A stretch of 64,000 bases of DNA. Origin: a virus. Position 1 is the stretch's first letter. Each line of letters starts with the position of its first letter. The notes under the pieces were generated by a model. The model was not told the DNA's origin. It saw only the letters and a list, made by a program, of their open reading frames with translations, and searched no databases. The stretch is from the IMG/VR virus record IMGVR_UViG_3300029822_000865, one strand, 5' to 3'. Shown here piece after piece: positions 1 through 64,000 of the stretch. A program made the position numbers and the translations under genes.

Positions 1-2
1 TC

Positions 3-1169
3 AATCCTGAAAAATTTGAAGAAGTTACAGAAAATGATCAAGATAGCGAACAAACCGAGGTTACATACGGTTCAGACCATGTAGAAGAAACGTCTACAGA
101 AGAGGATAAAGGGATTCCAGAAAAAGGGAAAATTTTTAACATTAATGAAAATTCACACATTAATGACCAAGTACCGTTAAAGCCAAGTGAAGCGGATTTT
201 AGTATGGATAAATATAAAAAATCTAAAAAACGCACTAAGCAATCGAGGCTATTTCCCCCTTTAAATGCAAAAAACGGGTTTGACTTATCGGGGTTAAAAG
301 CTAGAAATGCTGATTGTGAAAAGGTTTTAATGGATGAAAATTTGGTTGACATAAATCTTAAAACAGAGACTCAGGAAGAAGCTCACATCAAGGGGTTTAA
401 GCAATTAAGTAGAGTATTTGAAAAGCAAAGATTAGGGGGAAGAAGAGTATACACAATCACTGGTAGAGCGGGACAAGGAGTATCGACTGTTACGGCATTG
501 TTAGGATATGTATTTAGTACAATACTAAATCAGAGGGTATTGTATGTAGATATGGACATAAGGGGTAGTGACACATGGTTTAGATTAAATGTATTAAATA
601 GTATTACTGACTTGAACCATCAGGGTTTAACAAGCTTGGCAGGTTCATCAGTATGTGAATGCAAAATTGAAGTTTTAAAAGGGTATGATTTAATAACAAA
701 TTTTGAGCGTACAAATACCGATTGTATTGATTACAACAAGATAATACATAAGATATTGAGTACGCAAGATTATGATATTATACTTATTGACGTTCCTGTA
801 CATGTGTTAAATAAATTGCCTGACGCTTTAGCCTATGCATCAGAAAATATTATAGTTACGGAGAATACAACAGGTGGTTGTTTCAAGCTTGTATATGAAC
901 TTGAAAGCCTATCTTTTAACACAAAAGATTTGTTTATAGGGCGTTCAAAGGTATTGCCTAACAAGGTATTGGATAAGTTTGAGTTTGAAAAGTTTTTAAA
1001 GAAGACAATTGAATCTGATACTTTGGATTTAAGTAGTTTAAAAATAATTCAGCAAGGCATACCTCTGTTTAATTGGGACTACACATTAACAGGACTGTTA
1101 AAAACAGAAAAAGGTATCCTTAATATGATTATAGCAGTAGTTAGTGACATTCTGATGTTGCACTTATAA
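3..1169 (+). CDS. CpaE/TadZ-ParA/MinD-like P-loop ATPase with acidic N-terminal linker (5' partial)
   Basis: The frame of the 204..1169 ORF is open back to base 3, so the true start is upstream of the window. Deviant Walker A 'TITGRAGQGVSTVT' lacks the Lys. 'VLYVDMD' and 'YDIILIDVP' match MinD/ParA-family motifs. Confidence 0.7.
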   Translation, partial: NPEKFEEVTENDQDSEQTEVTYGSDHVEETSTEEDKGIPEKGKIFNINENSHINDQVPLKPSEADFSMDKYKKSKKRTKQSRLFPPLNAKNGFDLSGLKARNADCEKVLMDENLVDINLKTETQEEAHIKGFKQLSRVFEKQRLGGRRVYTITGRAGQGVSTVTALLGYVFSTILNQRVLYVDMDIRGSDTWFRLNVLNSITDLNHQGLTSLAGSSVCECKIEVLKGYDLITNFERTNTDCIDYNKIIHKILSTQDYDIILIDVPVHVLNKLPDALAYASENIIVTENTTGGCFKLVYELESLSFNTKDLFIGRSKVLPNKVLDKFEFEKFLKKTIESDTLDLSSLKIIQQGIPLFNWDYTLTGLLKTEKGILNMIIAVVSDILMLHL

Positions 1170-1193
1170 ACTAGAAATAAAGGGGAGATAAGT

Positions 1194-2510
1194 ATGGATT
1201 TATTGGTTACAGATTATCCTGTTAGTATTCACAATTGTATAAACGTTAACGATTTTACAAGGATTAAGTATATACTTTTAGAGGGTACAGAGATCGATGA
1301 CATAATTTGTCATATTGCCGATTCTACAGGACAGGAAAAAATTGATGTTTACGCATTACTGGAAGTTATCTCACAGGTAAATAATATATATTTGGTAACT
1401 GATAACGAAGAATATTCAGATTTAAAGAGGTTAGGTTTCAAGATATGCACTCTTTACAAAGGTAATTACATTGATATAGATAATGATATTGAATTTATAA
1501 AAGACATGGCAGAGAGCACAACAAGCATAAATTATGATAAGGCGTTAGAATCGGCGGCTTCACAAGTTGAAAGCGTCAAGAGTGCTATTGATAACATATT
1601 AAAATTTTGTGAGGGGGAGTTAGGTTTATTGGAGCTTAGTCTTACAGACAAAATTAATTGTAGGAAAGCTAGATATGTATTTACAGAATTAGTAGAGTAT
1701 TTGACTAGGCTTAATAACGAGACCCATACTGGGGATAGAGCAAGGACTCTAATTAAGATGTTATCTAATAATCTTAATGAAGCCAACAAAGAAAGCATTA
1801 TTGAAAGAGGTAAAGCTGCTTTGTTAGAAAAGGAAGTTGAAGACCTTAATGGCACTGTAGAAAGACTTAATTTTGACAATGAGCTATATAAAGAAAATGC
1901 TAAGTTGTTTTTATTTCCGTCCACGTATGTAGTAAAAGAATGTAAAACAAAAGTATTGTATGTAAGAGAGTACAGTCATTGCAACTACTTGGGGAGTATG
2001 TTATTTAACTTTAGATTATTTCTAGCGGATTCAAACAAAAATGGTTCTTACCTATTCGTAATTGGAAAGCACATATACGGTTTAGATGAAACAAGGATAG
2101 AAAAAGGTAACTCTACAGCAGTAGTTAAATCTGTAGAGGATTTATCAGACTTAAAAGACCTCGAAAAGTTACCTATAGTTAATATCACCGAACAAAATGC
2201 GGGTGTATGGGATAACCTTCTAAATAGGGGATTGACAAGTATAATTGTGTTAGATAGATTTAAAGCTACAAATCCAATACTGGATTTACAGGGTAAGAAA
2301 AACTTATACCTAACAGCAGTTAGTTCATCTAAAGATGTCAGTACATTTAATCTAAGTCAAGACAATGTTATATCGAGTGTAGATAAAATAGGCAAGTACA
2401 CCATACCTTATATAGAGGGGTATAGTGGAAAAAGACCATCATTACAGTTTAATTTATATAAGGACAGAATGGCAAGTATATTTAGACAATGGGCTAGGCA
2501 GGTATCGTAA
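1194..2510 (+). CDS. hypothetical protein with central coiled coil
   Basis: 438-aa ORF with GGGGAG RBS. Its stop abuts the next ATG (taa atg). Confidence 0.75.
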   Translation: MDLLVTDYPVSIHNCINVNDFTRIKYILLEGTEIDDIICHIADSTGQEKIDVYALLEVISQVNNIYLVTDNEEYSDLKRLGFKICTLYKGNYIDIDNDIEFIKDMAESTTSINYDKALESAASQVESVKSAIDNILKFCEGELGLLELSLTDKINCRKARYVFTELVEYLTRLNNETHTGDRARTLIKMLSNNLNEANKESIIERGKAALLEKEVEDLNGTVERLNFDNELYKENAKLFLFPSTYVVKECKTKVLYVREYSHCNYLGSMLFNFRLFLADSNKNGSYLFVIGKHIYGLDETRIEKGNSTAVVKSVEDLSDLKDLEKLPIVNITEQNAGVWDNLLNRGLTSIIVLDRFKATNPILDLQGKKNLYLTAVSSSKDVSTFNLSQDNVISSVDKIGKYTIPYIEGYSGKRPSLQFNLYKDRMASIFRQWARQVS

Positions 2511-4553
2511 ATGAGACTTAATATTTTTAAGAAGTTTAAAGAAAACTTACAAATGTATGATTACTTTTTGGCTTGTTCAATACGAGGTAAGATATTATTG
2601 CAAAGTGGTGTTGACAGGGGTTGTTATTCATTGGGTAAAGATTTTATTCAAGGGAATAACAGCATATCTGTATTTTACGCAATCTGTGGGTTTGGGCGTA
2701 CAGTAAGAAATGGGCTTATTGACGTTATACGAAGCTCATTAGAATATGTTGCAGAAGATTACATACGTATAAACACAATAGCTAGTTTTACAAAACATGA
2801 TATGGACTGGGGTAGCAGACTAATGCAACTTAGGTTAAATGCTTGGAAAAATAGAGAGGAAGACGTTGAAGAATCTGCTAACGTGTATAATCTAAGCAGC
2901 ACTTATGACGATAGTGAGGAAGTTGAGTGGTTAAGGGAGAGTTTAGGGGAGCTTTATTTAGCTGAAAAGAAGTATGACAGGGATATAATAAAACTATCTT
3001 ATGTGCTTAACGTGGTTACAGAGGACATCTCTCCTGTAGGAATGGTAAACTATGAAAACTGTTTGGCTGAATTAGAGAAACAACTAAAGTCATACGGGTT
3101 TAGTTATGAAAGAATAGGAAAAGACTTAGGAGATTACATCAAAACATCAATGCCTTTTAATTATAAACAGGAAGATGATAAAAAAATAGTAGTAAGTAAA
3201 AATCTATACACTGACATTCTTTATGCTAAGACTATGGGTTTAAGTCACGGTAAAGTAGGAGATACGGGAATATACTTAGTTACGGATATCTATTCTGGAA
3301 AAAGTATATTTAAACAGTTTAAAAGATCAGAAACAGACTTGGAGACAATTCTGGTTACAGCAGAAGCAGGTGGGGGTAAATCCTATGCCGTAAAAAACAT
3401 GGTTATAATGTTATTAAGCACAGGGCATTACGGGACTATAAATGACATAGAGGGTGATGAATACACACCTTTAGCGGATTGGATAGGGGCGGATAATCCG
3501 GACATGGTAAAGGTTATTAATATGAGAAAAGGGTTATACATTGATCCTTTTCCTATACCTGATTTAGTGGGAGATGATGACATTGATTCAGGGTTAAGAA
3601 CTCAATCTATAGAGTACATAACATTCTTTTATAAAAGCATAATAGGGGATAAATTATTCGCAGAAGAATATTGGGCAGATGACATACTAGATGAAGCGAT
3701 AAATGAAGTGTACAGAAGAAAAGGGGTATCGAAGAATCCTAAAACATGGGTAAGATCAAAAAACTGTTCGGTAAAGGATATACTACCTGTGTTAGAAGAT
3801 GCTATACATACTGGAGCATTTAAGGGGTTAGCGAAGTATATTCCGTCAGAGGACTTTAAACGTGTATGTAGTAAAATGTGTGTAAAGTTAAACACTTATT
3901 TAGCGGAAGATGGGTTACGTGCCGACTTTTTTAATGATGCTATATCGCTTGATGAAATAAATGACGCAAAACTAGTAATTATTTCATTCAATATGAAGAA
4001 TATCACAGAGGACTCCGTTGATCCTGTACAGATGAAAATAATGCAACTTAGTGCTGCTATTTTATCTTACCAAAGATCAATATACTGTAAGTACGTGTTA
4101 GGTAAGTATAATTTTAAACTTTGGGAAGAATATCAAAGGTGGGGAGATTTTACAGGTTCAGCGGCAATATTAGGAACAAACGTTACTGGCGGTAGGAAAT
4201 TAGGTGACATAATAATAATCGTTACTAATAGTGTTGCAAGTTTACTATATTCTGATCGGGATGATCATAGAAAAATATTCGGAAACATATCTAGCTTTAT
4301 GATAGGTGCGATAAGGGATGCAACAGTAAGACAAGATTTAATGGCGAGACTCTCAGTACCTCATTTAAAACCAGAGTTAGATAAAATAGCAACATCAACT
4401 ATACTTGATAATAAAGCAGGAACAGATTCAGATAGCTATAGATATGCGTTTGTTACGTGTTTAGATAGTCGAGATTTTTCAGTAGGAAAAGTATTTTTAC
4501 CAGACGAACTTGTCAACTCAAAACTATTCAAAACAGGCGTAGTTAAGAAATAG
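2511..4553 (+). CDS. VirB4/TraE-like ATPase
   Basis: Walker A 'AEAGGGKS', 'INDIEGDEY' (D-x-E-x-E-Y typical of VirB4), Walker B-like 'KLWEEY', 'GRKLG'. Ends 'LFKT' like many VirB4s. Confidence 0.75.
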   Translation: MRLNIFKKFKENLQMYDYFLACSIRGKILLQSGVDRGCYSLGKDFIQGNNSISVFYAICGFGRTVRNGLIDVIRSSLEYVAEDYIRINTIASFTKHDMDWGSRLMQLRLNAWKNREEDVEESANVYNLSSTYDDSEEVEWLRESLGELYLAEKKYDRDIIKLSYVLNVVTEDISPVGMVNYENCLAELEKQLKSYGFSYERIGKDLGDYIKTSMPFNYKQEDDKKIVVSKNLYTDILYAKTMGLSHGKVGDTGIYLVTDIYSGKSIFKQFKRSETDLETILVTAEAGGGKSYAVKNMVIMLLSTGHYGTINDIEGDEYTPLADWIGADNPDMVKVINMRKGLYIDPFPIPDLVGDDDIDSGLRTQSIEYITFFYKSIIGDKLFAEEYWADDILDEAINEVYRRKGVSKNPKTWVRSKNCSVKDILPVLEDAIHTGAFKGLAKYIPSEDFKRVCSKMCVKLNTYLAEDGLRADFFNDAISLDEINDAKLVIISFNMKNITEDSVDPVQMKIMQLSAAILSYQRSIYCKYVLGKYNFKLWEEYQRWGDFTGSAAILGTNVTGGRKLGDIIIIVTNSVASLLYSDRDDHRKIFGNISSFMIGAIRDATVRQDLMARLSVPHLKPELDKIATSTILDNKAGTDSDSYRYAFVTCLDSRDFSVGKVFLPDELVNSKLFKTGVVKK

Positions 4554-4568
4554 AAAGGGGTATTAGTT

Positions 4569-6689
4569 GTGGACTTTAATAAGTTACAAAAAAACATAGG
4601 ATCATATGATTTAGAGAATGCTAAATTAAAGCATAACAAAATAAAGAATCCACCCCAATATGAAGAGGGCATGGAAGACGACAGTATTAATTTTGAGGAC
4701 TTTTTAGTTGGTGAAGCGGACTTAGATAACTTTTTAGGTTTGGGAGCTAATTCAAATACAGGTGGATTAGGTGGAATGGACTTGGGTGCGGAAAATTCGA
4801 CAAGTATATTTAACAATCAATTTGCACAGACAAAGCCTGTTGAAAATCCAGAGGACAGGTTTTTTAGAGTTGTAAAAGAGATATCCAAAGTAGTATGGAG
4901 TGGCGTTAAGAAACTATTTGAGTTTTGTAAAAATACAGATTCTAAAACATGGGGTAAGTATATCTCACGTATTTTAGTAAGTCAGACTGTAGCCGCAGTA
5001 ATTTTTATACTTTTAATGATTTTTGGGGTAAAGAAAATACTTTTTATTCGCACATTGAGTTGGTTTATATTTAACTTTATTAGTGCAGGATTTTTACTAC
5101 TGGTATTTGGGTTTACAGCAGATTATGTTAATAAGAATCCCTCAAATATAGCTAATGATCCTGGGGAAAAACCGGTTAACAACAGCTTTGCAAATGAAAT
5201 AGACTCTTTGGGGTTTGATGATTCCGGAGAAGATTTCGATTCCTTAGATGATTCAGTAATTGACACGTCGTTTTTTGACGATAACTTCGAGCTTAATGGT
5301 GTGCCTGACTTAAACGATTTATATGTGCCTCCGAATTTTGACACAACAGCAAACAGCAATAATGTAGAAAGTGAATTAGACAGTATCGACACTAATAGGT
5401 TTTACGATAGGGAATATTTACTTAATAAGTACTTAAAAATTTTACCTAAATATACCCCCGATTTTGAAACTGAAGAACCGCTTAGAGAGGGTACTGATGA
5501 GTTTTATTTTATTGACACAAGTTGTACAAAGGCGATAAATGCAGTGTCAACAAAAGAAGTGGAAGAGGCAGAAAACACTTACCTTGTAGAAGCTTTTAAG
5601 ACAAAAATGTATATAAGGGCAAGGATGCGTAGAATTAAAGGGTTGAATAAGACAGATGCTATTGCAAGAGAACTCGAACCTTATTTTAAAATAAACAAAA
5701 AGGATAACGTTAATGCGGTAGTTGAACTTTGGGGAGATTTTTACGACATTAAAGTATTTGGAAATGAAAACTTCTTTGTTAGTTTAGGGGACTTTTTGGG
5801 TACACCAAAGGGAAGAGAATTTTTCACCGATCCGAATAACACGTTTCCAGTTATATTGGGGATAGATGGAGAGGGAGAACCGATATATCGGGATTTGAAA
5901 AACTTAGAATCACTTTTAATAGCGGGTATGCCTCGAAGTGGAAAGACATGGGTAGGCTTAAACATACTAACTCAATTAAGTATGTTTACTTCACCAGAGG
6001 ATTTGCAATACATAATACTTGATCCTAAAGATAAAACATCGGACTTTTTAAATTTTAATATACCTCATAATATAGCGTTTTGTGGGAATTCAAAAGAGTT
6101 TAACAGCATATTAGAAGTGGTGGTAGAGCAAGAGGGTAAAAGAAGACAGGACATAATAGGTAAATACAAGGAGACAAGTATTTGGGATTTAAGGAACAGG
6201 CATCCAGAAGTAAAATTACCTATAATATATGTATTTATAGATGAAGTTGTCACTGTTGCAGAGACTATGGGTAAAGAAGAAAAAGAGAGGTTCGACAAGC
6301 TGTTAAGAATACTTGTGACGAAGCTGCCTAACGTAGGTATTAGAACAGTTTTAATTCCTCACGTTGCTAAACATCAATTTTTGAATAAAACAATAAAGTC
6401 AGTAATACCTTTCAGAGCATCAGTAATGGGTAACACGGATCATATTAAGTCAACATTAGATTTAACAACAAATAAGTTTGATTATGTTTTGAGTAGAAAA
6501 GGTGACATGGCTATGACAATAGGTTCAGAAGAACCTATGTTTATAAAATCAGGAGTAATCACCGATTCTAACGAGAACAACAAAAAGGTATTTGACTTTA
6601 TACGTAGGCTATGGATGTCAAGAGGGTATGAAATAGAATCTAGCCCTGCTTTACGTAGAGTTTACGAATACATGCCTGATAAGTATTAA
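4569..6689 (+). CDS. membrane-anchored FtsK/SpoIIIE-family ATPase (TcpA-like coupling protein candidate)
   Basis: Two hydrophobic segments at about aa 135-185. 'FPVILGIDGEGEP..RDL' precedes Walker A 'LIAGMPRSGKT'. Walker B 'YVFIDEV'. Confidence 0.8.
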   Translation: MDFNKLQKNIGSYDLENAKLKHNKIKNPPQYEEGMEDDSINFEDFLVGEADLDNFLGLGANSNTGGLGGMDLGAENSTSIFNNQFAQTKPVENPEDRFFRVVKEISKVVWSGVKKLFEFCKNTDSKTWGKYISRILVSQTVAAVIFILLMIFGVKKILFIRTLSWFIFNFISAGFLLLVFGFTADYVNKNPSNIANDPGEKPVNNSFANEIDSLGFDDSGEDFDSLDDSVIDTSFFDDNFELNGVPDLNDLYVPPNFDTTANSNNVESELDSIDTNRFYDREYLLNKYLKILPKYTPDFETEEPLREGTDEFYFIDTSCTKAINAVSTKEVEEAENTYLVEAFKTKMYIRARMRRIKGLNKTDAIARELEPYFKINKKDNVNAVVELWGDFYDIKVFGNENFFVSLGDFLGTPKGREFFTDPNNTFPVILGIDGEGEPIYRDLKNLESLLIAGMPRSGKTWVGLNILTQLSMFTSPEDLQYIILDPKDKTSDFLNFNIPHNIAFCGNSKEFNSILEVVVEQEGKRRQDIIGKYKETSIWDLRNRHPEVKLPIIYVFIDEVVTVAETMGKEEKERFDKLLRILVTKLPNVGIRTVLIPHVAKHQFLNKTIKSVIPFRASVMGNTDHIKSTLDLTTNKFDYVLSRKGDMAMTIGSEEPMFIKSGVITDSNENNKKVFDFIRRLWMSRGYEIESSPALRRVYEYMPDKY

Positions 6690-6699
6690 ACAAGGAAGT

Positions 6700-7419
6700 G
6701 TGCCAATGGAAATAATAGATATTCCTATAAGTACATTTAAAAAAGTTATCGGGGACTATATTTTAAAAAAGTATAGTCCTATTTCACATAAAGAGGAAAA
6801 AGGTAATACAGAGAAAGTAAACAGTGTTGTTGAGGAAGACATGGACGTAAAGGAATTTGACATTAAAGAAACTTACGAGACTACCTGCACAAATTTTAAC
6901 GGCATAGAGTATGGAGACGACAATATAAATGAGGAATTTGAGGACATTGAATATGATGATGATTCAGATGAAGATTTTGAGGACATTGAGGGGTTCGAGA
7001 ACATATTTGGAATACCTGATAAACTGAAGACTAACGTAAAACCTGTAGTAGAACAGCCTATTAAAGAGAAAATTCACAGGCAGCCAATTAAGACAGTAAA
7101 AATGATTTCGGTTGATCCTGTTGCAGACATCAATAAAAAAGAGAACATAATAAAAGAAAATAAAGTTATGCCTGATGTTAAGCTTGTAAAAGAAGTATAT
7201 AAAGAGAAAGCAGAACCAAACAATATATCCCAAGAAGTCAATATAATTAAAGGGGCTGACACACCTATAGAGGACTGGGTTTCAAAAAATGGTGGAGAGG
7301 TAAAATTAAAAGAAGCTTTACAAATTTATACCCTAAAGGAAATAAACAAAGCAGTAGACGACTTTTTAGTAATACGGTATTACAATGTTAAGATGGGAGA
7401 GGATTATTTATGTACATAA
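6700..7419 (+). CDS. acidic low-complexity hypothetical protein
   Basis: 239-aa ORF with a D/E-rich tract; overlaps the next start. Confidence 0.65.
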   Translation: MPMEIIDIPISTFKKVIGDYILKKYSPISHKEEKGNTEKVNSVVEEDMDVKEFDIKETYETTCTNFNGIEYGDDNINEEFEDIEYDDDSDEDFEDIEGFENIFGIPDKLKTNVKPVVEQPIKEKIHRQPIKTVKMISVDPVADINKKENIIKENKVMPDVKLVKEVYKEKAEPNNISQEVNIIKGADTPIEDWVSKNGGEVKLKEALQIYTLKEINKAVDDFLVIRYYNVKMGEDYLCT

Positions 7420-9083
7420 AGAAGACAAAAGGACTTTTAGCTATATTCGGTTTAGTTGTGTTATTATCTACAGGGTGTTCTAACAAGGATGTAGAGGATG
7501 CTCTAAAAGATTCTGTTCCGTTAGGGGTACATTTAGCTTCAAATGACGCTAACGCTTGGGTTACGGCAGGAATAGAGGATATAGGGGATAGAATAAAGAC
7601 GATAATGGACACAGAGGGGTATTACATATACGATAACTTAGAACCTGCAAAAAGCTCCGAAGAAATGAAGCTAACAGACAGGGTTAATAAAATAAACATG
7701 GCATTAGTTAAAGGCGAAGTAACGGATAGTTTTATTACAGATGGTACATTAAAGTATATACTTCATTACATGGACTATTTCGGCAAGTATGTGTATGAGC
7801 TAAAGGAAATTGACATAGTGGGAGTAGATAGGGATTCGGAGCATTACGTTGTAGACGTAACTTATACGGCTTCAAGTGTTTTAAAAGCTAATTCAGAAGT
7901 ACCTGACATTGTAAAAGGCGACCCAACAGAGAGTTTAAAAAAGCGTTTACGTTTAGAAAGATATGTGTCTGATATTTTATTAAAAACAGGTAAGGGGAGC
8001 GATAAAGCTTGGGGAGTGTACACAGACGAAACACCTATATACTCATATCAAGATGAAGTAAAACAAGTAGAAAGAGGGGTATTAGGTATAAACTATTCTA
8101 AAAGGAATATTGAACAAGTTGATAATAGCGCTGCCTACTTGAAGTTTAGGTATATATTTGCATTATCTCCAATGACATTGGATTTAGCACTAGAATCGGC
8201 ATATCTTATAGAGTATAGCGGTGGAGAGATTAAAACAGCATTAAGAAATACAGAGTTGTTTACGGATAACACAAAGATTAATTTGTCTAATTTTGTAGAG
8301 AGTTTTTACAAGGCATTAAACACGAGGAATTATATTGGATTATATAAGTTAATGGCAGAATCGGGTAGGTATGAGCCATATCTAGACTCTATGTTTAACG
8401 ACATATATAAATTAACTACATCGACCATAAAAGAGTTTTACAGTAGAGATGGAGACACTCTAGTGGTCACAACCGTATCAGAAGTAAAAGACAAATCTAA
8501 AGATAAAAAAATAGGGTATGGAGTTTACGGTCAAGAGGATATACTAACTATTAAATGGCGAACAGGTGGGTTTGTATTAGTGGACATTGAGCCTTTAAAG
8601 GTAGTAATAAAGAAAGAGCCATCTTTGTTTCAAACAAAAGAAAACTTATACTTGTTAGAAGAATTTGAACTTATTTCTGGCGCAGACAATACTGAAACGA
8701 AAAAAGACATTGAGCAATTTTTATTGGACTTGTCAACTGCTATGGTTGGCGACTCAGGCATAGTATCTTTCATTGATAAAGATAAAAGTTTAGTTGAAAC
8801 GGAAAAAATTCGTAAGACGTTACAATCTGTATCCGAAGTTGACAAGAAATATACTTTAGTAGAAGAATGGATTTACGCTACAAGTCTGACATGTGAAGTG
8901 CGGTTAAGAGAAGTCATAATTTCTAACGACAAAGCATATAATATAGGTAGTCGCATGAAATTACAAAAGGTTCAAGATAAATGGATGATTTCAGATTACA
9001 ACCAAAGCGTTTTTGAGGAAGTATTAAATGATTTTGGTGCTGACTACTTCAATAATTTCTTAGAAATGAGGGTAGGGAAATAA
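7410..9083 (+). CDS. lipoprotein, possibly with tandem NTF2-like domains
   Basis: Signal peptide 'MYIKKTKGLLAIFGLVVLLSTGC' has a lipobox Cys. C-terminal helix-plus-strand units end 'KWRTGGFVLVDI' and 'KVQDKWMISDY'. Confidence 0.7.
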   Translation: MYIKKTKGLLAIFGLVVLLSTGCSNKDVEDALKDSVPLGVHLASNDANAWVTAGIEDIGDRIKTIMDTEGYYIYDNLEPAKSSEEMKLTDRVNKINMALVKGEVTDSFITDGTLKYILHYMDYFGKYVYELKEIDIVGVDRDSEHYVVDVTYTASSVLKANSEVPDIVKGDPTESLKKRLRLERYVSDILLKTGKGSDKAWGVYTDETPIYSYQDEVKQVERGVLGINYSKRNIEQVDNSAAYLKFRYIFALSPMTLDLALESAYLIEYSGGEIKTALRNTELFTDNTKINLSNFVESFYKALNTRNYIGLYKLMAESGRYEPYLDSMFNDIYKLTTSTIKEFYSRDGDTLVVTTVSEVKDKSKDKKIGYGVYGQEDILTIKWRTGGFVLVDIEPLKVVIKKEPSLFQTKENLYLLEEFELISGADNTETKKDIEQFLLDLSTAMVGDSGIVSFIDKDKSLVETEKIRKTLQSVSEVDKKYTLVEEWIYATSLTCEVRLREVIISNDKAYNIGSRMKLQKVQDKWMISDYNQSVFEEVLNDFGADYFNNFLEMRVGK

Positions 9084-9084
9084 C

Positions 9085-10677
9085 ATGGCAAAAACCCTTG
9101 CTGTTTGGCAAGATGAAAAAACAAACGAATACTATTATATAGGGAGCTTGACAGATATTCAGGTAAAGAAGTTACTTGCTTTAAAGAAAATTGATCCGAA
9201 AGTTGGTTTAGATTTTTTAGAAAACATGGTGTATAACATAGATAAAAAGACTGCCAAACTTCTTATAGAGAATAAAAAAAGCTACTTTGAAATGTTTGGT
9301 AAAGAGCCACCGTTAGGTATGTTAAGACCCTATCAAACAATAAATGTAGCCTATGCCTATTACGCACAAAGAGCATTAATCGGTGACTCTTACGGGTTAG
9401 GTAAGACACATGCAATGGGCGGTATAATAAACTTGTTGAGGAAATGTGAGGGTGAGAAATTAGGTAAAGTTTTGGTCTTAGGGGAGAAAAATACTGTATA
9501 TCAGTTACAAGAGGAAATTGTAAGAATAACAGGACTAAGAACAGCAGTAACAACAGGGCAGAAGAAAGACGTTGAAAATGTTTTAAAAGAAATAGGTGAG
9601 TGTGACATTATTATAGGTACGCATTCGTTGTTAGGTGCAAGTGCTTTCACGACATATGTTATTTATAACAAGGTATTTAATGTGTTATTTGTGGATGAAT
9701 CTTCGGTATTTAAATCGGATAGTTCAGACTTGGCGTCTAAGTTAAGTGTCTTTAGCGGATTAGTAAAGTATATGTTTGAGCTTAATGCAACACCTATTGA
9801 ATTAGAGTTGATGGATTTGTACACACAGTTATATCTACTAGACAAAAAATTACTACCTGCAAGAACAACGTTTGAAAAAGAGTACTATGCCTATGACTAC
9901 ACAAAGTTTATTCCTAAAAAACTGGATTGTAAGGCTGGAATGGAAGAAAAGGCAAGGACACGAATGTCTTTAAGGTACAACGGGTATTCAAGAAAAATGC
10001 TGTCGGGGTATAGTGTAGAAGACGGGAATTTAATAGATGTTATATTTGTAGAGAAATCGAGAGAGCAAAAATTCTTGTTAGGACAGAAACATACTTGGCA
10101 GCTTGTTTTAGATGCTCCTATGTACATAGATAAAAACATGGAGATATCTGAGGAAACAGTACCTAAGTTAAAGGCAATTAGTGACTTGGCGAAAACAAGG
10201 ATGAAAAACAAAAAGACATTAATCTATTGTCGTTACAAGCAAGTACATGAGCATTTAAAGGGCATGCTAGAGGGGCAAGGGTACAATGTTGCAATTATTA
10301 ACGGGGAAACTGATTCAAACGTAAGGAACGAAACTAAGAATGAGTTTAATTATGGGGAAATAGATGTTATAATTTCTAGCCTAAAGAGGGGTATTGACTT
10401 AGTTAACGGAGATATATGTGTAATGTACACTCTTGAAACAAATCCTCAGAAGTTAAAACAAATAGAGGGTAGGATATTAAGATCAATGAAACCAGAGGGA
10501 AAGGAGTTTTACGTACTCTTAACAGAAAGATCAGAGGAAACAAGAAAAGTAAAGGGCATTATGAAAAAAAGGGATGATACTGCTAAAAAGGTTGTAAATT
10601 TAGATGAGAGTATTCTTAATGAGTGTATCAGACAAGTGCAAGAAAAAGAAAGAACATATAGAAAGGCGTTGACATAA
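9085..10677 (+). CDS. SF2 (SNF2-like) helicase/ATPase
   Basis: 'LIGDSYGLGKT', 'LFVDESS', 'LNATP', 'LIYC', 'GIDL', 'QIEGRILR'. Confidence 0.85.
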   Translation: MAKTLAVWQDEKTNEYYYIGSLTDIQVKKLLALKKIDPKVGLDFLENMVYNIDKKTAKLLIENKKSYFEMFGKEPPLGMLRPYQTINVAYAYYAQRALIGDSYGLGKTHAMGGIINLLRKCEGEKLGKVLVLGEKNTVYQLQEEIVRITGLRTAVTTGQKKDVENVLKEIGECDIIIGTHSLLGASAFTTYVIYNKVFNVLFVDESSVFKSDSSDLASKLSVFSGLVKYMFELNATPIELELMDLYTQLYLLDKKLLPARTTFEKEYYAYDYTKFIPKKLDCKAGMEEKARTRMSLRYNGYSRKMLSGYSVEDGNLIDVIFVEKSREQKFLLGQKHTWQLVLDAPMYIDKNMEISEETVPKLKAISDLAKTRMKNKKTLIYCRYKQVHEHLKGMLEGQGYNVAIINGETDSNVRNETKNEFNYGEIDVIISSLKRGIDLVNGDICVMYTLETNPQKLKQIEGRILRSMKPEGKEFYVLLTERSEETRKVKGIMKKRDDTAKKVVNLDESILNECIRQVQEKERTYRKALT

Positions 10678-11192
10678 TGGACTGGATGATGAAAAGAAAG
10701 TATAAACATCTTTCAACAATGGCTCAAAAAATAAGCACCAGCACAGGTAAGAAAGTAACTATTGAGGATTTAGGGTTACTTTTTAAGAATATTGTGTTTT
10801 CTTTTTGTGCAAAATACACTTATTATACTTCTACTGTTTTAAAAGATAGGGAATTAGGTATGAACATGGAAATAAGGAAAAACATATTTAATTCAATAAT
10901 AAACTTGTTTCTAAAACCATCTTTTTCACCTAAGGTTTACAATTCAGACACGAGTTTGGTATCTTTTATTTCGAGAGAGATAGATTTAGAACAATACGGG
11001 GTGTTTGCTGACTTTATAGTAGAGGCGGCAAGAGATATATTTGTGTACTTAATTGTTTCTGCACCTGCTGAAATGCTTGACCTAAAAGAGTATCGGGAAT
11101 TTATTGTTGACGTGTTGATAGATTACTTAGACGTTGTAAAAACATATCATGTTACAAAACCGATAAATAGAGAAAAAATAGGGTTAAGTTAA
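10677..11192 (+). CDS. hypothetical protein
   Basis: 171-aa ORF whose start overlaps the helicase stop (taatg). Confidence 0.7.
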   Translation: MDWMMKRKYKHLSTMAQKISTSTGKKVTIEDLGLLFKNIVFSFCAKYTYYTSTVLKDRELGMNMEIRKNIFNSIINLFLKPSFSPKVYNSDTSLVSFISREIDLEQYGVFADFIVEAARDIFVYLIVSAPAEMLDLKEYREFIVDVLIDYLDVVKTYHVTKPINREKIGLS

Positions 11193-11278
11193 AAAAGGTA
11201 TTAAAATTTCGTGACACTACAGTTGTTAAGCACTTCATCAGTATAATAGGTAATCAAAATTATACTGGGGGTTGTGAG

Positions 11279-11395
11279 ATGCAACAGATAAAAGAAAGTG
11301 TAATGGGCAGTTTGATTTTATTCGCTTTACTGGGTTTATTACTATTTACGGGAGAGACAATTATTAAATTTCTGGAACACTTTATATTTAAGTAA
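11279..11395 (+). CDS. 38-aa single-TM hydrophobic peptide
   Basis: Manual translation: MQQIKESVMGSLILFALLGLLLFTGETIIKFLEHFIFK. GGGGG RBS upstream. Confidence 0.5.
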   Translation: MQQIKESVMGSLILFALLGLLLFTGETIIKFLEHFIFK

Positions 11396-11411
11396 AAAAT
11401 TCTTTTAACGG

Positions 11412-11595
11412 ACGTACACACATGTGAGTAGTGAGGGTGACAGCTTATATGTCTTGAATATTCCTGTTAGGTTGCATAGGTAGAACAGTTGAAATGATAT
11501 ACACTGCTACTGAAAAATTTATAAGTGTAAGACGAGGCAACATGTCGAGGATATTTTGAATTGTATATTAGAATTGTGAAAACATGTGTGTATGT
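11412..11595 (+). ncRNA. candidate rod-like structured RNA (~184 nt)
   Basis: 11412-11425 (ACGTACACACATGT) pairs with 11582-11595 (ACATGTGTGTATGT), 14 bp with one G-U. Nested helices: AATAT(T)CCT/AGGATATT, GTTGC/GCAAC, TACACT/AGTGTA. Confidence 0.35.
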
Positions 11596-11655
11596 AATAA
11601 CTTACTATTAAATTTGATTTGAAACTTAAAATTGAGTTGGGAGTTTTTAAGCTAT

Positions 11656-11678
11656 AGCGACTGTTAAGTCGCTTTTTT
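11656..11678 (+). terminator. Rho-independent terminator
   Basis: AGCGACT-GTTA-AGTCGCT followed by a T tract. Confidence 0.8.
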
Positions 11679-11739
11679 AATTAAAGACAATAAGTTAATA
11701 GGAAGTGTATCAGTATCGTTAAAAAAGGGGGTAGGGGCT

Positions 11740-12843
11740 GTGAAGTGCGTACAAAAATTATTTATTGGGGTATTAATAGTCTTTATACTATTACAGGTTG
11801 GTATGGTGGTTTCAAATGCCGCATTTATAGAATACGGAGATTATAAACTTGATGGCTGCGGCATAGATAACCCGACATACTATATAATAAGAGAATACAC
11901 AGGTACTGGGGGGGATATAGTGCTGCCTGATTATTATAATGGCGTTCCAATAACCGGAACACATGCAGTGCAAGGGGTATACCCGCTACGTAACAAAAAT
12001 ATCACTTCAGTTACTATTCCAGAAACATTCACTCTCTTGGTCAATAGAAATTTTGCTCAAAACCTACTCACGAGTATAACTATACCCTCAAACATAAAAC
12101 AAATACATGGCAGGGCTTTTGATTCAAATAACTTGACTAACGTAGTAATAGAAGATGGTGTGAATGAAATTTGGGAGTACGCTTTTACTAATAATAACTT
12201 AACCGAGATTATTCTTCCAAAGTCTATAACCTTAATGCAAGCGAACGTTTTTTATAATAATCCTAATCTCACAACAATAACAGTATATAAAGATTCATAT
12301 GCTGAACAATGGGCTAAAGATAATGGATATAGCGTAAAGTATGTGAAAGAGCCTAGTGTACTTAATTTAAATGGGACAATTAACCCGACAATCTTATCAG
12401 TGACAGTACCTACAACATTAGCATTTACAATAAACCCGAATGATTTAGAGCATCCACTTGTAAGTAGCGAACTTACAATAACAAACAACACAAATGCACA
12501 GGTAGAAGTATTGGTGAACAAATTTGAAGTTTCTGGCGGATACACGTCTTTGATGGATGTGTTACCTACAAGATTTACAGATCAACAGTGGAGTGGGCTT
12601 AACCGATTCGATTCAGAGCATAATATTGCGTTGGCTTTACAGCCGATAAGGGAAGAGGACTGGGCTAAGATAGAGTTAAATCCGGTATGGGCAAAAACAG
12701 TACAAGATATAGGGTATCGTAGATTGGGGGTATTAAAACCGAACTCAGTTTCTTCTCTAACAGTTATCGGTAAGCACGGGAGATTATTTTCAGAACAGAT
12801 CGATTTTACATATGCAGTTTGTTTTGTACTAAGTTTAGAATAA
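11740..12843 (+). CDS. BspA-type leucine-rich-repeat (LRR_5) secreted/surface protein 1
   Basis: Signal peptide. Repeats 'LTSITIPSNIKQIHGRAFDSNNLTNVVIEDGVNEIWEYAFTNNNLTEIILPKSIT'. Confidence 0.85.
   Translation: MKCVQKLFIGVLIVFILLQVGMVVSNAAFIEYGDYKLDGCGIDNPTYYIIREYTGTGGDIVLPDYYNGVPITGTHAVQGVYPLRNKNITSVTIPETFTLLVNRNFAQNLLTSITIPSNIKQIHGRAFDSNNLTNVVIEDGVNEIWEYAFTNNNLTEIILPKSITLMQANVFYNNPNLTTITVYKDSYAEQWAKDNGYSVKYVKEPSVLNLNGTINPTILSVTVPTTLAFTINPNDLEHPLVSSELTITNNTNAQVEVLVNKFEVSGGYTSLMDVLPTRFTDQQWSGLNRFDSEHNIALALQPIREEDWAKIELNPVWAKTVQDIGYRRLGVLKPNSVSSLTVIGKHGRLFSEQIDFTYAVCFVLSLE
12262..12314 (+). repeat. 53-bp perfect direct repeat, copy 1 (copy 2 at 13320-13372)
   Basis: CCTAATCTCACAACAATAACAGTATATAAAGATTCATATGCTGAACAATGGGC is identical in both LRR genes. 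Confidence 0.9.
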
Positions 12844-12863
12844 ATGTGTGTTTTTAGAAAGGG

Positions 12864-13904
12864 ATGATAGCTGTGAAAGTCAAAAGGAAATTGAGTATTA
12901 GTATTTTAGTTGTTTTAAGTTTATGTTTAAACATTTGGATATGTGTTGTTTATGCGGAAGAATCGCCTGTGGAAGATTTCTACATTGTAAACATAGGGGG
13001 AACGGGCTTTCTAAGAGGATATAATGGGGTTGACACGGACATTGTTATACCTGCGTATTATCAAGAGTGTCCAATAGTGTATATTGACGACACGTATGGG
13101 TATAAACCCTTTGCGAATAAAAATTTGAACTTAGTTGTGTTTCCTATTACACTGGAATCTATTGGCGCATATAGTTTTCTTAACAATAATCTAATGTCGA
13201 TAAATGTAATAGAGGGAGTTACACGTATAGGGCATAATGCTTTTGAAAATAATAAGTTAACTGAAGTAGTACTTCCAAGGTCGTTAATAAATATAGGTGC
13301 GGATGTGTTTTTAAACAACCCTAATCTCACAACAATAACAGTATATAAAGATTCATATGCTGAACAATGGGCAATGGATAACGGCTATTCGGTTGAGTAC
13401 ATTAGAGAACCATCGAAGATTCTAGTAGATGGCAGCGTTGAACCAACAGTCATCAATATTACGATACCTTATACACTGTCGTTCACAATAAACCCAAACA
13501 ATATAGAAGGAGATACTATCCTAAGTAGTGCGCTTGTTTTGACCAATAACACATACGCACCTGTTAAAGTAGGTATTGACGTGTTTACAGAATTGCCCAC
13601 AAGCAGCCATCAATTTGAGGATATACACACGTCGAGGTATACGGATGAAGAGTGGAATAATCTTAATAGCTTTTTTTCAGAGACTTACATTGCATTAGGG
13701 TTACAGCCAGTTGATGTTCTGGAATGGCAGACAACAGTTAATACTATATGGGCGAGAACAATACAAGATATAGGATATCAGGGAATGGGGGTATTAAAAC
13801 CGAACTCTTCTGCAAAAATAAAAGTTGTTGGCAAACATGGCAGAATGTTTTCAGAGGAACTTAATGTCGAGTACACGGTTAGGTTTATATTAGAATTAAA
13901 CTAA
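12864..13904 (+). CDS. BspA-type LRR secreted/surface protein 2 (paralog)
   Basis: Signal peptide and LRR_5 repeats. The C-terminal domain aligns with protein 1 (TINP, ALGLQP, IQDIGY, GVLKPNS, GKHGR.FSE). Confidence 0.85.
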   Translation: MIAVKVKRKLSISILVVLSLCLNIWICVVYAEESPVEDFYIVNIGGTGFLRGYNGVDTDIVIPAYYQECPIVYIDDTYGYKPFANKNLNLVVFPITLESIGAYSFLNNNLMSINVIEGVTRIGHNAFENNKLTEVVLPRSLINIGADVFLNNPNLTTITVYKDSYAEQWAMDNGYSVEYIREPSKILVDGSVEPTVINITIPYTLSFTINPNNIEGDTILSSALVLTNNTYAPVKVGIDVFTELPTSSHQFEDIHTSRYTDEEWNNLNSFFSETYIALGLQPVDVLEWQTTVNTIWARTIQDIGYQGMGVLKPNSSAKIKVVGKHGRMFSEELNVEYTVRFILELN

Positions 13905-13961
13905 GGAGATGATATAACTATGAAAATTAAGAAGACTTTAACAATCTGTGTTTTAGAGTGT

Positions 13962-13990
13962 TTGACGAGGAAGTTTTATTTAAGTATAAT
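13962..13990 (+). promoter_or_regulatory. sigmaA-type promoter
   Basis: TTGACG-17 nt-TATAAT. Confidence 0.75.
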
Positions 13991-14139
13991 ATTCAGTTTA
14001 TTTTTGATGTACTTGAATGACTTGCAGACCATCTGAATAAGGATGTTTGCAAGTTATTTTGTATATTAAACAAAGTCTGTTTTTAATGACATCCCAAGTA
14101 AGTAATTGTCGAAAAATTTGAGACAGGAGAGATAAAAAC

Positions 14140-14937
14140 ATGGCTTGTACTTGTAATAGTGGATTTAGGTATTTAAAAGGGAGACCTGTACCTTGTCCTA
14201 TATGTAATAAAGATGGAAAAGTAATTAACAGGGCATCTTTAGTGAAAATAGAGGGTATCAGCGAAGAAACCCGAGAAGTTGTTAAAATTGAAGAGCCACC
14301 TAAAACAATAGAACAAATATTGATGATACCTGACTGTTATGCGGATAAGAGATATTCAAGAACCGTTATTAATTCTATGCTAAGGGGTTTAACAGCAGAT
14401 AGATTATTTGACAAGTTAGACTCATTAATACTAAATACAAGAAACGGTCAAATTAGACAAGAGAATTGTTTCTTTTTTGCTCCACAGAAGTTTGACTTAG
14501 ATCTGTGGGCTTACACATTTCTAAAAGAATCTTACGAACATGGAAAATCTGTATTACCTTATATTTCCTTAGATGTACTTTGGGGAATTTGGCTATTAAC
14601 AAACGATACCCCAAACATAAAGCCAGAAGTCAAGGAATCACTTGATTACATGAGTGAATCATTGAATTTAACATGGTATGATTTATTGCTAGGGGATATA
14701 TTAGTCTTAAAATTACCTGCTGTGTACAACAATAAAACATTGACAATATTAATGAGCTTAGTCACACAAAGGGTATTGCATAATAAACCTACTTATTTAA
14801 TCTCATACTGGAAATCCGCAGTTGTTAAAAAATCAACGGGCGGCGCATTTATTTTTAAGGAAGATGAAAACTATGGTATGAATCAATTCACAATATATGA
14901 GCATTTAGGGTTTTTAGATGAAAGAAAAAGAGTTTAA
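14140..14937 (+). CDS. degenerate DnaC/IstB-like helicase-loader protein
   Basis: N-terminal Zn motif 'CTCNSG...PCPIC', 'IPDCYADKRY', Walker B-like 'DILVL', and 'LVTQRVLHNKPTYLIS' (DnaC-type R...KPT motif). No GKT. Confidence 0.5.
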   Translation: MACTCNSGFRYLKGRPVPCPICNKDGKVINRASLVKIEGISEETREVVKIEEPPKTIEQILMIPDCYADKRYSRTVINSMLRGLTADRLFDKLDSLILNTRNGQIRQENCFFFAPQKFDLDLWAYTFLKESYEHGKSVLPYISLDVLWGIWLLTNDTPNIKPEVKESLDYMSESLNLTWYDLLLGDILVLKLPAVYNNKTLTILMSLVTQRVLHNKPTYLISYWKSAVVKKSTGGAFIFKEDENYGMNQFTIYEHLGFLDERKRV

Positions 14938-14957
14938 CAGAATATAGAGGTAACCTT

Positions 14958-15737
14958 ATGGAAATGTTTACGGAATATGAAAAGACTACAATGGTGTTAT
15001 CCTTGATATCGGAATTATTGACAAGAAAAAGATCGTTATTCACACTAAAAAACAGTGAAAGCATAGTTAGATTTTTATATGACAGGTATAACTTGGAGTT
15101 TAACGATAGAGATATTGACTGGGCGTTCAATGTGAATTATTTTTTGTACCATATGTTTTCAAAAGGTATTAAGAATAACACAGATATGAATGATGAACAA
15201 AAAGAAATGATAGAAGTTGCAGCAAAAGAAGTAGTAGACTCTATTATTTTTAAAAGAGCAGTAGAGATTACGAATTCAATTACAATTAAGTATAAAACAG
15301 TTTCAAGAGTAAAAGAGCTTTTAACAGAAGTATTGTACGGTAGATATGAGAGATCTCCACTTAACGCTGAGATATTTTTTGCAAAAATAAATAAAGATAT
15401 AAAAGGTAAATTTGTTAAGCCTTTTGAGTTAAATGTAAATGGTAAGACAAGGGTAGTTTTCGGAGAGTTACTTGAATTATTTGCATCTGAAAGGGATAGA
15501 GGGTTACCTTTATCATTGGAATCTATTATTCCTGATTTAGCAGTTTACAGACCTGCTAGCAAATGGGGTATTATGTCGATTTCTAAAAAATTAGTATTAT
15601 TTAATGCACCAAAAGAGGGTATATTATTAGACTTGGTGGTTGAGTATCAGAATTTTATCAAAGAACATTTTGTAGGTAGAATAGGAGTACACACAACAGT
15701 ACCTTATAAATCGGAATATATTGATAAACATATATAG
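14958..15737 (+). CDS. hypothetical protein
   Basis: 259-aa ORF with GAGG RBS. Confidence 0.7.
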   Translation: MEMFTEYEKTTMVLSLISELLTRKRSLFTLKNSESIVRFLYDRYNLEFNDRDIDWAFNVNYFLYHMFSKGIKNNTDMNDEQKEMIEVAAKEVVDSIIFKRAVEITNSITIKYKTVSRVKELLTEVLYGRYERSPLNAEIFFAKINKDIKGKFVKPFELNVNGKTRVVFGELLELFASERDRGLPLSLESIIPDLAVYRPASKWGIMSISKKLVLFNAPKEGILLDLVVEYQNFIKEHFVGRIGVHTTVPYKSEYIDKHI

Positions 15738-15871
15738 GTATACATTAACATTGCAATAAAAAATCGAAGGATTGATAGTATTATTTCCTTACGTATTGTT
15801 TTTATAGGACATAGAGAGTAAAGAAGTAAAGTTTGGGAAATAAATTTATTATTTGGAGAGGAATGCTGACA

Positions 15872-16519
15872 ATGTTAAAGGTAGGACAGAATGTGGATGT
15901 TAAAACGTTTACCAATGAGTGTAAGAGTGTTGTCACTAACAGAATCGGCGACTGTGTCCACTTTTACATGCCGACAGAGAAAGGGGTATTAATCGAGCTA
16001 CAACAATCGGAAGAAATCCTATTATTGTATATGGAGAACAAAAGTTTATACGAACAAAGGGTAAAGGTAAAATCTATCTATGAGGAAAATAACATTAAAA
16101 TCGTACAGGCAATATGCACTGATAAACCTCAGAAAGCGGAAAGACGGGGGTTTTACAGGGTAAAAGAGGCTATACTATTCGATATTGAAAATAGTGACAC
16201 GGATAAGGATTATTTTAAAACATCAGATATAAGCGGTGGCGGATTTTGTTTTCATACGGACAGGCAGTTTGAGGTAGGAGACAAGTTAAAAGGGAATATA
16301 CATTTAGAAAATAACATTGACATACAGTATGAGGGTATTGTAGTACGTAAGATTGAACTTTCAAAGAGGAAAAAGGAATTTGGTGTGAGGTTTATAGCTA
16401 TTGAATTTAAGAAACAGGAAAAACTTTTAAGCTACATATTTGACATTCAGAGACGTGATTTAAAAAAGAGAAGTACAAGTTGGAGAATGCATCAGCCTAA
16501 AAAGAAAACAGATAAGTAG
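15872..16519 (+). CDS. PilZ-domain c-di-GMP receptor (YcgR/flagellar-brake-like)
   Basis: 'ERRGFYRV' (RxxxR) and 'DISGGGFCF' (DxSxxG), with an N-terminal PilZN-like region. ATG chosen by GGAGAGG RBS spacing; the ORF track starts at 15833. Confidence 0.85.
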   Translation: MLKVGQNVDVKTFTNECKSVVTNRIGDCVHFYMPTEKGVLIELQQSEEILLLYMENKSLYEQRVKVKSIYEENNIKIVQAICTDKPQKAERRGFYRVKEAILFDIENSDTDKDYFKTSDISGGGFCFHTDRQFEVGDKLKGNIHLENNIDIQYEGIVVRKIELSKRKKEFGVRFIAIEFKKQEKLLSYIFDIQRRDLKKRSTSWRMHQPKKKTDK

Positions 16520-16641
16520 AGTTAAAAACAGGACAAGTGTGAATTTAGAAAAGACAATACATCAGTAGTTGTAACTCTAAGGGTTAACATGAATAATGAT
16601 TTATGCAACAAATATAAAGGAGCTGAAATAAAAGCATCTTA

Positions 16642-16860
16642 TTGAATGACACGTATAACATGTATGATGTGTACGACATAACTAATGGTAGATTTAAGTA
16701 TACAACCAGAATATTTGCAAAAAGAGTAGATCATGCGGTCAATAAATTTGCTAAAGATAGCGGACTTGGGCGTTTAGAGTTACAGAAAGATTTAGAGACA
16801 AAAGGTGTTTGGTATGCCTATTCAAACACTGTCCACTTGCAGGTGAATTTGTTTCAATAA
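16642..16860 (+). CDS. small hypothetical protein
   Basis: 72-aa ORF, TTG start, AAGGAG upstream. Confidence 0.45.
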   Translation: MNDTYNMYDVYDITNGRFKYTTRIFAKRVDHAVNKFAKDSGLGRLELQKDLETKGVWYAYSNTVHLQVNLFQ

Positions 16861-16914
16861 TTTTTTGACTTAAAAATACTTCAATATTAAATTGCAAAAA
16901 ATAAATTGGACAGG

Positions 16915-16963
16915 AAAAAATCACATTGTACTATGTAAGGAATAGAGTACAAGGTGATTTTTT
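16915..16963. terminator. bidirectional terminator-like hairpin
   Basis: AAAAAATCAC-A-TTGTACT ... AGTACAA-G-GTGATTTTTT. Confidence 0.6.
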
Positions 16964-17199
16964 ATTCCATATAAGTATACTAATAGGAGAAAACATTCAG
17001 CGAAAATGCTATTTCGTTGAATCTCAACAAATGGGAGTAAGTTATGTAAACTAAATAGGAGAAATAGTGCCACAAGATGAGGGGTTAAAGGGTTACATCG
17101 TTAATAACGTGTGTATGTGGGGTTACAGATCATAAGATTAGTTACAAAGGATATAGGAAATTATTCGAATCAATTTAATGTGGAAGTGAGGTCATATTT

Positions 17200-18108
17200 A
17201 TGAGTGACAACAACAAATCCAAGGGGTACTACTGGAAAAAGCTTATGAAGTTCATGGAAGAAGATGAAAAATTAAAGGAATATTATAAGGGACAGCCTCT
17301 TAGGTTGTACAGATTAGAGTACAAGGATAACAAAAGCGATCTTGTTAATGTTGAAATATATGAGGCTTACAGTAAAGATGAGGCAGTTAACATATTAACG
17401 AACGCATATAAAGATTTGGATGGAAACTTAGGTAAAGATGGGTTGACCGAAATATTTAAAGTTGTAGAGATAACGAATATAGATACGTATCTCGATTGTA
17501 TGTTTGAGATGCAGCAACAACACATGATAATATGGGGCTGTTCAAAGGAACGGGCGCAACAAGTATACGAGGATTTACATATGCACGTTGTAGATAACTA
17601 TTTCCCTATATGGAAAAATAATAAAAAAGAGACTACAGAGTGTGGAAGTAAGGGTGTATGCTCTACTGGTGAAAACGATGTTTTTAAAGCACTGGACAGT
17701 AATGAAGTGTTTGGTGAATTTGACACGCCTGTAGAGTTAGAAGCACAATTTGAGGAAGAAGACCAAAGGTATAAAAAAGCTACAAGAGATAAGACTAAAG
17801 CATATAGAGTTGAATATAGGGTTAATCCTGGATGGGATAGCTTTGTCGACATTATTGAGATCAGTAACACAGAGAATATAATGCAAAAGATACAGAGTTA
17901 TTTTGAGAATCGTAAAGAAAGTGTAACTGTAGTTAACTTAACAGAAATTGAAAGTTTACATGAATGTATTAAATACGCTCACGACACGTATATAAGTTTA
18001 TTACAGAGGAAGTGTCCGGTGTGTAAGGCAAAAGAAATAATTTCAGAGCTTCTTGCGTATTTATTGAATAGATATTTAATTAGATGGGTGAAATACGACA
18101 GGTGGTAA
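17200..18108 (+). CDS. hypothetical protein with internal domain duplication
   Basis: 'LYRLEY...VNVEIYE' and 'AYRVEY...VDIIEIS' begin two similar halves. Confidence 0.7.
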   Translation: MSDNNKSKGYYWKKLMKFMEEDEKLKEYYKGQPLRLYRLEYKDNKSDLVNVEIYEAYSKDEAVNILTNAYKDLDGNLGKDGLTEIFKVVEITNIDTYLDCMFEMQQQHMIIWGCSKERAQQVYEDLHMHVVDNYFPIWKNNKKETTECGSKGVCSTGENDVFKALDSNEVFGEFDTPVELEAQFEEEDQRYKKATRDKTKAYRVEYRVNPGWDSFVDIIEISNTENIMQKIQSYFENRKESVTVVNLTEIESLHECIKYAHDTYISLLQRKCPVCKAKEIISELLAYLLNRYLIRWVKYDRW

Positions 18109-18151
18109 TTTTCACACTTAGGTGGTAATATGTTAAAGGGGTGGTGAAAAG

Positions 18152-18976
18152 TTGACTGTACGGAAATTATTTGAGCAGGAAGTTAGGGAAAAGAAAAGGA
18201 CAGCAAGCGGTGTAAGGGGTATGCGCACTAATAGGTATATACACACCCTTAAAACACCGTCTAGTTATTTAAGCGGTAAGGCACTCAGAGAATATACTAA
18301 ACCAAGTAAAGTTGAGGTGTATAACATGAAAGAGTATGTACAAGCGGATGAATTGGGGTTAGTATTGTATAAACTTAAACCCCATTTAACAGACAGAGGG
18401 ATAAAAATTAAGGAAGTTTTAAATCTCTTAAATTGGGATGAACTTCGTTTCCTGCCAGTTGCTACAATTAAGTTTATTTACAATCAAGAGATACGGCAAA
18501 ATATAAATCTCTATGCGGCTCACTGGGGAGTAAAAAAGCAACAAATAGTTGATTTACTTTCCTTGGCAAGGCGTAAAACAGAAAGAGGACTTATATACAT
18601 GTATCAGCCAAACACTATTGTATCGTGGGCGAAGAGAGCGAACATTGACATTGAAAACGAGGATGTTCAAACGAAGTTAGCGGAGTATGGAGCATTTGAG
18701 GGACTTAGATCGGCGGGGAAAACCGACATTAAAAAAGAAGTTTTACCTCAAAAAGAAGCTTTCATTGAAAAAGATACAGCCTCTATTACGCCTATTGAGG
18801 AAAAAAGAGATACGCCAGTAAATAGTACGACTGGAAAACCTAAAATTAGTCAGTTTGATAGTGTTTCATTCAACATAACTTCTTCCGATAAAGATTCGTG
18901 CTTGGAGTATGTACTTGCGGTGCTAGATATGATTGACGGTAAATTCAACATAGACATTAAAGTTAGTGCTGAATAA
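18152..18976 (+). CDS. hypothetical protein, basic N-terminus
   Basis: 274-aa ORF, TTG start, GGGGTG RBS. Confidence 0.7.
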   Translation: MTVRKLFEQEVREKKRTASGVRGMRTNRYIHTLKTPSSYLSGKALREYTKPSKVEVYNMKEYVQADELGLVLYKLKPHLTDRGIKIKEVLNLLNWDELRFLPVATIKFIYNQEIRQNINLYAAHWGVKKQQIVDLLSLARRKTERGLIYMYQPNTIVSWAKRANIDIENEDVQTKLAEYGAFEGLRSAGKTDIKKEVLPQKEAFIEKDTASITPIEEKRDTPVNSTTGKPKISQFDSVSFNITSSDKDSCLEYVLAVLDMIDGKFNIDIKVSAE

Positions 18977-19008
18977 ACTATCGACTTTAAATTAAATAAT
19001 ATAAAGTG

Positions 19009-19035
19009 AAAAGCTGACGGGAGTATCAGCTTTTT
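19009..19035. terminator. Rho-independent terminator
   Basis: AAAAGCTGA...TCAGCTTTTT. Confidence 0.75.
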
Positions 19036-19050
19036 CTTTTAAGTTGATAA

Positions 19051-19590
19051 GTGGGCGGTGGTACTGTGGTTGTGTTAGGTAACATATTAGGTGCAGTAGG
19101 TTCAATATTGTTTGCTATATCGGTTTACTCAAAAACCAAAGAGGGTATGGTAAAGATACAGACCTGGAAAAAGATAGTAGACATAGTGAGTTGTTTGGTG
19201 TTAAAAGGATTCACAGGGGCAATATCTAGCATAGTTACATTGACTAGGAACATTTTTGTACTGAAGAAATGGGATTCAAAATGGCACACTATATTTTTGA
19301 TCTCTATTACGTTTATAGTGAACATCCCTTTTGTCGATAGCTTTTATTCAGTATTACCTTGTGTGGCGAGTGTAGGCTATACTTTAGGTATGCTTATTGC
19401 TAAACAACCTAAACACTTGAAATGGTCTATGTTAATAACACAAATAATGTGGTTTGTTTATCACTTACACATACTTAATTATGTTTCTGCAATTACAACT
19501 ATAATATTAGCGATTAACACAGTTGTGTCACTTGTTATACCTGAGAAAAGTCTAAAGAATAGAAGTGCAGAAAGCAATCAAGCTACATAA
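19051..19590 (+). CDS. YgjV-family inner membrane protein
   Basis: Multi-TM protein. 'LGAVG..LF..S...KTK', 'LKGFTGA...LTRN' and 'W.VYH...NY' match the YgjV pattern. Confidence 0.6.
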   Translation: MGGGTVVVLGNILGAVGSILFAISVYSKTKEGMVKIQTWKKIVDIVSCLVLKGFTGAISSIVTLTRNIFVLKKWDSKWHTIFLISITFIVNIPFVDSFYSVLPCVASVGYTLGMLIAKQPKHLKWSMLITQIMWFVYHLHILNYVSAITTIILAINTVVSLVIPEKSLKNRSAESNQAT

Positions 19591-19832
19591 GAAGTGATAT
19601 TTGGTTTTTCTAAGGACATTCAAGAACAGCATGACATAGATAATAGAGAATTGAAGTGTTGTTATGCGTTTTCAAGACATAAATACACTTCAATTTTCGT
19701 GTTATAAGAAGTACAAAAGGGTATCAAGGGTAATTGAAATTCTTATACTTAATTTAATTCTTATTTACTTTGTATAAAATTAGTACTGTAATGATAAAAA
19801 AGGTAGTTTCATAAATATTTAAAATTTGAGGG

Positions 19833-21788
19833 GTGATTTTTTTGAGTAATTTATCGGAGACTAATATACGGTCACTGTCGGAAAAAGAAAAGGTACGATT
19901 AAAGCCAGACATATGGTTGCAATCACACGATCTTAATGCTGTTAAACACACTGTAGTTGAGGTTGTCGGTAACTCATTAGATGAAGCGTCTATGGGTTTT
20001 GGTAAAGTAATCGACATAACAAGGTATGCAGATCACTCATTAGAGGTAATAGACAGGGGTAGAGGCGTACCAATGGATTACAATGAAAAAGAGGGCAAAT
20101 ATAATTGGGAATTGATATTCACACAATTATTTGCAGGCGGTAAGTATAGTGGTACAGAATATGACATGTCAGTAGGGTTAAACGGAGTAGGACTTACGGT
20201 TGTACAGTTTGCGTCTACATACATGGAAGTAGAATCTAAACGTGGGGGAAAGACATATAGGATAAGTTTTAAAAAAGGCGATCCAGTTACAGAACTTAGC
20301 ACAACTAATTCAGATAATCCATCCGAAACAGGCACAAGGATACGTTGGCTACCTGATTTAGAAGTTTTCGACGAAATAGAAATAGATGATAATTGGTTTA
20401 TACCTACAATACAGGGGATGGCACTAGCATCGGGGGTCACTTTTAACTTTAAAGATGAAGTTACAGGTGAAACCGAAGTAATAGGTTCAAAAGATTACAA
20501 AGAAGTGTTAAAGGACAAGACCAAAGAAAAAGTAATTTCAGACTACTTGTTCACAGAGGGTAGCGGAACAACATCCGATAAACGAGATGGTAGTGATGCT
20601 TACAGGTACGAGTATAAAATAGCTTTTGCGTTTGTTCAAAATGGTGGTGAAGTTAGGTTCTTCCACAACATGGTTGAAGTTGACAAAGGAAGTCGTGGGG
20701 GAATACATTCAAAGTCTTTATTTCAAGGGGTAGGTAGAGGTTTAAGCGAATCACTGGACAAAGGATTGTATCTTAGAGACATCTACAATTTAGAGGGTAA
20801 TCTAAGTGCATTTATATTCACTCGCTCAACTTCAACATCCTATGACGGACAGGCAAAAAGAACAGTTTTAAACAAAGGGCTAGAAACGGTTCTCACAGAA
20901 GTGCTTAGTGTTGAGATTGGTAAGATATTTCAAAAGAATAAAGAAATTCGAGACTACTTTAAAAAAGTAATTGACGTACATGAAAAAGCGCAAGAGACAG
21001 CTGCAAAATTGAAAAAGCAAATTAAAAAGGCACAGGAAAAAATTGAGGAATTTGATAATTCTCCTATTGACAAGTTTGTTGATTGCAGAAGTGATTATAA
21101 TAGAGAGCTTTACATAGTTGAGGGAGATTCTGCTATGGGTTCTTGTAGACAAGCAAGAGACAGTGAGTTTCAAGCAATCACTTCCGTAAGAGGTAAAATT
21201 AAGAACTGTTTGAAGTCGGATGTTACACAAATACTTTCAAACGACATAATCTTGCGTTTAATAAAAATCATTAATGAGAACGTGGAATTAAGGGGAGTAG
21301 GCAGGGTATCATTTGGTGACATACGGGAGTGGGAAAAGTTTGTTATATGTACAGACGCTGACGAGGATGGTTTCCAGATTAGGACATTAATCTTGGCGTT
21401 TTTCTACAGACTATATCCTACATTATTAAGGCAAGGTAGAGTTTACATTGCTGAATCACCTTTATTTGAAATTGAAACAAGTAAGGAATCTTTGTTTGCA
21501 TATTCAAATGAAGAAAAGGACAGCATTGTAGAGAGTTTAAATGAAAAAGGGGTACGGCATACTGTGAATAGATCTAAAGGTCTTGGAGAAAATAATCCAG
21601 ACATGATGTGGCAGACTACAATGTGTCCAGATACCAGAAGACTTGTGAGGGTAGAGTATGATGAAGAACAATATGAGGAAATGACAGCATGGGTATTTGA
21701 CGCACTACTGGGTGATAATTTAGAAGAAAGAAAAACATTAATAGTGGATTATATGAAAAACATGAACTTGGCAGAGGTATTTTCCTAA
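19833..21788 (+). CDS. gyrB: type IIA topoisomerase B subunit (GyrB/ParE-like)
   Basis: GHKL motifs 'EVVGNSLDEA', 'DRGRGVP', 'GLNGVG'. TOPRIM motifs 'VEGDSA', 'VRGK', 'TDADEDG', 'RSKGLGE'. The start may be TTG at 19842. Confidence 0.95.
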   Translation: MIFLSNLSETNIRSLSEKEKVRLKPDIWLQSHDLNAVKHTVVEVVGNSLDEASMGFGKVIDITRYADHSLEVIDRGRGVPMDYNEKEGKYNWELIFTQLFAGGKYSGTEYDMSVGLNGVGLTVVQFASTYMEVESKRGGKTYRISFKKGDPVTELSTTNSDNPSETGTRIRWLPDLEVFDEIEIDDNWFIPTIQGMALASGVTFNFKDEVTGETEVIGSKDYKEVLKDKTKEKVISDYLFTEGSGTTSDKRDGSDAYRYEYKIAFAFVQNGGEVRFFHNMVEVDKGSRGGIHSKSLFQGVGRGLSESLDKGLYLRDIYNLEGNLSAFIFTRSTSTSYDGQAKRTVLNKGLETVLTEVLSVEIGKIFQKNKEIRDYFKKVIDVHEKAQETAAKLKKQIKKAQEKIEEFDNSPIDKFVDCRSDYNRELYIVEGDSAMGSCRQARDSEFQAITSVRGKIKNCLKSDVTQILSNDIILRLIKIINENVELRGVGRVSFGDIREWEKFVICTDADEDGFQIRTLILAFFYRLYPTLLRQGRVYIAESPLFEIETSKESLFAYSNEEKDSIVESLNEKGVRHTVNRSKGLGENNPDMMWQTTMCPDTRRLVRVEYDEEQYEEMTAWVFDALLGDNLEERKTLIVDYMKNMNLAEVFS

Positions 21789-21835
21789 CCTAACAGTTAG
21801 GAAAATTTCCTTTTATTTTATCCAAATTGACAGAC

Positions 21836-21962
21836 AAGGCTTTTCAGAAAGCGACTGTGGATAACCTATGCTTGGTTTGCTTCTAGTACTTTCGCTTAAA
21901 AATAAGCTAAAGTCTGACCTTTCCTTAAATCTGTATCCGCACATTATTGGAAAGCCTTTTTT
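21836..21962 (+). ncRNA. candidate structured RNA / long hairpin followed by U tract
   Basis: AAGGCTTTTCAG/TTGGAAAGCCTT (12 bp, 2 G-U), TGTGGATA/TATCCGCA (1 G-U), ACTTT-GCTTA/TAAGC-AAAGT. Confidence 0.4.
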
Positions 21963-22016
21963 ATAAGCAGTCTTTACCTATATAATTATTATCTTAATTA
22001 GAAAGTAGGAGATAAA

Positions 22017-23435
22017 ATGACTGAAGTTGGTATGTCAGAGACAATTGAAGATTTGCGGAAACGAATTGAGGTGTGTAATACTCTAAGCGTACTTTACGGT
22101 AGAAAAGTTATAGGCTATAAGGTGAAAAATAACATGATAGTATTTCCTGAGATTCGGTTAATCACTACTTTGGATGGTAGTTTTAAAATAAATTACGGTT
22201 TTTTATATACTTTGTACAATTCAGAATTACTTGTAATTGATCCAGGAAATAGTGTTGACGATATACTGGTAGTTGATCCTGTTAATTGCAAATTATTACA
22301 TACAAATATAAGGTTTAAAGGGCTTGTTAATTCTGTAGATATGCGGAACGTTTTATTTTTAACAGATGAGCATAACAACATGTGCTATTTAGACAGTAGG
22401 GGCGAGATTGAAAGCGTGATAAATATCGGGGGATGCGAAATATCAGCAAGACAAGAGGGCATCAAAAATGATAGGTATAGGTTGTACTTACAGAGGCATG
22501 ACACACTAGAAGTGTATAACGAGAAATTAGTGTGTTTAAAGAAGCTGAAAGGGTATTGTTTGATCGACTATGGCATAGATTATTTGGACAGTTATATCAC
22601 ATGGGACGAACTTGGAGAATTAAGTGTAAGAGTAAAAAATCTCGAAACTGGGCTATATAATGAGTTAGACAGTGAGCATAATTGTATTCATGATAAAGAG
22701 ATTGAATTACTTATTTTTTCAGATAAAGAAATGACAGTGAAAGCAAGCATAGACTGGGTGAAAAAAACAGATTTAAACAACTGGATAGTTGATAAATTAG
22801 ATAAAATAATAGAATACTTGAGAGAAATTGGGCGCACAATACCTAGAGATAAGCAGATAGCAGGATTTAATTTTGAAGTGTTATGGAAAAACAGTAACAC
22901 CTCAGTTACACATTATTTGCCGGTTGAGACATATATAAATTCTGAGTTTTGTCAGTTTACAAAGGATAATTTTGTTGTACATAAGGGTGATAATTTTAAG
23001 ATATTTCCTTATGGTTCAGATACTAGCATTGGGGAGTACAGAGGGAAACCTTTAGTTGGAAGTCTTTACTCTAAGGTTGTAACGTTAGGGTTTAACGGGA
23101 GCTTGTCGGGGGTATATGGTTCTTTACAAATCTACAAAGTTAAGGAAAATAACAGAAACGGCTTGATGGCTAATTGTAGGGTAATCGTACCTCCAATATA
23201 TCTCGATACTATTGCAAAGATATTTTCTCAAGAGGATCAAGATAATGCTGATGATGCTGCTGTTGTTGTACTGTTATATAAAGAAAATAAATTATTTGAC
23301 ATATATCATGTTGACAATAATATGTATCTACCCATAAATGCAAGTCAAATTGTTTGTGTTAATTTTAAAGACAATACAATCACTTATGAGACTGAAAACG
23401 GAGATGAGACCTACAGTTACAAGACTAAAAATTAA
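22017..23435 (+). CDS. hypothetical beta-rich protein between topoisomerase genes
   Basis: 472 aa. The N-terminus 'NTLSVLYGRKV' resembles the cap of the paralog family at 47.6-62.4 kb. Confidence 0.7.
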   Translation: MTEVGMSETIEDLRKRIEVCNTLSVLYGRKVIGYKVKNNMIVFPEIRLITTLDGSFKINYGFLYTLYNSELLVIDPGNSVDDILVVDPVNCKLLHTNIRFKGLVNSVDMRNVLFLTDEHNNMCYLDSRGEIESVINIGGCEISARQEGIKNDRYRLYLQRHDTLEVYNEKLVCLKKLKGYCLIDYGIDYLDSYITWDELGELSVRVKNLETGLYNELDSEHNCIHDKEIELLIFSDKEMTVKASIDWVKKTDLNNWIVDKLDKIIEYLREIGRTIPRDKQIAGFNFEVLWKNSNTSVTHYLPVETYINSEFCQFTKDNFVVHKGDNFKIFPYGSDTSIGEYRGKPLVGSLYSKVVTLGFNGSLSGVYGSLQIYKVKENNRNGLMANCRVIVPPIYLDTIAKIFSQEDQDNADDAAVVVLLYKENKLFDIYHVDNNMYLPINASQIVCVNFKDNTITYETENGDETYSYKTKN

Positions 23436-23548
23436 TTACTATGTTTTATCAGGGTAAGAACTGTATGAACAATAGGGGGTATTAAGGGTTATACATGATA
23501 ATTAATTGATACTTTAATTATATAGGTATATCAAGTTTTTTATTTAAG

Positions 23549-25684
23549 GTGGGTGAAGTAATGAGTTTAGCAAAACAGACAGTTGTAGACACAGATATAA
23601 GGGATGTTATTTATGGCAATTACATGCCTTATGCGGTAAAGGTCTTGTTGGACAGGGCTATACCGGACTTACAGGATGGGCTAAAACCCTCCCAGAGAAG
23701 AATTCTGTATACAATGTACAAGCAGAAGTTGTTCAATAACAAGACAAAAAGTGCCAACGTTGTTGGTGAAGTTATGAAGTTGCATCCTCACGGTGACATG
23801 GCTATATATGAGACTATGACTAGAATGACAGACAAATATGGTGCATGGAACTTTCCATTGATTTATGGAAAAGGAAACTTTGGTTCAGTAACATCTAATT
23901 TTGCGAGTGCAGCACCTCGGTATACAGAAGCTATGCTAGAGGAATACGCAAAGGAATATTTTGAATTTTTAGACTCAGTTGAAATGTTACCATCGTACGA
24001 TAACAAAAACACAGAACCAAAGGCGTTACCTGTCAATTTTCCTGCGGTTTTAGCAAATCCCACAGAGGGTATTGCGGTAGGGTTTGCAACATCAATTCCA
24101 TCCTTTAATGTGATTGACTTAATTGAGGCTACAAAGGCAACTGTACAGGGGGAAGAATTTAATTACATGGATTTAAGACCTGATTTTCCAACTGGTGGGA
24201 GTATTGTAACATTATATGAGAGTATGAAAGAGATATGGACAAAAGGTAAAGGCTCAATTCCTATATATGCTACATATTCAATTGAACAAAAAGGCAGATA
24301 TTTTGAAATGGTTGTTACGGAGTTACCTTATGGAGTTATAATTGAAAACGTTATAGATGGACTTTATAAGTTGGCAAAACGTGATAATTATTTTAAAACA
24401 CGATTTATTGAGGCGAGAGATGAATCTGGAATTAAAGGTTTCAAACTTGTTATTAAGTTTAATGGAGAACCTGATGCTATAGTTAACTATGTATTGAATA
24501 AATCAGACCTACAGAAGAATTATCCAGTAAATATTAATGTAATAGACGGGAATTCATTAAAACAAATAGGGGTAAGACACTTACTTAGAGAATGGTGTAA
24601 ATGGCGTAAAGAAATTGTAAGCAAACATTTTAAAATGCTTGTTGAAGATTTAGCGAATAAGCTGATGTTTTTACAAGCTTATATGAGTTTTATGTCAAAG
24701 GTTGATATTGATGAATGGGTTAAACTTGTTAAAAATGAGGACAATGATATTGTGCTTTACAACTATTTAAAGGCAAAGGTTACACCATTTAATCAACAGA
24801 TATTTGAGTTTTTATTGGACTTAAAAATAAAGGACATAAGGAAGTTTTCGCTCGAACAGAAAAAAGAGCAGTTAGTAAACCTAACAAAAGAGCTTCAACG
24901 TGCTGAGGAAATTGTACTTGATCCAGTACCTTTCATTGTTGATGAATTATCGGGGCTACAGGTTAAGTTTGAGAAAAAAGGGTATCGACAAAAGTCAGTT
25001 ATATATGACGAGTATCCCGAAGATTTGACACCTGTTACAGTTATTTATGAAAAACCAGTTGACAGGTCAAATGTTCAAATTGGCATCACGGAAGATTTGT
25101 TTATATACAAGAATAGTATGAACGCAAAAATGCCGTCTAACTGTGTATACAACGTAAACTGCAAGGCAAATGATGTTATAATGTTGTTCGCCTCAACTGG
25201 TGAAGTTTATAAGGTATACTTGGAAAATATAGAGTATACTACAGGTAAGAAAACAGGGGTATTCATTCTATCGGATTTTGGGATAGAGGATGCTGAAATA
25301 ATTGATATTAAGTTATGGAAACCGGACAGAACATATGTGTTTTGTGATGATGACGGCAGGGTTTGCATTGTTTCAAGTAATGAGTTTGCTACTGATAAGC
25401 GTAAGCAGAAGTACATACAAAAAGGATTTGCAGATGGGAATTATATTGGTTCAATAGAGTTTGCAGATTCAGACAGCGATAATGTGTATGTAAAAGTTAC
25501 ATCATTACTTGGAAAACAGGCGACGGTTAAATTCACAGATATACTGCGCAAGTCAAAGACAGCTAAAACTGTTGTATTTGCTGGAAAAATCGACAACATT
25601 AGAGATATGCAGCTTGTGGAATTAACTGGTGTTGTAAACTATAAGTCAGGAGAGGCGACTAATGTAGCGTTAGAGTTAGTATAA
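23549..25684 (+). CDS. gyrA: type IIA topoisomerase A subunit (GyrA/ParC-like)
   Basis: 'RAIPD..DGLKPSQRRILY', 'HPHGD', catalytic 'AAPRYT'. Short C-terminal domain with no GyrA box. The start may be ATG at 23561. Confidence 0.95.
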   Translation: MGEVMSLAKQTVVDTDIRDVIYGNYMPYAVKVLLDRAIPDLQDGLKPSQRRILYTMYKQKLFNNKTKSANVVGEVMKLHPHGDMAIYETMTRMTDKYGAWNFPLIYGKGNFGSVTSNFASAAPRYTEAMLEEYAKEYFEFLDSVEMLPSYDNKNTEPKALPVNFPAVLANPTEGIAVGFATSIPSFNVIDLIEATKATVQGEEFNYMDLRPDFPTGGSIVTLYESMKEIWTKGKGSIPIYATYSIEQKGRYFEMVVTELPYGVIIENVIDGLYKLAKRDNYFKTRFIEARDESGIKGFKLVIKFNGEPDAIVNYVLNKSDLQKNYPVNINVIDGNSLKQIGVRHLLREWCKWRKEIVSKHFKMLVEDLANKLMFLQAYMSFMSKVDIDEWVKLVKNEDNDIVLYNYLKAKVTPFNQQIFEFLLDLKIKDIRKFSLEQKKEQLVNLTKELQRAEEIVLDPVPFIVDELSGLQVKFEKKGYRQKSVIYDEYPEDLTPVTVIYEKPVDRSNVQIGITEDLFIYKNSMNAKMPSNCVYNVNCKANDVIMLFASTGEVYKVYLENIEYTTGKKTGVFILSDFGIEDAEIIDIKLWKPDRTYVFCDDDGRVCIVSSNEFATDKRKQKYIQKGFADGNYIGSIEFADSDSDNVYVKVTSLLGKQATVKFTDILRKSKTAKTVVFAGKIDNIRDMQLVELTGVVNYKSGEATNVALELV

Positions 25685-25690
25685 TCTTTT

Positions 25691-25740
25691 AAATAAAAGT
25701 GAATAGGGATTCTAATGGGATTCTTATTCACTTTTTATTT
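25691..25740. terminator. bidirectional terminator
   Basis: AAATAAAAGTGAATAG...TTATTCACTTTTTATTT inverted repeat. Confidence 0.75.
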
Positions 25741-25832
25741 CACAAGCAGAAAAAATAGCTACAAGTTAAGTATTAGGCAATAAAGGGTCAAATAAAAGCG
25801 AGTATAAGAAAGAATAAAGGATGTGAAATAGA

Positions 25833-26048
25833 ATGGATTATGTTGAAATGCGGGACTTCTTAAAGTCACAAAACAAGACAGACGAGGATATGCAGAAAAT
25901 GTGGGATTACTGCATTAGTAAAGCGCATCCACTTATATGTCAGCTTGCTAATTCAGGTAAGAGTTGGACTGACATGAATATGTCTGCGTTAAAAAAATTG
26001 GAACGTGAGTATAACAAAATAAAAACAACCTATAAAGGGGCGTATTAA
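25833..26048 (+). CDS. small hypothetical protein
   Basis: 71-aa ORF with RBS. Confidence 0.6.
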   Translation: MDYVEMRDFLKSQNKTDEDMQKMWDYCISKAHPLICQLANSGKSWTDMNMSALKKLEREYNKIKTTYKGAY

Positions 26049-26161
26049 AATGGCGAATAATTAGGTAAGCTATACTCTTTCTTTTTAAACTGGTGAGTAG
26101 TAGTAGTATCATACAGAGGCAAACAAATAAAAAATGGCAGACATGCGAGAGGTACATTTAA

Positions 26162-26413
26162 ATGAGTAATCACATAATTGTTAATAAAAATAAAGGTGTA
26201 TTTTTAGGCATATGCGATAAATTCGCATACTTTTCCGACTTAGATAGTGTTGGGCTATCTACCGCAATTTGTTTTAAAGACTTAGAAGCAGCAAATAGAG
26301 CTGCGCATAAGTTAAACTTAAAGCTTGGAAGACAAGATATATCTGTAGAAGCGGTTAATACGTCTGTTGTTGACAGAGCATATTGTAGGAAAAAGGGCTT
26401 TGTCTGGAAATAG
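26162..26413 (+). CDS. small hypothetical protein
   Basis: 83-aa ORF, GAGG RBS. Confidence 0.6.
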   Translation: MSNHIIVNKNKGVFLGICDKFAYFSDLDSVGLSTAICFKDLEAANRAAHKLNLKLGRQDISVEAVNTSVVDRAYCRKKGFVWK

Positions 26414-26485
26414 AAACATAAATAAGAGAGTAAGATACTTATGAGAGTAAACAGAAATACAAAGAGACGAAAGACGGTGGTATAA

Positions 26486-26737
26486 GTGAACGCAACTATT
26501 ATGAGAAAGACTGAAATACCTATACAAAAGATACCGTTTCGCTGTCTTTGTGGGCATCAATTAAATGGTGTCGATTACATGGAAGTAGAGACAGTACAAG
26601 GCAGTAAATACTTGCATTTTAAGTGTGATGTTTGCGGTATAAGAACAAAAGTAGAGGCAGAACCGAGATTAATTTCTTGGTATGACAGGATAAAAAACAT
26701 ACTTGCACATCAGACTAACAGTAAAGTTACAGCATAA
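26486..26737 (+). CDS. small Zn-ribbon protein
   Basis: 'CLCGH' and 'CDVCG'. Confidence 0.55.
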   Translation: MNATIMRKTEIPIQKIPFRCLCGHQLNGVDYMEVETVQGSKYLHFKCDVCGIRTKVEAEPRLISWYDRIKNILAHQTNSKVTA

Positions 26738-26799
26738 GATAAAAGGTCACAACACAAAAGATAAGGCTCTCTTAATCCTTAAAGAAAAGGGTATACAAA

Positions 26800-26994
26800 A
26801 TGGGAAGTGGTGAGGAAGTACATGACGAAATTACAGCAGTAAGGGTCAAATTAGACACTTTAATAAAGAAAGTTGAATCTGGAAATATGCCTGAGATTGG
26901 TGAGTTTATTAACAATCTAACACTGATTGAAGCAAGAAACATCTTGAGGATAATTGCTTACTCAGATTGGACAGTATTCTATACTAAGAGTTAG
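26800..26994 (+). CDS. small hypothetical protein
   Basis: 64-aa ORF, AAGGG RBS. Confidence 0.55.
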   Translation: MGSGEEVHDEITAVRVKLDTLIKKVESGNMPEIGEFINNLTLIEARNILRIIAYSDWTVFYTKS

Positions 26995-27023
26995 TAGGAC
27001 AAGGGGAAAGACAGGTGGGCTAG

Positions 27024-28502
27024 GTGGAGTTTGACAAGACTATTTTTGGGGGGTTAATTTACAGAGAAATTTCGGTAGACGATAAGCAACTACTAGAGAA
27101 CATAAAGTTATGTCACAATTATCTAAAGACAAAGGTAAGAGAAAACATATTTAAAAACGAGTACTCAGTTTTTTATTCATTAATAAATGCACGGAAAGAG
27201 ATTTATGTTATTTCAGAAGATTCGTTACTTTCCACTTTGGAGCGTAACAAAGGTAAGTTTGAGGAATCAAAGTTAATAAATATGGAAGATTACAGGCAAT
27301 TAATAGGGGGAGAGAGCGAGGGGATGACCCCTGTTGAAGCCTTTATAAGCAGCTGTTTAGAGGTATACAATGAGATAGCTGACGAAATTGTGTCTTTTGA
27401 GACTTTCAAAGACGCTGTAAAAGGGTATATTGACGGATTTAAAGCGGAATACACGCTTAAAGAAATTGATACTGCAACCACAATAATGTTGGATGGTGTA
27501 CAGCAAGGTAAGAAAACCTTACAAGGATATGACGATACAAAACAATATTTAAGTAAAGCATTTACAAAGTTAGACAATTTAATAATATCGTCTGAAACAG
27601 AGCACAGAGGGGTATTTAAACTAGACTTAGACTACTATAAAGAAAGTACAGAATCAGATAAAAACACATTAAGAAAAGTTACTGACTTTGGAATTGGACC
27701 TCTAGACAAAGCATATGGTGCGATATATTCTGGTGAAATGGTGTCTTTACTAGCACCTGCAAAGTCTTGTAAAACGAGATTTTCAGCCTACTTAGCTCAT
27801 AGAGCGGTAGTAGTCAATAAACAAAGAGTGGCAGTATGGGTATTAGAGGGGAATCATTTAACTTGGACACCCTTATTGAGAGCTAGACATTTTGATTACT
27901 ATTACAATTCAGAGGATAATGTTTATGTTGAACTGGATTCGGAAACAATAAAGAAACAGTTATACCCATCAGAGGAATATAGGCAAGCTGAATTTGCTTC
28001 TTATTATGATTTAATAACTAATCCTGATTATGGGAGCATCCAGTTTATTGACAAACCTTGTCATGTTGATACTTTTTTAGATGAGTTAGAAAGAGCGTAT
28101 GAGACTGATCCTTTCGATTTACTTGTAGTGGATTATTTAGGACTCATAGACTACACTAAAATCACTAAGACACAGGCATTAGAACTGGGCTATGTTAGGT
28201 TATTGAGGTTACAGAAGAAATTAGGTTTTGCTACTATTTTACCTGCACAGTTTAAAGCAGATATAGTTGACGCATTACATCAAGGTAAGGACATTGATTT
28301 AAGAACTTCTGGGGGCGGCACATACGAGACAATTAAAACACCTGACAAAAATATAGGACTATACGCAACACAAGAAGAGTTACAGTTAGGTAGGGTACAG
28401 GTATTACCCATACCATCAAGGGTAGGAAAGTACTTTTCACCTTTCTACATGGTAGGGAACATAGGGGTATGTTCATTTTTTGGTGAAATAGTACAGGAAT
28501 AA
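27024..28502 (+). CDS. DnaB-like replicative helicase
   Basis: 'LDKAYGAIYSGEMVSLLAPAKSCKT' (variant Walker A), 'VLEG', 'LLVVDYLGLI', 'LPAQF'. Confidence 0.8.
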   Translation: MEFDKTIFGGLIYREISVDDKQLLENIKLCHNYLKTKVRENIFKNEYSVFYSLINARKEIYVISEDSLLSTLERNKGKFEESKLINMEDYRQLIGGESEGMTPVEAFISSCLEVYNEIADEIVSFETFKDAVKGYIDGFKAEYTLKEIDTATTIMLDGVQQGKKTLQGYDDTKQYLSKAFTKLDNLIISSETEHRGVFKLDLDYYKESTESDKNTLRKVTDFGIGPLDKAYGAIYSGEMVSLLAPAKSCKTRFSAYLAHRAVVVNKQRVAVWVLEGNHLTWTPLLRARHFDYYYNSEDNVYVELDSETIKKQLYPSEEYRQAEFASYYDLITNPDYGSIQFIDKPCHVDTFLDELERAYETDPFDLLVVDYLGLIDYTKITKTQALELGYVRLLRLQKKLGFATILPAQFKADIVDALHQGKDIDLRTSGGGTYETIKTPDKNIGLYATQEELQLGRVQVLPIPSRVGKYFSPFYMVGNIGVCSFFGEIVQE

Positions 28503-28549
28503 AAAATATATGGACAAAAAGTTAAAGTATAACGAAGATCAATTATTTT

Positions 28550-29134
28550 ATGGAGTGTGTGAATAAGGGGGATGCAGACATGGGGTTTAGTATAGCACAT
28601 GAATTCGTTCTAGGGGATATAGCACCAAATTATGTATTTGGGTGCACATGGGGTATATACTCAGACGAGACGTACAAAAGAAAAGGAATGTTGAATGACA
28701 TTAAAAAAGAGTTAGGGGCAGAAAACATACAGGTTGTGAGTGTTAAAAACGGGAAAATAGTTTTTATTACCCATGATGTATACGCTAAGGTTATGGGTTC
28801 ACTTGAAAGTAAAATCTCAGCAGTGAACGTTGAACAAGACAAAGTACTTTACAAAAAACAGCAAAGACTGGCAATTGAAGAATTTAAGAAGTACTTAAAG
28901 AGACAAAATAAAAGCACTAAAGCTATCATAGGGCTTTACTGTGTGAATAAAGTACCTGTGGTACGTGAATTAGTCGGAAACAATATGATGGAGTATCCTG
29001 CATTTAGATTGTCTTACAAACATGCAAAAGAAATTGCAGAGACAATGGGAATACAATTAAATTTTGATATTGAAAGTGCGAGGCTTTCATCGGGCATGAC
29101 AGCGGTAATAACACCTGTCATAATCAAAAGATAA
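28550..29134 (+). CDS. hypothetical protein
   Basis: 194-aa ORF. Confidence 0.65.
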   Translation: MECVNKGDADMGFSIAHEFVLGDIAPNYVFGCTWGIYSDETYKRKGMLNDIKKELGAENIQVVSVKNGKIVFITHDVYAKVMGSLESKISAVNVEQDKVLYKKQQRLAIEEFKKYLKRQNKSTKAIIGLYCVNKVPVVRELVGNNMMEYPAFRLSYKHAKEIAETMGIQLNFDIESARLSSGMTAVITPVIIKR

Positions 29135-29208
29135 ACTAAGCAAATCAGGTTAACACCCCTTTAAAAATAAACCTTGTCTTTTCGAGAAGAAAACCTGTAA
29201 ACACATAA

Positions 29209-29931
29209 ATGTTTACAGGTTTTCTGTTCGCACAACTAAATTTAATTAAACAATGTTGGTTAGAGATAAAGGTGGTGGTGTATATTTTTAACAAGACATT
29301 ATATAAAAAAGCTGAAAACGAGATAGTTGAAAAGGTTTCGTTACCTGAGCATATAAACAAGGTTATAATACCTGCATATCCTAAGAAGTATAAGGGCGAT
29401 GCAAACAAGGATATATCCGTAAGTGCGATAATTTGTCCTTTTCATGATGACACTGATCCGTCCTTTTCCTACGAGAAGAGAAGAAATTTTGCTAATTGTT
29501 TTGGTTGTTCGGTAGGCGGTAATGTTATAGGTATACACAGAGCCTTTATGAGTATACAATTAAAGAGCAAAGTAAGTTATGTGGATGCCTTGTTAGATTT
29601 GGCTAACATGTATAAGGTGGAAATTCCTAAGTTTATAGTAGATGAATCTGATACTTTAGAAATTATTGAGGAAGACATTAAAAGCAAGATAAAGGACTAT
29701 AAAGAAAGACGTAGCAAATTAATGGAAAAGGTAAGGCAGGACAAGACAAATGTAATCACAAACAAAAGATTATATAATTTAAACGAAAGGGTATCGCAGG
29801 CTAACTTAAAAGTGCATTGTCTTTTTGATATGATAATAATACATGGTAAAGAAATTGACTTAAAGAATTCAGAATTAAATGAAATATTCAAAAGATATTT
29901 AAAAGAACAAGGGGTATTAGACAATGAATAA
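29209..29931 (+). CDS. CHC2 zinc-finger (DnaG Zn-binding domain) protein without TOPRIM
   Basis: 'ICPFHDDTDPSF...CFGCSVGGNVI'. The rest is helical, with no EGxxD. The real start is probably a GTG at about 29272-29278. Confidence 0.8.
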   Translation: MFTGFLFAQLNLIKQCWLEIKVVVYIFNKTLYKKAENEIVEKVSLPEHINKVIIPAYPKKYKGDANKDISVSAIICPFHDDTDPSFSYEKRRNFANCFGCSVGGNVIGIHRAFMSIQLKSKVSYVDALLDLANMYKVEIPKFIVDESDTLEIIEEDIKSKIKDYKERRSKLMEKVRQDKTNVITNKRLYNLNERVSQANLKVHCLFDMIIIHGKEIDLKNSELNEIFKRYLKEQGVLDNE

Positions 29932-30835
29932 AAGAATCATACTGGGAGCAGATATATCGAAAAGCAGTACAGGGTGTTCGATATTGGATTTGGACTATAA
30001 TCCGTTATACACTGGATTTTTAATCAATAAGGATGAAAGAGACGTAACATCTGTAAGAAAAAGACTTATAAAGTATTTAGCTAAGTTAATTGACAAGTAT
30101 GACGTTACTGATGTTGTAATAGAAGATGTTTTTGGTTCGGTAAATTTTGACACTAGTAGGTTGTTAATAATACTGAATGAGTGTGCAGAAGACATAAAAA
30201 TGCTGTATCCCGATGTGGTGTTCGATATTTATAAAATACCTAACACAGAATGGAAATCTAAGTTATTAGCGATAGTAAATGAAGCTATTCGCATCACAGG
30301 TAGGCATAAAGAAGCAGTACAAGAAGCGTTAGGTCACATTTATAATATAACAGAGTTTTTAGAGATGGGTGTACCGGATGATGTATATGACTCATTGGGA
30401 ATAGCGTATACCCACGCCTATGAAATAAATAGTGGTGTTAACGTAATATCTACAGCAGAAAAAAATAATTACATAAAGAACTTTCGTTTAGGTCTTATTA
30501 GTTTTTATTTTTTGAATGAAAGTTTAAAAGATCAAATGTTAGAAACTTTAGATGATGGTTTTGAGCATTTAGAGGTCAAGTATAACAGGACTATAGAATC
30601 AACGGTAAAGGGGTTTTATAAAGGACATGAAAAAACAATGCTATGCTTAATAAACATTGGTAATTTTAAAAAACTAGGGTTGGACTTAGTACGGTACGGA
30701 ATAACAGATAGGGTAAAAAATGAAGAAAATTTATATTGTCTTGCATTACCAAAACAAGTAGAGCGTTCAATTTCAGGTCTTAATAACTTCAAAGATTGGA
30801 GGACTACACATGATAGAATTCAATGTACAAGATAG
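29924..30835 (+). CDS. RuvC-like Holliday-junction resolvase/nuclease
   Basis: 'ILGADISKSSTG', 'VVIED', 'WK', 'DDVYDSLGIA'. Confidence 0.75.
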   Translation: MNKRIILGADISKSSTGCSILDLDYNPLYTGFLINKDERDVTSVRKRLIKYLAKLIDKYDVTDVVIEDVFGSVNFDTSRLLIILNECAEDIKMLYPDVVFDIYKIPNTEWKSKLLAIVNEAIRITGRHKEAVQEALGHIYNITEFLEMGVPDDVYDSLGIAYTHAYEINSGVNVISTAEKNNYIKNFRLGLISFYFLNESLKDQMLETLDDGFEHLEVKYNRTIESTVKGFYKGHEKTMLCLINIGNFKKLGLDLVRYGITDRVKNEENLYCLALPKQVERSISGLNNFKDWRTTHDRIQCTR

Positions 30836-32090
30836 GATATTACTATCAAATTTAGGAATTTCGCAAGATCAACTAGAGGGGACTGTAGACGAGATTGTAG
30901 AAACACTGACTGATAAAGTAAGAGACTATAATATTTCATATGAAAAAGGCGAGGAAGAAGTATCAAACACGTTATATGATAGGCTGAGAGGGATTTTAAA
31001 AAAATTAAAGCCCGATGCAGACGTATTAAATGAAGTTTACGCTATGGATTATGGTGAAATTGATAAGGATAAAGATAAGTACTTAACTAAAATACCTATG
31101 AAGTCTATTGAAACGATAAAAGAAATGAGAGACTTAGATAGGTTTAGAAAAGAGTTGCAGGATTTAGTAAAACAAAAGGGTATCAGGGAAATTGAGTGTG
31201 TTAGTTCTTTCAAGTTAAATGGACATGCTGGTAGAGCGGCAATACATGACGGTAAAGTTGTTTCTGCAAGTACAAAAGGCAGGTATAAAAGGGGCAGAGA
31301 TACGACTAACCATTTAAGTGTTATACTTTCCGATAAAAATTTAACAAAATTAAGTAGTTTAGGATTGGTAGAATTAAGGGGGGAAATTGTACTAAACAAG
31401 CATGCTTTAAGTAAAGCCCGTAAATTTAACCCTGATATAAAGTCGGTATTTTCAGCAGTATCTTCTTTAATTAGACCTTACGCAACAGAAGATGAAATAA
31501 AGCTATTAAATTTTGTTGCATATGACATATATGGGGACAATGTGCATCAATTCAATACTTTAGAAGAAAAATTTGAGTATTTAGAATCTTTAGGTTTTGA
31601 AGTACCTTTATACGCCACGGCTACAATAGCGCCGTTTGGTTCTTTTGAGGATGACATAGAAGAAATACTAGATGTTTTAGGAGAGCATAAAGAGACGTAT
31701 CAATATGATACAGACGGTATTGTGACTTCAATAAATGATGTAGGCATATTTAACTCACTTGGAAGTGACACAACTATTAATCGAGGCAATGTTGCTTTAA
31801 AAATGGGTAAATGGCAACAGGAAGTGTATTCTTCAATAATTGAAAAAATAGAGTTTTGTCAAGGAAAGTCGAAGATTACACCAAAAGCAGTTGTTAGACC
31901 TGTTGTTGTGGAAAACGGAAATACTGTCAGGAATGTACCTCTGTATAATCTTGCAGCACTTGAATTACTTGAAGCGTATGAGGGTGAAACAATACACTTT
32001 AAATATGGTGGTGAAGCAGGGGTAATACCTTGTGACGCAGATGGTAATGTTATCGGAACATTATATAAATTAATGGAATTGGGGGAGTAA
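30810..32090 (+). CDS. NAD+-dependent DNA ligase, N-terminal half (Ia, adenylation and OB domains)
   Basis: Ia 'YNISY...SNTLYDRL', motif I 'FKLNG', 'ELRGEIV', 'FVAY', 'YDTDGIV', 'ALK', OB end 'GGEAGVIP'. Confidence 0.85.
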   Translation: MIEFNVQDRILLSNLGISQDQLEGTVDEIVETLTDKVRDYNISYEKGEEEVSNTLYDRLRGILKKLKPDADVLNEVYAMDYGEIDKDKDKYLTKIPMKSIETIKEMRDLDRFRKELQDLVKQKGIREIECVSSFKLNGHAGRAAIHDGKVVSASTKGRYKRGRDTTNHLSVILSDKNLTKLSSLGLVELRGEIVLNKHALSKARKFNPDIKSVFSAVSSLIRPYATEDEIKLLNFVAYDIYGDNVHQFNTLEEKFEYLESLGFEVPLYATATIAPFGSFEDDIEEILDVLGEHKETYQYDTDGIVTSINDVGIFNSLGSDTTINRGNVALKMGKWQQEVYSSIIEKIEFCQGKSKITPKAVVRPVVVENGNTVRNVPLYNLAALELLEAYEGETIHFKYGGEAGVIPCDADGNVIGTLYKLMELGE

Positions 32091-32091
32091 G

Positions 32092-32586
32092 GTGATACAT
32101 GCTGTTGAAAACAAAGAGATATATCATTTCACTAACAGTAAAGACATAGCTGAATTTAGACATGTGAAACCTAAACGTGAATATTCACAAGCATCAGGAT
32201 ATGGGGTGTATTTTACACCGATGTGGGACAAAGGAATGGTGAAGTACGGTTGTCATGCAAAGTACTGCTACAGGTGTACATTTAGTGGTGTAATATTAAA
32301 CTTGGGAGAATACGATTCAATGTTCTTTGATCAATCCGGCACGTTAGCACACAGTTGTTCTTTTGTAACAAAAAATTTTAAACTACGTTTAGAAAATTCA
32401 CCTCAATTACGTGAACCTGATCTTATTCTTGGAACAATTTCCTCAAAGGCGTATAAATGGCTAGTAAACAATAATATACAGGCAGTACATGGCATGGAGT
32501 ATTGGGGATATGCTTGTTCTGAATTCGCAGTAATAGATACAAAATGTGTTAAGATACTTGAAATAATAAAATTAAGTAACAGTTAG
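32092..32586 (+). CDS. ADP-ribosyltransferase-fold protein (candidate)
   Basis: 'IYHFT...F...GYGVYFT' and C-terminal 'SEFAVID' fit the H-Y-E ART pattern. Confidence 0.45.
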   Translation: MIHAVENKEIYHFTNSKDIAEFRHVKPKREYSQASGYGVYFTPMWDKGMVKYGCHAKYCYRCTFSGVILNLGEYDSMFFDQSGTLAHSCSFVTKNFKLRLENSPQLREPDLILGTISSKAYKWLVNNNIQAVHGMEYWGYACSEFAVIDTKCVKILEIIKLSNS

Positions 32587-32705
32587 GCGTAGTGTTTTTA
32601 GGGTGTGTAACAGTATTAAAAAAGATAAGTACAATTATTTATTATAATAAATACCGCTAATGTGTTTAGGCTGGTAAAATGTGAATAGTAGGGAGTTGTA
32701 CTTAC

Positions 32706-33983
32706 ATGAATGAGATACTGAAAGAAAGTGTAAAAGAACGAGTTGATTTATTTGAGAATGCCTTTACAGATTTTGAGGTTGTTAAACCTTTTATCTCACT
32801 TGAAAAAGTAAATGTAGAGGATATTATTGTACCGCCAAACAGAGCAAGGAAACAGGGGTTAAAAGGTTTAAAAGCATCTGTAGCCCAACTAGGGGTATTA
32901 GTACCACCTATTCTTATGCGCACAGAAAATAAAAAGAAATATATATTAATTAACGGTATAAGGCGTGTACATGCGGCATTAAAGAATGGGTTTACAGAAC
33001 TACAATCACTGGTTTATAATTTTGATGACTCAGCCAAAGCAAAGAAAGCTATTCCATATTTAGAACTGATACTTAACCAATATGAACCTTACACAATAGG
33101 TGAAGTGTGGGATACATCCCAGTTTCTTGAATCAAAAATGGTTAATTTTTCACCTGAGTTAATAGAGTATTTACTTAATCTAAGACCAGGGGAATACACA
33201 AAACTGGTTGAGGTAATGAGGGCATCAGAATCAGACATGATTGACATTCGGGATCAGCTTTTAGAGGGCACTATCACCATAAACCAAGCTTATAAAAAAC
33301 TAGACATGATCAGAAAAAAGGTCACTAGACAGGAATTACTAGATCAGAAAGAAGAGTTAATGTTCAGTGTAGGTGAAACAGGCGGATTTGATGAAGCTGT
33401 TAAGGTTGTAGAAAATTCTACTGAACCTATGAAACGTGAGAGATTAGAGGATGATGAAATAGCTGCATTATTAAATCTAGCTAACTGTAATATGGAGACT
33501 CTTGATCTTTCAGAAATAGAAGAAATGGACAGGACTTCGGAAATCCGTCAAAATAAGAAACAAGTATCACGAGACAGAAAACCAGTTGATCCTGCACTTA
33601 GAAAAGCAAGAATGATAAAAGATGGATACTCTTGCCAGTGTTGCCTTGATATAAGCGGTGAAAAGCATATGTATGTGCTTGACTTCCACCACGTTGTACC
33701 TGTTAGTTTGGGTGGTGAGGACTCGATGGAAAACGGAATCACACTGTGTTTAAATTGCCATCAATTAGTGCATTTGTATGCCTCGGGGGATTTATTTCTG
33801 GGCAAAATAGAAGATAGGGATGAGATAGTGAAGTTTAAGAAAGTGCTTACACTTGGGAATACTATTATAGACGCAATGAAGAAGTTACACATGCCGAAAG
33901 AAGAGTTTAAAAAACTGGAAAATCCACACTTTGTAGCAAGAAAATTTCCTGGTTACATAAAGCAACAACTTGAAAAAGCTTGA
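32706..33983 (+). CDS. ParB N-terminal domain fused to HNH endonuclease
   Basis: 'LKASVAQLGVLVPPIL...YILINGIRRVHA' (ParB GxxR) and 'CQCC...HHVVPVSLGGEDSMENGITLCLNCHQLVH' (HNH). Confidence 0.85.
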   Translation: MNEILKESVKERVDLFENAFTDFEVVKPFISLEKVNVEDIIVPPNRARKQGLKGLKASVAQLGVLVPPILMRTENKKKYILINGIRRVHAALKNGFTELQSLVYNFDDSAKAKKAIPYLELILNQYEPYTIGEVWDTSQFLESKMVNFSPELIEYLLNLRPGEYTKLVEVMRASESDMIDIRDQLLEGTITINQAYKKLDMIRKKVTRQELLDQKEELMFSVGETGGFDEAVKVVENSTEPMKRERLEDDEIAALLNLANCNMETLDLSEIEEMDRTSEIRQNKKQVSRDRKPVDPALRKARMIKDGYSCQCCLDISGEKHMYVLDFHHVVPVSLGGEDSMENGITLCLNCHQLVHLYASGDLFLGKIEDRDEIVKFKKVLTLGNTIIDAMKKLHMPKEEFKKLENPHFVARKFPGYIKQQLEKA

Positions 33984-33998
33984 TAAGGGGGAGTTAAA

Positions 33999-34877
33999 AT
34001 GGTTTACACTTTCAGTGATTACGTTATTAAGTATGAAAAATACTTGGATAAGCGAATGGTTAACTTACTTAACTGTAATAAATACTGCGATTGTGGCAGC
34101 GAACTTACGTTAACTGAAGAAAAAACAAGTATTGTTTGTAGTAATGAATTTTGTGCATACAAGGTGGCAAAAAGGTTAGTACAAATGTGTAAAGATTTGA
34201 TAATAATAGGTATTGGTGACGTAAATGCGTTAAAGATTGTAAACCATTTTGAACTTCAATCCCCTTTGCAGTTACTTGCATATAATCCGGACGAAGATGG
34301 GGTTTTAGCAGATGACATATCTATGGAAAAGTCGATAGATTTCTACAATCAAGTGCAGGCTAAAGAGCTTCAATTATGGGAATATTTGAGGGCGGCAAAC
34401 ATCCCTGCTATTAGGGATAATGCAATGAAAATTATGAAAGGTTTAGACTCTTTCACTGAACTTTTTGAAACGTTAGATACCTATGGAATTTCTTTTATTG
34501 AACAGCAATTAGGGCTTATTGAAAAAGAAGATTATAACATTTCTGCCATAAAGGTATTTGAGGGACTTTTACAAGAGCGTGAAGTTTTAGAGCATGTGGA
34601 AAATTACCTCAATGTTGTGAGCGTAACAAAAGAGATTAGTATAGTAATATCAAGGGGTATTTTGAATTATCCATCCAAAGAGGCATTTATAAAGACATTA
34701 AACGGTGTATATAGGGGTAAGGTGTATATTAACTTAATAAAAACTTTATCGTTAAACGTTGACATACTCTTGTGGGAAGGAATAGGTGACCTTACAAGTA
34801 AAGTTGTTAAAGCACAAAAGTTAGGAATACCAATAATGACTAGCAGTGAGTTTCTAAACTATCTTAATAATAAATAG
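33999..34877 (+). CDS. NAD+-dependent DNA ligase, C-terminal half (Zn finger, HhH, BRCT)
   Basis: 'CDCGSEL...CSNEFC', HhH 'IIGIGDVNALKI', BRCT 'SKVVKAQKLGIPIMTSSEFL'. Confidence 0.8.
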   Translation: MVYTFSDYVIKYEKYLDKRMVNLLNCNKYCDCGSELTLTEEKTSIVCSNEFCAYKVAKRLVQMCKDLIIIGIGDVNALKIVNHFELQSPLQLLAYNPDEDGVLADDISMEKSIDFYNQVQAKELQLWEYLRAANIPAIRDNAMKIMKGLDSFTELFETLDTYGISFIEQQLGLIEKEDYNISAIKVFEGLLQEREVLEHVENYLNVVSVTKEISIVISRGILNYPSKEAFIKTLNGVYRGKVYINLIKTLSLNVDILLWEGIGDLTSKVVKAQKLGIPIMTSSEFLNYLNNK

Positions 34878-34906
34878 AAAATATTTGTTATTGGGGTGGA
34901 AATATA

Positions 34907-36751
34907 ATGTTGATTGGACAGGAATATTTTGATTATTTCAACAAGTCGATAAATGCGGTAAAAACTGATAACGTGCAGGAAGTAATTTCAAGATTCGTTA
35001 CAGGTATTATAAGACCAGACTTTAGGGAATTATCGTCTATTGAGAAACTATACTTTAAGTTAATAAATGATACTTTTGACATTTCCGAAAAGGAGCAGTT
35101 AGATTTATTACAGAATAAAGACAGATATGTTCCGTCAGAAGTTAGAAAAGCAGGGGGGGAGTATTTTACCCCTGAGACATTAGCTCAATATGGTAGAGAG
35201 ATTGTGGGACAGTATATAGATTTAAAAGATTGCCATGTTTGGGACGTTTCGTGCGGAACAGGGAATTTGTTAAGAAGTGCTAAAGACCTTAATCCAAGTA
35301 AGGTTTATCTTAGTACATTAAATAAATCTGACATCGACTTAATTAGAAATACTGAGTTTTATTCTGACGAAGTCACAATGTTTAATTGTGACTTTTTGTG
35401 TTCTATTGATTATGATAGTGTTAACACAGGGTTTTTAGACACTTTACCAGATAAGTTACAAAAGGCAGTAAGAAATAATGAAAAGATACTGTTTTTCTTC
35501 AATCCACCGTTTAAGAGCTTTGCACCAGAAACAACAACAAGTCTATGGATGAAAGAATTAGGATTAGGAAAGGCAACAGGAGATTTGTATACCCAATTTA
35601 TATTTAAAGTGGTAGACTTTATAAGGGTTCATAATTTAACGAATTCAGTTATGGGGATATACTCTCCGGCAACTTATTTAAAAGACAACACGGGATTGCT
35701 GTCATACATCCAGAAGTATATGGATTTTCAAGAGGGTATCGTTTTCAACAGTAATGAGTTTGCGGACACCACATCCAGTGAGTTTTGGGGTATAGTATTT
35801 GTTGCCTACACTCATAAACAACTTGAGGTAAACAAGATAGGCGATGGTTGCATAAAACGTATTGGACTTGACAGTAAAGGCAATGTTAGAGAAGTGTCGA
35901 AAATGGAGTTGGGTTTATTTAAGACAAAAGAAAGACGGATTAGTGAGTGGGCGAAGTCGAAAGAAGCTGACTATTATGTGCAAATGCCAGCTTATAAATT
36001 CTTTAACAGCAAACCAGTTAAAATTCTTAAAGCAAGTGTAAATAGTTTTGCGTACACATCTTTTGTAGACACTCTTGTAAAGAATGGAAAAGCAATTATA
36101 TCTACCAGACCAATAACTTTTGAGGGATACATAGATATAACAAAGGAGAATTTGGAAAGAGCAATCACCATGTTTGCGGCGCATAGGTCAATTACCGACA
36201 GGGGTGACTTTGGATTAAATATGTCTACCCCAATAGAGCCTGAAAGAGAAGTTGAAGAAGAATTGTTACGTGATTTTTTGATATTTAGTTTGTTTGATTT
36301 AAAGAGTTATCAGTTTTCAGCGAGGGTAGACACTGGGAATGTGGAAAATGTAAGAAATACCATGTTTTATATGGACACGAATAGGATTTTAAAAGCCGCA
36401 GAAGATCAGGGTTTAGACTTGTTAACTACTGATTATGGGAAGTATGGACATAAGAATGTATTTTATGATAAGTATGTGAAAAACGCTATACTAAAGGGAG
36501 TATCCCCCGAAGCTCAGGAGTTGTACGATTACTGTTGTAAAGCGAACATAGACACTCTAAAGTATCGGACAAAGATGCCTGAAAACTACCATATGAACTG
36601 TTGGGATGCAGGCTGGGTTCAAATCCGATATATGCTAAAAGAGCTAAAACTCGAAGAAATAGAGCGTGGGTATTTTGAGAGATTGATAGAGTTTAAAAAG
36701 AAACTTGCAAATGATGTTATTAACTTAGGAGTGTATAGTCATGCTAATTAG
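34907..36751 (+). CDS. N6-adenine DNA methyltransferase (gamma-type motif order)
   Basis: 'GGEYFTP', motif I 'WDVSCGTGNLL', motif IV 'FNPPF'. Confidence 0.85.
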   Translation: MLIGQEYFDYFNKSINAVKTDNVQEVISRFVTGIIRPDFRELSSIEKLYFKLINDTFDISEKEQLDLLQNKDRYVPSEVRKAGGEYFTPETLAQYGREIVGQYIDLKDCHVWDVSCGTGNLLRSAKDLNPSKVYLSTLNKSDIDLIRNTEFYSDEVTMFNCDFLCSIDYDSVNTGFLDTLPDKLQKAVRNNEKILFFFNPPFKSFAPETTTSLWMKELGLGKATGDLYTQFIFKVVDFIRVHNLTNSVMGIYSPATYLKDNTGLLSYIQKYMDFQEGIVFNSNEFADTTSSEFWGIVFVAYTHKQLEVNKIGDGCIKRIGLDSKGNVREVSKMELGLFKTKERRISEWAKSKEADYYVQMPAYKFFNSKPVKILKASVNSFAYTSFVDTLVKNGKAIISTRPITFEGYIDITKENLERAITMFAAHRSITDRGDFGLNMSTPIEPEREVEEELLRDFLIFSLFDLKSYQFSARVDTGNVENVRNTMFYMDTNRILKAAEDQGLDLLTTDYGKYGHKNVFYDKYVKNAILKGVSPEAQELYDYCCKANIDTLKYRTKMPENYHMNCWDAGWVQIRYMLKELKLEEIERGYFERLIEFKKKLANDVINLGVYSHAN

Positions 36752-37727
36752 AGAGGGTATAATGAGTATACAAGAAGACAATCAATTTGTTTTGTTGAAT
36801 TGTTCTTACTCAAAAATGTCATTGATGATATTTGATTACTACAAACAAAGATATAATGCGTCTACTTCTTCATATAACTTAATAGAAGTAGAGAGTATTA
36901 CTACCGCAGGGGAAACTAACATTGTAGAATCTAAGCATTTAATAGAGGATATGTGGTTAGTATATATTCATGTGGACAGGTGTAGTGATATTAAAAAGGT
37001 GTTGGCGAAATTAACTTATTCTGAAAATGCTATTTATCTTTTTTCCACAGCTAAATATGCGAAATTCTTACAGCTAGAAAAAGAATTACGAGATGTGCTG
37101 CCTAAAAAATCAACTTGTTTAAAACTCTCATTAAATTGGGTTAATAAGGACAGTATAAAGTATTTGTTACAGATGTTCATAAAAAGTATAGATCCAAAAG
37201 CAGAGTATCATGTTTTAAATAATTTAAAGTATGACACAGAGATTTTTTATGACTTTCTGTTTGAGTGTCGGAAATATGATCATGTTGAGCATAGTGTAGT
37301 AAAGAAATTTAGGAGTATAAACACAAACTCTTGGATACTTTTTAGAAGTGTAATAGACGGTCGTACTGGAACAGAGCGTAAAGATAAAAAATTTATTAGA
37401 CAGTATAAGTTTTTTATCGAGCAAGAGGGGTTTAACAGAGCGCACACTATATTAAAGAACATGTTTAAAGACTTGTTGTTTGTAAAAAAGCTATACCAGG
37501 AGGGGTATATTTGTAGCGTAGCACCAATAGATTATGATAACCTAAGAGAACAGTTTCCTATAGAATTAAAGTACCTATCAATACATAAAATATCAAAATA
37601 CATGAGGGTATTAAAAGGGTTATCTTATATAGAGATAATAAGTTTTTATGTCACATTAAATAATAGTAAGTCAGAGACAGCATTACTGCATTCGCTTTAC
37701 ACAATGTCTAGGAGGGGTCACATATGA
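36741..37727 (+). CDS. hypothetical protein, possibly clamp-loader delta (HolA)-like
   Basis: 328 aa. Size and layout are only loosely HolA-like; no diagnostic motif. Confidence 0.3.
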   Translation: MLIREGIMSIQEDNQFVLLNCSYSKMSLMIFDYYKQRYNASTSSYNLIEVESITTAGETNIVESKHLIEDMWLVYIHVDRCSDIKKVLAKLTYSENAIYLFSTAKYAKFLQLEKELRDVLPKKSTCLKLSLNWVNKDSIKYLLQMFIKSIDPKAEYHVLNNLKYDTEIFYDFLFECRKYDHVEHSVVKKFRSINTNSWILFRSVIDGRTGTERKDKKFIRQYKFFIEQEGFNRAHTILKNMFKDLLFVKKLYQEGYICSVAPIDYDNLREQFPIELKYLSIHKISKYMRVLKGLSYIEIISFYVTLNNSKSETALLHSLYTMSRRGHI

Positions 37728-38038
37728 AAAGAATACTTGAAACAGAATTAAAAGATGGTGATGTGGGGGGTTGTGTCGAATATTCAGATGTTTTGGATAA
37801 TGAGGCACATCCTTTAGCGAGGGCGTTAGCTTATAGTAAAAAGGGGTTATATATAGGGGATACTTGGGGGATTCCGACTTTAAAGGGGATAAATAATTTA
37901 GTCAAGTCAAGTAAGCCTATAAGGAAAAAGTTAGACTTTGATTCTCAAACAGAAGTAAAGGAATATAAGGTTCAAAAAAGGGGGAATAATTATTACTTGA
38001 ACAAACTTGATGTAACTTTAGAGGATATTGAGCTATGA
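37724..38038 (+). CDS. hypothetical protein
   Basis: 104 aa; ATGA overlap with the previous gene. Confidence 0.65.
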   Translation: MKRILETELKDGDVGGCVEYSDVLDNEAHPLARALAYSKKGLYIGDTWGIPTLKGINNLVKSSKPIRKKLDFDSQTEVKEYKVQKRGNNYYLNKLDVTLEDIEL

Positions 38039-38113
38039 AAAATTATATAATTTGGAAAAAATGTAAGCTTAAAAAGGAATTAATTGGGATTTTAAAAAGT
38101 TTTAAAAAATCTA

Positions 38114-38142
38114 TTGCATTTTTTAAAAAAATATGATAAGCT
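38114..38142 (+). promoter_or_regulatory. sigmaA-type extended -10 promoter within TnAn tracts
   Basis: TTGCAT-17 nt-(TG n)TAAGCT, flanked by four TTTTAAAAA-like palindromes (38090-38182). Confidence 0.55.
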
Positions 38143-38206
38143 ATTGGTAATGAAAAATTTGTCAGATTTTTTTAAAAAAAAATCCGGCTCGGAAAGCGAG
38201 GTAAAC

Positions 38207-38794
38207 ATGAGTACAGACAGACAATTATTACAAATGGCAGAACTTGCACAGGAACTAAAAAGCATTAGGGTTACCACTCAAGGGCAAGCAGAGGTAATTG
38301 CTAACGCATCAAACAAAACAATCGACCGCATATTTGAGGGAACAGACGAAAATTTTTCAGTAACAGCATTTTTACATCTTAACAGAAAAATCGAAAATTC
38401 TTACAGGCAACAAAAACAAATCGGAAAAGGTAAGTCAATCAAAAAAGAAGTTAATATCGTAGACAAGTCAGGGGAAGATTCAGAAGAAACTTCATTTGGA
38501 ACAATAAGTGATTTAGCAATCAGCGTAGAAGAAAAGGGTTACGCTGTGATTGAGGACAAAATATCTGTACAGCAGACTTATGAAAAAATGATAAATAAGT
38601 TAGATGAATACGGTTATGCCGAAAGTGAATTGGTTGACGCATTGTTGGCTTGTGAAACAAATGTTAAAGGCGCACCTGTAGAGGGGACTATGATTAAGAT
38701 TAGAACTCTATGCACGTTACCTGACTTTAGTGAATTATTAAAAGAATTTTTGGGATATGAAAACGCTTTTTCTTACGTAAAGGCAAGAGCGTAA
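38207..38794 (+). CDS. hypothetical protein, weakly sigma-factor-like
   Basis: Start placed at ATG 38207 after GAGGT; the ORF track starts at 38114, inside the promoter. Confidence 0.6.
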   Translation: MSTDRQLLQMAELAQELKSIRVTTQGQAEVIANASNKTIDRIFEGTDENFSVTAFLHLNRKIENSYRQQKQIGKGKSIKKEVNIVDKSGEDSEETSFGTISDLAISVEEKGYAVIEDKISVQQTYEKMINKLDEYGYAESELVDALLACETNVKGAPVEGTMIKIRTLCTLPDFSELLKEFLGYENAFSYVKARA

Positions 38795-38824
38795 CAATTA
38801 AAGAATAGAGGGGAGTGATATAAG

Positions 38825-39343
38825 TTGTATAAGACAATGGCGTTAGTAAGCAAACATATGCCGCAAATACAAAAAGTTGTAAGCATAGTACATCGGCAGT
38901 ATGGAGTTAATCAAGAAGATGTATTAGGTAGAACAATTGAGCTACTTATATCTTCTCCTTTTGATCCTGATAAGAGCAGTTTCAAACACTATATAAATGT
39001 TTGTGTAAAACATGCTTGCTATAACATTTATGATGGCATGAGAGATAAGGAAGAATTCGTCGAAGAGTACTCAGACTCTTACGTTGAGCCGGAGTTTGAC
39101 ATTAAGGATTCTGAATTGTCTTTAAAATCGGAGTGTGAGAGACTTTTAGTAGAAGATCGACCTGTTTTTGATTATATCCTAGGGGCATTAAAAGGAGATA
39201 TAAAGGTTACAAAAAGGCGTAAAATCGTAGACAGGCAAGGGAAAGATTTGTATTATTTTATAAAAGAATCGGGTAAAAGCATAAAAGAGGTAGTCGCAAT
39301 TATGCAAAACGTCGTAGACAAATCCAGACAAAAAGTTGGTTAA
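38825..39343 (+). CDS. sigma70 region-2-like protein
   Basis: 'IQKVVSIVHRQYGVNQEDVLG...FDPDKSSFKHYINVCVKHACYN' resembles region 2. No obvious region-4 HTH. Confidence 0.5.
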   Translation: MYKTMALVSKHMPQIQKVVSIVHRQYGVNQEDVLGRTIELLISSPFDPDKSSFKHYINVCVKHACYNIYDGMRDKEEFVEEYSDSYVEPEFDIKDSELSLKSECERLLVEDRPVFDYILGALKGDIKVTKRRKIVDRQGKDLYYFIKESGKSIKEVVAIMQNVVDKSRQKVG

Positions 39344-39375
39344 GTACAAATTGTATATAGGGTTATAGCAATAAT

Positions 39376-39408
39376 AAAAGTTAGATTATTACTTAGTCTA
39401 ACTTTTTT
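39376..39408. terminator. Rho-independent terminator
   Basis: AAAAGTTAGA...TCTAACTTTTTT. Confidence 0.75.
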
Positions 39409-39439
39409 AATTATCCGCAATCTGAAAGGGGTAAACATA

Positions 39440-39928
39440 ATGAGTAATACATACTGGGTTCACATTAATCCAAAAAATAATAAAAATAAGAACATTACTT
39501 ACTATCCTGTTGTAGTGTACACCGAAATAGGCACACCGCCAGAATATGTATTTGTGTCAAAGAACAGAATTAAAAAGGCAAAAAATCAATATGATCTTTT
39601 ATTGGATAACTTGGAATATGCACTTAGTATGATAAAGAGAAATCCGCAGGACTTTAAAGAGTGTTACAAACTTGTCTTTGTAAGTAATAATGACGCTTTT
39701 GTTTCATGGTTTAAAAAGTCTGGTTGTCCTCTAAGGTACAACGATCAATTCAAGCGTATTATAAGTCAAATGAAAGACTTAGAAGTAGGCTCACTTGGAA
39801 TTACTTCCGACACCTCATGTTTCGCACAAAAATATGCTAACGACTGTTATGTTACCGATAACTTCTTAGAAGAAATCAATGAAGAGGAATACGTGAACGT
39901 TATTGATATATTTAAGGGGGATGAATAG
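39440..39928 (+). CDS. hypothetical protein
   Basis: 162 aa; its stop abuts the polymerase start. Confidence 0.7.
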   Translation: MSNTYWVHINPKNNKNKNITYYPVVVYTEIGTPPEYVFVSKNRIKKAKNQYDLLLDNLEYALSMIKRNPQDFKECYKLVFVSNNDAFVSWFKKSGCPLRYNDQFKRIISQMKDLEVGSLGITSDTSCFAQKYANDCYVTDNFLEEINEEEYVNVIDIFKGDE

Positions 39929-42900
39929 TTGTTAACAGGGGTTCTTACACTTAATGATAAATATAAGCTTAAATTAAAAGGTTGCGATCAAGCGGGCACA
40001 TTAAGATTAGATGGTGAACCCACAGGTAATACTGACTATTCCTTACTGTGGATACTTAATAATGAAAAAGTATTTAATAAAGCATGTAAAGAGGGAATTG
40101 ACTTTTTATTTAATGAGCTTTTCATGCACGAAAACCAACCTTGTGGATTTTTGATTAGAAAGAAAGCCAGAACCTTACAGTATGTTGGTAACAGAAAAGG
40201 AATATTCCATTTCATTGGGCTTGCGATAAAAACGGCTTGCTATGCTCAATACCAGACAGAGTATATAGTTTACAAGACAAAGACAGAGGATACTTATGAG
40301 TTTAATTTAAAGGGTATCATAAGCGAAAAGGATTTTACTTACACAGATATACAGGGTAAATTTACCTCTATAAAACAAGATATTATAAGTGGGAATTTAA
40401 GCTTTTCAAGTGGGAAAATAAAGGTTGAGATAGAGTTTTACAACATACCTGAGTATACTGAATACTTAACATCAATAAAGTATAAAACACTTCAAATAGC
40501 AAATCCGTTTAGCACGAATATTACAGCGGCAAACTTTAAAGAGAGAGTAGAAATAGGGTATGACTCTGTAAGATCGTTATTAGTTGACCTACAGTATTTA
40601 TTAGAAAAAAAGGATATGGGGTATATAAAAGACAAGAAGTATTGGAAACTTAACAAGGTTTCTGATTTTTTTGAATACCTGCAATATTTAAAAGAGACAA
40701 AGAGAGTGATAAAGGCTGACTATGAAACAACAGGCTTGAAAATAAACTCTAAATCGAGGACACGTGAAGCTGATAGGATGGTGGGTTTAGCAATATCGGT
40801 TAACAAATTAATGAAAACAGATCATCTTTTAGATTCAAAGTATAAGGATGTAAACTATTATATTCCTGTTTATCACACTGATATGGAAAACATATTTACA
40901 GAACTTACAGATTCAGAAAAGGAAAAAATACTTTCAGACATAGACGGTTTTCATTATGACACTGGCAAGAAAGATGAACTTAAACAGGCAATAGAGGATG
41001 ATGATTTAACAGAAGTAAATGATTGGATCATGATGGGGTATTTAAAGCCTATACTGGAAGAAAAGGAACTTGCAAACGCTAACGTAAGTTTTGACTGGAA
41101 AGTGGGATATATTTATGGGATAGACAGTAATTTTTGTGAAGATTCACAGTTAGCAGCACAGTTGTTAATTCACAAATATCCTGACTATGGTTTAAAAGAA
41201 CTGACATATACAATAACAGGAAGAAAAGTACTTGATTTAGAGGATTTTTCACCTGTTGGAGATTGGGGTAAAATGCCTTTTACATTTAGAGACTTACCTG
41301 AGGACTATGTGTTGGCATATGCTCCTGCTGACGTTGATAACTTAGATGAAATATTGGCTGTACTTAATAAAGAACTAGAGGAGACAAATCAAACGATAAC
41401 TTACGCTATAGAGATTGGCTTCGCAAAGTGTATAGGGTATCAAGAGTTTTGGGGGTATCACATGCCACCAAATGAAGTAGACAAGCTTGATGCAGAGCTT
41501 TTAGAAGAAAAGGACAGGCTGTTAGATATAATATACTGGGGTGCGGGAAAGACGTTTAACATGGATTCTCCTGCTCAATTACTTGAAGTATTGCAATCAA
41601 AAGGACATGAGATTACAAGCACAAAGAAAGAGGTTTTAAATCAACTATATGAAGATGATTTCATACTTGCAATTAAAGAATACAGGACAATATCACAAAT
41701 GATAAAGTTATTTATTAAGCCTCTACCTGAACAAATGGATAAATACGGGAATATATACCCGTCTACAATGAGTATGGGAGCGAGGACAGGAAGAACATCA
41801 GCATCTAAACCTAATTATCAGCAAGCTAATGACTGGGTACGCAAATATATAAAAGCAAGAGAGGGGTATTATTTAGTAGACTCAGACTTATCGCAGATAG
41901 AGTACAGGGTAACAGCAACATTATCAAAACAAGAAGCATTGTTAGAAATGTTTAAAGACTTTGAAAAAGACTATCATACTTATCAAACATCAAGAATGTT
42001 TAAAATACCTTATGAATTAGTACAAAAATCATTACGTAAACAGGCAAAAGCGATCAATTTTGGTTTACCTTTCGGAATGGGCGACAGTACACTTGGATAT
42101 AATATATTTGGTAAACGTAATAATGAGACAAAAATGAAAGCAGCAGGACTTCGTAAGGTATATTTTGAAGGACAAGAAAAAGTATTGCACTTTTTTGAAG
42201 ATACAAGAGACAGGGCTGTTCAAAACGGATACACGACAACAGCATTTAAGCGGAGACGGTATTATGACTTTATAAAATATTCAGTTAACTCTATTAGAAA
42301 GCAAGCTGGAAATGCAGTTATACAGGGGTGCTTGGATGGAGATACACGGATACAAACGAAAGAGTTGGGTATTGTTCGCATAAAAGATGTGGTAAATAAG
42401 CATATGCTTATCTGGACTGGGAACATTTGGTCTTACGGTGATATACTTTATTCCGGTAAAAAACGAAAATGTGTGGTTACATTTAATACCGGACAAAAAT
42501 TTATCTGTAGTCCGTCACACAAATTTCTTGTTAGAAGTCACAGGGGGGATGAAAGGTTCATTGAGTGTAGGAATTTACTCACTAAGGAGCATTCTACCAA
42601 TCCACATAGAGTTGTTGTAAATAATGCATATGAGCCATCGGATTTTATTTATTCGAGTGCAAGGGCACGTGATGACCATTTTTCGTATGCAAATAACAGT
42701 AATAATGTTTTTGTAGATTCGATGTTAGATAGCTTTGAAGCTGGTAGGGTTCTAGGTAGATTAGCGTCTGACGGTAGTATTGTAAATTGTGAGGATGGTG
42801 GATGTTGCGTAACACAGTTTATAGCAGAGCATGAGTTGGGTGTGGGCGAAACGTTGTTGGACTGCATGAAACCGCTTACGGATATTACCGTTAGTGATCT

Positions 42901-44362
42901 GGACATAAAACGGGGTATACATGGCAAGATATTTATGGACACAGAGTTGCTTAGAGGATTTCTTAGGGGGTTATTCGACGGGGATGGCGGAATTAGCGGG
43001 AAAACGATAACATTGACATTTGGAAATAATTTAGATTTTGAAATTATGTGTAGAGACGTGCAGAAAGCATTGTTGTTTTTTGGTGTACGTAGCAGGTATT
43101 ACAGGTATCCTGATAGGAGTAAGATTGTAATAGGTGCATATGATACTCAAAAATTTTTAGATGTTATTGGTTTTGTTAACGCTACTAAAAATCAAAGGGG
43201 CAGGGAGTTAAAGTGTGTTAAGGATGAACATATATTTGGAAGAGTACTCATTCCTGAAACTGTAGAAATTACAGACGAGTATATAGATATGTATGATGTG
43301 TGTAACACAGATGATGGGTATTATGTAGCAGATGGTATAGTGACTCACAATACAGCAGCAGACATATTCAAGCTTAATTGTATCAGAATGATGTACCATA
43401 TTAAAAAGTATGACCTGTGGGATAAAGTAAAAATGCTAGCGTTCGTACACGACGAGATACTCTTAGAAGTAAGAAACGACATAAATCCTTACTTTATTCA
43501 ATGGTTAGTAAGAGAATGTATGGAATACGACTATAAGGGATTTTGTCCTGTATTTTGCGGTGTTGGGTTTGGACATTCATGGTATGAAGCTAAGAGTGAT
43601 TTATCTGAGCTTAATACACAAGCAGGACATCAACTGTACAGCAAAGCAGACTCTATCTATTGGGAAGAAAGTGAGCATTATACCTCGGGGGATGTAGTTG
43701 AACTAATGGGCAGGGAAATAAAAGCATATAAGATAAGGTACTTAACAGATTACATGATGAATCCAGATAATATGGATAAGGTAATCAGACCTTATGCTTA
43801 TGCAATGTTACAAGATACAAACAAAGGGTATTATGTCGGCGATCTACTCATAGATGGCGCAAATGTTGACAAGTCATCGTTACAATTGAAATCTGCACTA
43901 ACGTTAAACGAGCCTACAAAAGATGGCTTAGAGGGTTTACTGGAGAGTTTTATAACAGTGTATATGTCTGACATTGAGCCTACATCAATAAAAATCATTG
44001 ATCCAGAATCAATTAAAGAGGAAGTTAAGGAAGAAGCGATTAAGGATAAAGAAATTATGCTTTTAGAGGATATACACATTGGTGGAATCACGGGTGACGA
44101 TTATTTATTGACAATGGGGTATTATGCAGATAGTGAACAGCTTATACTAAATTTAGCAGGATTAGACATAGGAAAGATTGAAGCAATCAAGCGATTCATC
44201 ATAAAACATAGAGACGAGGACGAGGATTACCTTGTTAAATTAGTTTACATGACACAGGACAAGTATAAGGAAATAAAAGAATTTGCGATTGGGTATCAGT
44301 ACAGTCGAAAATTAATGGATTATGTATTAAAGAACAGGACATTAGAGAGTATTATGGCTTGA
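39929..44362 (+). CDS. polA: family A DNA polymerase with 3'-5' exonuclease, intein-containing
   Basis: Exonuclease 'ADYETTGL', 'NVSFD', 'YAPAD'. Polymerase 'RTGRTSASKPNYQQ', 'DLSQIEYR', 'RKQAKAINFG..FG', 'NAVIQG|TAAD', 'VHDEI'. Confidence 0.95.
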   Translation: MLTGVLTLNDKYKLKLKGCDQAGTLRLDGEPTGNTDYSLLWILNNEKVFNKACKEGIDFLFNELFMHENQPCGFLIRKKARTLQYVGNRKGIFHFIGLAIKTACYAQYQTEYIVYKTKTEDTYEFNLKGIISEKDFTYTDIQGKFTSIKQDIISGNLSFSSGKIKVEIEFYNIPEYTEYLTSIKYKTLQIANPFSTNITAANFKERVEIGYDSVRSLLVDLQYLLEKKDMGYIKDKKYWKLNKVSDFFEYLQYLKETKRVIKADYETTGLKINSKSRTREADRMVGLAISVNKLMKTDHLLDSKYKDVNYYIPVYHTDMENIFTELTDSEKEKILSDIDGFHYDTGKKDELKQAIEDDDLTEVNDWIMMGYLKPILEEKELANANVSFDWKVGYIYGIDSNFCEDSQLAAQLLIHKYPDYGLKELTYTITGRKVLDLEDFSPVGDWGKMPFTFRDLPEDYVLAYAPADVDNLDEILAVLNKELEETNQTITYAIEIGFAKCIGYQEFWGYHMPPNEVDKLDAELLEEKDRLLDIIYWGAGKTFNMDSPAQLLEVLQSKGHEITSTKKEVLNQLYEDDFILAIKEYRTISQMIKLFIKPLPEQMDKYGNIYPSTMSMGARTGRTSASKPNYQQANDWVRKYIKAREGYYLVDSDLSQIEYRVTATLSKQEALLEMFKDFEKDYHTYQTSRMFKIPYELVQKSLRKQAKAINFGLPFGMGDSTLGYNIFGKRNNETKMKAAGLRKVYFEGQEKVLHFFEDTRDRAVQNGYTTTAFKRRRYYDFIKYSVNSIRKQAGNAVIQGCLDGDTRIQTKELGIVRIKDVVNKHMLIWTGNIWSYGDILYSGKKRKCVVTFNTGQKFICSPSHKFLVRSHRGDERFIECRNLLTKEHSTNPHRVVVNNAYEPSDFIYSSARARDDHFSYANNSNNVFVDSMLDSFEAGRVLGRLASDGSIVNCEDGGCCVTQFIAEHELGVGETLLDCMKPLTDITVSDLDIKRGIHGKIFMDTELLRGFLRGLFDGDGGISGKTITLTFGNNLDFEIMCRDVQKALLFFGVRSRYYRYPDRSKIVIGAYDTQKFLDVIGFVNATKNQRGRELKCVKDEHIFGRVLIPETVEITDEYIDMYDVCNTDDGYYVADGIVTHNTAADIFKLNCIRMMYHIKKYDLWDKVKMLAFVHDEILLEVRNDINPYFIQWLVRECMEYDYKGFCPVFCGVGFGHSWYEAKSDLSELNTQAGHQLYSKADSIYWEESEHYTSGDVVELMGREIKAYKIRYLTDYMMNPDNMDKVIRPYAYAMLQDTNKGYYVGDLLIDGANVDKSSLQLKSALTLNEPTKDGLEGLLESFITVYMSDIEPTSIKIIDPESIKEEVKEEAIKDKEIMLLEDIHIGGITGDDYLLTMGYYADSEQLILNLAGLDIGKIEAIKRFIIKHRDEDEDYLVKLVYMTQDKYKEIKEFAIGYQYSRKLMDYVLKNRTLESIMA
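42329..43351 (+). mobile_element. intein (341 aa) with LAGLIDADG homing endonuclease
   Basis: Starts 'CLDGDT', ends 'GIVTHN' followed by Thr. Has 'CSPSHKF', 'VLGRLASDG' and 'FLRGLFDGDG'. Removing it restores NAVIQG-TAAD. Confidence 0.95.
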
Positions 44363-44377
44363 CAAAATATTTAAGTG

Positions 44378-44412
44378 TAGGCTCACACATAAAGGGTTAG
44401 GGTGTGAGCCTA
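44378..44412 (+). terminator. terminator-like hairpin after polA
   Basis: TAGGCTCACAC...GTGTGAGCCTA (11 bp); poor T tract. Confidence 0.55.
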
Positions 44413-44462
44413 TTACATATTTTAGGACTCTATTTTAAAGTAGATAAAGGAGTTGAAAATTC

Positions 44463-46421
44463 ATGTGGGCAAACATATTAAAGCGGGTTCGTACAGAATC
44501 TGGAGCAGTTTTAGGGTATCAAGTACGTGTTAATAAAACGGCAAGAGAGTATAAGGTAATGTATTTACCTGTTAAAAAGTGCATAGAATTGACAAAAAAC
44601 AAGACTATACTTAATGCGATAGTTGTTGTACAAGAAAATGGAAAGGAGCATTTAAGAGCTAAACTTGGTACATTTCCAGAGGGTATCGTAAAAGTAAAAG
44701 CTAAGACAGTATCCTATGCAAATAAACAGAATAAACCAAAAGAAGCTAATTTTGTTATAGAGCCTACGCATGATAAACCTATTGAACAGACTACAGAAGA
44801 AGTTAAGGAAGAATCTAATCAAACACAGGCAATTAACTTTGAGGAAATATATACTGAAAAGGTTGGTGGAAGTATTACTAATAGCTCATTTGAGCGTTCA
44901 AGTAAGATAAAAGATAAGCATAGCGACTTAACAGTTGAACAGAAGCTTGTGAAGTCAATGATCACGTTGCGTAAACTAAGACCTTTTTACGGTATATTAT
45001 ATCAAGGGCTAAAACGTGTTGAAAAAGACGTGCCTACAATGGCGGTTAGTATTGATACTTTATTTATAAATCCTGAATTTGTTGCAGAGTTGACTTTTTC
45101 AGAATTGCTGTTTGTTAATATGCATGAATTACTTCACATATCGCTGATGCACAATGAAAGAGTAAAAGGTAAAAATCTTAGAGTATATAATCTTGCTTGT
45201 GATTTAATAATTAACAAAATGCTTGTTGAGGAATTTAATTTAGACCGAAAAAATGTAACAAGAGTAACAGGATTAGGGGGCAGGACAGTAGATGTACAAA
45301 TACCAAAAGGTTTATTACTAGTTGAATCAATAGACACTTCTGTTGAAAATGCAGAAACATTGTATGAAAAGTTAATGAAAGAGCTTAAAAAGCAACAACA
45401 AAATGGTGGTGGGAATTCAGTAAAATTACCTAACGGAGAAAGCGTTGACAGTAATGACCAACAAGGTGGTTTAGGGAATGACTTACAACCGGATATGCAA
45501 GAGAACGAAGAGGATAATGGAAGTGGACAGAGCGAAGGACAAGATGGAACAGATGACGAAAACAGTAACAGTGATGGAAACGGCGAAGAACAAAATGGAA
45601 TAGCTGACGAAAACGGTAACAGTGATGAAAGCGGTATTGGGAATAATGAAAATGATTGTAACCAAAGTGGAGAAGATAAACACGATAAGGATCAAAACAC
45701 TAACAAATCCTCAAAATCAAATAAGGGTTCAAAATTTGATCCTAAGACTAAATTAAAAGATAAGGAACGTGTTAAAAAAATAAAAGACAAGATAAGAGGT
45801 TGCTTAACAAATGCTAAATTAGCTGGAAGTCAAGCTGGAAATATTGAGCGACTAATAGAAGATTCAATAGCACCTGTCGTTGACTGGAAGAAGCTTGTTA
45901 AAAGGTATCTAACAGCTACGGCAGAAAGATATTTAAGTCTTACAAGCCCTGATAAGAGATATATACACAGTGGATTAATGTTACCTGGAGAAGCAAAGAT
46001 CGAACCTAGTATGCTAGAAAGGGTAAAAGTTTGCATTGACACGTCTGGTTCGATAGCAGATACTGATTTAGGGGTATTTTACAAGCAACTAAACCAGTTA
46101 TTGAAATTGTACAAGATGGATGCGGAAGTTATTTATTGGGATACAAAAGTTGCACAGACAGGAATGTTTAGCGACATCAAGGAGTTCGCTAAGATCAAAG
46201 CCGCTGGGGGTGGGGGCACTGATGTAAATTGTGTATTCGAGTATTTCGACAGTAAGGAATGTAAAATCAAACCTTATGTAATAATCATATTCACAGATGG
46301 GTACTTTTACACTGACATAAAGAAATGGCGTTACAGTAAGAATGTAATTTGGGTAATTCAAGGAAATGAGAGAGCGTTTAAACCCCCTTTTGGTAAGGTA
46401 GCAAAATTTATTAGGCAGTAA
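44463..46421 (+). CDS. DUF2201-like HExxH domain plus VWA-like protein
   Basis: 'PTMAV....LFINPEF', 'HELLH', 'YNLACD..IN', acidic linker, 'VDWK', MIDAS 'IDTSGSI', 'GGGGTD', 'IFTDGY'. Confidence 0.85.
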   Translation: MWANILKRVRTESGAVLGYQVRVNKTAREYKVMYLPVKKCIELTKNKTILNAIVVVQENGKEHLRAKLGTFPEGIVKVKAKTVSYANKQNKPKEANFVIEPTHDKPIEQTTEEVKEESNQTQAINFEEIYTEKVGGSITNSSFERSSKIKDKHSDLTVEQKLVKSMITLRKLRPFYGILYQGLKRVEKDVPTMAVSIDTLFINPEFVAELTFSELLFVNMHELLHISLMHNERVKGKNLRVYNLACDLIINKMLVEEFNLDRKNVTRVTGLGGRTVDVQIPKGLLLVESIDTSVENAETLYEKLMKELKKQQQNGGGNSVKLPNGESVDSNDQQGGLGNDLQPDMQENEEDNGSGQSEGQDGTDDENSNSDGNGEEQNGIADENGNSDESGIGNNENDCNQSGEDKHDKDQNTNKSSKSNKGSKFDPKTKLKDKERVKKIKDKIRGCLTNAKLAGSQAGNIERLIEDSIAPVVDWKKLVKRYLTATAERYLSLTSPDKRYIHSGLMLPGEAKIEPSMLERVKVCIDTSGSIADTDLGVFYKQLNQLLKLYKMDAEVIYWDTKVAQTGMFSDIKEFAKIKAAGGGGTDVNCVFEYFDSKECKIKPYVIIIFTDGYFYTDIKKWRYSKNVIWVIQGNERAFKPPFGKVAKFIRQ

Positions 46422-46493
46422 CAGAGGATAAACGTTTAACAAAAATGTTAATAGACATGAGTTTAAATTTTTAAACGAGAAAGGAAGATTGTT

Positions 46494-47630
46494 ATGGCAC
46501 ATGCAAATGTATTAGGGTTAACAATTTCACAATTTGTGGATATGGTCGGGTTAGAGTTAAAATTACCTATAAAGAAAAGACGTACAATATTTGGTATAGG
46601 TCAATTTGGTATAGGTAAGACTGTAGCATTAGCAAATTTAGCAAAAGAGCTGGGTATTGGGTTTATAGACTTACGTTTATCTAACTACACTGAGACAGAC
46701 CTTAAAGGTATACCTACACCAGATAAAGATGGAGTTACTGCAAATTGGCTAACAACTGGAACACTGCCGAATGAACAAAAACATGGTAAAGAGGGAATTT
46801 TGTTACTGGATGAAATCACAGGCGCATCGAGAGCAACAAGACTTGCTGTTTATCAGTTAATTGAAAAGGGGCAGTTAGAGAACTACACATTACCTGAGGG
46901 ATGGTATATAGTTGCTTGTGGTAATCATGAAGAAGACATGGTTGAGGTATATAACGCATTGAGTATGCCTTTGAAAAATAGAGGATTTTGCTATAACCTT
47001 GTATCTGATGTAAACAGTTTTAAAAACTGGGGGAGACTAAACGGCGTACACCCAATGGTATTGGCTTACGTATCATGGTCACCGGATAGTTTGCATGACA
47101 TTCCAGAAGATGTAGAAGACGTTGCAAGATCGCCTAGAGCTTGGGAAACAATATCAGATACACTGCTTTTAAGTGAAAACGGAACAGTATCTAAAGATTT
47201 GATGTACAATAGAATTGCAGGAGCAATTGGGGTTGAAGAAACGAATAGATTTTTTGCGTTTTGCAACTTTAAAGATTCTATCCCTAACATAGATGATTTG
47301 CTGGCAGGTAAGATAAACCCTGAGATAAAACAATCGGAGATAATGCACTTAACTATACAATCAGGAATTAATAGACTTGTGTCTGATGCTGAAAAAGAAT
47401 TTGTCGGTGATGTGCTTAGACCATCTGAGCCATTGATTACAAAGTTTGCTCATTTCTGTAATTGGTTATTGAACATCAGAGAATTAGAAACAAAATCAAT
47501 GGGTATCAATGACCTGAAAAGCTGTATGAAAATAAGTGTTATTACCTCGATAATGATGAATGTTAAGTTTAACGCACTTTGTCCTACATGGGCTAAATTT
47601 GCACAAGACAATGTAAGCCTTTTTGTGTAA
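46494..47630 (+). CDS. MoxR-type AAA+ ATPase
   Basis: 'GQFGIGKT', 'DLRLS...TDLKGIP', 'LLLDEI', 'LPEGW.IVACGN', 'LKNR', 'SPRAWE'. Confidence 0.85.
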   Translation: MAHANVLGLTISQFVDMVGLELKLPIKKRRTIFGIGQFGIGKTVALANLAKELGIGFIDLRLSNYTETDLKGIPTPDKDGVTANWLTTGTLPNEQKHGKEGILLLDEITGASRATRLAVYQLIEKGQLENYTLPEGWYIVACGNHEEDMVEVYNALSMPLKNRGFCYNLVSDVNSFKNWGRLNGVHPMVLAYVSWSPDSLHDIPEDVEDVARSPRAWETISDTLLLSENGTVSKDLMYNRIAGAIGVEETNRFFAFCNFKDSIPNIDDLLAGKINPEIKQSEIMHLTIQSGINRLVSDAEKEFVGDVLRPSEPLITKFAHFCNWLLNIRELETKSMGINDLKSCMKISVITSIMMNVKFNALCPTWAKFAQDNVSLFV

Positions 47631-47644
47631 TAGGGGGTGCTGAA

Positions 47645-48178
47645 ATGTTAAACAGGTTAAAAATCCTGTTCGACGAAGTAACGCAAATTGCGGATAAGTG
47701 CTTCATAGTAAGATATGGTAATTACTATGGGGTATTTGATATCACAGGTGCTGAGATTTTACCTATAGGCTATAAACAAATAGAATATGATCATTCAGAT
47801 GACTTATTTATCATCAAAGAGTATGCAGAACAGTATAAGGACAAATGCTACCTTTGGAATATTACTGAGGGAAAAGTTTCAGAAGACTATGTTGATATTG
47901 TTCCCACAGGGTGCAATTCTTATGTAGTTGAGAAACATATAACTGAACATGGAAAGTACTTTCAAGGTATAGTAGCACGTTTCAAGGTAATTACTAGACA
48001 TTGTGAATTATCGCCTTTTATGTATAACAGCATAGTACCTTATAGGCAACAAACAGGTAAAGTAGTATATGCTTGTGTCACAATAAAAAACGGGTATGTA
48101 CTATTAGACGATATAGGGGATCAAATAGGTGTGTTTTCATCACTTTCAGAGTTAAATGATTTCGCAGAAAATTATTAA
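47645..48178 (+). CDS. WG-repeat-like protein
   Basis: 'YYGVFDITGAEILPIGYKQI'. Confidence 0.65.
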   Translation: MLNRLKILFDEVTQIADKCFIVRYGNYYGVFDITGAEILPIGYKQIEYDHSDDLFIIKEYAEQYKDKCYLWNITEGKVSEDYVDIVPTGCNSYVVEKHITEHGKYFQGIVARFKVITRHCELSPFMYNSIVPYRQQTGKVVYACVTIKNGYVLLDDIGDQIGVFSSLSELNDFAENY

Positions 48179-48209
48179 ATTGATTAAACATTTTTAAGGA
48201 GGGATTAAC

Positions 48210-49157
48210 ATGGCAGTTATAATTGATAGACAGGCATATGATGGGAAATACTACTACAGGTTAAGTCAACAGGGTAAAAGCATATCAACACTGGATGAAC
48301 AAGCGTTGATAAAAGTAATACAAGAGGGTAATTTAGTTAAAAATGCAGTAGTTGAGAACGGGCAACTTAAAGGAAGTAATGGAAGTTTAGACAGGTTCGA
48401 TTACTTCCGCAAAACTAAAGGAACTACACCTTTTGTAATTCTTGCTGAATACGTTGATGAAAGTGACAACACTGTCGGCTTTAAGATGGTAAACAATCAA
48501 GGGGTAACAAAGAGCTTTAATAAAAATGTTGCCTTAAAAGCAGCTATAAGTTGCGGATTACAAAATGGAAAGGTAGTTACAAACACCGCTGGTTCAAATC
48601 AGAATACGGTAGAGGGTAAATATTTTATAAGTGCAATAAACGGCACATACGATAAAATAAAGGTGAGAACACAGAAACCTGTACAAGTAAAGCTGGACAA
48701 AGAATACAAAAAAGAGGATAAAGAGAGTAAATTCACAAAAGGGCAGCTTTATTGGATTAACAGGGGTAAGGCAGAGAATTTAAACTATACGTGCTATACC
48801 TACACAGCATTTTCAGCAGAGCAAATGGAGCAGATTTATTTAGGACTTAAATCTGGTATAAATGTACGGTACTATTTACACCCTGACTTTAAAGTTGAAT
48901 GTATGGAAATGATAAGGTTAGAGAGTGAAAATAAGTTTAATGTTAGACCTTACGCTAATCCAGCATACAACAAAGCTCAAATGTTACAAATAAAACTAGG
49001 GTATGAAGCAGGGGTAAACTACTCGGTCTATGCAAACGCTGACATTCCAGCAAAGACTATGGAGACATACAGAATAAGGTTAGAGAGTGAAATGTGGGAC
49101 AAAGAAATAGGGGAATCGGGCGGTTTAATGCGTAAAGTGAACATTATACAAATGTAG
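48210..49157 (+). CDS. protein with ~26-aa C-terminal tandem repeats
   Basis: 'FSAEQMEQIYLGLKSGINVRYY', 'YNKAQMLQIKLGYEAGVNYSVY' and similar units. Confidence 0.75.
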   Translation: MAVIIDRQAYDGKYYYRLSQQGKSISTLDEQALIKVIQEGNLVKNAVVENGQLKGSNGSLDRFDYFRKTKGTTPFVILAEYVDESDNTVGFKMVNNQGVTKSFNKNVALKAAISCGLQNGKVVTNTAGSNQNTVEGKYFISAINGTYDKIKVRTQKPVQVKLDKEYKKEDKESKFTKGQLYWINRGKAENLNYTCYTYTAFSAEQMEQIYLGLKSGINVRYYLHPDFKVECMEMIRLESENKFNVRPYANPAYNKAQMLQIKLGYEAGVNYSVYANADIPAKTMETYRIRLESEMWDKEIGESGGLMRKVNIIQM

Positions 49158-49184
49158 GAAAAAATCACTTCCTAATCAATACAT

Positions 49185-49219
49185 AGCGGCTTAATGTGTA
49201 GTACATAAGCCGCTTTTTT
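49185..49219 (+). terminator. Rho-independent terminator
   Basis: AGCGGCTT...AAGCCGCT-TTTTT. Confidence 0.8.
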
Positions 49220-49241
49220 AAAATTTAAAGTAGGTGAGGGT

Positions 49242-49760
49242 ATGGATGTTATATTGAAAGACGGAAAATTAGTAAGCATTGACTCAGAAGAATTTAAAAC
49301 ACTTATAAATCAACTATCGGTAATTTACAGTACATCTGTGCAAGTTGTTAGGGTTGTAGGAAAATTAATAATATTCAGAGTAAAAAACGGAGAAAAGCTT
49401 GTTTACAATACTGAAATAGGGGTAATGGGCATATACAATGCAGTGATGGCGTTTAGTGGTGGATTTGCACCTGTATTAAGCAAAGAAACAAGGTTATTCG
49501 GGTATATTAATACTGAGGGTGAACTTGTTATACCCTGTGAATACGGTAAAGCATATGCGTTTAGTTGCAATAGGGCGGTGGTACAGAACAAGGAAAAGAC
49601 AGTTACGGGAGTTATAAATGAACACGGCGAGACAGTAGTGCCTTTTATATATGGCAGCATCACACTGTTTAAAAATAATATTGCTGAGGCAACACCTTTA
49701 TTCGGAATGGGTAAAAAAGTTGTATTTGACATAAACTACAATATAATAGAGGGATGCTGA
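49242..49760 (+). CDS. WG-repeat protein
   Basis: 'FSGGFAPV...FGYINTEGELVIPCEY..AYAFS..RAVV...GVINEHGETVVPFIY'. Confidence 0.85.
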   Translation: MDVILKDGKLVSIDSEEFKTLINQLSVIYSTSVQVVRVVGKLIIFRVKNGEKLVYNTEIGVMGIYNAVMAFSGGFAPVLSKETRLFGYINTEGELVIPCEYGKAYAFSCNRAVVQNKEKTVTGVINEHGETVVPFIYGSITLFKNNIAEATPLFGMGKKVVFDINYNIIEGC

Positions 49761-50021
49761 TTATAACATAGTATTACTTCAAAAGATTGGTCGTATGATG
49801 TATAAACATAAATTCACGAACCTGTACAAAAGGTAGGTTTGCATACTGTGAGATACATGATGAATTCTCTGAATACGCTTTATTTCACAATAAAGACGGT
49901 AGAACAGGGGAAATTTTCTGTTTAGGTAGGGGAGAAGTTAGTCACATAAAGACATGGGATTTATATGCGCAAGATCAAACATGGGAAGATTATGTTATAG
50001 ATAATAAACGGGGGGGGTAAA

Positions 50022-50837
50022 GTGAATAGAGAGAAGTATGAAGCCATACCTGATAAATTATGGCAAAGTGTGGCTCGACTATCAGTACTTTTGGGTATGG
50101 AAATGCAGGTTGTAGGTTATAACGATTTCATAAGTGTGTTACAAGATAGGGATGGAAGATCAGCATACTATATAATGAATAACGATACAAACGAGATAAC
50201 GGGTAATTATTGGGGTGTACGTGGGGATATAGATAATTTAGAGTATTTGGCAGTGAATCAGATGGACTACAGGAATAATTTAATACATGGTTTAATGGAT
50301 AGGCAAGGTGACTTAGTTTTATCTGTGGAGTATAAACAGTTATTTTCATTAGATTCTGGGTGTAGATTTTGGGTATTTTCAAAAAGGAGTATAAACTACC
50401 TAGGCTGTTTTGATTTAAAAGAAAAAAAGATGATTTTTGAAGAGGAATACCGCACTATAAAATATGTAAATCCAGCTGTATTTGTTGTTAAGAAGTGTTA
50501 TTCAGAATTGATAGTACCGGATAACAACTGGGAGATAATAAACATAGAAAACAATAGTTGTGCGACAGTGGAAAGTGTAGTATTAACGGGTAGACTGAAT
50601 GATAACAATGTGGTTATTTACCGTAATACATGGTACGCAGTATATAACGTGAACACGCATTTACGTACAAAATATAAGTATATAGATTACGACACTGATT
50701 CCTCATTTCCGAATTATGCTTTATTTAAGTTTACGCCCGTAAAGGGAGATGTCTTACATTTAGGAAAGGATAAAATAGAAAAAGTTGCTGACTGGATTTA
50801 CCCTCAAAATTGGTGGGAAAACCTGAAACAAGAGTAG
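50022..50837 (+). CDS. WG-repeat-like protein
   Basis: 'HGLMDRQGDLVLSVEYKQL'; cap 'ARLSVLLG'. Confidence 0.7.
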   Translation: MNREKYEAIPDKLWQSVARLSVLLGMEMQVVGYNDFISVLQDRDGRSAYYIMNNDTNEITGNYWGVRGDIDNLEYLAVNQMDYRNNLIHGLMDRQGDLVLSVEYKQLFSLDSGCRFWVFSKRSINYLGCFDLKEKKMIFEEEYRTIKYVNPAVFVVKKCYSELIVPDNNWEIINIENNSCATVESVVLTGRLNDNNVVIYRNTWYAVYNVNTHLRTKYKYIDYDTDSSFPNYALFKFTPVKGDVLHLGKDKIEKVADWIYPQNWWENLKQE

Positions 50838-50846
50838 GGATATAAA

Positions 50847-51308
50847 ATGGTAGACGTTAAAACAAAAATAGCTGAATTAGAGATTATTGCAGGATCACCT
50901 GTTATCTGTGTGGAATCAACAGCTTTTTTAACTGTGTTAAAACTGAGGGACATTCCTAGTTATTATGTATATGATAAGGAAATGGAATTGGTGGGAGTTT
51001 TCTCACACTATAACACTACAAGCACAACGAGATATAGAGTGGTGGGTGTTGGACAAGGTATATTCGGAGTGATTAACCGGAGAGGAAATCTTGTAATACC
51101 TATGGAGTTTAAATGCCTTAAACCGCTAGATAAAAACGGACTGTATTGGCGATTTAGTCGAGACATGCGAGAAGATGCTGATGGTGATATGTGGGCTTGC
51201 AGGAACAAAGGAAAGGGGTATGACATAGTAAGGTGTAAAATTACTAATAACGAGATAGTTATACTTGAAGACCTCATGGGAGAAGATCTAAACAAGTTTA
51301 AAAGGTAG
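50847..51308 (+). CDS. WG-repeat-like protein
   Basis: 'FGVINRRGNLVIPMEFKCL'; cap 'AELEIIAG'. Confidence 0.7.
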   Translation: MVDVKTKIAELEIIAGSPVICVESTAFLTVLKLRDIPSYYVYDKEMELVGVFSHYNTTSTTRYRVVGVGQGIFGVINRRGNLVIPMEFKCLKPLDKNGLYWRFSRDMREDADGDMWACRNKGKGYDIVRCKITNNEIVILEDLMGEDLNKFKR

Positions 51309-51316
51309 GTTACATT

Positions 51317-52900
51317 TTGAGTTATTCAAATGAATTAAAAAAGATAAGTATAATATTAGGAAAACAGGTCACATTGAAGTATGTAACTGAGTATTTATTT
51401 GTCGTGCAAGCCGAAACAAAAGAATCTTATGTGTTTGCATTACCTGACTTTAACTTTTTGAATAAGTATACAGCGTTTGCTAAAACGGGGTATGGGCAAT
51501 ATTTTGGTTCTTTCACAGGAAAAGGCTGGTGGTTAATAGGTGAACGTGGAGATATTCTAACGAAGAAAGAGTACATAACTATATATCCTATGACCAATGG
51601 TTTTTATGGTGTTAAGGAAAATGTACTGAATCTGCAGAGAGTACCTGACACATATACGGGCTGTATCGACATGTTAGGAAATGAGGTAGTTTCACTTGTG
51701 TACTCTAATATACAGTTTTTAATTCGAGATTTATTCTTGTGTTCGACTACAGTCAAAGAGGTAGAAATAAAAATTATAGTTAGAGCAGGCAACAAGAAAG
51801 CAATACCTTATGAAATTGACAGTGTTATTTGTATATGTGAGCACACACTAGCAATAAAAAGGAAAAAAGGCTTGTGGGGATTTTATAGTGTTGAGGACAG
51901 GGAGCTATCTAGTTTTGAGTGGGACAGTGTTAACGTGATACCTGATTCAAAAGCAATAATTACTAGAAGAGGGGAAAGGTATGACCTTATAGCTTGTGAC
52001 GAAACTGGTGTGTACATTCTATATCGAGGCGCAAAATGCATGAAGAGTAATCTAACGAGGGCATTAACTTATATTGAATCTGATAAAAATAGCTTTATTA
52101 TGAGTTGTACAGGGGATATAGTATGTGAACTAAATGAAATATCTGTTAAAGATATTAAATCTAGTAATACATCTTGTTTGGTGGGTACAACTACTGACGG
52201 TAAGAGTATTGGTATTAAATCTGATGGAACATTGTTTGATTTTGATTCTTCCGATCTATTTCATATAAAAACACCAAAGGGTAGTTATTTTGCTACAGGA
52301 GAAAGTATAGATACATATGATAAGTTGTATGATGGAGATTTGAACTTAATAAAAAATGACGGTACACTTTGTACTGTAAGAAGTGGGGGGTATCTTAATT
52401 TTGAAAATGACGGTAAAGTGGGGTTATATGACTTGTGGAGAAAACAATTGGTTGTTCCTAAAATATACGACATGTATGCGCAAAAGAGCGCAAACCGAGG
52501 GATATTTTGTCTAGGATCACGTGTCAAAGAGAACAACCACGGGTATAAGACATACTATCAAGTTATTAGAAATGGGAAGACAGGAGTAATATGTGTTGAT
52601 GAAGAATTTGGTACTTACGAAGTATCTATAAAACCTGAATATGACGAATGCAATCTTCACAATTATATTGATTCGGATATTGTTTTTATGCTTAAACAAA
52701 AAGGTAAGGTATACTTAGCGGACGACAAAGGTGAGATATTGACAAAGGGATATGATTTTATACGTTCGGAGGGGAGGGGGGATTGCTTAATAGTTAGAAG
52801 TGATGGTGTGTATAAAGTAATTGACTTGAAAGGCAATGTCGTGTCTGATGTCGAGTATGAGAATATAGAAGATTTACATGAAAAGCATAGATTTGTATAA
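51317..52900 (+). CDS. long WG-repeat protein
   Basis: 'GCIDMLGNEVVSLVY', 'WGFYS', 'KVGLYDL..KQLVVPKIYD'; cap 'KKISIILG'. Confidence 0.75.
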   Translation: MSYSNELKKISIILGKQVTLKYVTEYLFVVQAETKESYVFALPDFNFLNKYTAFAKTGYGQYFGSFTGKGWWLIGERGDILTKKEYITIYPMTNGFYGVKENVLNLQRVPDTYTGCIDMLGNEVVSLVYSNIQFLIRDLFLCSTTVKEVEIKIIVRAGNKKAIPYEIDSVICICEHTLAIKRKKGLWGFYSVEDRELSSFEWDSVNVIPDSKAIITRRGERYDLIACDETGVYILYRGAKCMKSNLTRALTYIESDKNSFIMSCTGDIVCELNEISVKDIKSSNTSCLVGTTTDGKSIGIKSDGTLFDFDSSDLFHIKTPKGSYFATGESIDTYDKLYDGDLNLIKNDGTLCTVRSGGYLNFENDGKVGLYDLWRKQLVVPKIYDMYAQKSANRGIFCLGSRVKENNHGYKTYYQVIRNGKTGVICVDEEFGTYEVSIKPEYDECNLHNYIDSDIVFMLKQKGKVYLADDKGEILTKGYDFIRSEGRGDCLIVRSDGVYKVIDLKGNVVSDVEYENIEDLHEKHRFV

Positions 52901-52913
52901 GGAGTTTTTAACA

Positions 52914-54644
52914 ATGAACAAAAATAATAACTTGCTTCATGGCAAGAAAACAGTAGAGGTCAAAGCGGAGAATATTGTGGGGACACATGAGGAAGTATTA
53001 AATAAGCTTTCTCTTATACTGGGTAAGTCTGTAAAAGTACATTTAGTAACAGAGGATTACTTCGTGGTAAGCGGTGGACATTCTGAAGTGTATGTTTACT
53101 TATTACCTGATTTCATATATGTAGGCAAATATGAAGTGTTCAGAAAAACTCAAAAAAGGAGGTATTATACAGTAAAAGACCGTGTTGGTTATTCTTTAAT
53201 TGACAGTAGTGCTAATTGGATTACAGAGAAAAGGTATTACTCGATAGATCATATTGGTGAAAATTACTTCAAGGTTGTTGAGAGGAGTATTGTCAACGGT
53301 AGATACTTACATAAAGTAGGTTGTGTTGACCTAAAAGGAATTGAAGTAATCAGTGCTAACTATACTGGTATACGTCATCTAATAAAAGATTTATTTTTGT
53401 GTACTACAGACATTGATGCAGTGAGCATACAAAGTATACTTAGAGCTGGAAATATACGTGCTATACCTTTTCCAGTTGAAGACGTACGAACGATTAACGA
53501 TACATCTATTGCTATAAAATCAAGAAACAAATGGGGTTTTTATAATGCGAAAAATAAGGCATTAACAGGGTTTGATTACGATAGTATAGAATCGAATTTT
53601 GAAGTACAGCGTAAAACAATTATAGCGACAAAAGGGGAATTAAAGGATTTAGTGTTATTGGATGATACAGGGGTGTATATTTTGTGGGAAAATGCTGAAT
53701 TTATGGAGAATAATTTGTCTGGTCAATTGACATTTATTAAAGATGGTGAAAAAAGCATTATTGTTAGAGATGATGGAGAAGTCATCTATGAATTTAAAGG
53801 GACAAATAAGCCTTTGAGAGTTAAATGTGAAGACTATACCTCTAACATAATAGTGTCTAGTGTTTCAAGGCAGAGTTTTACAGGAATTAGATATGATGGC
53901 ACATCTGTCAAGTTAGAGGGCGCATATATAGATGTTTTTAAGTGCAAGAGCACAGTGTATTATGCGACAGGAGATAATGTGTATCACAGTTATAAACACT
54001 TATATGATGAAAACCTAAACTTAATATGGGATAAATATAGCTTTTGGTCGACACAGTTTGAGGAGCACCTGAATATTGAAAAAGATAATAAAGTAGGGTT
54101 ATTTGATTTAAACACTTACACTACACTTGTACCCATGGAATATGGGTTTATTAAAAGAAGCGGAGAATTAGAGGGTTTTAAATATTTCATGCAAACCTTT
54201 GATTCATGTGGGAAGAGAATAACTTATTGGAGCATGGTTAAAGACAATAAAAAAGGAGTAACGAGAGTAAAAGATAACGGGTATGAAATTGTGTTGGAGT
54301 GTAAATATGAAGATTGTGAGATGTCTATTGATTCTAACGATAGTATATTGTTTATATTAACACTAGATGGCAAGACATACTTATGTGACTACAATGGAAA
54401 CAAACTATCTGCGGGATTTGATCGTATTTATCTTTATCAAAAAGACTATTTTATAGTGGAGAGGAATAATTTAAAGGGTTTAATAAACAACAAAGGCATA
54501 CTAATCACCACTGTTAGCCATTCTGATATTATAGCTATATTGGAATTTAAAAAAGAAGTGGTAGTAAGAACGGTAAAAGGCAATAACACTGTATATCGGT
54601 TCTTATCTGGGGCTTATAAAGATCCAGACAAGTTTAAAAGTTAG
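52914..54644 (+). CDS. long WG-repeat protein (close paralog of 51317)
   Basis: Collinear with 51317 (LPDF, DLFLC, RAGN.AIP, WGFY, KVGL.DL). Start placed at the ATG after AAGGAG; the ORF track starts at 52878. Confidence 0.75.
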   Translation: MNKNNNLLHGKKTVEVKAENIVGTHEEVLNKLSLILGKSVKVHLVTEDYFVVSGGHSEVYVYLLPDFIYVGKYEVFRKTQKRRYYTVKDRVGYSLIDSSANWITEKRYYSIDHIGENYFKVVERSIVNGRYLHKVGCVDLKGIEVISANYTGIRHLIKDLFLCTTDIDAVSIQSILRAGNIRAIPFPVEDVRTINDTSIAIKSRNKWGFYNAKNKALTGFDYDSIESNFEVQRKTIIATKGELKDLVLLDDTGVYILWENAEFMENNLSGQLTFIKDGEKSIIVRDDGEVIYEFKGTNKPLRVKCEDYTSNIIVSSVSRQSFTGIRYDGTSVKLEGAYIDVFKCKSTVYYATGDNVYHSYKHLYDENLNLIWDKYSFWSTQFEEHLNIEKDNKVGLFDLNTYTTLVPMEYGFIKRSGELEGFKYFMQTFDSCGKRITYWSMVKDNKKGVTRVKDNGYEIVLECKYEDCEMSIDSNDSILFILTLDGKTYLCDYNGNKLSAGFDRIYLYQKDYFIVERNNLKGLINNKGILITTVSHSDIIAILEFKKEVVVRTVKGNNTVYRFLSGAYKDPDKFKS

Positions 54645-54735
54645 GATTTACTTAGTCACTTCAATAAACATAGGTGATATATAAGTCAAAAGCACATATA
54701 ATATTAAAAATTTTTTATTCAAGGAGCTGTGAAAA

Positions 54736-55095
54736 ATGGGTACATACGATAAATTAGCTTCATACTTAGTTGAATCTGTTGAACTTAAAGGGGATTCTTT
54801 AGCAGTAAAAGTGGATAGTAACACAACAATGTTTATGTTCCAAAATTTTAAAAAGGCACTTCTGCGACAATCTGGGAACAAGAGAGTGTATACGCAATTC
54901 AAGGGTAGATGGCAGTTAATAGGTAAAGCTGATCCCGAATCACTTGCCCAGTTAATTGGGACAGTGTACTCCAATCATATGGAGTTATTCTACCTAACAG
55001 AAGACATGCAAGCAAAAAAAATCGAGGAATACTTGGAAAAAGGTATTGAGTTAAATATGAATTCTAGTTTTGAGACTAAGGTGATGGACTTTTAA
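54736..55095 (+). CDS. hypothetical protein
   Basis: 119 aa, AAGGAG RBS. Confidence 0.7.
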   Translation: MGTYDKLASYLVESVELKGDSLAVKVDSNTTMFMFQNFKKALLRQSGNKRVYTQFKGRWQLIGKADPESLAQLIGTVYSNHMELFYLTEDMQAKKIEEYLEKGIELNMNSSFETKVMDF

Positions 55096-55106
55096 TTTTA
55101 AAAAAA

Positions 55107-55135
55107 TAGACTTTTTTAAGGTTTTACTCTATATT
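55107..55135 (+). promoter_or_regulatory. sigmaA-type promoter
   Basis: TAGACT-17 nt-TATATT. Confidence 0.5.
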
Positions 55136-55268
55136 TATATGTGCTACAAATTAGGCTTTAAGATTATAGAATTTCATAACAATTAATAAAATAAATACTA
55201 TTCGTATAAATGTGATAAAAGGTTCAGATTTTAGATTTTATTGAAGGAAAAAATCGTTTAAGGAGTGT

Positions 55269-56207
55269 GTGTGTATGAAAATTAATCCGTTTGACATGTG
55301 TGCGGGGGAGACAGCAACAGGAGAAATATGCTTAAAAGAGGTTTCAGTATTTAACACAAAATCAAACAAGCAATACATAAGAGGAAAAGGGGTATATGAT
55401 GGTGGTGAGTACCCTGTTATTTGTTGGGAAGAACCGTTAGTTGATGTGTTTACTTCTGGATCAAAAGTGTTTAATGTATTGTTGGTGAGTGATAAATACA
55501 AAGATGAAATGCAATACACTGTTAAAGAAGTATTTGAGGATTTAGGGACTGATGCTGTGGCTGAATTTTATAGAACAATAGACATATCGGCATTGGAAAA
55601 AAGTTTTAATGAGTTTATGCACGAGAATTTTTCGGACAAGTACTTGGAGCTTATTAAAGAAATAATACCAGAGGAAATAATGCGACTGTTTTATTTAACA
55701 CCGGCAGCAACATCGCACCACGATAACTTTTGTGGGGGATTGCCACATCATACGTTCAAAGTTATGCGTATATTGAGAACACTGATTGATATATACGGCT
55801 TACAGGAGAAAAAGGAGTTTATTTTGCTTTGTGGGTTATTGCACGACATTGGAAAGATAGCTGCGATAGACTATAGAGATATGGAGTACACACTAAAGGG
55901 CGGAAAAATTACTCATGAGGGTTTAGGAATACTGTATATGGCAACTAAAATGAGAGTGTTAAGAAAGTATTTAACATCGGCAGAGATTGATAATTTAATA
56001 GGAGTTGTAGAGAATCATAGAGGTTACGACTACGGAGCAAGACCTGCTACCTTAGAGGCATATCTTGTGCACTATGCAGACAATACAGAGGCACAGATAA
56101 CAAGTCTACTTGAATTCACTGAAAGTCAAAATAAAGTGTTAACAAAGGAGACTGCTGTATGGTTTAAAGACAAGTTAATTGTTATTGAACCTGTAACAAG
56201 AGAATAG
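55269..56207 (+). CDS. YhaM/CBF1-like OB-fold plus HD-domain nuclease
   Basis: 'PAATSHH...GGL.HHT', 'LLHDIGKI', 'THE', 'NHRG', 'VHYADN'. Confidence 0.85.
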   Translation: MCMKINPFDMCAGETATGEICLKEVSVFNTKSNKQYIRGKGVYDGGEYPVICWEEPLVDVFTSGSKVFNVLLVSDKYKDEMQYTVKEVFEDLGTDAVAEFYRTIDISALEKSFNEFMHENFSDKYLELIKEIIPEEIMRLFYLTPAATSHHDNFCGGLPHHTFKVMRILRTLIDIYGLQEKKEFILLCGLLHDIGKIAAIDYRDMEYTLKGGKITHEGLGILYMATKMRVLRKYLTSAEIDNLIGVVENHRGYDYGARPATLEAYLVHYADNTEAQITSLLEFTESQNKVLTKETAVWFKDKLIVIEPVTRE

Positions 56208-56380
56208 GTAGGTTGCTGACACTCACACTATTGAATTTACGGAGAAGATTGAGGTTATGCTACCTAAAGACATAGTAGATAAACTGAATTCACTACGTTT
56301 AATGGAAGTGTGGAACATAGAGCAGTAAGTAACTAAAATACTTTTAGATTATTTTGCATAGCGGTAAAAATATAACACTT

Positions 56381-56413
56381 AAAAAGACAAGACAATATAC
56401 TCTTGTCTTTTTT
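56381..56413. terminator. Rho-independent terminator
   Basis: AAAAAGACAAGA...TCTTGTCTTTTTT. Confidence 0.8.
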
Positions 56414-56476
56414 ATATGTTGTGGATTAAGACAAATTTTTAATAAAGAAAGAATACTGTTTAAAGGTGTGTAGTCT

Positions 56477-56983
56477 ATGGTAGATAATTACTTAACTAGA
56501 AAGTTATTAAATAATGTGTCTTATTGTATTTCAAATGATTATATAATTATAACAGCCCCACATACTGAGTTTATTAAGGTTAAGCGATTAAAGTTAATTG
56601 ACTTAGACTCTCTACTACAGAGTTATACTGATTTAGTTAAGCTGACAAGAAAGCGCAAAATAAAGCTTATCACTAGGTATACAGCTAAACAACTTATTAA
56701 GCTTTACTGGGAAACATACTTAGAAAACTTTAGAATTGCAGATGCCCTATTCGATAACATGGTAAATGTGTTTAGCCTTGTAGAGAAAAGGGGTATACAT
56801 TCAGGCTATTCAGATGATGAAGTTTTTAGATTAGGAATGAAGCTTACAAATAGATATCAAAGTTTACAGTTTGACGGTGTAATTAGTAAAGTTATTAATT
56901 TTTATGGTGATGTGAGGAATAATCTTTTTACATTAAATAACGATTACTCGCCTGTTTATACGAAGATAATCAGACTAAGTTAA
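56477..56983 (+). CDS. unknown family A, copy 1
   Basis: Aligns with 59776 and 62448 (YL...NVSY.I, YW..Y, EKRG...G..D). Confidence 0.75.
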   Translation: MVDNYLTRKLLNNVSYCISNDYIIITAPHTEFIKVKRLKLIDLDSLLQSYTDLVKLTRKRKIKLITRYTAKQLIKLYWETYLENFRIADALFDNMVNVFSLVEKRGIHSGYSDDEVFRLGMKLTNRYQSLQFDGVISKVINFYGDVRNNLFTLNNDYSPVYTKIIRLS

Positions 56984-56994
56984 GGGGAAGAAAG

Positions 56995-57594
56995 ATGACA
57001 GAAGCAGAGGTAATAAAAGACATAAGAGTTAGGCTTGAGTTATTGACAGGTAATAAATTGAAATACATTAGATCTGATGATGGTATGTATAGAATTTTTC
57101 ATACTGAAACGGGACAGGCAGTAACAACAGATAGAGCGGGAAATGTTATTAATTTTTATAATGGCGGTGTGAAAATTAAACCTTATGGAATCAACAGGTA
57201 TATTGTTTATATTGAAAAAGGAAAGTATCTTAATATACTAAATATAGGCATGGAATACACAGATAGGAATATTGTGACATATTCCATGTTAGATAACTCT
57301 TGTTTATACTTACAAGATGATTTGGGATGTTTTCTTAAAAAATGCACGGGGGATTGTGCTACTTCGGAAGTATTCGAGGAAGTGACAACTGTTTGTGAAG
57401 CGGACATAGTAAAGTTTTTTATAGTAAGAATAAAGGACAAAATGCTATACCGGGTATTAGACTTGGACTTTAAATTTAGAACTAGAGAATTTACTAAAAT
57501 AGAGGAGACAACAAGAGGGGATGTAGTTAAATGTTTTGAAGTTATTGATGGCATAACACACTGTAGACATATAAACTGGCAAGATAAGAAATAG
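56995..57594 (+). CDS. unknown beta-rich family B, copy 1
   Basis: 'RLELLTG.KL', 'TD..G', 'ILNIGMEY'. Confidence 0.75.
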   Translation: MTEAEVIKDIRVRLELLTGNKLKYIRSDDGMYRIFHTETGQAVTTDRAGNVINFYNGGVKIKPYGINRYIVYIEKGKYLNILNIGMEYTDRNIVTYSMLDNSCLYLQDDLGCFLKKCTGDCATSEVFEEVTTVCEADIVKFFIVRIKDKMLYRVLDLDFKFRTREFTKIEETTRGDVVKCFEVIDGITHCRHINWQDKK

Positions 57595-57615
57595 GGGGGG
57601 GGTGAACATATAATT

Positions 57616-58302
57616 ATGCGATTACAAAACAGTATAAAGGATAGACTTGAAATAGTAGCAGGAGTGAAACTAGAAAGTGTAAGAGTTGACACAAGGGACT
57701 ATTTAGTATTTTTTAGTAAAGATAGTGAAAAGGCTTTCGTAACAAATTTAGATGGGGAAATTATAGTTGTACATAATAATGTTCAGTGTGAGACACTTAA
57801 ATATAGTCACAGAACAAGCTTAATTTACTTGATTATTAATTCGGACACATGTAAAGTATTAGATATTGGACTTGATTATATCGGTAAAGTATTACTTGGT
57901 TTTAAAACTATTAATGAAAAACATCTGATGTTAAGTGGTGAAACTGGTTGGTATCTAAAAAGACGGGATATAAGGCTTGAAACAGAAGAAGAGTATCAGA
58001 GTATCACATACTTTATTCATTCCAATAATAGTTTTAGATTTGCGGTCAAAATAAAGTTTAAAGAATCATATAGGTTATTGGACGAAGAATATACTTACCT
58101 TACAAGAGACTATAATACCATAGTACAAACAATATGGGGGTATACTTACAACTGTTCAAGGGTAGTTGACGGTAATGAAAAATGGTTTGAGGTAAATGGG
58201 TTTACTGGAGAAGAAATAAAGGAAATATCGAGGTGTTTAGATACGACACAGATTATCAAAGGTGTAGGTAGCCGAGGATGTATATATATTGGAGACTGTT
58301 AG
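57616..58302 (+). CDS. family B, copy 2
   Basis: 'RLEIVAG.KL', 'DTRDY', 'TNLDGEI', 'VLDIGLDY'. Confidence 0.75.
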   Translation: MRLQNSIKDRLEIVAGVKLESVRVDTRDYLVFFSKDSEKAFVTNLDGEIIVVHNNVQCETLKYSHRTSLIYLIINSDTCKVLDIGLDYIGKVLLGFKTINEKHLMLSGETGWYLKRRDIRLETEEEYQSITYFIHSNNSFRFAVKIKFKESYRLLDEEYTYLTRDYNTIVQTIWGYTYNCSRVVDGNEKWFEVNGFTGEEIKEISRCLDTTQIIKGVGSRGCIYIGDC

Positions 58303-58804
58303 AAAAAGATTAGAAATATTGTTGGGGGAAAAGCTAAAAGGAATAAAAGCGGATACAGGTGATTATTATGTATTTTACAGTGTGATATTAACTGGATCAC
58401 CTGGGGATTTAGAGGATGTAAAGATTGCGGTATTGACTGACTTATCTGGTGAAATTATTGAGTTATGCAAAGGCGTTTTACTTTGGGCGGATAAGCATGG
58501 CGTAATTTTTAAGTATTCTAATTTAGGGTTTTATCTGTTAAACATAGGCTTAGAGTACATAAATAAAAAATTCAAAAGCTTTGATTCTCCTATTCGAACA
58601 CATATAATACTTGAAGAAGATACAGAATGTTTCCGCATTATGAATCGGAGTAATGGGACAATTTCAAAACAGTATAAAAGCGTTAGGTGCTATGAACATA
58701 AAAAGGACATGGTCATGTTTGGAGTTATAAGTCAAGAAGATGGTTTATGCAGGTTGGTTGACGGGGATGGAAAAGTGGTAGCTTCTGTACAACGGTATCT
58801 ATAG
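58289..58804 (+). CDS. family B, copy 3
   Basis: 'RLEILLG.KL', 'DTGDY', 'TDLSGEI', 'LLNIGLEY'. Confidence 0.75.
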   Translation: METVRKRLEILLGEKLKGIKADTGDYYVFYSVILTGSPGDLEDVKIAVLTDLSGEIIELCKGVLLWADKHGVIFKYSNLGFYLLNIGLEYINKKFKSFDSPIRTHIILEEDTECFRIMNRSNGTISKQYKSVRCYEHKKDMVMFGVISQEDGLCRLVDGDGKVVASVQRYL

Positions 58805-58884
58805 ATTTAGGGCTTTGATCGGTTACGTGGACTATAATTTATATAGATTATAATATATTTGATTAGTTAGGGGGAGTGGGTTAA

Positions 58885-59358
58885 TTGGACATATGGGAAA
58901 TTATACTTTTGGTTTTATCTGGGGTATTGCTTATAAGTTTGCCGGTAATTTGGTTAGGGGTTATTATGCTACCGTATAAACTATATAGGACAAGACTAGA
59001 GTTTGATGCGAATTGTAAAGAGGGTGAAGTAGAAGTAATAGGGTATGAGCTTTACAGTGTAGCTCCTTTAGTGAAACTATGTGGTGGAGAAGATGATATA
59101 CCTACCCGTATAGGTATGATGCGTGGCGTTAAACGTTCAACACATCCTGTAGGTACACGTATTAACGTTAAGTATTCAAAAATATCAGCTTTTAAACCGT
59201 ACTATAAAGTTGTATGTTCCGACAAGTATACCCCGTTGGAGAAGAATAAAGTAATAGGAACATGTTTAGTTATAACAGGGGTATTATTGGCAGTTGTAAA
59301 CTGGTTAACACCTTTATATTTACTTGGGTGGATTATAGGCATGTTAAGGAAAAGCTGA
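58885..59358 (+). CDS. two-TM membrane protein
   Basis: Hydrophobic N- and C-terminal segments. Confidence 0.65.
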   Translation: MDIWEIILLVLSGVLLISLPVIWLGVIMLPYKLYRTRLEFDANCKEGEVEVIGYELYSVAPLVKLCGGEDDIPTRIGMMRGVKRSTHPVGTRINVKYSKISAFKPYYKVVCSDKYTPLEKNKVIGTCLVITGVLLAVVNWLTPLYLLGWIIGMLRKS

Positions 59359-59559
59359 CAAGATATTGAGTTTTCTTTTAATATATCGAAACATATTAAC
59401 TTCCTACAATACTATTTTCAAAAGACGCATAGGCTATATTTTTTGATTCGAACGACAAAATTTGTGCGTACGTTTTCATTCTAGGTACTTAATAAATTTA
59501 AGCCCGCACTTTTAAATTTATGGATAGTTTTTTAAGTGGTTCGGGTACAAGATTAGTTG

Positions 59560-59591
59560 AAGATAAGACTTAATTAAGCCTTATCTTTTTA
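59560..59591 (+). terminator. Rho-independent terminator
   Basis: AAGATAAG.CTT/AAG.CTTATCTT plus T tract. Confidence 0.65.
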
Positions 59592-59775
59592 TTTTGACTT
59601 TTATCTGGTGTATCACAAAAAGCTATATTTAATAAAGCATTTATAAAATAAAATGGTCTGTAGACCGTATAAGGTTGACGGTGGAGTTTGAAAGTCGGTT
59701 TAACAGTGAAAAAGGTGTTACAGAAAGGCTGCTAGAGCGGTTTTAAGAAATAATTAACGAGGGGAGTAAATAACT

Positions 59776-60246
59776 ATGAGTGACGAGTACTTAGAAAGGG
59801 GTTTATTACCTAATGTTTCTTATGAGATAACTAAAGATAAGGTTGAAGTATATAGCCCAAACACTGCGTTCGTAAAAATATATAGGGTTACACCTATCAG
59901 TATAAAAGAATTAACTGATAGCTATACTAAGCTTAAAAAACTAAGTGTACCTAAGTTTTTTAAGCGCTTACCCGAAGTTACTGACTTTATAGGTAGGCAT
60001 TGGTCGGCTTATTTAAAGGAAATAGAACTTGTCAACCTTGTATTTGAAAACATAGTAGTTGTATACAGGGAAATAGAAAAAAGAGGGATCAGACAAGGGA
60101 GTTTGGATGACAAGGTGCTTTTACTTGGAGAGAGCTTAGTACATAAACATCGCAACCTAACGGGATATGGAACATCAATAGGTAGTGTAACAGCATATCG
60201 AGGTATGGTTTGCCTCGGACATGAGGAGAAAGGAATAAGGGTTTGA
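59776..60246 (+). CDS. family A, copy 2
   Basis: 'DEYLERGLLPNVSYEI', 'IEKRGIRQGSLDD', 'NLTGYG'. Confidence 0.75.
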   Translation: MSDEYLERGLLPNVSYEITKDKVEVYSPNTAFVKIYRVTPISIKELTDSYTKLKKLSVPKFFKRLPEVTDFIGRHWSAYLKEIELVNLVFENIVVVYREIEKRGIRQGSLDDKVLLLGESLVHKHRNLTGYGTSIGSVTAYRGMVCLGHEEKGIRV

Positions 60247-60248
60247 TC

Positions 60249-60480
60249 GTCAATAACCCACGAACCTAAAGGTTCGGGGCTTGCAAAAGCCATTATTGAT
60301 TAGACTAAGTCTTAACTGACTACGTTACGCAAGAATGTACAGTTACCTACAAATATTTATCCTAGTTTGTAGCTCTAAGGTAAGTGATTAAACAGTTTCA
60401 ATGGGTAGAAACAGTGTTGCTTACACTAAACCTTGCAGTAACATTGTCTAAGGATATTTACTCTGAAAGGAGAACGTAAC
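60249..60480 (+). ncRNA. IscB omegaRNA scaffold (HEARO-like)
   Basis: Typical scaffold pieces (GTCAATAACCC, GATTAGACTAAG, GACTACGTT, CCTAGTTTGTAGCTCT, ACATTGTC.AAGG) lie immediately upstream of iscB. Confidence 0.85.
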
Positions 60481-61713
60481 TTGAGAGTATACGTATTAAA
60501 TCAAAGAAAAGAACCATTAATGCCTACTACACCAAGTAAGGCAAGAAAATTATTAAAACAAGGTAAGGCAAAAGTAATTAAAAGAGAGCCGTTCACAATT
60601 CAATTATTGACTGCAACAGGTGAAACAAAACAGGATATAACTTTAGGTGTGGACGCAGGAAGTAAAGCAATAGGTTTATCCGTAACTACAGATAAAGATG
60701 AATTATTTTCAGCAGAAGTCGAATTAAGAAACGATATTGTGGATTTACTCTCAACACGCAGACAAAATAGACGGACAAGAAGAAATAGATTAAGATACAG
60801 GAAGCCTAGATTTTTAAATAGAGTAGGCAGTAAAAACAAAGGATGGTTAGCTCCCTCAATTGAAAATAAAATTAACACTCATTTAAAGGTTATAAGTAAA
60901 ATATACGAAATTTTACCTATATCAAAAACAATAGTTGAAGTAGCAAGTTTTGACATACAGAAGATTAAGAATCCTGATATTCAAGGAAAAGAATATCAAC
61001 AAGGCGAACAATTAGATTTTTGGAATGTAAGAGAATATGTTTTATTTAGAGATGGGCATAAATGCCAAGGTAGAAAAGGTTGTAAAAACAAAATACTTAA
61101 TGTACATCATATTGAATCACGTAAAATTGGGGGCGATAGTCCAAATAATTTAATAACATTATGTGAAAATTGTCATGAAGATTATCACGATGGCAGACTA
61201 AAATTAAACTTAAAACGTGGTCAATCATTCAGAGATGCTACATTTATGGGAATTATGAGATGGAGTTTTTATAATAGACTTAAAGAAATATATCCAAATG
61301 TACAAATGACTTATGGATATATAACCAAAAATACTAGGATAGTTAATGGATTACCAAAAGAACATAGAATTGACGCATTGTGCATAAGTGGGAATCTATC
61401 AGTAAAGCAGTCAGAATATTGGTATTATATTAAACAAATAAGAAAACACAACAGACAAATTCATAAGGCCAACATTTTAAAAGGTGGAAAGAAAAAGTTA
61501 AATCAAGCACCATATGAAGTAAAAGGATTTAGATTGTTTGATAAGGTTAAATATAAAGGACAGGAATGTTTTATATTCGGTAGGCGCAGTAGTGGATATT
61601 TTGATTTAAGAAAGTTGGATAAGGTGGTTGTACATCGGTCAGCGAGTTATAAAGACTTAGAATTAATACAAAAAAGCAATAGTTTATTAATAGAAAGGAG
61701 AAGTGCAGGTTAG
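60481..61713 (+). CDS. iscB: IscB RNA-guided endonuclease
   Basis: PLMP motif, RuvC-I 'LGVDAG', Arg-rich bridge helix, RuvC-II 'VEVASFD', HNH 'HHI...GGD.PNNLITLCENCH', RuvC-III 'HRIDA'. Confidence 0.95.
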   Translation: MRVYVLNQRKEPLMPTTPSKARKLLKQGKAKVIKREPFTIQLLTATGETKQDITLGVDAGSKAIGLSVTTDKDELFSAEVELRNDIVDLLSTRRQNRRTRRNRLRYRKPRFLNRVGSKNKGWLAPSIENKINTHLKVISKIYEILPISKTIVEVASFDIQKIKNPDIQGKEYQQGEQLDFWNVREYVLFRDGHKCQGRKGCKNKILNVHHIESRKIGGDSPNNLITLCENCHEDYHDGRLKLNLKRGQSFRDATFMGIMRWSFYNRLKEIYPNVQMTYGYITKNTRIVNGLPKEHRIDALCISGNLSVKQSEYWYYIKQIRKHNRQIHKANILKGGKKKLNQAPYEVKGFRLFDKVKYKGQECFIFGRRSSGYFDLRKLDKVVVHRSASYKDLELIQKSNSLLIERRSAG

Positions 61714-61773
61714 AGTATGTGTAAGGCATTCCTCCGCTAGGCTAAAGCCATAGCGGTTTCCTGCCAAGTTTTT

Positions 61774-62424
61774 ATGAATACAATAGACACTATAAAATCC
61801 AAACTAGAGGTTATTACAGGTGGAGAGCTAGTGTACATAGAGCCAGATACAAAGGACTACAGTATATTTTATGATACTAAACAAAGGTTTTTTATAACTG
61901 ACTTAAATGGAGAGATCCTTTCTTCAATAACTGGCGAAGTCAGGAGTGAAATAATGAGAGAAGAGCCGCATTACAGCCTACTTTTCACAGATGAATTTGA
62001 TGGTGTCCGACTACTTAACATAGGGCTTGATTACCTAAATAGGTCTGTTAAGGATTTTGAATCGCACGGAAGAAAACACATAGCACTACTAGAGGAAGAT
62101 GGTTGGCATTTGAAAAAGAGGGGTAGCGACAAGATTACCTTAGAGGGGTTTCAAGACATTACTAGGCTACTTCATAAAGATGACAAAGTTAGTTTTGGCT
62201 GCACATGTAAAAAGGAAAATTTAAAATGGGTTTATGATGAAAATCTAAATAGAGTATCAAAGGGGTATGCGGCAATGAAACTTTCAATAAAACACTTTAC
62301 TCTTTATTGTTTAGATGCCTTAAATAACACTTGGTATGAAGTTGACGCTATCACGGGGGAAGAACGAGGGAAAATAAGCGGTGAAATACAGGATGTATTT
62401 GTGAGACATGATATCCCTTATTAA
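61774..62424 (+). CDS. family B, copy 4
   Basis: 'KLEVITG.EL', 'DTKDY', 'TDLNGEI', 'LLNIGLDY'. Confidence 0.75.
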   Translation: MNTIDTIKSKLEVITGGELVYIEPDTKDYSIFYDTKQRFFITDLNGEILSSITGEVRSEIMREEPHYSLLFTDEFDGVRLLNIGLDYLNRSVKDFESHGRKHIALLEEDGWHLKKRGSDKITLEGFQDITRLLHKDDKVSFGCTCKKENLKWVYDENLNRVSKGYAAMKLSIKHFTLYCLDALNNTWYEVDAITGEERGKISGEIQDVFVRHDIPY

Positions 62425-62447
62425 TGTTGAAAAAGAGGTAAGTTAAT

Positions 62448-62936
62448 GTGAGAGACATAAACTACTTAGAGCTTGACATAACGAAGAATACTGTATACGA
62501 AATTTCAGTGAACTGGGTAAACGTGGCAAGGTTAAACACTTTGTATGTAAAATCAACACGTTTAGAAGTTTACGATAAGGTGACAATAATTAAAAGCTAC
62601 GATAACTTTGTGCAGATAGCAAAGAAAAAGCACATTTCAATAGACAGAGTAACCCCTGTAAACGATTTTTTATCTTTATATTGGGAACAATATATTGAAG
62701 ATACCTGCACAGCAAACTTAATATTTGACAGTATTGTAATTGTATTTAAGGAGATTGAAAAGAGGGGTTTACGTAAAGGATATATAGGCGACACATATCT
62801 ACAACAAGGGTACAACTTAGTAAGTAAGTATACAAACTTAAAAGGATACGGTAACGCAATAGCAGCAGTAGAGGGGTATCTTGCAGACTTGAAAAGCAAA
62901 GTTAACAGGATTAGTAACGGTTACTACTGGGAGTAG
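62448..62936 (+). CDS. family A, copy 3
   Basis: 'YWEQY', 'IEKRGLRKGY', 'NLKGYG'. Confidence 0.75.
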   Translation: MRDINYLELDITKNTVYEISVNWVNVARLNTLYVKSTRLEVYDKVTIIKSYDNFVQIAKKKHISIDRVTPVNDFLSLYWEQYIEDTCTANLIFDSIVIVFKEIEKRGLRKGYIGDTYLQQGYNLVSKYTNLKGYGNAIAAVEGYLADLKSKVNRISNGYYWE

Positions 62937-62993
62937 CAATACATTAACAATAGGGGCTAAAAAGGGTAGTTAAAAAGAGAGGGGGAAATTTGG

Positions 62994-64000
62994 TTGTTTA
63001 ACAAAAAAGATTATAAGAAATTTAAAAGGAAGTATATTGAGGAAAGATTGAAAGGAAATCTAAACCTATTCACATTCTTCACCCAACAGCAATCAAATTT
63101 CCTCATGGAATACTATGAAAAGTATACTATATATTTATTTAATAAACTCACAGGTTCTCTAAGATTAGGGGTATCAAAACATAAAATAGCTGTGCTTAAT
63201 AAGCTAAAAGGCGAGGGTGACTGGATGTTTGCTGGGATGCGGGATCACGGTAACGAGAGAGTTAGTTGTGAGTTAGGGCATTCATTACGGTATGCGTTTA
63301 AGGCGATTAACAGGAGTAACAGTAATTCGCTTATATTTGGTTCTACATGTGTGGGCGACTTTTTTGACTTGGATGTGGAAGCCATAAAGGCGTTAACAAA
63401 ACTTCAAGATACAATGCAAAAAGAGTTAAAATTGATGGTTACAATTATGGAAACTAAAAGATATCAGGAGTATTACACATATGAGGGTGGGAATTTAGGT
63501 AGGTTTATAAGTGTATTTGGAGCAGATGCTATTTCAGAATTACCTGATTCGAACATTAAGGTGACTGCTCTAAGTTTTTTACGGTTGGGTTTACCTGTAC
63601 CTGTTACTCTAGCTGAACAATATACACTGCCAGAGGATTGCTTGGAATACGTTGGTTTTGGTAAATTTGAAAGAGACTACTTTAACAGCGACAATAACAC
63701 CTCTATATTCTTACATAACCTATACAGCGGTATACATAGGTATCTTTTAAGAAGACTATCTAGTGAGGATGAATACGACTATTTTGATTACGATAAAGAA
63801 AAAGAGGGTATCGGTAACTATAAAATATTACAAGAGAACATAAGTAAACGTAAAGATTTATTGTTTAAATTGGGAAATCTCACAAACCTATGGGCGACCG
63901 AGGGTTTGTCTGTAAACTTTATTGACATGTATGAATTTAGGAAAAAGTTAAAGAATCCGATAAGAAAAGAGGTTGAGGATTGTCTATATTTCCTTTCCAC
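62994..64000 (+). CDS. hypothetical protein with C/H metal-binding motif (3' partial; absent from ORF track)
   Basis: TTG start 8 nt after GGGGG; the frame is open to the window end. Contains 'CELGHSLRY...FGSTC'. Confidence 0.75.
   Translation, partial: MFNKKDYKKFKRKYIEERLKGNLNLFTFFTQQQSNFLMEYYEKYTIYLFNKLTGSLRLGVSKHKIAVLNKLKGEGDWMFAGMRDHGNERVSCELGHSLRYAFKAINRSNSNSLIFGSTCVGDFFDLDVEAIKALTKLQDTMQKELKLMVTIMETKRYQEYYTYEGGNLGRFISVFGADAISELPDSNIKVTALSFLRLGLPVPVTLAEQYTLPEDCLEYVGFGKFERDYFNSDNNTSIFLHNLYSGIHRYLLRRLSSEDEYDYFDYDKEKEGIGNYKILQENISKRKDLLFKLGNLTNLWATEGLSVNFIDMYEFRKKLKNPIRKEVEDCLYFLS

Follow-up and report, generated by a model that had tools for sequence, protein, structure and literature searches.

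DNA ligases of the LigA type that are made as two polypeptides are known from phage T5, with its genes ligA and ligB, and from Providencia phage PR1 (PDB 9hu3/9i5i), the entry 9hu3 bearing the title 'PR1 phage heterodimeric DNA ligase in complex with nicked DNA'. In these enzymes the N-terminal chain combines the nucleotidyl-transferase and OB domains and the C-terminal chain the Zn finger, HhH and BRCT domains; alignment with the PR1 subunits places the break just past OB motif VI and ahead of the Zn finger. The two ligase genes of T5-like phages are adjacent, with no nuclease gene between them. A second kind of precedent is provided by DNA-metabolism genes that are split by an endonuclease gene, with neither intron nor intein, and are expected to yield two chains. 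Friedrich et al. reportedly described such a case in 2007, the nrdA-a/mobE/nrdA-b arrangement of Aeromonas phage Aeh1, in which a free-standing homing endonuclease gene has left nrdA in pieces. T4 gene 39/60 with mobA is another gene in pieces by a homing endonuclease gene. Homing genes are typically sporadic and recently arrived.

Here we analysed a window of 64,000 nucleotides from an uncultivated large phage of a fermentation metagenome (IMG/VR record IMGVR_UViG_3300029822_000865), in which a LigA-type ligase is broken at the same point and into the same domain sets, and a gene with ParB/Noc and HNH domains lies between the halves. We consider it likely that the halves, termed ligN and ligC, specify the subunits of a single heterodimeric DNA ligase, probably NAD+-dependent, with the nuclease gene as an ancient lodger at the split. 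The original prediction for this locus implied that a two-subunit ligase would be new, which does not hold in view of T5 and PR1; what sets this locus apart is a ParB/Noc-HNH gene separating the halves.

Results

Organization of the ligase locus

All four genes of the locus are encoded on the plus strand and are positioned as originally predicted, with the ligase cut at a domain boundary. The first, ligN (30810..32090), encodes 426 aa comprising domain Ia and the nucleotidyl-transferase and OB domains, while the last, ligC (33999..34877), encodes 292 aa with Zn finger, HhH and BRCT domains. Both frames are intact and each half has its own ribosome-binding site, as had been proposed: a GGAGG Shine-Dalgarno sequence (30798..30802) lies 7 nt 5' of the ligN ATG, and GGGGGAG (33987..33993) 5 nt 5' of the ligC ATG. 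The space between them holds an accessory ORF of 164 aa (32092..32586; Shine-Dalgarno GGGGGAG at 32081-32087), which starts with GTG one base past the ligN stop, and the ParB/Noc-HNH gene (32706..33983; 425 aa; Shine-Dalgarno GGGAG at 32691-32695), whose product has ParB/Noc-like domains fused to a McrA-type HNH nuclease. Promoter and terminator scans found nothing above chance. We also considered three ways in which the halves could be rejoined. An Rfam scan of positions 29000-37000 for an intron (E<=1) returned only a chance miRNA match, no Hint/intein Pfam match was found, and no recoding or frameshift connects the halves, each intervening gene having a start and a ribosome-binding site of its own.

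The two halves together cover LigA

In LigN, domain Ia (about aa 30-90) is followed by the nucleotidyl-transferase domain (aa 94-331), which matches Pfam DNA_ligase_aden above the Pfam cut-off (E 1e-17), and by the OB domain (aa 344-405), for which the match to DNA_ligase_OB (aa 344-402) is weak in this copy and below cut-off (E 0.003). An alignment of 22 diverse family sequences showed that K135 (codon 31212-31214), the predicted AMP-accepting lysine, is invariant, as are the RGE motif (E188/R190/E192), the DG motif (D302/G303), K331 and OB motif VI (G400-V405), and motifs III (RGE), IV (DG), V (K) and VI are all present. The pair Y56 and D57, which aligns to the 'YD' of the LigA Ia motif, is likewise invariant; the aromatic pair upstream of it is not conserved across the family. 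Other positions depart from LigA. Motif I reads KxNG instead of KxDG in all 22 aligned members, although the lysine itself does not vary, and LigA 'TRGDG..GED' has become 'T(R/K)GR...GRD'. Moreover, the equivalents of Arg277, Lys290 and the Tyr22/His23 pair of LigA, which we take to be numbered as in E. coli LigA, are not conserved. LigN probably uses NAD+ as cofactor. The protein continues beyond motif VI ('GGEAGVIP') with a 20-aa tail that includes an invariant glycine.

LigC begins with a structured 28-aa N-terminal extension upstream of a C4 Zn finger, whose four cysteines (C30, C32, C47 and C52) are invariant in 92 sequences, and continues with the HhH (about aa 53-203) and BRCT (about aa 208-292) domains. 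Its single sequence gave zero Pfam matches. Among the 92 family members, however, 14 have a BRCT match and 8 a match to the LigA Zn-finger family, and the family profile matches the Zn/HhH regions of LigA in PDB (LigA residues 402-547). The AF2 model of LigC (pLDDT 95.4) has 9hu3_B as its top fold match, followed by E. coli, Deinococcus and Thermus LigA, and also resembles the C-terminal parts of bacterial LigA and BRCT domains. Profile searches of each half had been suggested as a check on the original prediction, and LigC does carry LigA-type domains. On phrog_3869, a full-length phage LigA profile of 656 positions, LigN spans positions 9-375 (E 5e-44) and LigC positions 397-654 (E 3e-11), and the two chains are thus complementary in domain content.

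A ParB/Noc-HNH gene and an accessory ORF lie in the gap

The ParB-HNH gene that had been predicted between the halves was confirmed by matches to Pfam ParB_N (E 2e-8) and HNH (E 7e-9). The ParB/Noc-like N-terminal and DNA-binding domains (about aa 29-220) show the ParB N-terminal fold, an Arg-rich GxxRxxA motif ('NGIRRVHAA') with conserved G84, R86 and R87, and an adjacent DNA-binding domain; the profile matches Noc residues 19-182, and the fold resembles ParB/Noc/KorB over about 200-225 residues. These domains suggest sequence-specific loading on DNA. In the HNH domain (about aa 296-359), which matches the HNH domains of McrA and IscB, the nuclease motif is intact and residues H328/H329, N343, H352 and H356 are nearly invariant. 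Inside the HNH domain, a strain that is otherwise 99.5-99.9% identical diverges by about 22% over a recombination patch of 184 nt (33645..33828, plus strand), the changes being mostly synonymous. The gene is single-copy, occurs only at the ligase locus and accompanies ligC in 39 of the 40 loci that have ligC in range. Neither the sporadic presence of a homing gene in these loci nor uninterrupted target alleles in the 120 best relatives of LigN were observed; the intact nuclease motif is the feature shared with homing genes. Cultured phages contain no full-length relative of the protein, and among 150 LigC cluster representatives ligC was never naturally fused to the nuclease gene or to ligN.

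The other gene in the gap had been described as ART-like. It has no Pfam or PHROG match, and only two homologous clusters exist. Across the 84 loci it is restricted to this phage and a near-identical strain, and it is a recent accessory. By language-model comparison it resembles ART-PolyVal/AcrIF11 clusters (look-alike score 0.95, 189-194 shared features), which makes it possibly an ADP-ribosyltransferase of that type; only five of the ten best matches agree on that assignment.

The split is old and maintained in a diverse phage family

The relatives come from gut, rumen and fermenter samples, on contigs of 130-410 kb, and form a large and very diverse family of uncultivated phages. A blastn search against phages found no close cultured relative of the locus, and tblastn against cultured phages returned only fused ligases of jumbo phages at about 25% identity. 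A pattern scan of prokaryote genomes recovered no relative, IMG/VR scans with single proteins gave no matches, and an alignment-based scan recovered only three contigs that were already known. The best 120 relatives of LigN (37-64% identity) are all 391-479 aa long, with no uninterrupted ligase allele among them. A profile search with LigC yielded 2335 clusters, 117 of them with E<1e-30; the best 150 are mostly stand-alone proteins of about 280-350 aa and include no fused LigA. The same split is thus found in relatives and is not unique to this copy. Purifying selection acts on all three genes, with dN/dS values of 0.02-0.16 for ligN, 0.03-0.28 for ligC and 0.003-0.15 for the ParB/Noc-HNH gene, and the three co-diverge. 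The proposal of a two-subunit ligase, as opposed to decay, is upheld by this selection, by the invariant motifs and by the split being the sole form in the closest relatives.

The order ligN-nuclease-ligC is seen in all deep branches of the monophyletic family (84 loci) and appears ancestral. Primase and RuvC genes are likewise conserved near the ligase locus. In class B loci, ligN has been relocated about 3 kb downstream while the ParB/Noc-HNH gene still adjoins ligC, and one clade has the ligase halves in permuted order. Furthermore, 35 of the 84 loci have ligN without ligC, within flanks that extend up to 8 kb per side and are far shorter in about half of the cases; tight co-expression is therefore not universal. 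LigC diverges faster than LigN, with identities of 28-30% as against 33-38% within the same genomes. A complete relative (G001; 179,785 bp with terminal repeats) encodes exactly one ligN, one ligC and one ParB/Noc-HNH gene, and neither an ATP-dependent nor any other ligase was found in it.

Discussion

From domain content, conservation, selection, synteny and fold we infer how the chains assemble, which cofactor they use and how the split arose. The ligase would serve the replication module of the phage. LigN would bring the cofactor-binding domain Ia, the adenylyl-transferase domain with Lys135 and the OB domain, and LigC the Zn finger, the HhH DNA clamp and the BRCT domain. Each chain would be made from a ribosome-binding site of its own, probably on a shared transcript, and the two would then associate non-covalently around the nick in the manner of the PR1/T5-type heterodimer, with the LigN tail and the LigC extension as likely docking elements. 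The ParB/Noc-HNH gene most likely descends from a site-specific endonuclease gene that inserted long ago, in the ancestor of the family, at the OB|Zn linker; this insertion would have created the split, and the gene would since have been retained as an active single-copy resident. Two observations count against this explanation. The family-wide KxNG motif and the other changed LigA positions bear on a ligase activity and a cofactor that are both predicted, and 35 of the 84 loci show ligN without ligC in the flanks.

The nuclease could instead act together with the two-piece ligase, as a nickase that cuts at specific sites and leaves nicks for the ligase to seal or spare, in a T5-like nick-and-seal module. 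Its gene stays with ligC even where ligN has moved, it is single-copy, restricted to the locus and co-diverging with the halves under strong constraint, and its ParB/Noc-like domains would fit loading at specific sites. Moreover, the crystals of the PR1 ligase contain a 'phage nick sequence', and in T5-like phages strand-specific nicks are present and undergo repair early in infection (PMC3517423). However, T5-like phages lack such a gene beside their ligase genes, neither half is fused to a nuclease in the 150 LigC representatives, and the linkage may be plain vertical inheritance in a syntenic replication module, in which primase and RuvC are conserved as well. We regard a working partnership as unlikely. 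A more specific version, which we hold to be quite doubtful, would make the trio of ligN, ParB/Noc-HNH gene and ligC one unit, in which a CTP-gated site-specific nickase sets programmed nicks, the ligase seals or spares them at set times, and the split permits control. If true, it would provide the enzymatic basis of a T5-style nicked genome in a large group of uncultivated phages.

Still less probable in our view is that LigN alone acts as a minimal ligase or adenylyl-transferase and LigC as an independent DNA-binding/BRCT scaffold, with no obligate heterodimer. The loci without ligC in the flanks, the permuted clade and the faster divergence of LigC would fit such independence. On the other hand, LigA requires its HhH domain to bind nicks, the PR1 structure shows a heterodimer on DNA, exactly one copy of each half is found in the complete relative, and the halves co-diverge under similar constraint. 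We give very little credence to a re-purposed, catalytically altered or inactive pair in which the family-wide motif departures have abolished ligation: the Asp to Asn change in motif I and the other unconserved LigA positions would point that way, but the AMP-accepting lysine, motifs III-VI and the Ia 'YD' are invariant, and the complete 180-kb relative, with its own replication machinery, encodes no other ligase. Recent decay to a pseudogene, or halves rejoined by an intron, intein or recoding, can practically be dismissed, since it has nothing in its favour beyond the bare interruption of the gene, whereas the split is family-wide, old and under purifying selection, neither an Rfam intron nor an intein domain was found, and each of the two complete genes that separate the halves has a start codon and a ribosome-binding site of its own.

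The heterodimeric ligase proposed here shares its domain set and order with the bacterial LigA of E. coli (2owo), S. aureus (3jsl) and D. radiodurans (8ak4), and the catalytic lysine, motifs III-VI and the C4 Zn finger are common to both. It differs in consisting of two chains instead of one, in the Asp to Asn replacement in motif I and in several changed cofactor- and AMP-contact positions. The finding leaves ligase chemistry as understood unchanged. It would take the two-subunit NAD ligase beyond T5-like phages into this large and very diverse family, whose hundreds of natural LigN/LigC pairs with distinct putative docking tails offer material for studying how a clamp-shaped ligase is assembled from parts.

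With respect to T5 and PR1, the split at the OB|Zn linker probably arose independently. No specific kinship to their subunits was detected: LigN scores better against full-length LigA, both in PHROG (phrog_3869, 5e-44, versus the T5-type subunit phrog_3359, 1e-24) and in PDB (LigA, 1e-27, versus 9hu3_A, 3e-20), and PR1 falls outside the family in the tree, on long branches. The LigN tail and the LigC N-terminal extension are present in this family and absent from PR1, and KxNG in motif I likewise sets the family apart from the PR1 ligase. With Aeh1 nrdA and T4 39/60 the locus shares an essential DNA-metabolism gene split by an endonuclease gene with no intron or intein and two expected chains, but here the endonuclease combines ParB/Noc and HNH domains. 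Unlike homing genes, it is present at nearly every ligC locus, single-copy, co-diverging and under purifying selection. The ParB/Noc-HNH gene offers a test case for whether a gene-splitting endonuclease can become a permanent, selected resident, or even the partner, of the enzyme that it split.

A LigA-type ligase encoded by two separate genes

The four ORFs of the ligase locus lie exactly where the original prediction had placed them, and the outer two encode complementary parts of LigA. The 426-aa product of ligN (30810-32090) matches Pfam DNA_ligase_aden over aa 94-331 (E 1e-17) and, weakly, DNA_ligase_OB over aa 344-402, and it covers positions 9-375 of phrog_3869, a phage LigA profile of 656 positions (E 5e-44). 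LigC (33999-34877, 292 aa) has no Pfam match alone; its match to phrog_3869 spans positions 397-654 (E 3e-11), and its family profile matches the Zn-finger/HhH part of solved LigA (8ak4 residues 415-547, E 4.5e-6; 2owo residues 402-515). BRCT is matched by 14 of the 92 C-half family members and the LigA Zn-finger family by 8, and the four cysteines are the sole invariant columns. An AlphaFold2 model of LigC, built on the C-half family alignment (mean pLDDT 95.4), has its best fold matches in 9hu3_B and the LigA proteins of E. coli, Deinococcus and Thermus, and BRCT domains are the best matches for its last ~80 residues. The proposed assignment of adenylation and OB domains to one half and Zn finger, HhH and BRCT to the other is thus borne out. 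As had been claimed for the ligase halves, each of the four genes is preceded by its own Shine-Dalgarno sequence. No intron was found with Rfam, and no intein-type domain with Pfam.

The split is old and widespread. Among 5.8 billion proteins searched, with lengths up to 746 aa admitted, the best 120 relatives of the N half (37-64% identity) are all 391-479 aa long. When a C-half profile was searched exhaustively, 2335 clusters (50% identity) matched, 117 with E<1e-30; judged by length and match position, the best 150 include no fused LigA and are mostly stand-alone proteins of ~280-350 aa that start at the Zn finger. In seven C-half relatives of 360-473 aa (P0131, P0136, P0137, P0139, P0141, P0143 and P0171) the profile match is broken into two or three segments, pointing to large insertions within or behind the HhH domain, and P0129 (534 aa) and P0130 (448 aa) are extended at the N terminus by 160-246 aa.

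We classed 84 related loci with profiles built in this analysis. The gene order of the window, ligN, the ParB-HNH nuclease gene and ligC, recurs in 29 loci, and ten more start likewise before being cut off or running out of range. In nine loci, plus one cut off, the nuclease gene and ligC come first and ligN follows ~3 kb downstream. In the remaining 35, ligN is present and both partners are absent from the flanks covered; these extend no further than 8 kb per side, and in about half of the 35 loci one or both are shorter than 5 kb. In a quick maximum-likelihood tree the ligN family forms a single clade (SH-aLRT support 100). The ligN-nuclease-ligC order is probably ancestral in the family, since it occurs in all deep branches and the permuted order is one nested clade.

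Decay of the split ligase gene, against which the original prediction had favoured a two-subunit enzyme, is excluded by the stand-alone halves in relatives, by pairwise dN/dS of at most 0.28 (ligN 0.02-0.16, ligC 0.03-0.28, nuclease gene 0.003-0.15) and by a complete relative, a 179,785-bp IMG/VR contig (CheckV 100%) bounded by terminal repeats, which has exactly one copy of each of the three genes and no ATP-dependent ligase domain. The window likewise carries one copy of each.

Among 22 diverse N halves, Lys135 (motif I), E188/R190/E192 (motif III), D302/G303 (motif IV), K331 (motif V), G400-V405 (motif VI) and Y56/D57 (Ia domain) are invariant. Throughout the family, motif I reads KxNG, not KxDG, the LigA segment 'TRGDG..GED' has become 'T(R/K)GR...GRD', and there is no conservation at the positions aligned with Arg277 and Lys290 of E. 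coli LigA, or with the Ia aromatic pair. Fused phage ligases, and the ligase of PR1, a T5-like phage of Providencia, vary at some of these positions too. Because of these family-wide departures we regard ligase activity of the LigN/LigC pair as likely only, and NAD+ as an uncertain cofactor.

A conserved ParB/Noc-HNH gene between the ligase genes

The 425-aa product of 32706-33983 combines ParB_N (E 2e-8) with HNH (E 7e-9). Its family profile matches the HNH domains of E. coli McrA (6ghc, E 1e-11) and IscB, as well as Noc/ParB over the N-terminal and adjacent DNA-binding domains (7nfu residues 19-182). The AF2 model is moderate overall (pLDDT 67.7; domains 70-90), and its first ~220 residues match the folds of ParB, Noc and KorB. 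R48, G84, R86/R87, N124 and the His and Asn residues of the HNH motif show complete or almost complete conservation in 38 homologues. We found no full-length relative in cultured phages. In two loci the gene is split into two ORFs (L009:1412-2712, 321 + 106 aa; L052:10073-14792, where ligC is also in two ORFs), which may reflect either faulty assembly or true breaks.

An ancient insertion of the nuclease gene at the linker between the OB domain and the Zn finger would most simply explain how the split arose. The typical pattern of a homing endonuclease, sporadic and recently arrived, does not fit: the gene accompanies ligC in 39 of the 40 loci with ligC in range (the lone exception is truncated), it is present once, at the ligase locus only, in three IMG/VR genomes and the window, and its pairwise identities parallel those of ligN and ligC. 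The ParB-HNH protein could be a long-term resident or could work with the ligase. T5-like phages have nicked genomes (PMC3517423), and 9hu3 is titled 'PR1 phage heterodimeric DNA ligase in complex with 21-mer nicked DNA containing phage nick sequence'; by analogy, the ParB-HNH protein might possibly serve as a nickase alongside the ligase.

The gene also bears signs of localised recombination. A near-identical locus, L008 (ENA contig UOOR01000056, 155,736 bp, from a fermentation metagenome), differs from the window at 1/1281 nt in ligN and 5/879 in ligC, and at 40 positions (~22%), mostly synonymous, within a 184-nt patch of the HNH domain (33645-33828) that we read as a recombination tract; outside the patch identity is 99.5-99.9%. 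Loci L024 and L026 present a comparable contrast, with divergence in the nuclease gene only. In an ungapped comparison, L008:1-500 mismatches window 23049-23550, a stretch upstream of the topoisomerase A-subunit gene, at 349/500 positions, whereas the rest of L008 is near-identical; an indel, or unlike sequence at this end of L008, is the probable cause.

The ART-like ORF (32092-32586, 164 aa) has a GTG start one base past the ligN stop and no Pfam or PHROG match. A protein atlas places it beside ART-PolyVal and AcrIF11 ADP-ribosyltransferase clusters (0.95), with top matches that agree only partly, and its homologues form two clusters only. Since L008 is the sole locus among the 84 to share it with the window (it is missing even from L009, a relative with 61% identity), and the accessory ORFs in the slots flanking the nuclease gene vary from phage to phage, this candidate ART-like gene is a recent accessory outside the conserved unit. 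In the permuted-order clade (L024:2861-7828), the slot separating the nuclease gene from ligC is occupied by an isochorismatase-family (nicotinamidase-like) gene, and that separating ligC from ligN by a non-specific DNA/RNA endonuclease gene; with the candidate ART-like ORF, these make up a set of NAD-related accessory genes in ligase slots.

Genome setting

The window is a portion of a phage-like genome, with ~34% G+C and a strongly positive GC skew; its long ORFs lie almost without exception on the + strand. A replication module surrounds the ligase genes: topoisomerase II subunits (large-subunit-like, 19833-21788; A-subunit-like, 23549-25684), a DnaB-like helicase, a primase Zn-ribbon protein, a RuvC-like resolvase, an N6-methyltransferase-like protein and a 1477-aa DNA polymerase. 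A 472-aa ORF without PHROG match (22017-23435) separates the topoisomerase genes. Two further HNH proteins, a 652-aa phrog_1314 endonuclease directly 3' of the polymerase gene (44463-46421) and a 410-aa phrog_119/2214 protein (60481-61713), show no paralogy to the ParB-HNH gene beyond the HNH motif.

Comparison with the two-subunit ligases of T5-like phages

Subunits A and B of an NAD-dependent DNA ligase are annotated in T5 (PMC3632103). The PR1 ligase genes are adjacent and encode 333 aa (adenylation and OB) and 248 aa (Zn and BRCT); both chains are present in PDB 9hu3/9i5i, and PR1 subunit B matches 9hu3_B with E 2e-158. The PR1 N chain stops 8 residues past the 'VIP' of motif VI and its C chain starts at the Zn finger, so that the break point falls at the same domain boundary as in the window. 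LigN scores better with the fused phage LigA profile phrog_3869 (5e-44) than with the T5-type phrog_3359 (1e-24), the N half is nearer solved bacterial LigA (1e-27) than PR1 9hu3_A (3e-20), and PR1 falls outside the ligN family in the tree, on long branches; LigC scores about equally with the fused and T5-type profiles. The window family thus bears no special similarity to the T5 type, and it is more likely that the linker was split twice, independently, than that the split is shared. The window ligase is a two-chain LigA-type enzyme that is very probably functional and likely works, by analogy, like the T5/PR1 heterodimer. Its phage family is large and uncultivated, and beyond the precedent of the two-chain T5/PR1 ligase, the distinguishing feature of this family is the conserved ParB/Noc-HNH gene between or beside the ligase genes.

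What the first reader, a model, noticed from the sequence alone, without database searches (positions are those of the whole stretch)
47645..62424. Array of ~10 signal-peptide-less WG/beta-repeat proteins sharing an N-terminal 'L(E/S)xxxG' cap
The N-termini align by eye: RLKILFD (47645), QLSVIYS (49242), RLSVLLG (50022), ELEIIAG (50847), KISIILG (51317), KLSLILG (52914), RLELLTG (56995), RLEIVAG (57616), RLEILLG (58289), KLEVITG (61774). Each is followed by beta strands. Bodies range from about 150 to 580 aa and fall into subfamilies. None has a signal peptide or TM segment. Inference: a conserved cap on variable repeat bodies suits a docking or export tag on a diversified set of binders (effectors, anti-defence inhibitors or immunity proteins). 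Candidate partners are the adjacent MoxR/VWA pair or the VirB4/FtsK module.
Basis: partly seen in the sequence, partly recalled or inferred. Interest (0 to 1): 0.75.

Follow-up and report, generated by a model that had tools for sequence, protein, structure and literature searches.

The report
Helix-capped WG/propeller-like paralog array
A giant plasmid- or phage-like element from a fermentation metagenome carries a fast-changing tandem family of at least nine cytoplasmic beta-repeat proteins that share a real N-terminal helix-plus-first-blade module; their function is unknown, and nothing found here shows that the module is an export or docking tag.

Summary
Partly confirmed. Nine of the ten listed proteins (not 47645-48178) share an N-terminal module of about 52 aa. 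There is one weak extra candidate at 22017-23435. In two AlphaFold2 models the module is an amphipathic helix ending in L-(S/E)-h-h-x-G (h = hydrophobic), followed by a four-stranded beta meander.

The proteins form three paralog groups:
- A: 49242, 50022, 50847
- B: 51317, 52914
- C: 56995, 57616, 58289, 61774

Cap profiles align in register: A-B P=2.6e-5, A-C P=3.9e-5, z=7-11 against column shuffles. Most of this signal comes from the helix and motif. B-C alone is not significant.

Groups A and B (and 47645) carry WG_beta_rep repeats. Group C is an orphan: nothing but itself among 1.84 billion representatives. Both models are all-beta and resemble propeller blades.

The host element is a distant relative of Bacillus thuringiensis pXO16, sharing VirB4-like, FtsK, helicase, PolA and HD genes. 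It is not clearly a phage.

Two sister contigs show the array is hypervariable. It has gene deletions, a chimeric gene and one allele with a diverged body. Pooled pN/pS is 0.50 against 0.13-0.17 for neighbours.

Best reading: a lineage-specific family of intracellular binders whose cap is the conserved first blade plus helix. A tag role is untested and unsupported. The same scan noted the C/Y cassette and the IscB insertion earlier on this same window.

The parts
49242..49760 (+). Group A member, 172 aa. Cap at aa 16-68 ('QLSVIYS'), then two WG repeats (aa 86-111 and 123-146).
   Evidence: Pfam WG_beta_rep E 1.1e-20; BLASTP to 50847 E 3e-6; local WG HMM; cap alignment A2.
50022..50837 (+). Group A member, 271 aa. 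Cap at aa 11-63 ('RLSVLLG') and one WG repeat at aa 90-114. Absent from sister contig L002.
   Evidence: BLASTP to 50847 E 1.6e-7; local WG HMM E 2.8e-9; no blastn hit in L002.
50847..51308 (+). Group A member, 153 aa. It is a chimeric, truncated gene. Residues 1-108 match the 233-aa gene of L001 (99%). About 39 residues then match the middle of a different paralog, P0004 (90-95%). Two deletions relative to L001 produced it.
   Evidence: DNA-level joins: window 50800-51169 = L001 7702-8096, 51165-51281 = L001 10313-10429, 51282-51400 = L001 10815-10933.
51317..52900 (+). Group B member, 527 aa. Cap at aa 1-53 ('KISIILG'), WG repeats, all-beta body resembling a double propeller.
   Evidence: Pfam WG_beta_rep 3e-10. 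AF2 model m7554756caf5b: H4-14, E18-23, E27-32, E37-41, E46-51, then about 40 strands; pLDDT 66.8. Foldseek hits to tandem WD propellers, with low TM. pN/pS 0.48-0.63.
52914..54644 (+). Group B member, 576 aa (the ORF is open from 52878). Cap at aa 23-75 ('KLSLILG'). The allele in sister elements keeps the N-terminus but has a diverged body.
   Evidence: BLASTP to 51317 E 2e-79; Pfam WG_beta_rep 7.5e-7; identity to the L001 allele falls from 98% to 40-60% along the protein; pN/pS 0.56-0.59.
56995..57594 (+). Group C member, 199 aa. Cap 'RLELLTG'. No Pfam family.
57616..58302 (+). Group C member, 228 aa. Cap 'RLEIVAG'. It is the best cross-group cap hit.
   Evidence: ranks 6th in the leave-out-C search, E 0.013.
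58289..58804 (+). Group C member, 171 aa, TTG start overlapping the previous gene. Cap 'RLEILLG' with a 10-aa loop insertion. Only a 123-nt remnant survives in L001 and L002.
61774..62424 (+). Group C member, 216 aa. Cap 'KLEVITG'. Modelled as a helix plus beta-meander blades. Separated from its upstream partner gene by an IscB insertion.
   Evidence: AF2 model m9c3646a81eac: pLDDT 75.6, H3-15, E20-22, E30-33, E39-42, E48-52. Propeller-blade matches: VIA Z 7.3, rmsd 4.1 A over residues 84-211. The only homolog cluster is itself.
47645..48178 (+). 177-aa protein with one WG repeat (aa 28-46).
22017..23435 (+). Candidate extra member outside the given range. 472 aa, with an N-terminal helix, 'TLSVLYG' and strands at aa 19-43. 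It lies between the gyrB-like and gyrA-like genes. The evidence is weak.
   Evidence: It is the top non-member hit of every cap HMM (E 0.006-0.05 in a 197-ORF database). No BLAST similarity elsewhere.
44463..47630 (+). Upstream neighbours: a DUF2201 metallopeptidase-like/VWA-like protein and a MoxR-like AAA ATPase.
   Evidence: Pfam and PHROG hits. The ATPase has homologs in 481 phage records.
56477..56983 (+). Family Y copy 1. Copies 2 and 3 are at 59776-60246 and 62448-62936. This second orphan paralog family is interleaved with group C.
   Evidence: BLASTP E 1e-24 to 1e-28; no Pfam, NCBIfam or strong PHROG match.
60248..61771 (+). IscB (RRXRR + HNH) insertion between family Y copy 2 and the group C gene at 61774. 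The site is empty in both sister contigs.
   Evidence: Pfam; window 60247 joins directly to 61772 in L001.

Best explanation
What it is. This is a lineage-specific multigene family made by tandem duplication on a giant, single-orientation, pXO16-like mobile element of a low-GC Gram-positive host. All members are soluble cytoplasmic all-beta repeat proteins built from four-stranded meander blades. Groups A and B carry recognisable WG repeats; group C has diverged too far to show them.

What the cap is. The shared cap is the ancestral N-terminus: an amphipathic helix closed by a glycine (L-S/E-h-h-x-G) packed on the first, degenerate blade. It is the slowest-evolving part because it nucleates or closes the fold, not because it is a detachable tag.

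How the bodies behave. The bodies diverge quickly through point change, recombination between paralogs and alleles, and deletion.

Inferred function (not shown). The proteins are variable-specificity binders that the element makes in the cytoplasm to engage host or defence factors. The array is an accessory, arms-race-type region.
For: Shown:
- Three paralog groups.
- Cap profiles align in register and beat shuffled controls.
- Two independent AF2 models start with the same helix plus four strands within ~52 aa and are otherwise all-beta. Foldseek, VIA and BFVD matches are to propeller blades.
- WG repeats occur in A, B and 47645.
- The last hairpin of the cap weakly resembles a WG repeat start. 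The language-model features of the cap alone point to WG_beta_rep clusters, which is a lead only.
- No signal peptide or TM segment. The bacterial WG homologs P0012 and P0014 start with signal-peptide-like sequences and P0012-P0014 lack the cap.
- Hypervariability. The three related elements carry three different gene sets. 50847 is a two-deletion chimera and 58289 is reduced to a remnant in the relatives. The 52914 allele has a conserved N-terminus and a diverged body. Pooled pN/pS is 0.50 against 0.13-0.17 for neighbouring genes.
- The family is absent from pXO16 and from one other relative, so it is accessory.
Against: - The link of group C to A and B rests mainly on the helix and motif. 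Without them P is only 0.008, and B-C alone is not significant.
- Both models come from very shallow alignments (4 and 6 sequences). pTM is 0.65 and 0.45, TM-scores to real propellers are only 0.15-0.39, and ring closure is not established.
- In the p10 model, the low-rmsd (3-4 A) alignments to propellers cover only about residues 65-211 and leave out the first ~65 residues. The cap could therefore be a separate subdomain rather than blade 1.
- pN/pS of 0.5 can mean relaxed constraint rather than an arms race, and it is driven by two genes.
- No target, expression data or phenotype is available, so the binder or anti-defence function is pure inference.
Confidence: 0.5

Rival explanations
1. 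The cap is a docking or export module that delivers a diversified set of binders to one shared machine. That machine would be the pXO16-type VirB4/FtsK transfer apparatus (for transport into recipient cells) or the adjacent MoxR/VWA chaperone pair.
For: - The N-terminus is conserved on variable bodies.
- The element really encodes a pXO16-like VirB4/FtsK module, and the array starts right after the MoxR/VWA pair.
- The closest viral fold matches are giant-virus BTB/POZ-WD families, which combine an N-terminal adaptor with a propeller (fold level only).
Against: - The cap is predicted to be a folded part of the beta architecture.
- MoxR/VWA pairs are widespread in phages that lack this family.
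- pXO16 and an IMG/VR relative have the transfer ATPase but no cap, WG or group C genes.
- Known type IV secretion substrates usually carry C-terminal signals (general knowledge, not tested here).
Confidence: 0.12
2. The cap is an oligomerisation element. The short members (150-230 aa, about 4-5 blades) are incomplete propellers that close into a ring, or into hetero-oligomers, through the N-terminal helix and first blade. On this reading the array encodes interchangeable subunits.
For: - Group C and several group A proteins are too short for a closed 6-7 blade propeller.
- PDB matches include propellers assembled from 2- and 5-blade fragments (6r60, 6r5x, 2yms).
- The genes are adjacent and overlapping, which would suit co-translation.
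Against: - No multimer prediction could be run.
- The long members (527-576 aa) carry the same cap although they have enough blades to close on their own.
Confidence: 0.15
3. The cross-group resemblance is partly convergent or chance. Groups A and B are one WG family, and group C is an unrelated orphan beta family that happens to start with a similar amphipathic helix followed by glycine.
For: - B-C is not significant. A-C drops to P=0.008 without the eye-selected motif.
- Group C has no WG repeat and no homolog among 1.84 billion representatives.
Against: - The A-C cap alignment is in register over 51 columns, with P=3.9e-5 and z=7.4.
- Unanchored whole-protein profiles choose the same region.
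- The two models have the same secondary-structure layout.
- The groups share the element, the strand and the neighbourhood.
Confidence: 0.12

Closest known systems
WG_beta_rep (Pfam PF14903, 'WG containing repeat' / KWG Leptospira repeat) proteins
   Same: Groups A and B, and 47645, contain the ~35-aa WG repeat. Three of them score above the Pfam cut-off. The architecture is all-beta and repetitive.
   Different: - Among the nearest bacterial WG homologs (P0012-P0014), those inspected start with signal-peptide-like sequences, and none has the helix cap.
- The proteins here are cytoplasmic, helix-capped, tandemly arrayed on a mobile element and hypervariable.
- Group C has no detectable WG repeat.
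- A 2021 survey listed the Pfam family among those without a known structure (PMC8078820), and I found no experimental function for it.
Paralogue-rich 'terra incognita' of pXO16, the 350-kb conjugative plasmid of Bacillus thuringiensis sv. israelensis
   Same: - Same class of element: all CDS in one orientation and many tandem paralogs (PMC6199540).
- Shared, syntenic VirB4-like (33% identity, E 7e-84), FtsK and helicase genes, plus PolA (36.6%) and an HD protein (30%).
   Different: pXO16 has no cap, WG_beta_rep, group C or family Y genes. Its paralog arrays are different families. The relation is distant, at 30-37% identity.
Giant-virus BTB/POZ-WD40 and F-box/WD40 multigene families
   Same: Large paralog families of propeller-like proteins with a conserved N-terminal module and variable blades. 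They are the top BFVD fold matches.
   Different: The match is at fold level only (TM 0.25-0.39, about 10% identity). No ubiquitin system is involved. This is an analogy, not membership.

Membership tests
WG_beta_rep (PF14903) | At least one repeat matching the Pfam HMM, with the whole-protein score above the gathering cut-off of 25.6 bits | tested here: met
   Met for 49242 (73.8 bits), 51317 (40.4) and 52914 (29.5). Below the cut-off for 50847 (17.4) and 47645 (12.4); 50022 has no Pfam hit. All three are picked up by a local WG HMM built from family repeats.
WG_beta_rep (PF14903) | The same feature, applied to group C (56995, 57616, 58289, 61774) and to 22017-23435 | tested here: not met
   No Pfam hit at E<=1. 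No local WG HMM hit. Group C profile against the WG repeat profile gives P=0.027. Only language-model leads point to WG clusters.
Beta-propeller (WD40-like) fold | Four-stranded antiparallel blades arranged radially into a closed ring | tested here: inconclusive
   Blade-like meanders match propellers: Foldseek prob 1.0, VIA Z up to 7.3, rmsd 4.1 A over 118 residues. But TM is 0.15-0.39, the models are shallow (pTM 0.65 and 0.45), and ring closure was not seen.
Single cap-bearing family (this report's own grouping) | N-terminal ~52-aa module with significant profile similarity across groups, in register | tested here: met
   A-B P=2.6e-5, A-C P=3.9e-5, z=7.4-10.9 against shuffles. Unanchored profiles agree. 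B-C alone is not significant, and 47645 fails.
Secretion or translocation substrates (T4SS-type or Sec) | A recognisable signal (Sec or lipoprotein signal peptide) or demonstrated transport | tested here: not met
   No hydrophobic N-terminal segment or TM segment by Kyte-Doolittle scan. A T4SS-type signal or actual transport cannot be tested with these tools.
pXO16-like conjugative megaplasmids (the host element, as context) | Homologs of the pXO16 transfer-region ATPases in synteny, with a common orientation of CDS | tested here: met
   VirB4-like protein 33% identity over 87%, E 7e-84; all 21 plasmid hits are Bacillus. The gene order VirB4-like, FtsK, helicase is shared with pBTHD789-1. All window genes are on the + strand. 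I could not verify that this region is the published 'tip' locus.
Known anti-phage defence proteins (PADLOC) | Match to a PADLOC model | tested here: not met
   No hit at E<=0.1 for nine family members and 22017-23435.

The most novel reading that the evidence does not exclude
The helix-plus-first-blade cap would be a common adaptor that plugs a diversified, rapidly exchanged set of propeller-like receptors into one machine of the element. That machine could be the pXO16-type transfer apparatus or the MoxR/VWA pair. This would be a bacterial mobile-element counterpart of the BTB-WD and F-box-WD substrate-receptor arrays of giant viruses and eukaryotes. It could deliver or remodel host or defence targets during establishment in a new cell.
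Probability: 0.12. Interest if true: 0.8.

Novelty: new variant of a known kind. Interest (0 to 1): 0.45.

Why it matters
pXO16-like giant elements are mostly genes of unknown function. Reviews note that they are full of paralogs, but no paralog family has been explained. Here one such family can be described in detail:
- it has a defined fold class;
- its N-terminal module is conserved;
- it belongs in part to the uncharacterised WG-repeat superfamily;
- gene loss, chimeras and allele replacement can be seen directly between sister elements.

That gives a concrete set of proteins to test for host-factor or defence binding. It also gives WG repeats, which have no known function, a tractable cytoplasmic model. 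If the cap proved to be an adaptor, it would reveal a new way for mobile elements to organise variable binders.

Tried and rejected
- Close DNA relatives: no megablast match in the phage or plasmid collections.
- IMG/VR scans with 61774, 51317 and the MoxR ATPase found nothing. The group A alignment was too divergent to make search patterns.
- Homolog searches found only near-identical clusters, one 38% paralog (P0004) and three distant secreted WG proteins.
- The full HMMER scan with the group C profile found only group C itself, plus two repeat-driven weak hits: a WD40-STAND protein and a flagellin-barrel protein.
- PDB sequence searches were empty.
- PHROGs, NCBIfam and PADLOC gave nothing for the family.
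- A SUKH/SMI1-KNR4 immunity-protein resemblance, recalled from memory for 'L-E-x-x-L-G' followed by aromatic residues, was dropped. There is no Pfam hit at E<=1 and the models are all-beta.
- A pure jumbo-phage reading of the element was my first view. I revised it after the best PolA and VirB4-like matches turned out to be pXO16-type plasmids. No virion genes lie in the window, so phage or plasmid remains open.
- Promoter and terminator scans were no better than shuffled sequence.
- Genome-contig scans for the VirB4-like protein found nothing.
- The metagenome records behind L001 and L002 are not held for whole-record searches.
- No whole genome is held for the window.

Full report
**Setting.** The window is 32-37% GC with positive GC skew throughout, and every substantial gene is on the + strand. 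It encodes:
- a PolA with a LAGLIDADG intein;
- GyrB- and GyrA-like proteins, a DnaB-like helicase, a primase, RuvC and an NAD-ligase module;
- a ParB-HNH protein and a methylase;
- a DUF2201 (metallopeptidase-like/VWA-like) protein next to a MoxR-like AAA ATPase, an HD protein and an IscB.

I first read this as a jumbo-phage replication module. The MoxR-like ATPase has homologs in 481 phage records.

The best database matches point elsewhere. For PolA (36.6% identity, E 2e-85) and the VirB4-like protein at 2511-4553 (33% identity over 87%, E 7e-84; all 21 hits in Bacillus), the best matches are the 350-kb Bacillus thuringiensis plasmids of the pXO16 type. The gene order VirB4-like, FtsK, helicase is shared with pBTHD789-1. 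An HD protein is shared as well.

[quoted passage not shown] Its transfer system is only distantly related to T4SS (PMC6199540; PMC9673590). The window therefore belongs to a distant relative of that class. Whether it also makes virions is open. No whole genome is held.

**The observation.** All ten ORFs are real, most have a good RBS, and none has a hydrophobic N-terminus or TM-like segment.

All-against-all BLASTP gives three paralog groups:
- A: 49242, 50022, 50847, similar over the N-terminal ~100 aa.
- B: 51317 and 52914, full length, 33% identity.
- C: 56995, 57616, 58289, 61774, full length, 23-31% identity.
- 47645 matches none of them.

Pfam places WG_beta_rep above its cut-off on 49242, 51317 and 52914, and below it on 50847 and 47645. 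It finds nothing on 50022 or group C. A WG HMM built locally from the family's own repeats also finds one repeat each in 47645, 50022 and 50847, but none in group C.

**Is the shared N-terminus more than chance?** Nine N-termini align without forced gaps. The pattern is a helix (h-x-x-x-h-x-x-L-S/E-h-h-x-G, h = hydrophobic), two short strands, a loop, and a hairpin that often reads h-h-h-D/N-x-x-G-E-h-h.

- *Leave-one-group-out HMM searches* of all 197 window ORFs put the held-out members directly behind the training set for A and B. For C, two of the four rank that high. E values are marginal.
- *Sister contigs.* A metagenome scan with the 38% paralog P0004 recovered two sister contigs from fermentation metagenomes (L001 and L002, 155.7 and 156.2 kb). 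They carry extra group A paralogs (L001 8493-8942, 9171-9989 and P0004), each with the same cap.
- *Enlarged group A.* With six sequences in group A, cap-only hhalign gives A-B P=2.6e-5, A-C P=3.9e-5 and (A+B)-C P=1.4e-5, in register over 47-52 columns. Column-shuffled controls give z=7.4 and 10.9, and none of 60 shuffles reaches the observed score.
- *Control for my anchoring.* Because I had anchored the segments on the eye-picked motif, I removed the helix and motif. What remains is a weak, still in-register signal (A-C P=0.0076, A-B P=0.039), and B-C is not significant.
- *Unanchored whole-protein profiles* give the cap-to-cap region as the best A-C alignment (7-57 vs 4-55, P=0.005). A-B aligns from the cap onward over 185 columns (P=1.3e-4).

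The cap is therefore a real, homologous feature of A and B. It is probably, not certainly, shared with C. 47645 fails every test. One extra candidate appears outside the given range: 22017-23435. Its N-terminus (helix, 'TLSVLYG', strands) is the top non-member hit of every cap HMM, but only at E 0.006-0.05.

**What the cap is.** Two AlphaFold2 models were made from shallow family alignments.
- Group C, 61774: pLDDT 75.6, pTM 0.65. It begins H3-15, E20-22, E30-33, E39-42, E48-52.
- Group B, 51317: pLDDT 66.8, pTM 0.45. It begins H4-14, E18-23, E27-32, E37-41, E46-51.

The layout is the same in both. Both continue as all-beta meanders. Foldseek, VIA-align and BFVD return only propeller proteins: WD40, tandem WD domains, fragment-assembled propellers, and giant-virus WD and BTB-WD families. 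Local scores are good (VIA Z 7.3, rmsd 4.1 A over residues 84-211 of 61774) but global TM is low, 0.15-0.39.

The last hairpin of the cap weakly matches the start of a WG repeat (P=0.008). The language-model features of the cap alone point to WG_beta_rep clusters, which is a lead only.

The simplest reading is a helix plus a degenerate first blade. One caveat: in the 61774 model the low-rmsd propeller alignments leave out the first ~65 residues, and confidence dips just after the cap in both models. A separate small subdomain is therefore not excluded.

**How the family evolves.** The cap window is among the best conserved in each paralog pair. It holds 10 of the 17 invariant columns of group C. 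The array differs among the three sister elements, although flanking genes are 97-100% identical.
- L001 has four more group A genes or fragments between 50847 and 51317.
- L002 lacks 50022 and the 50847 ortholog.
- The window's 50847 is a chimera produced by two deletions: L001 7774-8096 joined to 10313-10429, joined to 10815 onward.
- 58289 and the adjacent membrane-protein gene survive only as remnants in L001 and L002: 123 nt of 58289 and the 3' end of the membrane-protein gene.
- The 52914 alleles are 90-98% identical over about the first 160 residues, but only 40-60% identical through most of the C-terminal half.
- Pooled pN/pS is 0.50 for cap genes against 0.13-0.17 for neighbours. This is driven by 51317 and 52914; the AAA and HD genes are at 0.00-0.03.

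Outside this lineage the family is essentially absent.
- Group C has no relative among 1.84 billion representatives.
- Groups A and B have only distant relatives, the secreted bacterial WG proteins, which lack the cap.
- WG proteins are nearly absent from cultured phages.
- pXO16 and a 140-kb IMG/VR relative have no cap, WG or group C genes; pXO16 also has no family Y genes.

**Mechanism.** Shown: homology of the N-terminal module, all-beta blade-like bodies, a cytoplasmic location inferred from the lack of signals, and hypervariability of the array.

Inferred: these are variable-specificity binding proteins that the element uses in the host cytoplasm, with host or defence factors as the likely targets. 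The cap is conserved because it starts or closes the fold.

Its own refutation clause is largely met. A third possibility is that the short members are incomplete propellers that assemble through the cap. Multimer prediction, which I could not run, would separate these readings.

**Comparison and novelty.** Groups A and B are members of the uncharacterised WG_beta_rep superfamily. Group C fails that test. The helix cap, the cytoplasmic location, the tandem hypervariable array and the pXO16-like carrier are new features. I found no literature on WG-repeat function. I class this as a new variant of a known kind, of moderate interest.

**Limits.** The full sister contigs could not be searched. 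Function is not demonstrated.

Noticed in passing
window 1-11192, 39929-44362, 55269-56207: The element is a distant relative of the 350-kb Bacillus thuringiensis conjugative plasmid pXO16 (pBTHD789-1). It shares a VirB4-like protein (33% identity), FtsK and helicase in synteny, PolA (36.6%) and an HD protein (30%).
   Followed up: partly
window 60248-61771: The IscB gene and its flanks are absent from both sister contigs. There, family Y copy 2 abuts the group C gene directly (window 60247 joins 61772). This is an empty site that confirms a recent insertion.
   Followed up: yes
window 56477-56983, 59776-60246, 62448-62936: A second orphan paralog family (Y, 156-168 aa, 29-37% identity) is interleaved with group C in the order Y-C-C-C, Y-C, Y. 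It has no Pfam or NCBIfam match, only weak PHROG hits, and no match in pXO16.
   Followed up: partly
window 58885-59358: A small two-TM protein gene follows 58289. It is mostly missing, together with most of 58289, in L001 and L002.
   Followed up: partly
window 48210-49157: A 315-aa protein inside the array has no family match. It contains an internal duplication of a ~40-aa motif (...QM.QI.LG...G.N...Y...).
   Followed up: no
L005 (NC_018516.1 1-50000), about 2400-19100: pXO16 itself carries runs of some twenty consecutive ~150-aa hypothetical genes. These are likely paralog arrays of other families, comparable in style to the array studied here.
   Followed up: no
L001 1316-3325 vs window 44463-46421: The DUF2201/VWA gene aligns to L001 only over its first 1172 nt in one piece, and shows pN/pS of 0.72 there. 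Its 3' part may also be variable between sister elements.
   Followed up: no
L006 (IMGVR_UViG_3300045988_187936): A 140-kb IMG/VR record, classed as a provirus with CheckV completeness 73%, encodes a VirB4-like protein 35% identical to the window's. It is another member of the pXO16-like class, this time filed as viral.
   Followed up: partly
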